Origin: Lytechinus pictus
Lineage: Eukaryota
NCBI RefSeq assembly: GCF_037042905.1
Contig: NC_087251.1
Span: 17,114,001 to 17,178,000 of the forward strand
Direction: 5' to 3'
Length of the DNA: 64,000 nucleotides
Part shown: in pieces, positions 1-64,000 of the stretch
How the letters are laid out: every line of letters starts with the position of its first letter
How positions within the stretch are numbered: position 1 is the stretch's first letter
The notes under the pieces: generated by a model
Told to the model about the DNA's origin: nothing
What the model saw: the letters and a program-made list of their open reading frames with translations, nothing else
Databases searched by the model: none
Translations under genes and position numbers: made by a program

Positions 1-3000
1 ATGAATTTAAATCAGCGTCTGCATCCAGTATGCATTTAAAAGCAACCTATAAAAAATAGCTCATAGGAAGAAGAAAAAAACCTAATTCCCGCCAAATCTA
101 TGTGAGTGGCTGATTCGGCGACTTTTCATATTGGCATCCCGAAAACTGCATTTGTTAAACAAATGCAACAGTGGAAAGTAGAAAATAAAGGCAAATACAT
201 TGTGATGTACATAGATAAATCGAGGCATTTATAGAGTCAGAGTGTAACAGACAATTTGGTATAAACATGATGGAATTATACGCTCTAAAAAAATTACTCA
301 ATATTGATATCAACAGATCAAGGAAACGTGAATGTCTTTTTGGTTTAATAAAAAACTTGTTTACACGCTGTTCCTGAAAATTTACCCATAAAATACTCTT
401 TTAAACCTGGTATTTCTCAGTAAATGTTTCAATGTACATGATGCTGGGTAAATAATCGTATTTTAAAGTGTTAATGTAGTTCCAAGTCTACAATGTGTTT
501 CGACGAGGTGTATAAGTCAACATGATTTACATGTCTGCGTTATTTTCAGTTGAGCTTTAAAGACGTTGAAGTGGTGGCTATTTGTTTGTTGTTTGTAACG
601 CACCAGTCTGATAGGGTGCCCAGGTCCTAACCAAGTAATAGCCTTTGTTATGGAGATAATTAGATTGTAAGCAATAAAAGAGAGATTACGTCATAAAATG
701 GGGACCTATTTAACCGCTCTCTTTATACTCAAAATTGACTATTGTATCGCCGTTCGGTCTATAAGAGTGGAAATGTTTGGATCATACTCATAAAAAACAA
801 GACACAGGGATTGAGACTTTGAACTGGGGTTGTTACAACAAAAGAAATATTATCTCCTCAACAGCTTCTTGCACGTTCAATCGGATTGTACTTCAAGAAC
901 AAAATCAATAATACAGCCCCCCATGATGACTAGTTCTATTCCTCTGTTGATTCGATATACCCCATGGTTGGTTTGCAAAACCTCACTCAGAAAATGCCAA
1001 ACTCAATATTTGACTAAAAATGTGGAAGACGAACGCTATTTGGAGTGGAAGTAATAATTTCATGTGTCACTCGACACAGATTAACTAATAGCCTCCATAT
1101 AAGAGTGCAACGAAGTTCGTGATTACTTTATCCTATTAACTCAGGATGTTGTTTCTGAATTAGCGTAGACCAAAGCTACGTATATGCCTACGCTAAAAGA
1201 GGTTCAAGTTTGCACACTATGCAACACTGACAACACCTTTTTGGTGCACAAAGTTACAAAAATGCAAAAATTTGCACTTTCTCTTTAAAGATGCAACTGA
1301 ATGATGTGTCATATATGCACTAATTGCTAGTACAGAGACCTCTCCTATGGATTCAGATTCATTATAAATGTAAAAAGAAACCCCATTATTGGTAACTACA
1401 CCCTTGTAACGGTGCAAAAAAAATCCTTACGGTCAAAATTCCACCCAAATTGGAGCTAACAGTGTTGTATTTCAAGGGTGCAAAATTGTACTTTTTTCCT
1501 TCTGTACAATGTTCGACAAGTTACCAACTGTTAACTCCATAAACTGATACCATTTAGAGTTTACACACCTTTGTAATATCGCTGTCTATACAAGAATTGG
1601 GATTAAGGTTTGTATTTCAAAAGATAAAGGCCCTAATCAATAATGATTGGTTTTCACAATAGACCAATCTCTAGAGGAAGTTAGAAGAGAAAAATGCAAA
1701 GAAAAACAACCAAGAGAATGAACCATAGGCCTTCAGATCTGAATCAAAATTGATGACCATGAGAATAGGGGTTATAATTCAAGACAGAGCTGAGATGTTG
1801 CAACAAAATATGCACAGACAGACATTATTTCAAGCTTTCACTATTTCTTCTTTACATTATGCGTTTTATTCAATAAAAAGACTACCAAGATTTAAGTTAT
1901 ATCCAGTTGTAATATGAAAGGAAATCATCCGAACATAAACCATTCAAAAACACTAATAATGGAACCAATAACATCGGAGTCTGCAATGATCCAGAATCCA
2001 GATAAATGGTTGGAAAGAGAACGAGTTATAACTTCTAAATACAATATTTAACTTAATATATGCCTTTCCATTCAATGATATAGAAGACTGTTAATGCAGA
2101 AACATGCATATTTAGAATAAAAATTTGATTTCATATTATTTTACTGCAAATAGATTGTGTTTTATTGTTGAACTTGAAATGTCATGGTTAAATTATCTTG
2201 ATTCGGGAACCTTTCTTTAACATGGTGGGAACAGATCTCTACAAGATTTCTATAGATATAAAACCACCAAAAGATTTTAATTTTCATCACAATTGTCATT
2301 TTTGTCATGATTGTGATTTAACACAGCAACTTAAACATGTTCATCCGTATACGTTGAATTATATCTATCTTGGGGCTATAATATTCCTATTGTCTGATTA
2401 TATGCGGATCGTTTGAAACGAAGATGCTTAGTTAGGCAAAGTACAACGTGAAAAGGGGAAGCTTTATCACTTTATGAATACAATCTAGATCTTGAATGGC
2501 GATATGAGTTTTGTTATTAATGCAGGTATGCCCATTCCACAAACGAACCCTTCTTTTTCCAACCCATTTTTCTTCTTTCCTGATGAGATTTCGCAAGAGG
2601 CATAGAATCGAATTCTCAAAGAGATGAAAACCTTTTGATACGAATTTGGACCATGATGCATGATCCAGATTCACGCCGGAGCGAAATCCTTTATTTCCCT
2701 CAGTTGAAAGGAAAGCGTCTGTTTGCTATGATTTTGTTATCCCTATATTTTTCATATCTAATAGCCATTCGAGTTAATTTCATAGAATGGTTTTGTTGGA
2801 TTGTGTGTGTTAAATGAGCCGTGTCACCGCATCATTACATTTTGTCGAACAGAGAATAAGCACCTTCCAGTTTATCTTGTTACACGCCACATTACCTGTT
2901 TACTACTGCAAACTAAGATCGCCTTCTTGCATTATTCACCACCAAAATTAAAGCAAGTTCAATCGATTGAGGAAACGGAGCGAGGAATATCAAATACTTG

Positions 3001-6000
3001 TTGACATTGTACTCTCATATGAAACCAAAAGTACTTTTTCACTTTGTACTGACGCAACAAAATCTAAATGATTAACGTCTTTTGTTCTTGGTTATAAATA
3101 AATTACAAATGTGGCGCCACGACGCCTTGTACTTGACGCTCTAAGGCAAAGCATGAATCGAATAGGGGATGAAGGTTGAATTCCAAGCAATTACAAATTT
3201 CTGCCAAATATACCCTGCAATTTCAGCAAAGCACAGAAGTATACCCTCTTATTTTCAAGGACTATTCTACAAATTCAAATAAAGATTTATTTTTTTCATG
3301 AGAATAAAAGTTATTGGTTTTGAAATCAATCTTAGAAGAGAATTTAAGCCCACTCTTCAACTATCCAAACCATCGGATTGCAAATGGATTTTTGTAGACC
3401 GTACTCTGTTGTAAATTGCGTTTTATCGTTATAAATCTGACCTTTATATTATTTATTTTCAGTTTCATGTACATCTATGAGATGTAAATGCCTTTCCCAA
3501 AACGATGTTGTGATTGCATGTAGACATTGTAAATGTGGTGACGAAACTACATTTCGAAGAAGATCGAGTAGAAACTTTGGAACATGCATATTCGGTTGTT
3601 AATTATACTTTGATGAAAGTTTAATGGGTGAGTTTGAACACACCATGCGTAATTTCTACTAATTGTTTGCTGTTATCTTATCCGACAAACCTTTCACAAT
3701 ATTGAGTAAACCTTATTTTGAAAATGTATATATTTTGTATTTTGTGGGAATCATAATACATGTAAAGGCCCAATTTGTCAGGTGATTGTCTACGGTAAAC
3801 TGCATCGCCCCTCTAAAAATGATTTTGGTCGGTGCCTGCACGTAGAACACTTCAGATTGACCACACATCGAGGTAAAAGATAGCTATCATCCTGATCAAG
3901 GGGCGTTTAAATTACATGTACGTGTTTATTTGAAGAATTCTCTCGTCACAAACACAATCCTGCAAACTTTTAGTATAGAAGTTGCCGATATTATCGAATA
4001 TCACACCCACCATGGAGATGTTTATTAGTTGAACCCTGGTAAACACAATGATATCAAGTTAAACATTCCCACTTTGATGACTGCACACTGGTTTCATAAC
4101 CTAAAATCACATGATTAGCGTAATCTCTGGATCTACGAAATGTGATTTCCCTCTTTACTGGACTGTTATACCAGTCGAATTCCATTTGGTAAGACCTATT
4201 CTACATTTTGTTCAGCGTTGTTTATATTGAACGTACCAAGAACTTAAAAAGATACTGTATTTCCCCGTGCTTATACTAAGCATGGATCTTAACATGTTCA
4301 ACTGAACAATGGCGTGAAAGAGGTACCTCCTAAATTGGAGTTTGCACCCTGTGACTAAACACTAACACGAATAAACAACCAAGTTGGCATTGATAGGGGA
4401 ATCCATTTGATACGATCAAGTCCATGATACGATCTTGTCTTTTGTTGGTGGAGAGTAAAAGTTGTAATGTTAAAAGGGGAAAATTCTTTTCCAAGGCGTA
4501 GTTAGTGACTCAGGGTCGTCGGTTCGACGCCTATCTCGTCACCACTCACCCCATGCATGCTGTGTCGCTCTGTAAGCCTACCTCGTCTCCACCAACTGTA
4601 CCTCACACCATGCCCGCTGCGTCGCCCTTCAAGCATCTTGTGCTGATACTATATCGCAGCAACACAGACCATGGTATCAGTATCACGCTCTTCCAGCTTA
4701 TCTTTTTCGTTGTCCACACGAACTGAGGGTGAAACTATGCCAGGGGGAAGACATTCAGATTGTCTTTCATAATTTTGCATAGTGGATAAAAGGGAAAATG
4801 CACAAAATGGACCCCCCTTTATCAAACAAAAATATGGCCATATTACTTTTATATGCAGAGAGGGGGGGGGGGGGACCACTGATCCTCCAACCGTGGACAT
4901 ATTACACGTAGAGACGAGTTAGAGGATATAATAGGGTGATCGAAAAAAGAAAAAAAATGAAGAGATTGAATAATATACGCACGAGATATCACAGTTTCGC
5001 GCAACCAAACAATGAATCATTTTTTTAAAGTCTATAATATGGGATGGTGCAACGCAATATGTATAATAAGGATTAAAGAATCAGTGAACTGCAAAGAATT
5101 AAGTTGATATGACCTCATAGAAAGTACAGTTCACGTACATGTCCTGGTATAGAGGGTATAGCCTCAGGGTGACAAACACGCATTGGTCGTCCTAACCATG
5201 CCGAAGAAGCTCTTGGCCATTAACTCATTAGACAAGCCGGATAGACCCGCTCACTGCTAAAGATGCTAACATTGATATTCAATTTTCTCAATTCCCACTT
5301 CATGCAATCAATTTGCACGAATTTATCATGTGAAGGCTCTGAAATTGGATTAAGGATCTAGCAAGGTCCAATTCTAGATTTGCCTTCTGGTGCCGTGTTA
5401 GACATGAATAAAAGCATCAAAGACATACAATGTTCCGCGCGCATTTTCTTCACACACGCCTTTGTTTACATTGTGCGTCGGAAGTTACCTTTTAACAGAG
5501 AGATGAAGCGGACATCAACAATATTCATATTTTCTATACACACATTCTGCCTTTTTTTGGAAACATATCAAAAGAGTGATTGGTGTCATATACTGACAAG
5601 CTTAAGCTAGTCTCTGATTAAGGTTTCCAGCTTTAGGCCACATAATGAATTTACAAGTTTACTGTAAATTATGCAATATGATGTTGATCCCTCACCGAGT
5701 TGTGGGATAGGGATGGGGATATCAGCTGAGCAATCACAAACTGTGTGTTTATTCTGCGTAGATATACCTGGTTTATTTTTTTATTGCTACAAAATAATTT
5801 ACAATTTCTGTTGGAACCCTTAAAACATACCCCATTATTTCATCTCTTTAGATTTTAGGAAAGCCTACTTTATATTACAATTGTTAAGAACTAAATGTAT
5901 TGCTACAAAATCTATAAGGTTTGGATTTTAAACCAATGCTAAACTATATTACGTTCATATTCATTTTTAAATAATTATAATTTGAAGAATCTACACCGCT

Positions 6001-9000
6001 GTTTCCAGATTCATCCGATGAAAAGACTGATATCGTTTAAAAAATTGGTTGAGATCATTAATCTTTTCTAAAATAATACCCTCATATATTACAATATGAA
6101 CTTTCGGAACAAAATTTTCGAGCAATAACTACAATTTCCAATCATGTACATCGCGTCAACCAATAGCTTTGACTTGATAAATCTCTATTGGGAAGAACTT
6201 GTGATTGCATTCGACACAGTTTGTTTGGGCTTGATGGCGATAAAGAAGTCTCAAGATGAGGACCAATTATACAAATCTCTTGATATCCTGCCATGGATGT
6301 GGATTGGAGCACTTAAATGGCCCAAGATAGACAGACACCTTTCTTGAAAGAAAACGCTAAATCATGATCCATTGGGCCGGTATCCGCCGAGACTTGAGCC
6401 TCATTTGACAGACATGATAGCTTCTTATTACCGAACTAAGATCAGAAAATGGTTCCAAGATCTTCATCTCATGTTTCTTGAGGGTTTCTGTCAAAGAACT
6501 CGCCGTCAATGGCGTATCGATGAAAAAAAAATGAGGGGAAAGATTTTGCATTATTTGGGAGGGAGCCCCCTCCAATCACCCTCTTAAAAATAAATAATAA
6601 ACAAATAGATTATGAAGATAATTATAATATATTATATGAATAAGTTGATTTATACAATGAAATATAATAGAATTTTACAAATGAAATCCAAATTGAAAAG
6701 TAAATTAAATAGATAAAATGATATTTAAATGAAATATAATAGAATTAAATAAATTAAATCAAAATTTTAAAATAGTGATTTTGAATTAGATTGATTTCGT
6801 AATAAATTTGGAATGTTTAAAAGTTAAATAGGGCAATTATTAAAGGAGATTTCGTTAAAAATCATGATGCTGAAAAATACAATAATTTCACTCCCAACAC
6901 ACATCGCGGCTGTTGAAGGTTGCTTTTGCAATTAAGTCTCTTGATTTCGTTACGACTATTGATCAACTCTACATGTTTGTAACATTTACCAACATTGCAT
7001 TACTAAATTAAACATCCCTCAACAACAATGATAAACAGACTGTACGATAAAGAAAATTGACACAGCGTGCTAACGAAATATTGAAGTGAGAATCACTCGT
7101 CCTTTGTCAGTTTATCGATTGTAATCAACAGACAAATTGATTTTCAGTCGGTGGTCTGTAAACCTTTATAGTAAACACCGGTTTTTATAGATCGAAGTTA
7201 AGAAGTACATGTAGATGTAATATGATGCATAGTTACGTGTCACGTTCACCAGTTTGCCCTGACGTGATACCCCTAAAAAACGTTTCAAACAAATATATAG
7301 ATGATGAACCTTCCTCTTTGTCTTTTTTCCTTTTGAAAATGTTAATGTTGGATGATTGAAATAACATAAATGATGGTTGTATTTCGAATCCTCGTTAGAA
7401 GTTTAGTTATCGATACTTGTGATAAAATATGGGGATTAAAATATAAGTTCAAAATTTGAAATGGCGCTAATAAGTACATGCTTCAAAACGTTTTTCCATT
7501 TCATAAATCTTACCTATTCAATTTCCCTTTTTCGTTTGTGAGGGATATCATGCATTTTATTTTAGTCTAACCAGAGAAGTAGGTCCGCGGTTTAACTTAG
7601 ATCAATTCCACCAGGTATTTCATTTTTTTGTCAGATGGAAGCAATTTATGATTGATATGACTCTTATCATGGTATTGGAAATTATGATTAATAATCTTTT
7701 AGAAGTAGTCAGATGTGATTATTTCTTACGTGTTTACTTCAAGTGTATCCGGATAAACTTGACTTCCCTTCCTTCCTATTGAAGTTGTCTTCCTACATTG
7801 TACATGTTGTATTTCCCATTTCCTCACCCTTTTCCCCAATGGCTGGTGTCTACCTCTTGAACCTGTCATATTTTAATTTCATCTTTTTTTCTAATTTCTC
7901 TGTCTTTTGATGAATAGAAATATTTCAGCATAGACAAATTTGTTTCAAAGTGCGAACGCACTGAGTACTTGTCTTCAACTCTTTATCTTTTACATACCTA
8001 GTTATCGTTTATAAAGAATGGTTATGTACGAAGATTGTACCTTTACATTTTCGTCGTATTCCATGCTTAGGAAGTATAAAAGAAAATACTTTATAAAATA
8101 GGATCCCATCTTTCTTATTAAAAGAAGAGTTACACCACACCTTCACAAGACATGTTGTTCATTCATAATGCTATTTCTTTCTAACGGACGTTATATTCAA
8201 GTTTTGAAAATGAATATCATTTAGATTTATCAAGGCTTATTACTTATTACATACTTTAAGAAGATGGTGCGGTCATTTTTATTTGTCAGCATTCGGATAT
8301 TTTTCCTTACGGATATGTGGTCTTTTCAGATCACATTGACCTGCATGTCTGGAATAAGACATCTAATAATATTTGTGTCACACGTGAAGGAAGTCTTGAC
8401 CTTATATTGGTCGCATCCTAAAAGTTATGTTGATCTCAGGAAGTCGTGGTGGTGTTTGTTGTTAAAATCCTGACCGAGAATCGGTTTTTTTTTTTTAAGA
8501 AAAAAAAATGGCTTACAGGTATTTCGTGCCGATTCTTAATTTTTTTCTCGTCATCTTTTGCATTAACGTACGTGCCATATGATGAATAAACTTGCTGATT
8601 TTGTTAACTTGTTGATCATTTTCGAACGGTTGTGGTCGAAGTCTATCATTGGAATAACAAACATTTATCCGTGGAATCGTGAACTTTGACACATATTCTG
8701 AGTTGATGACAAAGTTGTCATGAAAACTATGGAACGGAAGATTGTTATTTGGGTTTATTGTCGGACTTGTCAAAACTTTGAAAATCTGCGATTGCAATGA
8801 TTTAACCACAAGCGTTGGTAAAAGAAATCGACAATTTTATTACAATCGCACTAAATTTCAAATAACATCACTTTCTGGAACATTCAAGTTACAGGGTGTT
8901 TCTTATTATTTTTAAGTCTTTGATTTCACGTGTCTATTGTTCCTAAAGTGGGCGGTGTTACAGTGGGGGGAGGGGCGACTGCACATAATGATTTTCTTTT

Positions 9001-10501
9001 TCAAGTAGTAAAAAAGGAAATGAAATGGTAATGAAAGAGAAGAAAGAAGAAATGACAATGAATGAGGTCCTGGTCTTGTAACTTTTACTGTTATCCCCCA
9101 ACAAACATACACCGGTGCACAATTCACTGGTGCAGCCCTGCATACATGTATATGGTCTCTATTTTGTGTTTGTGTCGTCGAAATCACTTCAACCAAAATT
9201 ACTAGAAGACAGTATTGACTACTGAAAATGAGCGATTGTGAACTTTGATGACCACTATCTTAAACCGTCCGAATCGAATGGAAGAATTTAGAGAAATAAA
9301 GTACATGGTGAAGGAAACATGAACGATTTATGGCAGACATTAATCAAAACCATGACGCAACAGTACTTAAATAATACTTGAATTTAAGTCAATGCACTCT
9401 GAAACCAAACAAGCTTGTTTCACAGATCTATTTGTGTAATAAGGACAAATAGATCATTATAAATCTTACATGTATAAAATGGCATAATGTAACGCGAATG
9501 AGGCCCGTTAAACTACATGTAAGCTTAGCTATTGCTCTGAGGGAAGATTTTTTCAAACAATTAATTGTAATGACAACTGACCACCAATTGCAATCAATCG
9601 TACAAATCAACAGTAAGATCAATTACTAAGCTTTGTGATATATTTGCCCCTAGTGACTTAATTAGTTGGTGTCCTTGTCTCGGCGACTGTATCATCTATT
9701 ACCATAAAAGTGACATTCACTTATCATGGAAATCGATGACAAAGCCTTCTATTTGGTAATAGTTCATGAGCTGTTTATTGAATTCTGGATTGATTGCACA
9801 AGTTTTATGTTGAATGACCTTTATATGATAAATTCGTCATGAACAAACACAATTACAACGTGCTTGACGTTGTGTTACCCGAATAACATGTATTTCTTCG
9901 TCCGGCTCCTTAAAAAAACCCACAAACAATTATTGATAAAGGTTTTGAAATATTCTTTTCATTAATTCTTTTCAAAGTAAGAATGGTGATTTTTGTTTTC
10001 TCTAGGCCGATTAAAGGATGATACATACATGTGTGTTGCAATTGCCGTCGTTGCGTTTTGCATTAAACGTAACTAAAATAAGTAGTTGTCATAAGGTTTT
10101 GCTACAGATTTTCTATGTAGAGATTAAAGTAAATTTTGATTGTATTTGTCCAATGAAATGTATATCCTGCAGGGTAATATCTTGATGTTTTCATTGGTAG
10201 AAATGCCCCTTAAATTACACGAACAGGAACAAAAAAATAATAATAATAACGATACACAGCAATAAGTCGGGTCGCTTTGCAAGAGATGCGTTCAAACATG
10301 GACCTAATACTCTAGGTCCATTGTTCAAAAGACCTAAGAAAATCAAAGCCCCCAAGTGGGCACATCTGTTTGTTTGAAAACCAAGTTTCATTTCAATTTA
10401 TAGTTGTGTTTTATTGCAATTCCTTGTGCAACAACTCCAGTTAAACCCCCTTCTAATACATATCTATAAATACTTGTCTTCATGTTTGTTTTCATGTATA
10501 G

Positions 10502-10781
10502 GTATCGTTGTGGCTGACTGGGGCCCAGTGTGGAGAGAACAGAGAAGGTTCACCCTGACGTCACTTCGTAACTTTGGTTTTGGAAAAGAGAACTTTGAAG
10601 GCGAAATTCAGGAGGAAATTCGTTACATGTTGGCAGCTTTCAAAGAGAAGGAAGGATCGTCGTTTAACTCTGATCATATCGTAGAGATCGCCGTATCAAA
10701 TGTCGTCTGTAACTTCAACTTCGGACGGAGGTTCGAGTATCAAGACCCCAAATTCCAGCTTCTTGTGGATAGCATCTATAG
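10502..10781 (+). CDS. Cytochrome P450 (clan 2, CYP2-like), internal coding exon A (C-helix region)
   Basis: AG acceptor 10500-10501, GT donor 10782. Encodes GIVVADWGPVWREQRRFTLTSLRNFGFGK...AVSNVVCNFNFGRRFEYQDPKF, with the WxxxR C-helix motif and CYP2-type sequence. Confidence 0.93.
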
Positions 10782-11390
10782 GTAGAAAGGACCCCCTTTT
10801 GTGTAGTTTTTTAAAATTATGTATTAGTTAATTAACTAATTAATCTATTTTTTAATCGATACGCTTGTCTATTCAGTATCGGACATAATTGTATTGATAA
10901 TTTAATGCTAATCATGTCATGATATCACTCTTGATAAGAGTTAAATTTATGCCGAATCCCCTTCTAAAAACCTAATGAAGAGTGAAATTTCGCCCCCAAC
11001 CGCCCTGTTAAACACTGGGTGAAAGATGAGGTATAATGGAAACACAAGTAGTAGTGACATATCCAACAATACGGTGACTCCACCTTTCAATTAACTTATA
11101 TGAACCACTTAGGTCACCCTCCCCCCCCCCCCCCCCCACGAAAGGCCTTGGCGTACTTGTATCACACATTTCAAAATCTCTTTCAAGTCAAGCTGAAAAT
11201 TGAGAACGATCAGCTCCAATCACCAATATTTCTAAGAAACCGATCAACGCATAATTCTGTAACCTAATTAGCATCCTGTTGATTGAAATTAGACTTGATA
11301 TTCATGCTGGATATAAATGTATACGCATTTTTGTCCTCAAGTTCTTATTAATTATTTGGATCCCTCCTATATTTCTGCATTCCTATTTAG

Positions 11391-11604
11391 ATTCGCCGAG
11401 ATAGGAACGAACGCCGCAGCAGTCAACTTCTTTCCTTTTCTGAAGCATCTTCCTATTCCTGAAATCCGAGAAGTGTTTGAGATCGATAAGGTGGTTCGTA
11501 GCTTCCTGGAGCGTATGATTGAAGATCATAAGGAGACATTTGATGAGACACGACAGAGAGATTTCATCGATGCTTATCTCCTGGAGATCAAACGCAGACA
11601 AGAG
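11391..11604 (+). CDS. Cytochrome P450 (CYP2-like), exon B (F/G/H helices)
   Basis: tttag acceptor, gtaaat donor, phase-compatible with exon A. Encodes FAEIGTNAAAVNFFPFLKHLP...IEDHKETFDETRQRDFIDAYLLEIKRRQE. Confidence 0.93.
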
Positions 11605-11999
11605 GTAAATCTTTTCCCTCTGTGTCTTAATGTTATATCAAAAAGATCGCTAAGCATGCGTGTAACTCGTCGGTAATTACCAGGATCTGATACCCCCTGT
11701 CTTTCATATTTCCCCATCAATACATCACCTTTTCAAAATAGATTTATTAGTCCGTTGCAATCTAGAGAAGCTTATCGTTATGGAACACAGTCAGTGTCAA
11801 GTACACGATCTTCCCAATCTTAATAAGCGTTATTTAACCATTAGATTATGAATAACATCGCAACACCATATTACACCACAGATGTTATAACCATGATCTG
11901 AATACGACTGTAGTTTGGATTTGTTTCCAATCCTATTTTAAAGATTGACGTAATTGTCTTAATCCATGACGACTTCTTGACGTCATCCTTAATTTTCAG

Positions 12000-12146
12000 G
12001 CACTGAAGAACGGGGAGAAAATAAGCGAGGTGGATGCATCCTTCACGGAGACATATCTATTTCACATCTTAAATGATCTCATCTTTGCTGGAACAGAGAC
12101 GATGAGTTCAACCATTCGATGGGCTATTCTTTATATGATAGTTCAG
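12000..12146 (+). CDS. Cytochrome P450 (CYP2-like), exon C (I-helix); not in the supplied ORF track
   Basis: ttttcag acceptor, gtaggt donor. Manual translation ALKNGEKISEVDASFTETYLFHILNDLIFAGTETMSSTIRWAILYMIVQ contains the AGxET I-helix motif. Confidence 0.93.
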
Positions 12147-12921
12147 GTAGGTTAACATTCAAACATTCATAAACTTCTGTCGAATATGTTTTTACAATAT
12201 GACTTAATTTCATGCTTTAAATGTTGCTTCAACTTGATGCAGTGTTTCCAAGTAAATAGAAAGCTGATAGGATATTTATTTCTTATGAAATGTATTATAA
12301 AAATTGTGGTGAATTTATGTAACTAGTTCACATTATGTGATTGATTTGATTCTTATATGTAGATCAGTTTTAGATGGTGTTAAATATCTTCAGACATTGC
12401 AAAAAGCCCTGGAGTAACTTCTTTTACAGCAAACATATCTCAGCATTTTTAATCAAAGAAGAAAATATTCATAAACACGATAAATTATGAAAGTGCATGG
12501 ACAGTCTTTTACAAATTGAAAGGTTCGATTAAAAAATCAGAGTTCATAACAGGTATAAATATTCAATTCAGAACATAAAAAACCTTTTCGTGATGTATTA
12601 TGTTTAACAAGAGTAATCACAAATCCTTGCAAACGCGACGCGTGGGATGTTGATTAACTATAAAAACTATAAATAGCCGTGACCTGTTTCGAGTCCAATA
12701 GCTGCTCATTCTTAGACAATGAATATAATATTTTCAAGAATAAATGTGAGAATATAACATCGCTTCGACTGTGATTTGAACCTTGAAGCTGGATTGCGTG
12801 ACCAGTCATGTTCAAGATGATCTATCCGGGCTCCCGTTTAGGCAATCATTAGCTTGAATCATATCAATTACAATATTGTAGATCAATTATTAGCATTTTC
12901 TTGAACGATTTTGAAATGTAG

Positions 12922-13264
12922 CCAGAAGTACAGAGGAAGGTCCAAGACGAGCTTGATGCGGTTATTGCATCCGGGGAACTCCCGTCATGGAGGAACAGGA
13001 ACCGTACGCCTTACACAGAAGCTACACTCATGGAGATCCAAAGGATGGCCAACATCACTGCCCTAACCTTCCCACACAAGACTACAGAAGATACAGACCT
13101 AGCAGGCTACAGTATTCCCAAGGATACGCATGTCTTCATCAATCTGTATTCAGTCCATGTAGACCCAACCCTCTGGAAAGAACCTGATAAGTTCATGCCA
13201 GAAAGGTTTCTGAATGAAGATGGAACTGTCATCCACAACCCGGCTCTCATGCCCTTCTCTGCAG
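12922..13264 (+). CDS. Cytochrome P450 (CYP2-like), exon D (J/K helices, PERF)
   Basis: atgtag acceptor, gtgcgt donor. Encodes PEVQRKVQDELDAVI...PYTEATLMEIQR (ExxR)...WKEPDKFMPERFL...MPFSA. Confidence 0.93.
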
Positions 13265-13769
13265 GTGCGTATATAGCTTTATTGGAAGAATATACCATTT
13301 GCAGCCGTCGATTCATTACATTCAAAGATAATTTGATCTTTTTGGCCAAATTATTTAACAATTTCAATAATTTTCCTTTATGTTCTTGTAATCGGACAAC
13401 CACCCGGAACATGAACATTTGGTCAATATCTCTAGGAAGTGTTCATGAAGTGCCATGCTGGCTTGTAGGCAATATTAAAGAACAGCTATTAGTATCATAA
13501 TCAGTAACGTATCATTTTTTCAATGGTCGGCAAATATAAGCGAATTCATGAAGAAAAATCACTTACATGTCGCTTCATAAAGTAATCCCCTGTATAATTA
13601 AGACTTGCTTGTTTTACTCGAATGTCCACTACCAGCCGAGGGGGAAGGGTAGTCATTTATGTACTTACTATGCTTCAGTATAATGTAAATATACAGTATA
13701 TATATGAACATTTACCCCACGAATATGAAGTAAATTATCATCTTACTCATATGCTATATTCTTCTTTAG

Positions 13770-13951
13770 GTCGACGAGCATGTCCAGGTGAGAAACTTGC
13801 AAGGATGGAACTATTTTTATTCTTCTCATCGATGCTTAGATACTTCACGCTCATCCCCGCACCAGAGAACCCAAACCCGAGTATCTACAAGAACTATGGC
13901 ATCAGCTTAAACCCCAAACCATACAAGATCTGTGTAATACAACGCCAGTGA
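13770..13951 (+). CDS. Cytochrome P450 (CYP2-like), terminal exon (heme-binding Cys)
   Basis: ctttag acceptor. Splicing to exon D gives FSAGRRACPGEKLARMELFLF (FxxGxRxCxG). TGA at 13949-13951. Confidence 0.94.
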
Positions 13952-16900
13952 ACAATTGAAACTGATCCGATCCAAGACCTGTTAGATCTTGAGGATCGAT
14001 GATTTGTTGCCTTTGCTTCCAAAGGTTTTCGGCAACATCCATTCCTGTCAGAGACCTGCTTCACATCTTGATTGTGTATAAGCTGTGAATCTCAAAGGTT
14101 TTCAGCAACATCGGGTTATGTCCTGAACACTCAACGGAGTATGACTGTGTCAAGGACCAGTAGGCTATTTGGGTGTTGGAAAAAACACGAGATTCACTTT
14201 TGAATTGAGAGAAGGAAAATATTGAGATTACAACTTTATCCTGATGACTAAGGATGAGCTTGACTGACTCTGATCAGTGGTGAATCTGATGAAATCCTAC
14301 CCGCTCTAAAAAAAAATCATGCAGGATCCATCGTGCGATTTCGAAGATGTGACGGTTTTAAGATGTTACTTCAGTGGGACATTTCTAAGTTCGATGTAAT
14401 TTCTACAAATATGTGACGACGTATTCAGTGAACGTAGCATGGTGATCTATTTTCAATGCAGCTCTTTTGGTTTGCAACTGACGAAGATGGGCTTCTTGCC
14501 TCATATACTGATGACAATCTCTTTCAAACGATACGAAAAAATATATATCTATAGATGTTAATAAATTTGATAGATGGAATTGAGCAGCTGATAGTTTGTT
14601 TAGAAAGAACATATCTTATATACGTTACATATGATTCCTGTGTAATATTTTGTAATTTAAAGTAAATGCATATAAGTGATGCTGTACAGTTTTAAAATAT
14701 TTTCATGTTTGTAGTTCTGACGAACACTCAATAACGATTCAGTCTAATCATTAAGGCTTTGAGTCACATATTGAGGAATGAAGCATTTATTTTATCCTGT
14801 TTTTTTTTAATTCTTTTAAAAATATAACGACTTTTCTGACATTAATATTGAATATTGGTATTTGTTCAAATGATGAGAGAAAGAGAGATAAGTGATTTGA
14901 TGGTGTCATTCTTCTACTCAGGTCCAACGTTGCTTAGCAACACTTTTGTTGTATTTTCTATCCTCTCAAATGCAATCAGTAAGATCGTTTGATGTTCAAT
15001 CCTTCACTGCATGTACCGTTATCATGACTACTACTATTTATGCTATATTATTTATATAATGGTGTTTAATTTATTGAACATGTGATTATTTATGGATGAT
15101 TTTTTTTTCAGTTTAAAGATATATATAATGATGCACTTACATACGAGTTTTCATCACGAAAGGTTGAGGTTCTTAAGTGGCTAAACCATGCAGTGTTGCA
15201 GCACCGACGGGGTTTGGTGATGTTACGTGATCAAGGGTGGTGGAATTGGAAATGAATTGGGCCTTTATTCTACACAGTGCCTCGATACTCAGTTTAAGAG
15301 TGATAAGTACAACAAGCAATAGTCATTTCAAGCAGGTGCCTATAATTGTACATAGTTTGTTGTCATAATTAAACAAAACAAGATCAGTATTGGAACTGTC
15401 ATTTTACAGAATAGATAATAGATTATGTTATATTGTATAAACATAATAATAAATGTTGCAAGGGATGTCGAATGTGGTCTAGTGGTATATAAGACGCCCC
15501 TTTTTCCACTTTGTAATTACTGGAATAACTTAATCAAAGTATAGGAGGGGTGCATTAATTTGCTAGTCAGCCTATTTATGCTGGCACGGTTTCCAATTTT
15601 TGCTTAATAAAGCTTTACTAATTTTAGGATTTTAGCTGATTGCTTGTGGCTATTCTCTATCCGTGTTGCTGTTGAATATGTCCACCCACGTCACGAATAC
15701 TAATGATGGCTCAAGATAATTATAAAACCAATCGAAACAGCTAACGAGCGTGCTCTAGTGAAGACGAAAAGGTACTTGTGTCTATGGTCGTACATACAAC
15801 CACGCAGGTTGTCGTCCTTATGCCTCTAGACCTTCAAGGACGCAACTCTTGTAGCCTATCCATCGAGTTCATGATCTTGAGAAAAGATTTAGTTTCTATG
15901 ACCATCCATTTATACTCGTTCTATATATACCAAACAAAGCTGTTTTTTCAATAACTTGTGTAATGCTTCTTTATGAATTTATATCGTATTTTCTTTTTTA
16001 ATTAGAGACGTTGCATATAAATTATTATGATTCATTGTCATGGTGTAGTATTAAATCGAAAGAGATACCTCATTCTTCAATTATTTTTGTGCTAGTTGGT
16101 TTCTTTTCTTGTATGTGTCCAGACTACTGAGGTCATTTCGTTGATCTTATGTGCTTCTTCACCAAATTTATTTCAAAAGACATGAAGTCTGATATCGGAA
16201 GGGAACTAATTTCATTATCTCTGACATAAATTATAAAAACATCCTTGACTATAAGACATTCAATATTTCTACGTATGTAATTACGTATTTAATTATGGAT
16301 TTCGGCAAAATAAAATTATTTTATTCATTAGCAAGCTTCAACACTTGTCCATGAAACTAATATTTTTTCATTAGGTATATTGTATAATGAAATATTATGG
16401 CATATTTTCGCATCAGTTCAACAATGTACTTATCACAAGATGCATACCTTGATATATTTAGAGTAAAAACAGAACAAAATGTGACCCGGAGAAAATCAAC
16501 GACAAAAAACCCACCGAGAAATAAGCCAAAGTTAAAGTTAGGAGATGAAGATTTCCATGTTATTTCAAGTCTTGAGAACGTGTGGAAGTAACAACAATCC
16601 TCCTCATTCTGGAAGCTAAGCCTCGGGTCTTCAACCTAGCAAAATACGATGCACGTGTAGCAAATATTTCAACTTGTTGCAAGATGGAAATGGCAAGTTA
16701 ACACGCCGCGAAGATGAAGCGTTATTGGGCGAAATTCCCATTAGACGTAAAATTCGGACCAGATTGGCGGTGTTTCTGAACTTGAACCTGACTCTGAGAC
16801 GTGGTGATTTAGACACCCTTGCTTCCGATTGCCTCAGGCGAGGGAGAGGGAGAGAAATGAGAGGGGAAGGGGAGAGAGAAAAAATTGGAGGGAGAGAGAG

Positions 16901-17127
16901 AACGAGAGAATGTCAGTCAATGTGTTATACATATGTAATTAACTAAATCTTAATGAATTGACCAAGGCCCTGCTTAATTTGCAAATTTAAAGGAAACATT
17001 ACAAATATTAAATACAGATCCAGATGGATGACACTAAAATCAAGAATTTTGCTAGAGCTCTGAGAAAATGAGTACTTTATTCAGCATCTGAAAACTCTTT
17101 TTCCTTTATTATCAATATACATTAAAT

Positions 17128-17358
17128 TATTATCATTATTATGATCATCATCATCATCATCATTATCATCATCATCATCATCATCATCATCCTCCTCCCC
17201 TCCTCCTTATCACCATCATCATCATCATCCTCATCATTCTCATCATCATTATTATCATCATCATCATCATCATCCTCATCCTCCTCCTCCTCATCATCAT
17301 CATCATCCTCATCATCATCCTCCTCCTCCTCCTCCTCCTCCTCATCATCATCATTATT
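17128..17358. repeat. (ATC/CTC)n trinucleotide microsatellite
   Basis: Long runs of atc/ctc triplets; a degenerate ATC tract recurs at about 17790-17930. Confidence 0.95.
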
Positions 17359-20085
17359 ATTTTTTGCTTAAAACTATAATAGGTGGAATAGACATTATGG
17401 AGTACCAAGGGACCACAGATTATGTTTTCAACAATGGGAAATTAAATCTACTTTGTGCTCAAAAGTTAGTACCCCCCCCACCCACACACAAAATGTTCTA
17501 TTTCATGCTAAGTGTTGAATGTGGACAACACTACAATTTTCAGCGAGCCCAGCGAAAGAAACTTTATTGAATGTAACATTTTATCATCTGACTTAACAAT
17601 TAAATATCTAAAACATGGCAGAACTCGAACACTTTAAATAAATGCTCATTTTCTAGAGGGGCTCACTAACTATTGAGCACCACTATGTTTTGGCATGGAA
17701 GCTCCTTGGTTTTGGGGAACTTTGAGGAGTGGGGGGAATATAAAGGAATTTCCCCTTCTGTTTGGTGTTATCTTGAAATTATCATATGTTATCATCATCA
17801 TCATCATCATCGCCATCACTATTATAATCATTTTCATTATCATCATTAGTATCAGCAGTGGCATCCTCAACAATATCTTTGATGGTACCGTCATCATGAT
17901 CATGATCACTATCAGTATAATCATCATGATAGGCGTTAATACTGATTGTTCTTTAACGTTAACCATTATCACGAGTTTAAATCTGGAAGTCCTTGCTATC
18001 ATCAGCAATTACGAATATGAATTTGTGTATTTTTATGTCAATTAATTTATTGCGTCACAAATACAAACCTTCAATATGGTAGTTACAAGAATAAGGCAAG
18101 TCCAAGTGAATAAACTGTTGACTAACATGTTAATTGTTATTTGCAGTTGGAATTTGAAAACAAATATTTGGTGGTGGAACGGTGACTTCAAGCTTTGTGT
18201 TAGTAATAGGAGAGTGAATTAGGGCTGCGCAACCAAGCGCCAACACCCAGCATCAGAAGCTTTTCGTTCATGTTCGGTGTTGTTACTGGTGTTAAAATCA
18301 GCTCAACACTCAACACCGAACTTGAAATCACCCAATGGATGTGTCAAGGTACTCTGGCCCGGCAGTAGCCCGGTAAACTGATCCAAGCTAACATTTTAAC
18401 AAGACGTGTGATCGTGATAAAATGGGACTGACTTTCACAACTCGTCTCTGCTGCACTGCAGGGGGTTCGTCAAGAATAACTCCACAAAAGGAACGAGAGA
18501 TGCATCATATCAACCTCCCCTCTGCTAAAGATAATTTAGACACACTTTCATCTCACATCCCACAATTCCATTAGTCATTTTCTAAGAAAATTATGAATTG
18601 ATAGAGCTGTGGTGCGAGGTATGCAATCATACTTCAGTTTTAGATTTGGAATAATGGAATCATGTTTAGAACATTTTTTCTGTTATTCATTTGTTTTATA
18701 TTCGAGTTTTTTTTATATTAATATATAAAAATGCAAATCAATTACTTCATATTATAGTCTATTTTCTATCATATTTTTCTTCTTTTGTGTCTTTTTCGTT
18801 CCTAATGTTCCTTATGTGTCTCAAATTTTCCTTCGCCATTTTTCTTCACCGCCATGTCTACTTCTCTTCATCCTCCTCCTTCTTTTCTTTTTTTTCTTCT
18901 TCTACTTCTACTTCTCATTCTCCTACTTCTTTTACTCCTACTTCTTCCTCTTCTTCGAGTTTTAACAAACTTGAATTAAAGTGCTAAGAACAGCGAGGTA
19001 ACAATAACTTGAAATGCACGCCTACTTTTTTATCATATTTGGGGGAATTTAAGATAAAATCACCTATCACACAGAAGGGACCAAAATACGCACATCACGG
19101 AGCTACACAATATAAATTTAGATAGAATATAAATTAAATGCTATTTGAATTATTTCCAAAAGAATTTGAACATGTAAAAGGCAACTAATCTCTCATCTAT
19201 TTCTTTGCGACTTTGCAGTTTCACATCAGTTGTGAAATAAAAGTATTTAGATACTTATTTGCATAAATTATAAGAAAACGAAAATAATCAATGAATAATT
19301 TCTCTACAAAAAATCAACCAGGTCATCAATAAAGACATCTCCATCACTGAGGGAGGGGGTGGTGGGAATGAATATTATCATGAAATTGGCAACAATCCCG
19401 AATGTACTCCGGAATCCACACTCCTGTCCATGAGAGTGATTGGTTAATCCAATCATTTGACATATCATGTGACAGATCATATTCTGTTCATTTCATATCA
19501 ATCATACACTCCCATATATCATTCATTCCATTCAGATGTTGTATAGAGCAGTATTGGTTGTAGGGATGTCGCGTGTGGAACATTTAAAACCTCGTGTCAT
19601 CTGGATTCATTGTTCGATCATGTGCCAAGAAACTTAAAAAACAATAACGCTGTTATTCTTTAGATTTTTTTTTCTTCATTTTCTCTAGTTTATACTTTAT
19701 AAGAACCGACTTGGTGTCAACCTGTACTTTTTCTTCAATGAGATCATAATCGTTAGTATTTTTATTATAAATGTAATAATATAATGAGTAATTTGAGCGA
19801 AAATGTCAGTGTCAATTAAAGATGATTAGATAACTGTGTCCGGATATTGTTGGAATCATGCATGAGATTGAATCGTTGAAGAGTTGAAAAATAGCATTAT
19901 CCCCCACCAAAATCTGGGGAAAAAACATGGGGTACTCTGTGCCCCAATAAAACCTAATAGTAAGGCGCTTTTGACTAAATCCGTTGTAGATAGAGACTGT
20001 ATACAAATTTCGGACATGCAGAAATTGCGGAGGAATTGTCAAAAAAAACGAACCAGCGCCAACTGAACTCGAGCGAGCCATTTAG

Positions 20086-20949
20086 CAGGGGCGTCGATCC
20101 AATTTTTCAGATGGGGGGGGGGGGGGCAGGATCATGAATCAACGTTTCAAAGGCGCTCGATCACACAAAACAAACACACTCACCCACACACACGCATAGG
20201 CCTATATATATACATATATAATAATTTGTATAATATATGACTCATGAGAAAGAGACACACATTTCACCAACAAATCAATGCGAGCCCGAAGCGCGAGCTG
20301 AAATTTTTTAGTATAATGACCTGAAAACAGGAAAATGGTACCTGTTTAGGACTTTTGTAGTAACTCGATTATGAGGAGGATACATATCTCACTACACAGA
20401 TAATGCGAGAGCGAGCTGAATTTTTTTTATATTCTGACCTGAAAGCTTGATATTCTTAGCATTTTTGGTATCAATGATTAAGATGGGTATCCATAAGAAC
20501 AATAGATGTGAGCGCGAAGCGCGCGAGCTGAAAATTTTGATTTTTCGATCTGAAAAAAAAATTGACAGATTAATGGACGTTGTTAATAAAGAACAAGATA
20601 TATATCCAACAAAAGATTATTGCAAATCGAAGCGGGAATTCTTTTGAATTAAAGAATTGAAAACGGGACATTCTATTCACCTATTCAATCATTTTGGCTA
20701 AAGAAATTATGCGAGCGCGAAGCGCGAGCTGAAAATTTTTAGATTTCTATCTGAAAAGCGGACATTTTGAGCACGATTTTAAGTTAAGAACGAGTTGTGT
20801 ATCTCAAACTCGCTGTGTAACATTACATTCTTATTTTATTTTTGCACTTCCGGAATTATTGGGGGGGGGGGGCAAAACGATATGTTTGCCCCCCAATATT
20901 TTCATTGGTGGGGCGATCGCCCCCCTGCCCCCCAGGATCGACGCCTCTG
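20086..20949. mobile_element. Non-autonomous hAT-like DNA transposon (MITE)
   Basis: TIRs CAGGGGCGTCGATCC / GGATCGACGCCTCTG (14/15), perfect 8-bp TSD CCATTTAG (20078-20085, 20950-20957), internal repeats of GCGAAGCGCGAGCTGAAA. Confidence 0.9.
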
Positions 20950-23299
20950 CCATTTAGTAAGAAGGTAGAGCTGGCAGTCGGGTCGGTTGATGTAAAAGCA
21001 ACCGATTTAACTCAAATGTTGGCTTGTTTTAACCACACCTCTGCTTTTTAAGATACCATGATCTGATTTCAAGACATTATTAACCAAGTTGCCAGATCTC
21101 TTTCAAGTCATGGCAGTACCAAACCCTTCTCTCTATATACGCCGGCCAAATAACCACTCCCATACAAACCACAAGCACCTCCATGCACATCAATTTTTCT
21201 TCTACCACTGAAATAAACATGACCCCTTTCTCAACTTACCCTTCAAAGTGAATTATTTGGGGCAGTATTTTACCCAGTGCGGAAACATAATTGTCCAGTA
21301 TGGTTAAAAAAATAAGCAGCAATTGCTTTAGAATGGGCAAAATTGTCATCACACTGGATAAATAAAAATGCCCCAAAGAAATGCCCAATGTTGGTTGGCA
21401 AATAATTACCCTCATGGAGCACTTTTACCCAATATTTTTTAGAGTGCATGTTAACGCCCCCTCCCCAGCCCCTGTTTCACAAATTAAATGCCAAGTTTAT
21501 ATCGACTGTATGATTCGAAGAGAAAACTAAATAAAAAAAATTAATTTCTAATTTTCCTTCAATAATGAATGAAGTGGTTTTACTCTTCACTGAACAGGTG
21601 GAACAAAGACCATAACGGTAACGCAATTCAATGAGGGACTTCGAATCTAGTAGGTGATCCCATCGATTCCCTGTCTTGTGAAAAAGTAAAACTTACAAAT
21701 GCCGCATATTTCTGATTTTCCCGATTTTGATCTCAGTATTGCGCTTGCTCGATTGCCTCTATTTATTCACATCAACTTGTTGGTGGGGGTGGACTTGTCC
21801 TTTAAATACCACTCCTTTTCCAAACCCGAATCCAATGACACCAATCTTTCAGCTCGTCGACGGAACCTGTCATTATGTGGCTGAGGGATTAGTATCAATA
21901 TTAGTAGAGTGACAATCTAAAATTCCAAATATTACTGATGATGACAGATGCTCACCCTCCAGATACATCTACTGCCCATCATATTCAACTACATATAATC
22001 TTCTATCATTTACGGTATCGTTTGAGCTGCAAACACGCAATCAATTTTTGTTTTTAAAGAGCAAAAAAGAAGTTTGGGGCGATAAAGAAAATATAATAGA
22101 CAATCTTTACAATCGTAACGCATTAAAATCCACATTATATTTGGGAAACCCGCTTGCAATACGATTGGGATGATTCAATGATTGATATATTCGTCGGGGG
22201 TAGCACAGGAAATACAAAGAAGAAACATTTGGCATTACTGTATTCAATTTCTCGAAAGGATAGCCCTTGAAAGCCGAGATGGCATGTTTGTCATGGGGTC
22301 GTTCAATCATGTAACCATAATAATTTAATATACAAATAGAGCAATTAACATGTTAAAAAAAATCAAAAATCTATTTGAAAAATAGTGTTTGTTGTAATTT
22401 AGAAAAAAAAAATTAAGTGAAGGTCATAGTTACAATGTGGAAAGAAATTATTCCGACCATAGTGAGAATAAAATAAAAGTTTCGATAAAACGATCTCTAC
22501 CTTCCTCATTGTCGAACTTTTAATTGAAATTACATGTGAATTGACAATTTTTACCATTTTGGGTACAAAGTTGAAAAGTTAACGTTTTACGACATCGCCA
22601 TTTTTAACAACATGAAAACGCATAGGTTTACTCTAATTAAGCTAACTCTTCTAATGATGTAGACCTACAACATCCGGGCTACAACATAATTACTAGGATG
22701 AGAGGATCTTTGTCAAAAGGCCAAAACGATTATAAAACTGACTCTGAGTCCGTACTGTCAGTAAAATATTTCAAGAAGCTTGCCATGCAATTTTACCGAA
22801 TTCTTGCATCTTTTTCCGCCTTGGTGGTCCCCGTCCCATCTCTGCTAAATATCCCTAGGCTTTTCGCTGCCTTCTTGGACGCTCTTCCGCCTACTTTAAC
22901 CACGGAAACATCTCGATACCATGGTTACCAACACACTTCCCCAACAGATAACTGCTCTTCACAAGCTCACTCTTTAACCATCAAAATAATGCACTATTTA
23001 ACAAAGTTCGTTTCACCTTTCTGAGCCCGATATCAACCAAAACAAAAAATACAATCAATCGCTCAATAATTGTATTGATTTGCACCCCCCGAAATTGTGT
23101 ATAATTGCTCAATCATTGTATAATTGTATTGATCTGCATCCCCCCCCCCCCGACATTTTGAAAACTGTTTGAAAAATGTATAGTAAATGCTGTCATAAGA
23201 ATCCTACTCAGCATTTTCGCTCTTCAATTTTTAACATTTTTTTTTCAACCAGTCATCGTTAGCACAAATCTTTTAAGTCATGATATAACTAATTTAAAA

Positions 23300-24152
23300 C
23301 ATTCATAGTTTCGCTCACGCTTCGCGCTCCAGTGGATATTGGTTGAGATAAATAAATGATCTGTTCAAAATAACGTGGGGCTTAAAAATCCAGTATTCAC
23401 GTCAGTATGTACAAATTATTCTTCTTGTGACTAGAGTTTATATTATTTTGTTTACCGAGACACGCTTCCTGCATGGTCATAGGCCTATTTACAAAAAAAA
23501 GTGAAAAAAATTTAAACTTTTCAGCTTGCGCTCGATTTTGTGAAACAGGCAAACAATTTCTTGTCCACATTTGCCCCCCCCCCAGTTTAAAAAATCCTGG
23601 TGCTGCCACTGATTTCATGAGATAATGATAATATCTTGTTCTTTATTAAAACGTGCTTAAACTGTCAAAATTCTCACGTCGGAATATAAAAAAAAATCAG
23701 CTCGCGCTTCGCACTCTCAATAATTCTTTGATTAAATAGCTATCCTGTGCTTCGAATGTCCAGTTCTCAGGTCGGAATATCAAAAATTGTCAGCATGTGT
23801 TGGACGCTCGCATTATTTGATGTATGAAATATCTATGCTCTTCATGGGTCAAAAATTAAAAAATTCAGCTAGCGCTTCGCGCTCTCATTAATTATTTAGA
23901 TACGCATCTTGTTCATGATATCTAAATGCATTAAATAATTTTTTTTTTTAAATAGAATTCGCACTTCGCACTTATGAGATACCTATCTTGTGTGTAAAAT
24001 AAAGCATAGATGTCGTTAAAACTTTAGTCTATATTCACCCCCCCCCCCAAAAAAAAAAAAAAAAAAAAAAGTCAGTCGAAATTCGGGGGGGGGGGGGAAT
24101 GTGGATGAAAATATCCCCCACCACCTATTGGCGAAAACTGGATGAGCCCCTG
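23300..24152. mobile_element. Fragments of related hAT-like MITEs, opposite orientation to 20086-20949
   Basis: Repeated CAGCTCGCGCTTCGC (reverse complement of the motif above) and two candidate termini, ...GGTGCTGCCACTG (~23611) and ...GGATGAGCCCCTG (~24152). Left ends not resolved. Confidence 0.55.
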
Positions 24153-25658
24153 CCTCAATATCTAAATTGGATTATAGTCTTTCTGAAAGCCACTGATCAG
24201 AACCCAGTGATTAGCTCATAAAATTACCCCTCGTTTCTTTGCTATTACATGAGATGGAGAAATTTATGGTAATGGGAATAACACAAATTCATATGCAGAA
24301 AAAGCATTCGGAATTTAAACTGTTACATAGAATCAAGAGTAAAGAAAAGTGAGTAAAATAACTGATGGAGATATAAATTCATAAAGAAAGTTTGGTTTTC
24401 CTAACCATTGGACGACATTAAACAATGTTTGCCCCATCCCCTCTGCCTATTATGAGTGTAGATACGGTAAATGGGGGAAGGTGAGAAAATACGCTCCACC
24501 CCCCCCCCCCCCCCCACCTCCCTCCAGACTGACGGGCACAGGAAAAGTGCTGAATAGCCGAATACCCATCCGGGAGAGGTCAAGAGGCTTTCAGTATGGA
24601 TCCTTCTAATTCTAGTAGGATCCACGCTTTCAGGACTTAAGAACCCCTAGTACTGCATTTTCAATATTAACTTAAAGAATGGATCCTACTAGTAGGATCC
24701 ATGCTTAAACATGTATAAGGTTGGTCCTGAAAATTTCACTTGTATTCCTACATGACACTGTGTGCGCTTGCATCGTTTCCCAACAGGAATTATTTTCCAC
24801 ATAATTGGGCCATCTCAAACGAAACTAGAGTTCAACAATACACATGCGATCGTGGCAGATAGGTAAATGGTAAATAATAGCTCACACCTCACATCGAAAC
24901 TATGTTATCATACAATAATCATCCAAATCGGACCATGTTTTTATTTCCCTTTGACGTATAGAACTAGATATGGGGGCAGACACGTGATTAAAGTATGAGA
25001 CTGCTGGGTCAATCACTTATCAAAATCATATGGCCATCGGATGATACGAAGATAGCATTAGCAGCAATATATGAGAAGGTTGGTCGGAGTAAGGATATAT
25101 CTTCTTGGTGGGAGTGCGTATTTCAAGAAATAGGGGGCTGAATTTATGAAAATTGATTTTGGTATGTTGTATGTTGACACACTTTCCATCAATCTTCATG
25201 GAAGTCTCATTCGAGGCGATAATTAATTTGAAGCATTAACCACAACGAATAAGACCATTAAGATAGAATTTATCAAACGATTGTCATATATATCTTTCAC
25301 TTTTGTTCATCCTATTTGGTTATCATGATCAAGAGTCGTTTTATAACAAGTATAGCGCAGTCATAATACTTGCATTTTGGCCAATGTGAGCGTAAACGCA
25401 ACACTGGATGAACCATAATAAAAAATATAAAAAAACGAGTGGAGAAATAAATATCGGTAAACGGTCTGATAACGTTCAGAATTATTGTTTGGATAATAAA
25501 CTTGAATCTCCGCATATCAAGAACGTACATTCTATTGGTGTATTTATTGGAAGGATTTGAGGGCAGGGGCGGTGCAACAAAGGGGGGGGGGGGTCAGCTC
25601 CAGATGATTTTTAAGTAGTGAAAAGAGAGAGATTATCTGTAGTACCAATTATCATTAA

Positions 25659-26450
25659 GGGGGAATTTCACCCTGACGAAAAGTTTATTGTAAAAATAGA
25701 AGAAAAAATTATAACAAAAATATTGCCGAAGGTTTGAGAAAAACCCATCAAAGAATAAAAAAGTTATTAGAATTTTAATTATTTGATTTGTGACGTCATA
25801 TGCGAGCAGCTTTCCTACATAGCGTATGGTCAAAAATACAGAGAAATTTGAAATGTTTTTTACTGTACCTTCAGTATATAAATAGTCAAATCATTTCACA
25901 CCTGTTCCTAGTAAAAAGAAAGCAAAAACAAGTCATCACAAATGGAAATTTCTGCAATTTATATTACATAACTTATGGGGCAGTCATGGGCGGAAATCCC
26001 AGGGGGGACAGGTCCCCCCTACCAAAAATAGTAGTGGGGACACAATATCAAATGTCCCCCCTACTATTTTTGGTCTTTTATGATGGAGAAAACTACATCA
26101 CTTCACAATCGAAATAATACATGTGTTTTGGACTAAATAACCTTACATTTTGGGTAAAACCTTTTTTTTTTTGCTTGTCAAATTATTTTTGGGTTAAAAT
26201 TACTTTACATTTTGGGTGATAACCTTTTTTTTTTGCTTGTCAAAATTTCCAGGCCCTTGTCCCCCTACCTTTGGGGACAGATTTCCGCCCATGAGGGCAG
26301 CTGCTCGTTTATGACGTCACAAATCCCAATCTTAAAATTCTAGTCATTTTCTCAATTTTAATGGATTTTCCTCAAACCTTCACCAATATTTTCTTATTAT
26401 TTTTTTCTGCTATTTTTACTACAAACTTTTCTTCAGGGTGAACTTCCCCT
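25659..26450. mobile_element. TTAA-targeting (Kolobok/piggyBac-like) MITE containing a nested MITE
   Basis: TTAA on both sides (25655-25658, 26451-26454). TIR GGGGGAATTTCACCCTGA / TCAGGGTGAACTTCCCCT extends into long imperfect inverted arms. Confidence 0.8.
25985..26293. mobile_element. hAT-like MITE nested in the TTAA element
   Basis: Perfect 14-bp TIR CATGGGCGGAAATC / GATTTCCGCCCATG; degenerate 8-bp TSD GGGGCAGT / AGGGCAGC. Confidence 0.8.
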
Positions 26451-28717
26451 TTAATATCTTTCAATCATTGGCTGTAATGATTTTTTATTATACTTTTACA
26501 AAATACATGCAGTTGGCTTTCCTATTTGCTCCCCGACAGATTTTCAGAAAAAAAAAATGCACCAAAAGAAAAACTCAGTCTCCTCATTTGTCTGCCTCGT
26601 TACAATAGTTGGTGTACTAGTGGGGATGGGGGTGGGGTTGATGAGTGGGGGTCTCCATCCAATCAACCAAAAAAAAATCAACAAAAGGGTCTCGAATTCC
26701 TTAAAAAATCTGACCGATCATACATTTTTATTGAGGTTTTTTGCTGCACCTACATGGATGTTCTTCATCAAAACAGAATTAACAATGATCTTAAAACATA
26801 ATTTGAAGGTGGACTCTTTTGCTTGGTTACATTTTTGTTCACAAATAGATCTAGTTTTCCAATTAAAAAAAAAACTTCTTTAAGCTCCTTTTATAAGAAG
26901 TTTGACTTATCATACTAGGGAAGCAATTTTGGAGACAAGCAACCCTTTCACCAAAAAAGAAAAATAACTGACATCTTATAAGTTCTAAATTGGTATTTTA
27001 ATGATATGACCATTGTTTTTATACACATACATCTCAATAATCAACACATAATACATATAACAGAGAATCATATATATTATACAAGAATATACAAGAGAAT
27101 TTATAAATTTTAAGACAAAAGCGAAGTTATTGCACAGAGAAACTGAATCATTCAGATTATAACATTCCATATTTTGTTGTGTGGGGTGTTGGCATTGTGA
27201 GAGGGTATTTGAGTATGAGTTCGGAGATTTAGATCGACCCCTGGCATAAACTAAAATTGCATTTGACATTCTTCGCTTGTTTATGTTCAGTTAATGTAAC
27301 AACAAAATGAAATGGAAATAAGTGTTATGAAGTTTCCCCCTTTTATAAAAATAAAGCAGACTGCATAATAATTATATACATCACAAACATAACAAAGTAC
27401 AGTGTAATACATAGCAAGAATATCTTGGTCAAGAGGTACAAAAATAGAATTTCACTGAATATAGATCTAATAATGATTATAAGTTAGATGAGGAAAATAT
27501 CTGCAAAATGATGATCAAAAGAGTATAAAAACATGGTAATAAAGGAAAATGAGAAGAGAGATGTAGAGAAGAGGGAAAAATGGGTAGAAAGTTGTTTACC
27601 ATGAAAATCATTGGAAAACAAATACAGCTCATAGTGAGAGAGAGAGACAGAAAGCAAGAAGAAGAAAAAAGTTTGAGAAAGGGGGGGGGGGGGAGATTAA
27701 TATAAGAGGAAAAAAGACAGACAGGGACATTTCCATGGGAGAGCATTTGGCGACTACCGCTATGATTTTCAAGTGACTGAAAATTGAAAGGGATAAAAAA
27801 GGACCAAGAATAAAAAATAAAAAAAAGGGGAAAAAATATTGAATAGAGTATTTTGGGTTGTATAGCTATGTAATACCTCATTTTCTTATGTAGAAAAAAA
27901 ATTGAAGTAACCTTTAGCTCACCGTGCCCCTCCCCCCTCCACACAAAAAAACACCACTGTCACTGCCCCTAAAGAAGGTTGAAGGAAAAGAAGATCAAGA
28001 GAATCAAGAAAAGGCAGATGAAAAAAAAGAAGACAATACAAGATAAATTAAAACATTTGGAATACAGATGCTGGTCTTCAGAACATCAACTCTATTTGAT
28101 ATCTGATCACAAGCATCAGGTATACAGATATCTGTTAGAGAAAGATAGAATATCAGAGAGTACAAAAAAATTGTTCATACAGGGAGGATCTCTACAAGAA
28201 AAAAAATGTGATGTTTTCTACTCAGGGACTAATTTCCTACTTCTGTTTGTATCAATGTACAAGTCTTATAAGGAGTAGAACATATGCAGGGTCTCTTTTT
28301 TTATCATGAGGGCTATTTTAGAAACTCTACCCCTATGTATCTTTTTAAATATAGGTGGTGTTTCATAAAGCTATCCTTAATACACATGACTGTTCACCCT
28401 TTTTTGGGTGCCAAATTCGATTTCTTATCAATAGGAGTCCCATCAGTGACTAAGCTAAATTTTGATCTTTGTAGCTTGAAATATTCTATTTGTTTCTGAA
28501 TCATTATTCATTATTACCTATACAAGGCATTTTAGCAGCTAAATAAAAAACCTATTTCGCTCTCTACTTTCAATCCGACTGCGCAGTAACAATTAGCAAG
28601 GATTACTTCATCAAGTTCATAAATAATCTGAAATCTGAAGTTGTGACAAGCAAATAGTCATAGAAATTGTTCCAAATATTAGCTTGAATCACAAATTATA
28701 CAGCTGCAGGAAATAAT

Positions 28718-28864
28718 AATAATACTGAATGGCTCTTCTGTTCGGGGAATATCAAATATATTGCCTTTAAAAGAACCATATTGCCCTCGTCTAAAGACTC
28801 GGGCCAATATGATTCTGTTGCCGGCAATATATTTGATGTCCCCCTCAAGGCCAGTCAATATTAT
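28718..28864. repeat. ~145-bp imperfect palindrome (fold-back MITE-like)
   Basis: Arms ATCAAATATATTGCC / GGCAATATATTTGAT and AGAACCATATTG / CAATATGATTCT, with outer arms ATAATACTGAATGGC / GCCAGTCAATATTAT. Confidence 0.7.
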
Positions 28865-29819
28865 ATAAATATTTCTCCAAATTTAATCAGTGTTAAAGGG
28901 AATACACTCTCTATATGTTAAAATATGGAAATTTGGAGTACCATCTCATTTAGCACAAGAAATTGTCACTATTCATGCATAGATTGAGAACAGTTTGTTT
29001 TACAGCCTGCTGATCTACACACACTTTTACTAGCATCATATGCTTAAACAGCACAGTTAACCAATGCTTCATGTGGTTAGAAATGATACTAAAATATCAT
29101 ATGGTCTGGCTTGAGGTTGGAAAGACGAGACTGATGTCGACCAAAGAGGCTAATCCTGTAGAATTTCAATAAATTTGATGAAAAAACACTGTTAATCCTC
29201 TGCAAGGGATGTTTGTATATCACTGCCAACATCTATAACTGGATTTAGTTCTCAAGAGAATGCCAAACGCCCGTCAACAGATTTTAGGCATAACTGCAAA
29301 CCATTTTATGTTTGTGTTGCACATTTGGCAAGAATGGGCCATTTGCAGAAAGGGTACAGTCTACATTTCTAATCAGAGAGAACATCCTTCTTTTATTCAA
29401 AATTTTGAAATTGGTAATTAGCTATCTGAAAGGGCCCCTACATAAAGCAAATGTTTGGACCACAGAACAGACTGTTCCAATAAAATAGAAGGAATTCCCT
29501 TCACTATTCGAGAAAAAAAATTGTTCACACAAAACATGTATGTCATGGCAAACAAAACTAATCAAAATGTTAATCTGAAGAATTTTTTAATGGAATTACT
29601 TTTTGGATGAATCGATACCATTTAATTGGTAACCCAATGAGGATTATGTGTTAGGACTTTGACAAGGCCATAATTATGGACCCAGAAATTCCATAAAATA
29701 GTAAATCTTGTTTGATTGTCCAACACCCATTTTTCAAATTGGAATGTTGGTTTAAAAAGCATTAAAAAGTTTGTGAGGTTAGTTTTCTGTTCTATCACTT
29801 ACTCTAATCAGCATATAAG

Positions 29820-30014
29820 CAAGGCTCCACACTTACAGCCCATCAAAATCATCACTTTAAATTTTTGGTGGCCCTAAAACAACTGATAGAAAACTTAATA
29901 ATTTATCAAAACTTTGGTAGCCCATGTGGACTACCAAGTGTGGGCTTTTACAAAGTTTTGGTGGCCCGACTCTCATTTTTAGTTGCCCCGGGCCACTGCT
30001 AATGTCGAGCCCTG
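29820..30014. mobile_element. Short MITE (P- or hAT-like)
   Basis: Termini CAAGGCTC...GAGCCCTG flanked by the 7-bp direct repeat ATATAAG (29813-29819, 30015-30021); internal GGTGGCCC motifs. Confidence 0.65.
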
Positions 30015-32713
30015 ATATAAGTGATCAATATTAAGTTAATAATAAAAATAAGTAACAAACAAGGCAATGGTTTAACATATCCAACATAAAAATGTGAATA
30101 AGGATTAAACTATGAGTGTATTTGTATTTTAATTGTGCAGTGGTTTTGAGTCGATCAATCAATTTTATAAAACATGCTCCTCCCAATATATCAAAGACAG
30201 AGGTTGTGTTAAAGCAGATACGAACCAATAGCACCATCTCGAGTCCTCAACTACTCATACTAGGCCAGTTTCCTGACCCATAATGCTAGTGTAGTCTAGT
30301 AATATAGACCCACTTGAATGATAACATGCTAATTAAAGACTCAATACATTTATACCGCAATATTTATGTTACCAATTACTTTTCCTCTCAAAACATTTTA
30401 GTTTCTCTATACAAATACAATTATAGGTATTTATTCTCTGTAGTATTAGTAGATATCTGAAAACGTATATTTTAAGACTATGTATTCATAACACACAGTC
30501 AATCGCACCACACACAGTTACCTCCCCCTTGAAATATCCTGATGTGAAACTGAAGGTGTATTTGTTGAATACACTGTAGGTTGAAAACTGTAGGCAAATT
30601 ACTTGATGGTGTCAGTCAGCAATAGGCACACTTTTAAATTCCTCAAAAAGAATATAATCTACCACTTTAAGCTGAAAACAACCCTAAAACATATTAATAT
30701 CATGTCAGTTTTCACATTGAAAAATCTAACTGATACTTGAGTGATAAATATTGGAATAATTCAGCATTTGATAAAAAAAAAATTTCAACAAAATTGATTG
30801 TTGATTGACCGTCCAGCTATCATACAATTTTTGGTTGGTTTTGTATCATCAGAGAAGTAACTTCCAGTGTAGTGGACCAACTGTATGACACATATTCACT
30901 TATATAAGAAAGTGTCACACAGCAATTGAATTGATCATGCTATCTTTTCATCTCAGAGGCAAAGGAGATGGAGAAAAAAAAACCTAATTGAGTAATACTA
31001 ATTTTACTATTACTAATCATAATTCCTTCATTATACCCACACAATTCATCCCAATCCATATGAGAATAAACTTAAGGAATAAAAAAGTCTAATATCAATT
31101 TAATTCAACCAATTATTGTAATCAAGGTTGAATTATTTTGATAGCAAGGCTCATTTACAAGTGCATACTTGGATAAGATATCATCATTATGAAATATACA
31201 AATTCAAGAAGCAAACATTCCTATAACAGGATAAAAAAGGGAAAAATATCATTTAAAGTTGTTTACTGAGATAACTTCAAAACTAAGGGTATGAAAGAAC
31301 AGTAGAAGCATCTCCCAAATCACATTCCATTAGATTGTCATTTCCATCACTGATTGACCATCATTTACCAAAATTGAATTAAAAGGAAAATGTTAAATAC
31401 GTAACAATTGAATAATAGCATACCATATCCGAATAACATGAAACGTGTAGGTGTATATTGCATCCATGCCTCACATTACAATAGAACCTTTGTCAAACCA
31501 ACTATCTTTCTAAAAATCACCATTCCAATCAATGCGTAACCTTGCCAGGTTTAAACTCGGCTATTTACTTCCTTGATCTTCAGGATACAGGATGTTCAAA
31601 CATCTCAAGACAGATCTAAGAAGTTATGCCAACAATCAATCTCTGCATCACAGTTTGTTATTAAAGACTGATACATCGGTCAATAAACAATCTACATGTC
31701 TCATGTCTTCGCATGAAACAAGTACAAAAGTGCAGTTTCTAACAATCAAACCTGCTTCTGGATATTCTGGGTTCTGGATATAGGAAGCTACCTTCAGTCG
31801 TATGCATGACAGGACAACTCCTCAAGAAGAACAGATCCTATAGACAGACAACTTCCCCAGATACCATTCACACATGATCTTACTTACACTCTTAGAAAAC
31901 ATCCCTCATGGAAGAGATCTTGGAGATGAAGTCTCCTAAGGAACACCTTAACCACTTAACTTATAGTAGACACATGTATGTTTGAGGAATGTACATTGTG
32001 TGTGGACCTTAATACATGTAATTCTATTGTCAGTATAAAAGTGTCAGAGCGGCGCTGTTCATAACCCTACTGCAAATACCAACTGAATATCGAAATCAGG
32101 ACTCTGGACATCAGACGGCACAATGTCACCAAAACATTTGTGGCGCTTACTGTGACTCTACATATAGCAGCTCAGATCCACATACATTACCATGGTTCAA
32201 AATGGCGACTGACAGATGGCGCGTGAGTAGGAGACTTATGAAATATTGATGACAGAAAACGAAAAATGGCTTCTGTTGAATTGTTAGAAGATGGGGATGA
32301 TTAATTCATTACAATTACCAGTTTATATGAAATGATATGTTGAATTTAATGTGATTCCAGCATATGAAATGTAATTGATGTAAAGACGATTCATTGCAGA
32401 TAGCCAGCAGTTAGGTCAACCAAACAATATCCACACGATAACCGAACAATATCTAATTTGAAGATAACTTGCCAGGCACTGGGGAGTTGTCCTTGAATGT
32501 CCTAGAACCAGTTGTATGATTCTTGGCCTAAGTTTCTTACCAGTACCCGAACGTGAAGAGTATGATACTGGTTATAATGCTTGATTTTTAACAAAACTCG
32601 CATGACAGTAGTCAACCATGTTAGCACCATATATGAAATCTGCACAGCTACAACTTCATTTTTGAGCAGCAGGACCTTGGAGATAGCCTCACATAGCATC
32701 AACTAGCTCCACA

Positions 32714-32755
32714 TCAAAACATTTTCTTCTTAGCTGCTGTGTATCGCTCCATGTA
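32714..32755 (-). CDS. LRRC57: LRRC57 terminal coding exon (YMERYTAAKKKMF*); not in the ORF track
   Basis: Minus-strand ttttgcag acceptor. The peptide matches the known LRRC57 C-terminus (YMERFTATKKKF). Confidence 0.9.
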   Translation of the reverse strand, partial: YMERYTAAKKKMF

Positions 32756-34669
32756 CTGCAAAAGAAAAATCATACAGACTGAAATTAAAACACATGATAA
32801 ATATATGTTTTTTTGTGCACGTCATGTAACCATGGATTATACTGTAAAAAGATCAATTTATTGTGTGTCTACTATAAGACCTATATATATTTTGGATATG
32901 TGTCTCAAGTCAATAATTTTCATTTGTAATGCAAGGTTGACAACCGTCTGCAGGTGACTTCCTTTGAAACAAAAACCCAGCACATGATGGTGAGATTGTC
33001 CACAGTTTTTATCCCAGCCTTGTAGAGGATATTGTATAACGCAAATGCAGCTAATATGAAGTTACATCTCAGCAAGTTGGCTGAGGATTAGATAGAGAAG
33101 CTAAGAGGTCACATATGAAGTGAAGAGCTCTTAATGCATAGGATTGAGTGTAATCAAACACATATGGATTGTCTGTTCCACATGGAATTCATTCAGCCAC
33201 CTCGATTGAAGGAGGATATGGAAAATGTAGAAATATACCCATAGGAAGTGCAAAGCAAACAAAATTAGTCCCCTTTTCAAACATGGAATTAAAGGGTTCT
33301 TTAAGAATTTGTAGTTTTTACTCCCAAAAAGGCGCACAAAGGCTATCCAACGTGTCCGCAATGAAGTCTATTTATTTCTTAATATCATTAAAAGGTAATA
33401 ACAGAGCAAATATCAGTGTTTATATTCTCATTTCTGTCTCATTTTAAATTAAGCAAATTCAACAAACAAAAAATATATTTCCATCATAATTAGCTAGAAA
33501 AGTTTAAGTATCATTTCCATGACTTGATTTGCTGGACGACAAAATGATAGAACTGATGTAGTTGACTGGTAACTTTAAGATGGCCTTCAAAGCTGTAATG
33601 GTAGGGCTACATGTACATGTATATGAAGCAAACTTGACACCATGAGGAAATCTCAAATCTCAATCAATTACCAGTCAACTTCAATTGACAAATCTGATGC
33701 TAAATTATCTCTGACATTAAAGACCGATGTGCAAATTATGGGGCAAGCAAAGAGATTGCAATCACACATGTTTACACACTTTACCACTAGTTACCAGAAA
33801 TGTGCTAAAATTGTCTTAGCCAGGACTTTATAGCTCTGATGATTAAAAATGGAATATGAGGTTTTACTTTTGTCAGATCATGTAGGACACTCAGAAAATT
33901 TGCTCAATATAAAAATGAACACATCTGATATTCTCCAATCTCCAATCTCCATCCATCACTCATTTTCTATAATGGTATTAACCTTTGAATATAAATATAT
34001 TTCAAAAATATAAAATTTAACAATAATGGTATGAAATTGAATTGTAGTCTAATTCTACCAGACATAAACTAGAAGTAATCTAAGGTGATAAATTGGTGCA
34101 AATTTTCAAGAGTGATTTTTTTTTAAATATTCCTGAGAATGTAACAAGTTTTTTCAAATATACAAGAGTTGGCATAGGTAGCCTATTTGACAAGGCGATA
34201 GAAGTCAGCTTTCATTCTTTTTCATGATAAAGATACCATTAAGGACTTCAATGTCACTGGTTTCGATGGCAAGGCTACGTGGATGATAAGGGTTGCACAC
34301 TGATATGCTTGAACAAATCACAGCAATTTTTTTTCATTTATGATTTTTCGATCTGAGCTTTTTTTTTTTAATTCTTCACAAACTGTTATTGCTAGGCTAC
34401 ATAGATTATATGGGCTGGGTTTTTATTCTTAAGTTTTTTTAAAGCTAGGTTCCATGGGTGACATGGGCTGCACATAACCACCCTTGAACAAATAATGGCA
34501 ATAATTCTTCTATTTCATTTATGATTTTTCCATCAGAGTTTTGATTCTTTAAGGTATATGACGATGGAGATTTGATTAAAAGAGCTTAGTCAGTATGCGA
34601 GACGAGGAAATCATTGCCACATCAGGTGTAGATAGGTTTCCTCTGTTTCACGAGCAGGAATACTCTCAC

Positions 34670-34855
34670 CTTTTCATATCCGTGGACCTCCTGGAACTTT
34701 TTCATCTCAAAGAGATTTCCATCAAGGGCTAGTAACGAGACATGAGATTCAGTGAGCAGCTTGGCTGGTAGAGCGTTGATATGAAGACAGTTCTCCTCTA
34801 ATCTCAACACCTTCAGTCTCGGGCACTGGGATACGCAGTCAGATATCGTTGAGAT
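34670..34855 (-). CDS. LRRC57: LRRC57 coding exon ([24 protein letters not shown]...[17 protein letters not shown])
   Basis: cag acceptor and gtgag donor, 186 bp, phase 0/0. Matches the LRRC57 motifs [14 protein letters not shown] and GNLFExKK. Confidence 0.93.
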
Positions 34856-35189
34856 CTGCAGACAGCAAAAGTATCAACATTATCAAGCATCATAAGACAT
34901 AACATCTATAAAATCTTCATAACCATGGGTGCCTTAAGAGATCATTTATAAAAGCAAATATGAGAATGAAAAGAAAACCACATTCAGAAAATAAGATTGG
35001 ATCTTGTTTATCTCTTCAAGACAGGCACCTGTTAAAAGGTCTGATTCACTCCTTATTTATCAAAGTGTACTTTCATGATTTTTTCATGAAAATCCCTAGA
35101 AAATCTTACACCAGTTTCATCAATATCAACATAAACAGACACATAACCCATAGTACATGTATCTTCATACTATCACACCTATGTAATTA

Positions 35190-35628
35190 AGACACAGTTC
35201 TCATTATACTTTCTAAAACTGGTTTACTGGAAACCGGTTCAGGAAACCAGTTTGGAAGATCGCTTTGCTAGCGTTCCCATTTGATCACCTGAAAGTGGTT
35301 TTCAAAACCACTTCACGTAAAGTTGTCTTGTTATGAGAACACTCTCAGTGGGGTGACATGTTTCGCGCAAAATTTGAAACCGCAGCATACATGTAGGCAT
35401 TCCACATACAGTGTGTGGAGTAGCACGCTCAAAATGTGCGAAGATCGCTTCCCGAAGAACGGTTGTGTCCTCACTTACACTAAAACCAGTTTAACGAGGC
35501 AAAGCAATCTTTAAAACTACATCGCAAGGTGGTTTTCTGAACCGGTTTGGAAGATCACTTCCAAGACCCCTTCGACCGTTCTCATTACACGTTAAACTAG
35601 TTTTAGGACGGTAGTGAGAACGGTGTCT
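35190..35628. mobile_element. MITE with TA/TWA flanks (Harbinger- or Tc1-like)
   Basis: TIR AGACACAGTTCTCATTA / TAGTGAGAACGGTGTCT; internal repeats AAACCGGTT and GAAGATCGCTT. Confidence 0.75.
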
Positions 35629-37249
35629 TACATGTAAATGTACAAGTAAACATAATGTTGTTTCTGTTGTTGTTGTCTATTTCACTTTTGCTTTTGTTCC
35701 GAAAGATAATGCATTCAACCCTGGATAAACCAACTGACTGGTCCAGCAATTATAATCTATTTGCCAGAGTGTTTTTGCGTTGACATAATCACTCATAATC
35801 ACCTATAAACAAAAGACCACAAGAAACACAAATAAAGATCAAGCTACATGATAATATTATTTGGTCTTTGCAAACTGAGATGTTAAAGGTTATTATTCTC
35901 AAGCCACATCGATCAACGTCAAAAGACATATAAATTTGGCAATGTCAAGGGGTACAGGATTGTAGGAATTGATCTTATATTCATATCTGGGTTTTTTTAC
36001 CACGGTACGTTTAGATCTGTTTTAGAAGGGGTGATCAACTATGGCATATGATGTTTGATTTAGAGGAAGGTGAAATGAGATGAGGTTTGTTATGGTCTTT
36101 TGTCACAGCTTCAATCTGATTGTTGCTCTTCATATTCCAATTTCCGTGATTGCATCACGCACTTGCAAATCCTTTTCTTCCTCGCTTTTCTCAGGAGAAA
36201 AATGAATGTTTCCAGCCCAAACCAAGGAGAGGATAGACCTCCCAATCATATACATATCAGCTTACATTTTATGGATAGAGATCACATTTCTTGTTACAAA
36301 TACAGCACAGAAATCATAAAAATATAATACAAATTTGGCAAAGTAAGGTACTTAGATAGCAAACACAATTAAGATTAGCAGGGGTCACAATAAGGGTACT
36401 GCATTCCAAATATCATCACTGTACCTGAACATTAAATACTGTGTAGAAAACAATTTTTTGTTCAAGATCAATGTTCCTTTATATGTAAAGCTTCACTTTG
36501 TCATTGTAAAACTAAATAAAAGAAATAGATCAAAATGAAGAACTCAGTTTCAAATTGTTTCTTATAGTATTATGTTATTACCTCTTCTGGCACCAGCGAG
36601 AAACTAATGTTTTCATCTGAAATGGCACATCGTTTTGGGTTTAATGGTTTACATCTTGTATGAATGAATATGTAGACCAGATTCAGTGAAATATATTTAT
36701 GATTAAAAAAAGTAGAGAACCCTATTAAAAAGAATGGGCAAATGATACTCAAGATAAAGAATTGTAAAAAGTAAATGTAAAAAATACTATTAAGTTCTAT
36801 CAATTTATACTCTTCTGATCAAATCTAAAGAATTGTTTTAGTCCTTTCAGAGCGTAAAGAGTGATGGACATAGGGTGGGGATGGGGTCAGCTAGATAGAT
36901 CTACCTCTGACCTTTCTTACAGTAATTGTAAGATATGGTATCAGGGTACAGAATAATGGAAGAGGAGGGGGGTAAGCATCCACCTAAGATGCCCCATAGA
37001 GGGTGTAAGAAGTGGTATATGGGTCATACAGGATAGCAAAAGCAGTCCCAAGAGAAGGCAGACATCCTCTGTAGACCAAGGAATATACTAGTCAAGTTCA
37101 AGGTACATTGAGAGGCAACACATTTCAGGCAAACTTCCGATTACTCGTGACATACACAACCAGAATCAGGAAGTAGGCAGGACAGAACTAGATTGACCAC
37201 GATGTTAAAGCACGGGTGGGAGCACCAATCATCAACGAAAATGAAATGA

Positions 37250-37690
37250 AGGGAAAGGAAGAGAGCGTGAAGGATGGGGAGTGATCAGAAATAGGGCAAG
37301 AGTGAGAAGGGGAAGGGAGAAGAGGGAGATAGAATAGAAGGAATTTTGCTACATGTATAGGAGGAAAGAGGGACATGAAGGTAAGAGGGAGAGATGAATA
37401 GTGAAAGGAGGAACAAAAATGGTAAGAAAGAGTAAGAGAGAGGGAATAAAACAAAATAGAGAGAGAGAAAAGAAGATGGAATGGGAGGAAATAGATAGAG
37501 GTGTGAGTGATATGAAGAGAAAAATAGATGGACCATGGAAACAAACAGATGGACAGACAGAAAGATAGAAAAGAGGGAGAGAGACAGAAATAGAGACACA
37601 GAAGAGAAAAAAGACAGACAGATAGATGGAATGAAAGAGGGAGAGAGAAAGAGAGAGATGGATTGGAAGAAGATAGAGAGGAAATGAATT
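37250..37690. repeat. Purine-rich (GA/GACA) low-complexity tract
   Basis: Strongly A/G-biased on +, producing spurious S/L/F-rich ORFs on -. Confidence 0.85.
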
Positions 37691-37720
37691 AAAACCAAAT
37701 AGAGCTGCCAAGAGGACTTT

Positions 37721-38144
37721 AGGGTGTGTTCAATGTCGATTTTTGAAATTTAAACAGCAACATGAATCATGATTAAAAACTCAATTCCAAAACACCGAAC
37801 ACAAACAGGATCATCGGTGCACCGTTCAGTGTCTAAAATATAAAGCCATTTACAGGTTGATCATCTTTGAATTTCCCGCTTTCGTGAGCTCAGCTTTAGT
37901 GCTCAGTTTGACCCATCACAAGAAAGGTCAGTCCTGGCACTTGTTTGTGTAGGCTTTCACTGCGAGAGCAAATTAAAGACGTTTCAAAATCCAATTGTGT
38001 TTGCATTCGCGATGCTCAAGGTCGTAAATCTGAGCTGATCGCATTTACAGATGCATCTTTTTCAACGTTTAAATTTTCCTCCGAATCGTGGTTTGAAAGA
38101 CGTTCAATTTTACGACCGGGAATAGTGGACGTTGAACACACCCT
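37721..38144. mobile_element. PIF/Harbinger-like MITE
   Basis: TIR AGGGTGTGTTCAA / TTGAACACACCCT with T-rich 3-bp flanks. Termini resemble the GGGTGTGTT ends of the 56.8-59.5 kb pair. Confidence 0.7.
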
Positions 38145-38237
38145 TTGTTTCTCATTATATCTGCGTTTTGTAATACACCCTAGTACCGTTGGTATGGGAT
38201 CCAGAAGGGTGGCATGGATGGGGGGGGGGGATAAGAG

Positions 38238-38358
38238 CAGTAGCGGACCGTGACCCGGAGGAGACAAAGCATTGGAGGGGCACTGTATTGTTTGTGAACA
38301 ATGCTGTGCCACCCCCCCCCCCAATGCTTTGTCTCCTCCGGGTCACGGTCCGCCACTA
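38238..38358. mobile_element. 121-bp hAT-like hairpin MITE
   Basis: 38-bp TIR (36/38) and perfect 8-bp TSD GATAAGAG (38230-38237, 38359-38366). Confidence 0.92.
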
Positions 38359-39672
38359 GATAAGAGGATGAGGGGTTGGAGGAAAGTAAGAACAAGAAGT
38401 GACTCATTTGAAAGTAAAAGTAATTAGGCAATGAAGAGCAAAGGTAGATGAGTTATAATGCTAATTAAGATAATTTAATTTTCTTTTTTTTACGTAAAAC
38501 CTCAATTTCCTCAATCTGTCAAAATACATTGTATCAAGGACAGGATGAGGTGTAAAATAAACTATTCTTTCAAAAATAGAAGGGAAAAAGATCAGAGCAT
38601 ATTAAAAGATTGAATACTAACATCATCTGATGAGCAACATCTCATAGGAAAACATCTGAACAAACAGAATAATTTCCTTTTCCCTTTCCTTTCTCAAGAA
38701 TCCACCCCAGGTAATGAAAGTACAAGCAATGCAGATACTGGCATTTCCACCAAAAGTCCTGCTTTTCAGATCAACAAGTGAAACTATTGTTTTAGTATTC
38801 TAATTTTAGTGACTCAGTACACGCATTACTCCCAGTTTCAGGCTAATCAATTGTTATTGAGATTGGTTCAATACACTCACATGATTATAATTGAAATGGC
38901 ATGGGAATCTATTGTTAGATAAACTTTGTTTTCGTATGGTGTAATAAAGGAGGTTAACAAGTTTCCGGTCCGTGTATGGCAGTTCATGCCCTGTTCACAA
39001 TTTTCAAATAATCAAATGATACGTTACCGTACCTCCCTGATTTGCTGACACAGGTAAATACAAAGAATTGAATGCATAGTACTTGGTACATGGTACAAAC
39101 AACCATGTGAACAAGAATGCACGCTACAATCACAGATCAGCAAGCTGCATGCAAGTGTATTGTCAATGGCAGTATGTCGTATCTTGAATACCGAGGCCCA
39201 CATGCTTTCAACTGGATGGCTCCAAACTGCTCAATTTCAAAAGGAATTAATACAGGAGCTCAATTGATTCCAAAAGCTAATATCTTTTTTTTCCTTTGAT
39301 TTTAAGCACATGGTTCAAATTAACTGATATTGTAATGACAATAACTGAACCCCCCCCCCCCCATCCCTGAAATCATGGCCTTTAATGGACTGACATCAAA
39401 ATAAATGGATTTTGACCAATTTAAGAAATGGGACCCTGGACAGTACAGTGGCTTGATTGGCCATTGAACCTCAGCCAAGTTTCTTTTTCCTGATTAGATT
39501 CCAATAATCATTGGTCAACTCTAAATTCAGATTCATTATCCTAAGAACAGGGAAAGTCATAAATAATAATTTATGTATATTTTTTACCACTAACAGTTTA
39601 CTTTACATCTGTGTCCATATCTCGGAAACAAACTCCAAGCCTTGGAGAGAATATTCAAAGTATGTATACACT

Positions 39673-40516
39673 GGGCCGTATGCATAAAAACAAGCAATTG
39701 CTTGTGCTAGCCTTTTGCTTGAATCGGTATGCACACAAACAAGCAATTGCTCATAAGCAAAAGCTTTTGCTTACAAGCACAGACAATTGCTTACTACTCG
39801 TAAGCAAATGCTTACCAAACAAGCAATTGCTTAAAACCGTATGCATAAAACAAACCTTTTACTTGTCTTGATAAGCAATTGCTTGCGTTTTTTCAAGCAC
39901 CTCCAGACCAGCTTGAGCTCTTGCTTACTCATGGCATTCTGGTTTAAGGATTACATTTTCATACCGTTTCAAGCTCCATATTCCAGAGGTTATGTTGTGA
40001 TTTCATATCTAATCAAATTCCTGTTATTTTAGACTTTTTACGGCAATTTTTGTCCATCGATCTACACAGAAACCCCCCTGATGCTCTGCACTGTTTTCCC
40101 CCTATTTGCGTAATAAAAAATACTTCTGCCAGGTCGGGAACGAAGCGTCGTTGTCCTACTGTGCGATGTTCGCACAACCGTAACGATCCTTTGTCCAACA
40201 CATAAGCAATTGCTTAGGCAGTGCAAGCAAAAAAAAAAATTGAATAAACCTAATTTCATATAATAAAATACAAAAGAACAAGTGGAGATGTGACATCATC
40301 AGTCCACCTAATGAATATTCATGACGACAGTTTTCACAAAATATCGCTAAACTTTAAAATTCAACAACTTTGATACTTTGACGGATTTTGATGAAATTTT
40401 CGGCATTGTGCTCAGTGAATTCTACTCTATTTATTAAGCTATAAATATTTTCAGCCCGGACCATCCCTTTAAAGCATTTGCTTATAAGCAATTGCTTGTC
40501 TTTATGCATACGGCCC
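39673..40516. mobile_element. Harbinger-like MITE with an AAGCAATTGCTT subterminal array; carries a fragment of the TTAA-MITE family (~40230-40470)
   Basis: TIR GGGCCGTATGCATAAA / TTTATGCATACGGCCC; many copies of palindromic AAGCAATTGCTT. The inner segment resembles 46630-46660 plus 54175-54300. Confidence 0.8.
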
Positions 40517-40753
40517 AATGTCACGGCTCAAGGCTGTGAATAGCACATCTTTGCACCAATTACATTCATATTTGGTGAAAATATGTGTGGCCTGTCAATT
40601 TCTCATCAAAAGTTTCTCTCCCCTCCAAATTCTGTCCCTCTACTGAAAGGGGAGTAAAAAAGAAAGAATATGAAGAGGATTTTTTGGGGCACAGGAAGTT
40701 ATCCTCTATATGGAGACGATATAAATGCAGGTTGAAAGCAAGTGCGGGGCTAC

Positions 40754-41293
40754 TCCCGGGGGGGGGGGGGGGCACTCGACCAAAAAAGTAGTTGGTATGT
40801 GCCGCGGGCGAGACAAAAAACGGGGGCCTTGGAGCGGGCTTATTGTAAAAAGGAGGGTCCTCGGAACGGGCTTCGGAACTACAAATGTTTGTGAAAACGG
40901 GGGTCCTTGGAACGGATCCCTGCGTGTGAGTGCGTATGCATCCCTATGGAACCTGCATGCAGCTAGCCAAGCGGTACGGGCGCCGGGTGCGCTAGCGCAG
41001 AGGCGATGGTCGGACAGCGCTCTGCGGCCACTTTTCACCAAAATTGCGGCTCATTGTAGCAGAACAATGCGACCGGAACGAAAAATATGCGAAGCCTTGG
41101 AGCGGATTTATTTCTTCTTTTTCTCGATAAGAAGAAAATGCTATGCTTTGGAGCGGCTTTCTTTGTTCTTTTTCTCAATAAGACAAAAAATGATATGCCT
41201 TGGAACGGAAATTTAGTGTAAAAATAGGGGTCCCCTCCGCGGCACATACCCACTATGCATTATATACTGAGTGCCCCCTCCCCCCCCCGGGGA
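40754..41293. mobile_element. Non-autonomous DNA transposon with CCCGGG(G)nCACTC termini
   Basis: Left CCCGGG(G)nCACTC...GGTATGTGCCGC, right GCGGCACATACC...GAGTG(C)nGGG; candidate 4-bp TSD CTAC; internal TTGGARCGG repeats. Superfamily uncertain. Confidence 0.8.
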
Positions 41294-41310
41294 CTACTAA
41301 AAATTGTAAA

Positions 41311-41657
41311 ACCAGCCCGAGTTTGCTCAATCTTGAGATTTTAGCCCAATCGGCCCTCTTCGCGATTAATCTTGAGATTCAAGAAACCCTGTCTCCACCA
41401 TCGCAAGTAGAGCGATTCCTGCTTGAGAAGGCATCGATGCATTATGGTCTGACGTCGTGAATAATTCGTAAAATAGCCTGCTATTTTGCAAACAATCCCA
41501 AGTTGACTTGGGATTACAATGTCGAGATTAATCCTACGAACTATCGCGATAATTGCATCTCCATTACAAATAACCTCGAGATTGTTCAGATTGGGATAAT
41601 TTGCCAGATCAGAAATAGCGCGCTAATTTGAAAACTCGGGCTGGTGCAGACGGCCTT
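41311..41657. mobile_element. MITE, left end eroded
   Basis: Inverted repeat ACCAGCCCGAGTTT / AAACTCGGGCTGGT; internal AATCTTGAGATT palindromes. Confidence 0.6.
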
Positions 41658-44600
41658 TTTGTACTGGCCTTGCAAAAGTTCATCACTGAAGGGTCATATG
41701 CAGTAATTATTATCTCATAAAAAGAGATATTTGGATACCCATCTCATCCCGCCCTGTGGCTACTCTCAATTCATGCAACTTCCTTTCAGCGCAAGGACAT
41801 GTTCTAAGTTTTAAGTCAATAATAAATTTTGCCAGATATGATTACATTAATACCCTCTTTCATACTGCAGAGGGCATTAGCAGACCGGAGGTTGAACTGA
41901 GCTCACCATGCAATCACAACAACCTTGACCTAAAAATTTATTCTATCTCATCCAGCCATCTGCATGTAATTCTAAAAATGGAAACTAATAGGTAGTTTCA
42001 AACCTAATGATTTCCATATTTTTTTTGTATTTCTCTTTGTAATTTACATTCAAAACAAATCAATGTCAATTGTCAAATCAAGAGTAATTAGGTACTTGTA
42101 TCTGTAAGATTAATCATGACTCGTCTTTCTTTTGCCGGACAACTCTGATTTGTCAGTGTTATATAATACCAGCAATGAACAGGATATCACATCAATAAGA
42201 ATAAAGGATTTGAGATGAAATGAAAACAAATAATCCCTTCCCAATTTTTCCTCTTCAACTTCTTCCTCTTCCTACACATCATTTTCTTCATATTCATCCT
42301 CCTCTTCATCTGTCTCCTCACTCTCTTTACTTTTTCTAGGGTTCCTTTCATTTTTTAGTCTTAAAAAAACAGAATTCATTCACCAAAATGAGCAGCAAAA
42401 TAATGACTTCTGTTGTACTTAATGTGCAAAGTTGTGAAAGCAGTGATGTCTGTGATAGCGCCAAGGTGAAGATGAGGTGCGATTATGGGATAAGCTTTGG
42501 TTAAAAGAAAAAGATCAAAAGAGTGTAACAGCTACAGTCCAAGGAGTGTTTCATGGACCATCTTGACAGAGATATTCACTGACAAATTTGCTCTGAGCCA
42601 ATCGCGTGGAAGAATTACAGTAGCTTATAACAAATAGTGAAAAAAATTACTCCACGAAATGCTCCCCAGAAAAGACTCCTTGATATAATACGGATAAAAT
42701 AGATAATGGGAATTCTTAAGAGGAGGTCTACAAAAACTTGCACTTTATCTCTTGCTCTCAAAGCAACTTCTACACACCTACGGAGCTGTACTCTTTATAG
42801 AGGTCACAGGATGAAATATTAATTAGGCCTACTTGATGAAGAGAGATATTCAGAGATATATGTTCTGTTATGAGATGAAGAAGCACAGATGGTAACAGAA
42901 GTTTGAGATTATTTTGACCTTGGCAGTGAGAACAAGCATAAGAAGAAGTTTGTTGTGTGTAGCCAAGTTTGATCCAGCTGGGAAAATGAACTTTTCGTGG
43001 GTGACAACAACCCAATCAATGCTGATGTCTCTTTTACCTGATGGGCGTTATACTACTAGCTATGTTTTGAAGTTGTGCCAATGGTGTGTACATGTATTGC
43101 TTTCAAACTTTTGGGGCAAACATTGAGTATGTATCATCATGTAGGTCCATGGTATTATGAAGTATGTTTATCTCAATTTTGTACCAAATGTACCAAATCT
43201 GCCTTTATTCATTTTTTTTTCTTGTTTTCCAACTGCTTTAGTTCTTTTTCTACAGTAGCTCTTCAATACAATAATATACTTGTAAAATATTTTGATTCCA
43301 TGTAATTTTACATTGTAGTAATAAATTTTAAAGCTCCGTTATTACAAGCTATGTTCTCTATGTATGCCCTGCTTGTTCTGTTTATTCAGATCTGTCATGG
43401 GCCTTCTTTTTATATAATTTTCTGTATTTATTCATTTGTCTTTAATGATTTGAATGTCAATGAATAATAAAAAAGTAATAGAAGATTGGGTCCTTCTTCA
43501 TTTTAATGTAAAGATGAAAGTTGACCATCTGATCCACAAAATAGTAATTGTTTCTCTACCCCCCAGGTTTTGGGGAAAGCATGGTTAAAATCAACAAGAG
43601 TGTTAGTCTATTGGACAATAATATAGACAGATTGACGAGAGAGAGAGAGTTTAGTCCCAGAGCCCCCTCTTTTCGTTTTTGGTGCGGCACATAGGTATCA
43701 TTTTATAATTTGAGTACCCCCCCATGGGTATTTCAATCAGGTATACATATTCCCTATTGTTTTATTTCAAAGGACATTATAGAAATGAAATGAAAAATAA
43801 AAATCAAATTCTTTCATATTAAGAGCTATTGCCACCTAAGCTAATGGTCTAGTAGGTCTACGGCACCTTGTCAAAGGTTAGAGCCATGTCTTGCCAGCAG
43901 AAATACTGCAAGCAGCTTTTCAGAGTATTTCATCAAAGACATTACAATAGGTATTAATGCACGAAAGCCTCAATGAAAGATGCAGAGCATCCTTATAGCA
44001 AGATTCCTGCTAAAAGAGGTGATAACAGAGACTTTTGACAAGTTGCATGAGTGAGAACGAAGCCAAAGAAGCCAGCTTGTAATAGCAGTTGTCTTATTAC
44101 TAATGTCCACCAAATCCATCATCTAACTGATGTAATGCGTACATGCACATTGAAAGTGTTTATCCCTTGGCCAAGATGACTCAAACCCGGTAGAAATTAT
44201 GATGTCAACTTTGGTTGTCATTCTGGTAATTCTCAAAATTGCAAATGCCAATAACAGATAGGTTGATGAGGAATCCTGGTTACTATTATAGACTCTGATG
44301 ACTATAACAAGTTTGATTGAATTTACACACAAAGCGTGTCTGTGTCTTATCCATTTCCGTTCCATGATGATGGAGTGAGCTGGACTCTGTTCTGAACTTT
44401 GGCTGCAGACCCATTGGACAGAGGTACAGGTAGATGAAAATTGTTAAAGGTGGCAAGCAACCGTCCTTGTAGGTCAATTGATGTACAAGTTCTGCATGTT
44501 TTAATGCTGAGCAAGACTTGGCTTGTAGCTCAGCCTGTTGTAATACTTACTCCTTCTATTAGATGCAATGCAAAAATAACCTGATAAATTACTAAAGATT

Positions 44601-44729
44601 TGCTACAGTAAGCATCGGCTATATCAAGCATCGGATAGAAGTGCTAAGACTTTTGAAACTTATTACTTCTCATTATTAATGCATAGATATCATGATACAT
44701 TAATTAACATGAAAGACTTGGTTGATTAC

Positions 44730-44998
44730 CTGATTTTGGTTAACATTGATTTCTATGGCTTGGATGGTCTGGCAGCCATCGGGTATCTGCGTTATCAGGT
44801 TCTTTGATAGATCCAGTACATCGAGATGTCTTAGGGCCCCTATGTCTGTAGGAAAGTTCTTGATCTGATTGCCAGATAGGTGAAGAGATTTCAGAGAAGA
44901 CAGTCTAGTGATGGATGATGGGATGCTCGTCAAACGGTTACCTGATAAACAGAGTGTATCAAGCTTCTTCAGCGAGAAGAACTCTTCCGGCAAAATAA
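44730..44998 (-). CDS. LRRC57: LRRC57 coding exon (VILPEEFFSLKKLDTLCLSGNRL...LRHLDVLDLSKN...IEINVNQNQ)
   Basis: ccag acceptor and gtaatc donor, 269 bp, phase 1/0. LxxLxLxxN LRR repeats match LRRC57. Confidence 0.94.
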
Positions 44999-45337
44999 CT
45001 GGAGTTGAGAAAGACACAGAGCACAACAATAATATTTCATTGAACTGGTGATTAAAACCATTACAGAACTAAATGTAACATACTGATTTTAATTTAATTT
45101 GGTGAATATCATTTCATAAAAAAGCAACAAAATATTTGGCTACTTTAAGAGATTGGCATTTCCCTGAAATACTTCATTTGTGTAGGAAGATATCATGCTT
45201 TTTTTGAAAAATGACATTCATTTCCAAATAACTACCATGAATATATTTTTTTCATAATGCACTGCATCTGTCTGAATTTGTAGCAGACTGTACATGTAGA
45301 GTGTAGGCACATAGTCAACTTAGATGTATCCATTTAA

Positions 45338-45927
45338 AGGAGAATGAAACTATTGGAGCAAGTTAGCTTTTGTGAAAGCAGAAAAATCAAAGAATAAGAT
45401 CAACAAAAGTTTGAGTAAAATACATGTAGGACTAGCAATAGAAGAGTTATGAGCATTTGAATTTCGAGATCACTAATGTTATGGAGATCCTCCCATTGGC
45501 AATGCGACCAAGATCTACGATGTCACAGATGAACAACTCTCCCCTTTTGGACACTGAAAATATACCCCAAAACATCTCTTTTTGCTCATTTTAATCATAT
45601 GACAAACAATTCATCAATGATATAATGTTGTGAAACCTCTGTACTTGTCCTCTCATAAAGAGAACACCTCACCTTGTGATAGACTCTATAAAAGTGAGAA
45701 TATAAGTGAAATAAGTACTAAAGTAATGAGGGAGTTGTACGTGTGTGACATCACAGATCTTGGTCACATTGCCAATGGGAGGAACTACATGGCATTAGTG
45801 CTCTCAATATTCAAATGCTCATAACTTTCTTATTATTCATTCAATCTTCCTCAAACTTTCAACAATATGATTCTTTGATTTTTCTCTTTGATATGTATTC
45901 CGCTGGTTTCAAGGGTTTCATTCTCCT
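45338..45927. mobile_element. TTAA-targeting (Kolobok-like) fold-back MITE
   Basis: TTAA flanks (45334-45337, 45928-45931). TIR AGGAGAATGAAAC / GTTTCATTCTCCT continues as ~200-bp imperfect inverted arms. Confidence 0.85.
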
Positions 45928-46665
45928 TTAAGTTTTTGCAAAGAACTCTATATTCAGTCAACAAACAATCGTGTTGTTGAATTCATGACTGACCTAGCCC
46001 AGGTACAGGAGAGAAATCAAGCTGCGAATGAGATCAACACACACTCTAATGAAGAGTTGACTGATGTGATAATTACTATAAGATACAAGCCATTACTTTC
46101 AACTTACCAAATTTGATTACTAATGCAGATTAACTCAATTTTGTACATTACATTTTATGAAAACAAATCAATCTACAGTTTGATGAAAGAATAAAGAAGA
46201 CAAAATACCAATTTTCACATATGTTAAAAATAATCTGTGAATTTACGGTCTAAAAGAGTTCATAATTTAAAGGTCAAGTCCACCCAAGAAAAATGTGGAT
46301 TTGAATCGATAGAGAAAATCCATCAGCCATAACACTGAAAATTTTATAAAAATCGGTTGTAAAATAAGAAAGTTTTGATTACTTTTCACAAAATAGTTAT
46401 ATGCAGAAATCAGTGACATGCAATTGAGAGAGTCGATGATGTCCCTCACTCACAATTAATTTTTTTTTATTGTTTGAATTATACAATATTTCAATTTTTA
46501 CAAATTTGACAAGGACCAACTTGACTGCACCATAAAATGTTATTAAAACAACATTGGTAACTTCAGATGTTCAGGGAGGAATACATGTAAAACTTTCCAT
46601 CACATGACAATGAGGGGAAAATTAGAATACTGTATTTCATATAATAAAATACCAAAGAAATATGG

Positions 46666-47663
46666 TGTCAGGAAAGAAATTTAATTATAGAGTATTTCAG
46701 TTGAGTTCAGACATGTGTTTAAAATATTTACTTGGTCCAGCTTATGGTAGGCCTATAGACAATTGTATATGTACATATGTTTTGAATGTTTCAAAAGCAA
46801 GCGTTGGGAACGTTTGATACACCCCCCCCCTAGAGTCCAAGATCAGGTGGATGTCATATTTTGTTCAAGTGTTAGACATATTTCGTACTAGCTAAGCATC
46901 TTCATACAGGTGTCATAAATAGTTAATACTGTGCTTTAGCATTGAAGAATGTAGATGTACAGATGCACAGGAAGTCTTTTTGTTATTAAGAATGTGTTGC
47001 TTTATGCACTCATCTGCTATAAAAATTCTTTGAATTACGTTATAGAAATTTTACAGTTATTCCTAGTAACGGTAGGGTATATTAGGAGGTTAGTTTCAAT
47101 AATTCAAGGAGAACCACCTAAGCTAGAATAGACTACAGACGTTCGTATAGGCAGTCTAAGTTATAACTGAAGGGACTACGTCGGTGACGAGATAACGACC
47201 CCAGCTGCCACCGGTTCTCCACCGACATGTTTTCGTCAAAACTCATGTCATCATTGGGGGCTCGATCTCGTCCACTAATTCGTTGAAGCCACATCTCTGA
47301 TCTGGGGGTTACTCATCAAAGGGGCAACACAGTCTGCGGAGGCCGAGGCCGAGTGGAAGAGACATCGCTAGCTGCGGAGGCCAGGAACTGGACCGACCAC
47401 CAGGGCCGAGTGGGGCATGTCAGGCCAGATGAGACGATGGGGGCTAGAGTCAACGATTACCGTTAAGTTAAGTTGTATTTTGTTTTATCCATGTACATTT
47501 TCATGTACAAATTATTGTAAAACCATCAAAAGAGAACATCAGAAAGATTGAAGAGATATGATTAAATCTTTTTAATAACTGTATTTATCAGTTTCACGTA
47601 TTCTTTTTTGGTGTCAAGCAGCAGTAAGTAAATAATTAAAAAAAAGTCACTTCCCACGTGACA
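46666..47663 (+). repeat. 5' LTR (998 bp)
   Basis: TGTCA...TGACA; direct repeat of 53173-54169. Confidence 0.97.
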
Positions 47664-47666
47664 ATT

Positions 47667-47683
47667 TGGAGGTCCCACCGAGA
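47667..47683 (+). other. Primer binding site complementary to the tRNA-Gln 3' end
   Basis: TGGAGGTCCCACCGAGA lies 3 nt after the LTR. It is the reverse complement of the metazoan tRNA-Gln 3' end (...TCTCGGTGGGACCT-CCA). Confidence 0.88.
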
Positions 47684-48299
47684 CACTGCTGCTTGAAATA
47701 ATTCAAAATTATTTAGGAAAGAAATTAATCTGTGGTCATCTTTCCAAATGGATACTTTATTGATGGTCTATTGGTAATAGCTCTTAAAAGTATTTCTCCC
47801 CAAGGTGTGCATTGAAGCCTTGGTACTAATCATACTTGCTATGCTTGAATTTACATTTGGATAGTACGATGAATTATTGTGGGAAATTTTCAGTGAGAAA
47901 ATATACTTCATACCTTTTTTCGGCCGGGTAAACAGCATTTAGGGAAAGCAGGCCCTGTTTTAATGCTATGGTATATAGTGGGCTGTTGGTCGTTAGGATA
48001 AAGGATATGTCGGGAAGAACTGTTTGTTCTTAATTCACATAATTACTGTCTATTCTTACGGGTAACTCGTTGGCAGGGTAGCAAGTATTGTATGTTACAG
48101 ACTGTGAATTTGTATGTGTGAAGTGGGCTTTGTTGTTCGCATGGTTGAATAATTGTATGCTCGTGGAGATACGATTTCTAGTGCGGTGCTTGTACTAGGG
48201 TTCGGCATTTGGTTGCCAGGTTAAAGCTATTGTTGCTTTGTTTTGCGGACGCCTTTCACAATTCAAGTCTGGTTGCTAGGTTTTTGGAATTCATTCAAT

Positions 48300-51200
48300 A
48301 TGGCTAGCATAGAGAAAATGAAGGAGTTTTCTACTTTAGGTAGGGAGATGGGACTTAGTGGTGGCGAATTGAGTAGTTTTGTCACAGATTCGATGGAACG
48401 TGAACGAGAACGTGAAAAGGAAGTTCATGAATTGCGCTTGGCCCAAATTAAAATTGAACAGGCAAAATTAGAGGAACGCCCTCTTGAGTTCAGTGGGATT
48501 AAGTTGAAGGTAGGAAAGTTTGACGAATCAACTGACAGTTTTGATTCTTACATAACAAAGTTTGAATTGTTAATGGATAGTCAGAACGTACCAAAACAAG
48601 TTAGGTGCTTGCATTTAATTTCAAATCTGACTGGAAAATCGCTGGATGTAGTGAATAGAATGAATAGCACTGATCGCACCGATTATGATAGGGTAAAGCG
48701 TGAGCTTATGGAATATTTCCATCTTACTGAGAATGGTTATAGAAAGAAATTCAGGTCGGTAAGACCAAATAGGGAAGAGCGCCCAAAACAGTTTGCTGTT
48801 CGGATGAAAGGATACTTTGATAAGTGGTTGGATTTGTCTGGTGTTGGTGATTACGATTCCCTGGTCGATTTGGTTGTTAGGGAGCAATTTTTGGATTGTT
48901 GCCCCAGAGAGGTAGTTGGATTCTTGAAGGAAAGGAATTGTGGGAAGTTACATGAGATGGTTGAATGTGCTGAGATATATGTGCATGCGCATGGATTGCA
49001 TACTTTCATTGGTCATAGAAATGATAAATTCAATCCTAAGAATCAGAACCAAAGACAGAATCAAAATCAGAAACAGAAATTAAGTCAGATCCATAACACT
49101 AAATCAGTATTAGGTCCACAGGCAGATAGGAAGCCCAAGTATGCTAGTTCAACGAAAAATAGCACAAAACCTAGCTATGGTAATAGCGGTACAAAGAATG
49201 GATGTTATATGTGTGGTAGTCCGAATCATTTGAAATGGAATTGTCCAATGAAGCCCATAGTTCATTCAGCTCAGGCTATGAGTGTGGAGGACACTCCACT
49301 GGATAGTGTTAGGTCAGAAAATTCGGGTTTACATTTGAATAGGAATGAGAATTTTATGTCAATAGGAACTTTGCGTTCAGACGATAGGGCTAGTAGTCAG
49401 TCAAAATCCACTGGATTTGTTGAAAGTTCAGCTGGATGTGTTCTCATAGGCAATCCAATGATTACAGTTCCGTCAGAAAGTGAGAGTGTTGAAACGCTTG
49501 GTATGGCATACGATGAGGTTGGTGCAATGATTGATGATATGCCAGTTGTTTCGGGTAGGTTGTTACCCAAGAACAAGCCTGTTTCCGTGCTGAAGGATTC
49601 TGGGAGTAGTACAAGTGTAGTGAGAACGAGTTTAGTATTAGACAATCAGTTCACGGGAGTGATTCAGTTAGTTAGGCTGATAGATGGTACTCTGAGACGT
49701 TTTCCTAGGGCAAATATCATGCTAGATAGTCCCTATTTCATTGGAGAAATCAATGCCTTGTGTATGCCCAATTGTTTGTGTGACGTCATTATTGGCAATG
49801 ATGTGAAGGGGGCACGTGAGCCCAAGGATCCTGACCTGCAATGGGTGCCTAGTATAGTTCAAAAGGCGAATAGTTCCGATGTTGATGATCGGGTATCCGA
49901 AGTTGATATGCAAAGTTCGGAAGTTGTGTCGAGTTCGGAAGATAATGTTCGGGTTTCCAAAATGGATGAGTCTGTTACGAAAGTGGATGAGGTTTTGGAT
50001 GATGTGCCTTCATGTGTGGATGAGGCGATGGCTGTTGAAACTAGAGCACAAAAGCAAAGTCAATCTAAACCTAAACAAGATTTGAAAGTAAGAGACTCGG
50101 GAGTAAAAGTGAAGTCGGAGGACTTTTTGCGAGAGCAAAAGGATGATTTGTCACTTAAGCCTTTGTGGAACAAGGTGAATGATATCGAGACTAAATCGAG
50201 ATTCTTGTTCATGTCAGAGAAGAATTGTCTTTATCGACAAGAAAGGGATATGAGAAATCCAAGTGTTGGTGTTGGTCCCAAGTTAGTGGTTGTTCCAAAG
50301 ACACACAGGTCTGAGATTATGCGAATTGCCCATGATTCATTGTTTGGTGGACATCTCGGCATTAACAATACATTGTCAAAGGTTAAAGCCCAGTTTTATT
50401 GGCCAAGTATGTATGAGGATGTTGCCAATTTCTGCCGATCATGTGACGTGTGTCAGAAGACTGTTAGTAAAGGGAGAGTCCCCAAAACGACTCTCGGTAA
50501 GTTACCGATAGTTGGCGTCCCATTTCAACGAATTGCGATAGATTTAATGGGTCCATTCATTCCATCTGCAAGAGGACATACTCACATCTTAACGATAGTA
50601 GATTATGCGACTAGATATGTAGAAGCTATACCATTGAAATCAATATCGACTGTAGATGTAGCTGAGGCATTAGTCACTGTGTATAGTAGGGTAGGTGTTC
50701 CTTGTGAAGTAATGTCAGACTTAGGTACACAATTTGTATCTGATTTAATGAGGAAGGTGTCACAGTTGTTATCAGTCAAACAAATAACAAGCTCTAGATA
50801 CCATCCGATGTGTAATGGCCTTGTAGAGAGGTACAATGGAGTAATTAAGACAGCTTTGAGGCGTCTTTGTTCTGAGGAGCCACGTCAGTGGGACAGGTAC
50901 TTACCTGCTTTGTTGTTTGCTCTGCGAGAAGCACCCAGTTCGAGCCTGGGGTTTTCTCCATTTGAATTACTCTATGGTAGACATGTGAGAGGTCCAATGG
51001 ATATTTTGAGAGAATTATGGACGAATGAGAGTATTGACGCAGAGTTAGGTAACGAGTATGAATACGTAATTGACTTAAGGAAGCGGTTGGTCGAGTCTTG
51101 GCAATTGGCGCAAGACACTTTGAAATCCTCCGCAAAGAGGTACAAAGGTTATTATGATCGAAATGCGAAGAAAAGGAAGTTGATTGTTGGTGATGAGGTC

Positions 51201-51827
51201 TTGATACTTTTACCTACTGTTCATAACAAGTTACTAGTGGAATGGCAAGGACCATTTAAGGTTGTTGGTACCAAGTTTGACTATGATTATGTTGTCGACG
51301 TCAATGGTGTGAGGAAGACATATCATATCAATCTTCTCAGGCGATATGTTCGTAGGGAAGAAGAGGTGGCTGCTAGCTGTTTTGATGTTGGTACTTTCAA
51401 TGTTAAGGATAAAGAAGAGGGAGAGATGATAGATGAGTGTATTGGAGATGCGCCTGATATGCCATGCTCATTACAAAAGGAGTTTGTGAATCATGTTCAT
51501 GATCCTAAGGATGAGGTTCGAGAATTGTCATGCGAATACCAGGATGTATTCACGATCATTCCTAAGCGAACTTCAGTGGCTGAGTGTAAAATTAATTTGA
51601 CAAGTGATGGACCTGTTCGTTCTCCCCCTTACACTAGAGTACCCCAAGTTGTCGAGGTTGAGTCAATGCTGAAGTCAAGGGTTGTCGAGCCTTCGGATCC
51701 GTCTTATGCGCATCCGATTGTATTGGTTAAGAAACCGGATAGTTCAGACTGGTTTTGGATAGATGTCCGGCACCTTAACAAGATAACCGTGTTTGATCCC
51801 GGGTCTATATCAAATGAGCTGGTGTGA
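48300..51827 (+). CDS. Retrotransposon polyprotein (1175 aa from ATG): SCAN-like Gag, CCHC knuckle, aspartic protease, integrase, truncated RT
   Basis: SCAN-like YRKKFR...LVVREQFL (~48738-48990); CYMCGSPNHLKWNC (49203-49244); LKDSGS protease (D at 49596); HHCC (50331-50453); D,D(35)E at 50541/50718/50826; WQGPF (~51249); RT N-terminal stub PIVLVKKPD...IDVRHLN (~51543-51824), then stop. Confidence 0.95.
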   Translation: MASIEKMKEFSTLGREMGLSGGELSSFVTDSMEREREREKEVHELRLAQIKIEQAKLEERPLEFSGIKLKVGKFDESTDSFDSYITKFELLMDSQNVPKQVRCLHLISNLTGKSLDVVNRMNSTDRTDYDRVKRELMEYFHLTENGYRKKFRSVRPNREERPKQFAVRMKGYFDKWLDLSGVGDYDSLVDLVVREQFLDCCPREVVGFLKERNCGKLHEMVECAEIYVHAHGLHTFIGHRNDKFNPKNQNQRQNQNQKQKLSQIHNTKSVLGPQADRKPKYASSTKNSTKPSYGNSGTKNGCYMCGSPNHLKWNCPMKPIVHSAQAMSVEDTPLDSVRSENSGLHLNRNENFMSIGTLRSDDRASSQSKSTGFVESSAGCVLIGNPMITVPSESESVETLGMAYDEVGAMIDDMPVVSGRLLPKNKPVSVLKDSGSSTSVVRTSLVLDNQFTGVIQLVRLIDGTLRRFPRANIMLDSPYFIGEINALCMPNCLCDVIIGNDVKGAREPKDPDLQWVPSIVQKANSSDVDDRVSEVDMQSSEVVSSSEDNVRVSKMDESVTKVDEVLDDVPSCVDEAMAVETRAQKQSQSKPKQDLKVRDSGVKVKSEDFLREQKDDLSLKPLWNKVNDIETKSRFLFMSEKNCLYRQERDMRNPSVGVGPKLVVVPKTHRSEIMRIAHDSLFGGHLGINNTLSKVKAQFYWPSMYEDVANFCRSCDVCQKTVSKGRVPKTTLGKLPIVGVPFQRIAIDLMGPFIPSARGHTHILTIVDYATRYVEAIPLKSISTVDVAEALVTVYSRVGVPCEVMSDLGTQFVSDLMRKVSQLLSVKQITSSRYHPMCNGLVERYNGVIKTALRRLCSEEPRQWDRYLPALLFALREAPSSSLGFSPFELLYGRHVRGPMDILRELWTNESIDAELGNEYEYVIDLRKRLVESWQLAQDTLKSSAKRYKGYYDRNAKKRKLIVGDEVLILLPTVHNKLLVEWQGPFKVVGTKFDYDYVVDVNGVRKTYHINLLRRYVRREEEVAASCFDVGTFNVKDKEEGEMIDECIGDAPDMPCSLQKEFVNHVHDPKDEVRELSCEYQDVFTIIPKRTSVAECKINLTSDGPVRSPPYTRVPQVVEVESMLKSRVVEPSDPSYAHPIVLVKKPDSSDWFWIDVRHLNKITVFDPGSISNELV

Positions 51828-53158
51828 GAGAGCTTTAGTTCACTAGGATGTTGATAATTACGGATATATGGTTCAAAATATATTTCATAAACATTAAATA
51901 CTTATACACAATATTATACACTGCTCGTTTTCGTAAAATAAACATTTTATATAATATCTGTGCACTTATGAATAGTAATATTTTCTATATTCCTGTCGTG
52001 TAAAAGAAGCCATAAGGCCAATTTTTTTTATATATATATATACAATGCTTTGTTTGATGCATAAGTATTTTGCAGATATTCATGATCTTTTTATCATTTA
52101 TTCCAGGTATCCTTGGATCTTCGAAGCTAATCACAATCGCAACTCAATTACAATTCGCGATTAGAAATTAGAATAGGGATTTACGTTAGTAGGGCTTACC
52201 TGTGAATTTAGTTAGAATAGGGAAACTTATAGGTCATTTAGTTTAGGAAGTTAGGAAATAAGATTGTAAAATTATATTTTTGTTGTACTTTATATAAAAT
52301 ATGTATGCAATGAAAACAAAACGGAAAGAGTCGCTTGTTCGTAAGAAGTCTTAAACAAAAAAAAATCTTAAAGAGTTATTGATATTCTAAAACAGGCACT
52401 TTCATTGTACAAAATACATATTTATGTGTTAGAATATGCTGTATTCGTACAAGTGCTATTCAAATTCGTTTAATGAAAATATTGCGAATCAGTAACTGTG
52501 TTTGAAATATAAAATTTGTTTCTTTAATCGATTATTTAAAAAAAATAAAATTAAGCAAGAACATAACGTTGAATTCAAATATGTTAAACATGAAACGGTT
52601 GAAACTTTGTAACCATTTTTGAAGTAATTTATGTACACAAAAATATGAATTTTTGAAAACTGAATGGCATTGCAATAATTTTAATTTACTTGAATGTTTA
52701 AAAAAAAAAATGCTGATTTTGAGAAGAATACTGATTTTACATACATAAAGCAATGTTTTAAGGATTATGAAGTACTTTCATTTATTGAAATATACAATGC
52801 TATGAAAGTGGTAACAAACACTGCACTTTGTTTTAAAAGAAGTTGTGTTCGGAAAGATTACTGAATTTAAACAGTTATTTGACAAAGCAAAGTAAGAAAG
52901 GATTGTAAATTATAATGCGCTTTGCAGAATTTAAACGATATTTTGAAACTGAAAGTGAAATTGATCTTTTACAAAACTAAAAAGCTTAGATGATTTGATA
53001 TGAAATGGTTTTGTATAATGCATTTGGCATATATGTTATGCTGGTATAAAAATCGATTATTACTTGTGTTTTTGGAAATAGTGTTATGAAAGCTTAGTCA
53101 ATGCTTTGAAAGTAAATTTCTTTAACGGATGTAATTCAGGTTCCCTTAATTTCATCTT

Positions 53159-53170
53159 AAGGTGGGGGAT
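53159..53170 (+). other. Polypurine tract
   Basis: AAGGTGGGGGAT ends 2 nt before the 3' LTR. Confidence 0.8.
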
Positions 53171-53172
53171 AT

Positions 53173-54169
53173 TGTCAGGAAAGAAATTTAATTATAGAGT
53201 ATTTCAGTTGAGTTCAGACATGTGTTTAAAATATTCACTTGGTCCAGCTTATGGTAGGCCTATAGACAATTGTATATGTACATATGTTTTGAATGTTTCA
53301 AAAGCAAGCGTTGGGAACGTTTGATACACCCCCCCCTAGAGTCCAAGATCAGGTGGATGTCATATTTTGTTCAAGTGTTAGACATATTTCGTACTAGCTA
53401 AGCATCTTCATACAGGTGTCATAAATAGTTAATACTGTGCTTTAGCATTGAAGAATGTAGATGTACAGATGCACAGGAAGTCTTTTTGTTATTAAGAATG
53501 TGTTGCTTTATGCACTCATCTGCTATAAAAATTCTTTGAATTACGTTATAGAAATTTTACAGTTATTCCTAGTAACGGTAGGGTATATTAGGAGGTTAGT
53601 TTCAATAATTCAAGGAGAACCACCTAAGCTAGAATAGACTACAGACGTTCGTATAGGCAGTCTAAGTTATAACTGAAGGGACTACGTCGGTGACGAGATA
53701 ACGACCCCAGCTGCCACCGGTTCTCCACCGACATGTTTTCGTCAAAACTCATGTCATCATTGGGGGCTCGATCTCGTCCACTAATTCGTTGAAGCCACAT
53801 CTCTGATCTGGGGGTTACTCATCAAAGGGGCAACACAGTCTGCGGAGGCCGAGGCCGAGTGGAAGAGACATCGCTAGCTGCGGAGGCCAGGAACTGGACC
53901 GACCACCAGGGCCGAGTGGGGCATGTCAGGCCAGATGAGACGATGGGGGCTAGAGTCAACGATTACCGTTAAGTTAAGTTGTATTTTGTTTTATCCATGT
54001 ACATTTTCATGTACAAATTATTGTAAAACCATCAAAAGAGAACATCAGAAAGATTGAAGAGATATGATTAAATCTTTTTAATAACTGTATTTATCAGTTT
54101 CACGTATTCTTTTTTGGTGTCAAGCAGCAGTAAGTAAATAATTAAAAAAAAGTCACTTCCCACGTGACA
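53173..54169 (+). repeat. 3' LTR (997 bp)
   Basis: By eye it differs from the 5' LTR only by one T/C substitution (46729 vs 53236) and one C in a homopolymer. Confidence 0.97.
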
Positions 54170-55864
54170 TATGGGTGACATCATCAGTCCCCCATTTGCA
54201 TACAAACAAGGATGTGCATTAACTGTTTTGTGAAATTAAACGAAATTTAAAAATGTCATAACTTTCTTATTTTACATCAGATTTTTATGAACTTTTCACC
54301 AATGGATTGTTGTTTGTTGGGTTTTTCTCTTTTTATTCAAATTAATTTTTTGATGGAGTGGACTTGTGCTTTAATATTACACTGCAATATACAGTATGTT
54401 TATAATCCATATACGGTAGTTGCTATATTAAGTAACATCTATGCCTTTAAAATTTAGATCCTCATTGCTCACACTTTATATACATCTTTGAACAATATTT
54501 ATTTTCATTTATTCAAGGTCTCAAATGTGCATCTTAATTAAGTTTTTTTGTTTTTTCTGCTCCTTCATATTTGAGGGAAACACAACCATAAAATAACTGA
54601 TGTCTAAAATATTTATCCATTATTTGAAATGAATATGTATTATCAAATTAAAAAAAATAATTTCAGGCTTGTTAAGGAAAATTCTAAATCAAGCTTGTAA
54701 TCATGCATGATCTAAAAAAAAAAAATCATATTTTTTCTTGGACAACTTTATAAAGCAGCAAAAATACATGGGGACATTAATTGTGTACAATAGACAACAT
54801 GCATAAATTTTTACCTGTTTATTGAATGCATGGTTGATATTTCTTTGATCTGATCCATGAAAATGTTGCTATCATGTATGTCTTTCCAGAAATCTCTACA
54901 TAGGCCTTTAGTAATCAAGCCTCCAGGGACACCTTTTCTGAGCCAAAACTTGTCTGATATGAGGGTTATCATAAGGTACCGACTTTCTATGATATTTCCC
55001 TCCCACTTTGCACAGATCAAATTATCAAACATTTCTTAGGAGTGATCTTGACCTTTGACCCGTGACCTAATATGAGTAGGAAGGTCGTGGCTCAAATTGC
55101 TAAACCTGTCAATCAAACACTCAAAACAGGGTCAGAGTTCACAAAATCAAAACAATTGTGGATAAAAATCAAATACTAAATTGTACTCATGATTCTCTTA
55201 TCTATGTATCTGTCTCTATTTCAACACTTGAATTTAGTTAGATGTCAAATTACTTTGGAGACTGGCACCATATATGCGCTTTGGCCAAGACTGTTTGATA
55301 CACAAGGAGTCAAAGCAAATCAAATTTAAAGGCACATTATTATGCCAGTGGAAGTGGCATATTCCATCATAAATTGCTGGAATTAATTCTCTATATAACA
55401 TGGCTGATCAAATTTAAAGAAAGAATTACCCAAACTTTATCAATTTTTGTTTGTTATCATTCTGACTTTTCAAGTTCTACTTTTTTCATTTTGTGAGTAG
55501 GTCCTTACTAAATTTCAGTTTTAATCAAAAGGGAAAATTCACATTTAGAAAACCATGAACTTAATATCACGACACAAGTACCGTACAATTATTTCAATTA
55601 ATCTCCAGTACCAAACAATTATTTTATTATATTTTTTTTCACTTTGAATGGATGTAAGAAAAATTATAAAAATGATCATTATTACAGACAATGTTGTCAA
55701 TAATATGAAAAGATGTTAGATATTAGTTAGACAATGTTGACAATTTGGTAAAAATATCTGATATCCAATTTAATCAACAAATGAAAAAGATCGTTCACAG
55801 TATATTGCTGGCAAAGCAGACATTAGTCATATATTTTGACTTTACTGTGGAATGTTCTTTCTAA

Positions 55865-56053
55865 ATCTTAAATTTCTAACACCTCTGCCTAAACGAAACA
55901 CAATAGGTGGATGGGATATAATTCATCATTCTTTCAACCCAATGTTCTATTTTGACTTTACAGTGGTATTTTCTTTCTAAATATCAAATTTATAACACCC
56001 CTACCCAAAACACAATAGGCGGATTGGATATAATTCATCATTCTTTCTGCCCA
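55865..56053. repeat. Degenerate tandem duplication (~110-bp period)
   Basis: AAACACAATAGGYGGATKGGATATAATTCATCATTCTTTC occurs twice. Confidence 0.7.
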
Positions 56054-56821
56054 GAGTTCAAGGATATAGAGTTTTATTGCAACATCCATCATCTTAAATT
56101 GTCATCTTTACATCAAGTTTGGTATACCCATCACTTGGCAGAATCTTGGGTAGTTGTACTTTGCAAGTTCTTAGTTAGTTCAAGAGATACAGCACTCGCA
56201 TACCAAGCAATGAATAATCCAGGGTTGAAATTAATCATAGATTTCAGGGCTGTAGGATAAAAATGTAGATAATCCTTTTGGAAAAAAATTGGGGGAAAAT
56301 TTTAGGAAAAAAAATTGTCAAGACCTATGTGTTAAGGATATTAACATTACATACATAGCAAATATTTGGGATGAAATTGGGGCAAATCACACATTCGCAC
56401 GCAGGATACTGAATTAATGTGTTCAACTCAAATCTCACTGACCACCAATGTATAAAGTGTATTTGCATTCCAATATTTATAGGCCTACATGTACGTAGAT
56501 TATATTACTTTGGTACTCTTTCCAATTCTTACTTTTCTGCCATATATGGTATAACAAGAAACAGAAAGCACTGGAGACAAAGAGAATACTACACAACATA
56601 GTGTGGAAATGTGAATCCCGGTTCTGGCATCTTTAACCTTTGACCTTGAGTTAACTTGAAGGGGGGGGGGGGCACTTTACATTGGTGGTACAGCGACGTG
56701 CCGCTTTGATGACCCCCTTTTTCAGACCAAATTTTCAGTTCTCAAGATACTCTGAATGACAAAAGTTCCGTTCAGTAGCCTCCCTGCCCAGTTCACAAGA
56801 CCCCCGTTACGAACCATCTCA

Positions 56822-58249
56822 GGCCGTGTTTATGCTTCCATTTTTCAGGCAAGAATCAGCGTTTCCAAACGTGATTAGTCCAAAACACGGTTGCGTCCAT
56901 GCTTACTTTCATTTAAACGCTGTTTCAAAACGCCGATCGTAAACTCACAAAAAGGTGCGTTTGTAAACGTCGTTTGACCAGAATCAGGCTTTCTGGGGAA
57001 GTATAAACAGAACCACGATCGTAAACGTGTTTAAATGACGTCATTTGGTACATGCTTCCGGTGAGATGAAAATCCGCGGGCAAATACAGTCGCATTGCTC
57101 CATGGTCGAATGTTACCCCCACGGAATTACCTCTCATCTCCCTTTTCAAGATTCAAGATATATTTTATTCAATTTAGCAGCTACGAAGGCTGAATTGACA
57201 TTGAATTTACAATAAAAAACATATAAATTGCACATAAACATGAATAAAATCTCAATTACAATAATAATCTTAATTCAATTTAACCATAATAATTCAAATA
57301 TACAGTGATAATTCAAATTTACAAAAATAATGATTCTAATTTGCAATACTAATTTCGATTAACCATAATAATTTCAATGAACAATAATGATTCCAAAATA
57401 AGAGAAATGATAAGTTGAGTGTGTGTGTAAGGAAGCGTTTACAAGTAGAATATAAAGAGGAAAAAACGGTCCTGCTGAACAAAAAATCGAAAGGTTCAAC
57501 ACAATGGGAATAAAGATATATGGAAGGGGGGGGGGTACAAACCATCTTTCAGCAAATTATTATTAAAGTTTCAAAATAAATGGGGCATTGTTACAAAATA
57601 GGATAAAGGCATAATTGGTAAAATTGGCCATTGTTTCGTTCATCTGGTGTTTGGAATATAACGAAAATATAATTACTTGAACATACATAGGAAATTGATA
57701 ATATTCAACATGGATATAAAAAGGGTAATTAATACATGCGCAGTACTATTACTAGTATTACTCTTCCAATGTGTCATCACGATGAACGTTGATGGATTTA
57801 CACAAAAAAAAACCCGGAACATGAGTTATAATGAGGAGACATCGCCAGATGCCCCAGTAGCATAAACAACTTAATATTTTATTATTTTATATACTTAATA
57901 TTCTTTATTTTTTCTTATTATTATCCTCACCATGGTGGATTTATATGGCTATATCAAGAAGCTCCATGCAATGACTAAAATATCGGAAATTGTTCGATGT
58001 TTATATAACAGTCGACGTACCTTCCCATAACAACACTTGGGAAAAAAACTTTCGAAAAAGGGCGCGCCCAATTTGACCTCGCTTTCCTGCTCAACGAAAA
58101 TTACGATGCGAAGCCAGCTGGAGATCGTGATTTCGCCTCTGAAAAGTTAAGCATAAACAGCACTCACAGAACCACGTTTACGATCGGCGTTTTGAATCGA
58201 CGTTTGAAAACGCTGATTCTGTCCTCGCAATGGAAGCATAAACACACCC
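56822..58249 (-). mobile_element. PIF/Harbinger-like MITE copy A, interrupted at ~57145-57734
   Basis: TIR GGCCGTGTTTATGCTTCCA / TGGAAGCATAAACACACCC, 3-bp TSD TCA. Reverse complement of copy B (strand is relative to copy B). Confidence 0.88.
57145..57734 (-). mobile_element. Probable 3' end of a LINE/SINE inserted in MITE copy A
   Basis: Segment absent from copy B. It begins with the short tandem TTCAAGATTCAAGAT followed by TTTATT, which on - reads as AATAAA plus a microsatellite-like tail. Confidence 0.5.
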
Positions 58250-58511
58250 TCAGTTCCCCAGCCCTGCCAAAATTGTCCAGCACAAGCACGACGAAGCTAG
58301 ATGCGCACAGGGCTTCACAACTCCCTCCATACTAAGTAGACGCTAGCAGTTCCATGCATGGCTAGCGTTCTTTAGACCCACATTTTAGGGTTTCGCGCGG
58401 CACACCCCATCAAAATATAATTGTGAGTGCCCCCCCCCCCCCCCCCCGGGTTTGGTCCACCTTTAAAACTTGCCTTGTATATTAAACACATCATACTTTA
58501 TCATTGCTTCT

Positions 58512-59536
58512 GGGGTGTTTCATGAAGAGTTAAGTTGACTTTATTGTAGAGTCACACTTTAATGTTGATGCATGCGCACATGATACATGTTATTGTACCA
58601 GTATGTAATGCGCAATCTTATTGAATAGTACGCAGTAGTGCTTAGCATGATTTTACCAATGCAACTCTAAGGGTGTGTTTATGCTTCCATTGCGAGGACA
58701 GAATCAGCGTTTTCAAACGTCAATCGTAAACGTGGTTCTGGGAGTGCTGTTTATGCTTCACTTTTCAGCTCTAGGCAAAATCACGAACTCCAGCTGGCTT
58801 CGCGCTGTAATTTTCGTTGAGCAGGAAAGCGAGGTCAAATTGGGCGCGCCCTTTTTCGAAATTTTTTTTTCTGAGTGTTGTTATGGGAAGGTACGTCGAC
58901 TGTTATATAAACATCGAACAATTTCTGATATTTTAGTCATTGCATGGAGCTTCTTGCTATAGCCATATAATTTCCACCATGGTGAGGATAATAGGAAGAA
59001 AAAATAAAGAATATTAAGTATACAAAATAATGAAATATCAATTTGTTTATGCTACTGGGGCATCTGGCGATGTCTCCTCATTATAACTCATGTTCCGGGT
59101 TTTTTGGTGTAAATCCCTCAACGTTCATCGTGATGACAAATTGGAAGAGTAATACTAGTAATTGTACTACACATGCAAAACAAGGGATATGAGAGGTAAT
59201 TCCGTGGAGGTAACATGCGACCATGGAGCAATGCGACTGTATTTGCCCGCGGATTTTCATCTCACCGCAAGCATGTACCAAATGACGTCATTTAAACACG
59301 TTTACTATCGTGGTTCAGTTTATACTTCCCCAGAAAGCCTGATTCTGTTCAAACGACGTTTAAAAACGCACCTTTTTGGGAGTTTACGATCGGCGTTTTG
59401 AAACAGCATTTAAATTAAAGTAAGCATGGACGCAACCGTGTTTTGGACTAATCACGTTTGGAAACGCTGATTCTGGCCTGAAAAGTGGAAGCATAAACAC
59501 GGCCTAAGTCCCACTTATCTATTTGTGAAACACCCC
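58512..59536. mobile_element. Harbinger-like MITE hosting copy B
   Basis: TIR GGGGTGTTTCA / TGAAACACCCC with CTG-type flanks. Confidence 0.65.
58671..59504 (+). mobile_element. PIF/Harbinger-like MITE copy B (intact, 834 bp)
   Basis: TIR GGGTGTGTTTATGCTTCCA / TGGAAGCATAAACACGGCC, 3-bp TSD TAA. Confidence 0.9.
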
Positions 59537-60790
59537 CTGGTATTATATTGTTACCACACTGAAATCTATTAAAAAAGGTGATATATCTTTTTTTTTTTTA
59601 TGACGGTTAATCTACAGAAAATACATACATGTTCATATGAAAAGCATTTATCAATAAAGTTCATTGACTTTTTTTACCTTTGACCATAGTGGTATTTAAC
59701 CTATTTAAAAAAAAAAAATCTTGTTTATTTTTGTTTTTCACAAAATGTGTCTGAATTTATTGATCCTTGAATGTTCAGAGTACAAATTTGACCATAAGCT
59801 CAAAGAGGTTTCTGAACTTTAAAGGCAAATAATCAGGAGTTTACTTGCCATGAAGGTATTGAACTCTCCTATTAAATCTAGTAAATAGAATTTTATTCAA
59901 ACTAATTCTGCTCATTGCCTGACCGACATGTTTCTGTGAATGTGCTTCCTATAAATATCCTTCAATGTGCATTTAGATTTGAAGCAAATTATTGTGCCCT
60001 TAAATAGGCTCATGCCAATGAGGCAAGTTCTTTCATTTCATTGAGAGAAGCTGAGGTTCTATTCTTAGGGGTTTTCTTCAAGGAATGTCCCAAGTGATGA
60101 GATTGAAATACCTTGGCATTAAGTCTTTAGAGGGTAAACCATGAAGGAGCCAGGATTCCCTAAGTATCCCACACCTAACCATCTCTCACAATTAGATCTA
60201 GTTAGCTGGCTCGCTTGCGTGCCATGTGGCCATGCTGTGCAGGGTTGAGTCTGCGTACATCTGTTCTGGTTATCACCTCTCATACATGCAGTAAGACAAG
60301 ATGTCTTCGCACATTGCCTGGCTTAACCGTGACATACGAGATTCTTAATCTCTCCATAAACAAAAAGCGTAAAAAGTTAGGGAAGTTTCAGACACCCAGC
60401 CAGCTCATTCTCCGTGTCATTTCAGAAACATGAGAGGAAGTTTAGATTGAAGTCTCAAACCTCACAAGTTCTTGGCTTAAAACTCACTCTTTCAGATTCT
60501 TATAGCTTGCACGTACAGAGCTTGTAGATGGGTCACACTTTAATAGCTCCACATATTTATTTTTGAAAGCATACTATGCAGACAAATAAAATAAATAAGA
60601 ATACTAATTTTCATATCGAAGTTTAACTACTTTATTTACTTTTATCCGAGCACGTCATTATTGATTACCTCCTTATCCATTCTATGCAGAGTGCTTGGCT
60701 ATAATAAGGGCAACTTGATATCTTTGCTCTGACTTGGCTGTGGTCTGGGTTCTGGGGCTGACTGCAGAAAGAGATGGACAATAAAATCAC

Positions 60791-60852
60791 ACACAAGTCC
60801 CCAATTCATTTGCTGGGATTCGAAACCATGACCCTATGTTTGTAAAACAAAC
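60791..60852 (-). mobile_element. Degenerate tRNA-derived SINE head
   Basis: On -, an A-box-like TGGTTTAATGG and a B-box-like GGTTTCGAATCCC sit at tRNA-like spacing; no intact cloverleaf. Confidence 0.4.
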
Positions 60853-61046
60853 TCTAGATCCATTAAACCAAAGATGTTTTATGCTGGCTATGTGCTGTGA
60901 TTTTTTTCAACAATCAATGTATGGCATGATAGAGGCTATAGTTTGCCCAATACTGTTCTTGCTGTGAACATGTCAACCAGGTGCACACTAATTGAGTTAT
61001 TTGCACCTCCCATCCAAACAGGCACTACTCATGTCAATGCTCATCA

Positions 61047-61313
<267 letters not shown>

Positions 61314-62120
61314 CTAGAAAGATCAAAAAGAAGGACAAGATTAATAGAACTTGCACGCTATCTCAATTATACCTCTATCAACAAATTTGGCACAGTTTCA
61401 GGAAGAGTGCAACAGTGCATCTATCTTTCAATATGCACACACATCAACTAATAAGATTTTATCTTCCAGGTTATAACCCTGAGGTTTAAACTTTGAAGTA
61501 TTCAAAATCGTTCAGGGCTAAATTATTGTCTGTTTATAAGGCAATCATATAGAGTTATTATTTTTTTTAGTCAGCTCCTTGAACAATCAACTGACAAAAT
61601 AATGACTGACCGTTCTTAACACATTGGAGACTGAGCCTGCATGGAGCCTGTTGAATATGCATGATGTTATCGCATAATTAGCTAGTCTCCAGCAGACCAA
61701 CAGGTTAAAAAATACCGTCCACCTCTGTTGCTGAATGCAGTTGTGCCACCTGAGCCTGCATCACAAAACTTTAAATAGTGATTTAACATACATTTGATTT
61801 GTACCCTAAATGATCAATGTATGGTAACCACATCAGCCCTATGAACAATCAAACACGATGTACAAACATCATTCTGACCACTGTTCTATGACCACTGTTC
61901 CTATCAGTGTAAAAACTTTTTTCTCATTTATTTTAAGAAATTGATATTACATGTAGTCTGTAAACATGTTATGTTTTAAAAAAAATACCATCACTCGATG
62001 ATTCCAATTTCAAAAGTATTTTGACTGCTATATGTATATCATTTTTGAATGATTGATTTTTTTTAAATATTCTTGATGAAAATTTGAATTCAACTGTTTA
62101 TCAGATTTAGTAGCCTCTGT

Positions 62121-62260
62121 TATACCTCGGTCACATTTGCTCTATGGCGGCCATACGGCAAGTCGAAAACAGCCGTTTTATTCATTTTATTCCAATCACC
62201 TATGTAGCTGATACAAAAAATGTTAAAACGGCTGTTTTCGACTCGCCGTATGGTGATTCC
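62121..62260. mobile_element. Truncated palindromic MITE
   Basis: 30-bp inverted arms at 62151-62180 and 62224-62253 (29/30). Confidence 0.65.
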
Positions 62261-62399
62261 ATACGTGTCATTTAGAGAAAATTTGACAGTTTTTTGACAA
62301 GAAAAAGAAAAAATATTCCAGTAACTAAAGGTGATCATCAAGTACTACCAGAGTGTTAGGAAAACCAAGACTTAACATGACTTGAATTCACATCCTGTA

Positions 62400-63895
62400 T
62401 AATACAGATCGATCTAAAATAGTAATGTGTCGTACGGACGCAGAAAAAGTGGCTTTTTTAGAAACCTCAAGTTTGTACACTAAAGTCTGTGAGTTGGACA
62501 GATAATTTTCATAGAAACTGAACTCAAATTGATATTCAATTACCCAAGAACAAACACATCTATGAAAGAAAGCAAAATAAACATTCATGAATAAATAAAG
62601 CAAATTATCATTTTTGAGAACATTGTGGCGTACGGGACACTCAAAATGTGTCGAACGGGACATCTCTAAATTGAAGCCAAACTTTCTTACTTTATGTCTC
62701 TTTGACTTCTTCAATCACTTTATTTGGCTGATGATAATGATAATCATATCAAACTAAAGACATTCATTATGTTAGAAACCGCTATTGGCTGAATATTTCT
62801 GTCAATATATCATAAACAAAATAATGTGTCGTACGGGACACTTGTGTGTTGAACATGCACTTGCGTGTTGTACTGGACAGCCTGAATAAAACAATGAACT
62901 TTTTATCAATCAGAAGGGGAGCATTGCCCCTAAATTATTCCTTTTTAACGAAAAGCGTTTTAATAAGTAGTCATTCAGGAAAATATAATTAAGTAACCTC
63001 AATATATACAATCGGGAGCAATATATTATCATTTTTTTCATGACGGGAATGTACAATGGTTCACATCATTTTTACGAGCTGAAAAACTTGAGGTTTTGTG
63101 TGAAGTTGTATTTTAGTGAATTGTTGATTTCTAATACACTATTTAAACAATGAATGAATGAAACTGTTTGTGTAAATTATGGGGCTAAAATGTTATGATT
63201 TTTCATATATATACATGATATATGTCACAACTGTCACTTGTAATTCCACAAAATATTTTTTTTTCTAAAGAAATGCGATTCTACTTTTTCTAACCTTTCT
63301 GCATTTCATGAAACCATATGGTTTGTCTTATTTTCCAGATTTTTTTTTGAACAACACGGTTTGTCTTATTTTCCAGTTTTTTTTTTTACAACTTGAAAAA
63401 AGTAAGGAGTTTCAATATGGAATATAAAAAAAAATTAGTGAGCATCAAGGGAAGTCCAAATAGATGATTGATATGTAAATATTTTTTTTTTACATCTTAT
63501 AATAATTTCACATTAGCATGCAAGAGGAAGTACACTTCCAGGCTAGGGTGAATCAATTATAAAGGTTTTCTTTTCATGCTCAATGACAAAGAAATTAACC
63601 TGCTCTGACCAGTGAAAATCACCAGTTTAGCTGAATGGATTCACAAAAGAATACGCCTACATGAAGTCAATTAAAATGGTTAGAATCACCTATTTCATGT
63701 TCCATGGATATAAAAAAGTACTTTTACAGTTCACTTTATGTCAAATCAATTACTTAAATTAAAATAGGCTTACTATTTATAGTTTCTGAATCCAAATCTT
63801 GCAATCAAATGCAGTACATGTATATATTGTGTGTCGTACGGGAAATGTCCCGTACGACACACACTGTGTTGTACGGGACAACTTTTAACAGGACA
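62400..63895. mobile_element. Probable DNA transposon remnant with TGTGTCGTACGGGACA subterminal-type repeats
   Basis: Motif variants at about 62427, 62624, 62648, 62825, 62866, 63829 and 63866, plus an inverted copy at ~63846. Termini not identified. Confidence 0.5.
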
Positions 63896-64000
63896 ATTAT
63901 TGAAAAATGAATGGCAGTAATTAGATCCTTTATGGGATAAATCGATCACCCATGGGTCAAAGATAGAGAAACTGATATTGTGAAATTGCATCATCAAAAA

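Follow-up and report, generated by a model that had tools for sequence, protein, structure and literature searches.

A young Gmr1-like retrotransposon of the sea urchin Lytechinus pictus: probable mosaic of a complete element and an old lineage without reverse transcriptase

The element described here, an LTR retrotransposon of ~7.5 kb with Gag, protease (PR) and integrase (IN) regions and a mere stub of reverse transcriptase (RT), is in our judgement a young, non-autonomous, Gmr1-like mosaic: it was probably assembled from a complete relative (form A) and an old RT-less lineage (form C), likely through a template switch, with RT and RNase H (RH) supplied by A. It occupies positions 46666..54169 – on the + strand, like all features below – of the window, that is, the whole stretch of 64,000 nucleotides of Lytechinus pictus DNA that we analysed and to which all coordinates refer. 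A first-pass annotation of this DNA had explained the combination of a recent insertion and a heavily decayed RT by a lineage that had long replicated without RT while selection preserved the other genes. Judging from the copies found across the genome, the Gag-PR-IN-only arrangement is instead a recent recombinant form, present in three copies with two crossover points.

The window copy and the three forms of its family

The ends of the element are intact, as the first-pass annotation had recognised. The target-site duplication (TSD) TATGG stands on both flanks (46661..46665 and 54170..54174); the LTRs, of 998 nt (46666..47663) and 997 nt (53173..54169), end in TGTC..GACA and are one substitution and one single-base indel apart; a primer-binding site (PBS; 47667..47683) is complementary to the 3′ end of tRNA-Gln(CTG), as read from host tRNA-Gln(CTG) genes; and a polypurine tract (PPT; 53160..53170) lies just 5′ of the 3′ LTR, shortly before 53173. 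Between these signals, a single open reading frame of 1175 aa (48300..51827, stop codon 51825-51827) runs uninterrupted and without frameshift through Gag, PR, IN and the RT stub. Its capsid region (aa 67-239, 48498..49016) contains a SCAN domain (Pfam, E 1.6e-9) and is followed by a CCHC zinc knuckle (aa 302-315, 49203..49244), visible in the sequence and below the zf-CCHC cut-off in the relative L036, and by an aspartic protease (49536..49844), assigned from its DSG motif (aa 433-435) and position, with no Pfam match. The integrase (50313..51347) comprises the HHCC part, the DDE core and a C-terminal part, is identical in protein sequence to that of A and, like the protease, keeps its catalytic motif (D..D..E); besides SCAN, Integrase_H2C2 and rve exceed the Pfam cut-off in this frame. 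The named proteins closest to it come from Lytechinus pictus (98%), then from Diadema and Strongylocentrotus.

No RT core or RNase H is left, again in agreement with the earlier annotation: Pfam matched neither RVT_1 nor RNase H in the 1175-aa frame and no family in the 108-aa stub, and a profile built from the part of RT-RH that follows the stub had no match in six frames of the whole window (control 4e-215). Two details of its account have to be revised. The H of ‘SYAHP’, taken for decay, is native, since complete relatives read SPYAHP; and RT was not lost by simple 3′ truncation, the stub being what was left by an internal deletion of ~349 codons that rejoins the frame ~15 nt before the complete element’s own stop codon (junction near 51806). 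Beyond the stop lies an AT-rich, non-coding tail (51828..53172, 27% GC), 99-100% like A beyond ~52030, with a splice acceptor (its AG ends at 52106) on which gene models in the databases rely; Rfam gave no matches across 46000-60000.

Searches of the genome with four queries – stub plus tail (40 of 62 candidates scored), integrase (36 of 36), the junction region of C (38 of 38) and RT-RH (20 of 20) – yielded one Gmr1-like family in three forms. Form A, the complete one, occupies six places with a close RT-RH; it measures ~8.6 kb, and its 1528-aa Gag-PR-IN-RT-RH frame is unbroken in three of them. In copy L031, Pfam finds H2C2 at 665-721, rve at 741-836, RVT_1 at 1155-1313 and RNase H at 1378-1505, and the best PDB matches of an A-type RT (a complete relative was tested) are the Ty3 RT structures 4ol8 and 7q5b, at E 1e-68. 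Form C, ~6.4 kb long, lacks both integrase and RT-RH, ends in the same RT stub and was recognised by its junction at 19 places among the 38 matches (18 whole, one split). Form B consists of the window copy, L021 and L022, on three contigs and with separate TSDs. Integrase ahead of RT and a SCAN-type capsid, together with a Ty3-type RT, would fit a Gmr1-like Ty3/Gypsy family.

The RT junction is common to all three B and 19 C places, with distinct 5-bp TSDs among them, so a deletion that struck the window copy alone after insertion can be discarded; as the first-pass annotation had supposed, RT-less copies have replicated, and non-autonomous copies outnumber complete ones by 22 to six. Its expectation of a complete partner was borne out as well: five copies carrying close RT-RH (L029-L032 and L035) share LTR, PBS and PPT with the window element, whose 5′ LTR is near-identical to theirs. 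With a gene missing, its cis signals intact and a partner at hand, the window copy may be classed as a non-autonomous LTR retrotransposon. Because young RT-less insertions need the RT of a partner, and A has the same LTR, PBS and PPT, we infer that A was the supplier.

Mosaic structure and its possible origins

The window copy follows A from the leader to the end of integrase and C across the RT stub. From 47664 to 51482 it differs from each of the A copies L030 and L032 at one of 3819 nt; from 51490 to 51977 it differs from L023, a copy of form C, at one of 488 nt, where A is only 81% alike. An identity scan agrees, giving ~100% to A up to the end of integrase and 84-89% across the stub, where L023 reaches 99.5%. 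Nineteen informative sites of A type are succeeded by 42 of C type (seven of the C-type sites are situated beyond the RT junction, in a stretch whose alignment to A is doubtful), which places the switch between 51482 and 51490; the C-derived patch then spans the post-IN linker, the decayed stub and the start of the 3′ UTR (51490..52021). In L021, 31 A-type sites precede 30 of C type, and both L021 and L022 switch between 51584 and 51606. These two share a 13-nt leader deletion and further derived alleles absent from the window copy, and their TSDs differ; given these alleles and the other crossover point, form B most likely arose twice, the L021/L022 version having been copied to two sites.

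Trees of 23 rows, none left out, place B with A for the protease (100/100) and inside C for the stub, where the window copy equals L023 over 191 columns (99/96 clade), although stub bootstrap values are not fully settled. Synonymous distances tell the same story: against A (L031), the window copy has a pS of 0.000 in the integrase and 0.224 in the stub, and for form B as a whole the integrase lies at 0.000-0.010, the stub at 0.17-0.22. The decayed stub is thus inherited from the old form C and the integrase comes fresh from A, which explains how so young an insertion can hold so heavily decayed an RT. The view that stub decay is older than the insertion was sound, whereas the long-lived lineage built upon it found no support.

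A lineage that lost only RT-RH and retained integrase under selection can indeed appeal to three Gag-PR-IN copies with separate TSDs and to the intact integrase motifs, but we hold it to be very improbable: the window integrase is indistinguishable from that of L031 (pS 0.000, pN 0.000), integrase is missing from every one of the 19 older places that hold a stub, and the crossovers are sharp and fall at two different points. No more credible is an assembly error that joined A to C. Copies 98-100% alike over kilobases would invite one, and the window’s own A-to-C junction is absent from the DNA reads and contigs examined, the one contig that crosses the position (run X1) continuing as A; yet matching TSDs stand at both flanks, the window contains no N, and the three B loci sit on separate contigs, show two different crossovers and carry alleles of their own.

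Somewhat less remote, though still improbable, is that the window copy was inserted as a complete A element and later overwritten from C by ectopic gene conversion, without ever having moved as B. Its C alleles are confined to ~51490-52021, with A-like sequence, LTRs included, on both sides, and its crossover type was met in this one copy. Against this, the C alleles of L023 end at the same 3′ border, so that a single switch from an RNA like that of L023 is enough; form B did reach two sites by copying, as L021 and L022 attest; and near-identical LTRs leave little time. For the window copy taken by itself, conversion would fit as well. A switch between A and C templates is the reading we prefer for the family, in which L023, L028 and L035 are mosaic too.

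Form C, its constraint and its dependence on A

Form C appears to be a long-lived RT-less lineage, divergent yet still producing new insertions. Both its deletions, of ~372 codons in the integrase and ~349 in RT-RH, are in frame. Eighteen of the 19 places were taken as 10-kb stretches, with both LTRs visible in 11; in nine of these 11 the LTRs differ by 0-4 substitutions and the flanks show a matching 5-bp TSD peculiar to the copy, and these nine young copies are 79 to 98% identical to the window copy over stub and tail. (Further flanking stretches searched for the 5′ LTRs of L040, L042 and L044 contained none.) The frame is open through the protease in all 11 and reaches the stub in nine. Since the stub is less decayed in L038, L041 and L044, decay went on after the deletion. 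DNA carrying a second organism label, organism B, may point to greater age: contigs from three of three runs, belonging to three studies, bridge both the integrase-deletion and the RT-deletion junction with an identity of roughly 90%, and complete copies occur there too. If that label denotes a separate species, C would predate the species split.

Changes on the C side were counted at codons common to L031 and the older L039, in eight C copies, leaving out the A-mosaics L023 and L028. By this simple counting, whose pairs are non-independent, dN/dS is 0.12-0.16 for the capsid and 0.12-0.17 for the protease, as against 0.46-0.52 for the PR-IN linker and 0.38-0.55 for the post-IN linker plus stub. 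The stub, too, stays below 1 (binomial p 0.001); set against the stub, the protease alone falls short of significance (Fisher p 0.08), while capsid and protease together give p 0.025. Of 15 shared indels that follow the protease, 12 are triplets, whereas the 3′ UTR has 18 triplets among 84 (Fisher 2e-5; 14 copies, counts depending on the alignment), and the frame stays open for ~300 codons beyond the protease. Part of the low dN/dS may be due to import from complete donors, for A and C do not separate in the capsid tree and the proteases of C vary little among themselves (pS 0.04). The Gag of C also has an N-terminal repeat expansion of its own; exact C proteins were absent from the protein collection searched.

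How might such a lineage persist? C would have arisen once, through the two internal deletions; an origin by copying of spliced RNA was considered and dropped, as its junctions fall elsewhere than the splice sites of the gene models and no AG acceptor is present at the integrase junction. Retroelement particles package two RNAs, and RT can switch between them. C could thus survive by entering mixed particles with the enzymes of A, and co-packaging would keep renewing its LTRs, tail and capsid region from that source. An RT switching between co-packaged A and C RNAs would generate mosaics, of which the window copy, L021/L022, L023, L028 and L035 are the expected trace; a switch within the short homology between the integrase end and the RT stub would yield form B, with integrase regained and RT not. 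Mosaics of defective and complete copies made by template switching are documented for Ty1 and ONSEN (PMC6894440).

Why C should keep Gag and PR is the least certain part of our account. We favour a benefit in cis: in a single-ORF element, a capsid with a self-cleaving protease may be the best gain for its own RNA, surrounding it with more particles, while enzymes, needed in few copies, can be borrowed. This is weakened by Ty1, whose Gag has no preference for its own RNA according to PMC3945221. A further layer, which we regard as unlikely though less so than conversion, is that C and B are kept because surplus capsid-protease helps A, as extra Gag for a single-ORF polyprotein, or restrains it, as copy-number control. 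The same domain set has been kept independently in C, in form D of a sister family, in Diadema gene models and in an ENA cluster, and the long open frame, the triplet bias and the repeat expansion peculiar to the Gag of C would suit such a role. Selfish spread, however, explains the same pattern; the open frame could simply shield the mRNA from decay; and database gene models suggest that A itself already makes spliced RT-less messages. Among RNA reads, ~6% of each of the runs X21-X23 held 2, 0 and 7 matches, respectively.

Parallels and relation to known systems

Gag-PR-only forms seem to have emerged independently elsewhere, as the sister family and Diadema gene models show at the level of sequence. 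The sister family, in the same genome and 59% identical to A in protein sequence, possesses an RT-less Gag-PR form of its own, D, with different junctions and a capsid nearly that of its partner (pS 0.01-0.03). In Diadema, a 16-member Gag-PR-stub cluster has other junctions again, and two integrase-less models bear RT – all of these being gene models rather than DNA. The Gag-PR-IN proteins without RT among the 35 homologs (P0007, P0011, P0022 and P0010) were set aside as parallels, because their ends resemble frameshifts or stops of complete elements and because the cluster of P0011 includes members of 1235 and 1626 aa, the shorter with a full RT-RH.

These parallels allow a broader, and in our opinion rather doubtful, proposition: single-ORF Gmr1-like elements of animals may time and again divide into one partner that makes the enzymes and a satellite of capsid and protease, the latter crossing speciation, trading parts with its partner in every direction and tuning the capsid:enzyme ratio or copy number of the family. 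If true, this would be a retroelement of two components and more than a parasite, one that regained integrase in the window and perhaps RT in Diadema. The family would in any case offer a natural record, in an animal, of how the RNAs of an autonomous element and its satellite share particles and recombine by template switching, and the crossovers could be placed to within 8-22 bases; and the convergent keeping of capsid and protease in several sea-urchin families raises the question of which proteins are made in cis and which are borrowed. Two practical lessons concern annotation: a search based on RT would overlook 22 of the 28 places of the family, and a young LTR pair around a decayed gene can mean recombination, not long selection. 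Gag/protease-only non-autonomous elements and template-switch mosaics are already known from plants, and it is the partnership of C and A, with its repeated origin, that seems worth following.

For animals, neither this family nor any other non-autonomous Gmr1-like element came up in the limited literature covered. Mammalian MaLR, VL30 and ETn are animal LTR elements moved by the enzymes of partners, and MaLR keeps a gag-like ORF. They belong to the ERV lineage and are not known to retain protease or integrase; the present family, by contrast, is not ERV-derived and keeps its protease, and in B its integrase. The soybean pair SNRE/SARE is reportedly a case (attributed to Du et al. 2010) in which a non-autonomous family is refreshed by recombination with an autonomous partner through LTR swapping; here, coding regions have been exchanged as well. 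With its 1175-aa frame the window copy is neither a TRIM nor a LARD, which have no coding region, and it shows the opposite pattern to BARE-2, which lacks Gag and keeps Pol – an arrangement that L058 of the sister family resembles.

TR-GAG elements (PMC4350172) are like the window copy and C in being non-autonomous, with Gag kept and LTR, PBS and PPT intact; but they are plant elements of <4 kb, selected as protease-less and defined by Gag only, whereas C measures ~6.4 kb with a protease and B 7.5 kb with an integrase, so that both fall outside that definition. The domain content of C recurs in sugar beet, where PMC13570524 lists 28 GAG/PROT-only families, along with 15 that carry further decayed remnants of POL, and reports template switching; the present family differs in being animal and Gmr1-like, with an intact ORF of measured constraint, a partner and crossovers resolved to a few bases, and integrase regained. 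The Ty1 and ONSEN mosaics, too, stem from defective and complete members recombining during reverse transcription, but from point-defective copies in induced bursts (PMC6894440), while C is a deletion lineage that has remained stable and apparently predates a species split. Closest in kind are the Gmr1-like Ty3/Gypsy elements themselves (PMC3587641; bioRxiv 10.1101/2025.03.03.638093), with which the family shares its SCAN-type capsid, PR, IN and RT-RH; those described in these sources are complete, whereas most copies of the family described here lack RT.

A second RT-less family in the same genome

The sister family, represented by the related copy L057 (its partner here), has also given rise to a form that keeps Gag and protease without RT, which we call D. 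This is a second RT-less family, independent of form C (the Gag–protease form without integrase and RT) of the family to which the window element belongs. Copies L051–L055 (for example, G000:C3:19037021-19043004) are 6.0–6.4 kb long, with LTR pairs 97.8–99.8% alike and the same PBS and PPT; in their ORF of 768–776 aa, Gag–PR is accompanied by the zinc-finger region of integrase and by a decayed remnant of the core. Compared with L057, this remnant has a pS of 0.36 and a pN of 0.2, while the capsid has a pS of 0.01–0.03. The D-specific segment was present at at least eight places in a genome search in which 40 of the 61 candidates were scored.

A further young sister-family copy, L058 (G000:C3:65784500-65794499; LTRs 99.8% alike), has lost ~1.8 kb by a deletion that covers gag, PR and the start of IN, and retains the IN core, RT and RH. 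Among the copies examined, this type of deletion was found in a single one.

Gag repeats, modelled splicing and the 3′ tail

At the Gag N-terminus of the C copies L025, L026, L033, L034, L036, L038 and L044, an 11-residue charged repeat is tandemly expanded, an expansion not found in the complete form A or in the window type B. For the window element, four database isoforms place donors inside integrase (50690–51143) and one common acceptor in the 3′ tail (52107), whose motif is present in 18 of the 22 copies checked; the resulting messages are predicted, from these database models, to be RT-less. Separately, a deep contig from run X1 lacks 122 bases at 52935–53058 and is a 3′ tail variant.

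Neighbouring genes and other repeats

A leucine-rich-repeat exon (44700–45068, minus strand; Pfam LRR_4, LRR_8) lies 1.6 kb from the LTR element, on the opposite strand; the element may be in an intron of the LRR gene or upstream of it. Exons at 10378–13951 (plus strand) look like cytochrome P450, judging by ExxR, PERF and heme-cysteine motifs recognised by eye. Nested long inverted repeats at 56818–59508 (outer arms of 327 nt, 96%; inner arms 57735–58253 and 58667–59175) resemble stacked foldback or MITE elements, and a MITE-like element of ~850 nt (39668–40521) has inverted repeats of 36 nt at its ends and subrepeats in its interior. Elsewhere in the genome, two ORFs of 708 and 201 aa at positions 3286–6004 of L050, inside a decayed family remnant, look like a non-LTR retroposon.

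Possible parallels in Diadema and in protein records

Among Diadema gene models, to which the observations on this genus are confined, a 16-member protein cluster from two species (15 members listed) lacks the integrase part corresponding to aa 604–957 of the complete protein P0005, ends C-terminally in an RT stub and has junctions that differ from those of C. The Diadema proteins are P0021, P0036–P0049, P0064 and P0019; in P0064 and P0019, the same part is absent and RT–RH is kept. The ENA protein records P0028 (a 19-member cluster) and P0025, Gag–PR proteins of 720–770 aa with decayed tails, are possibly further parallels.
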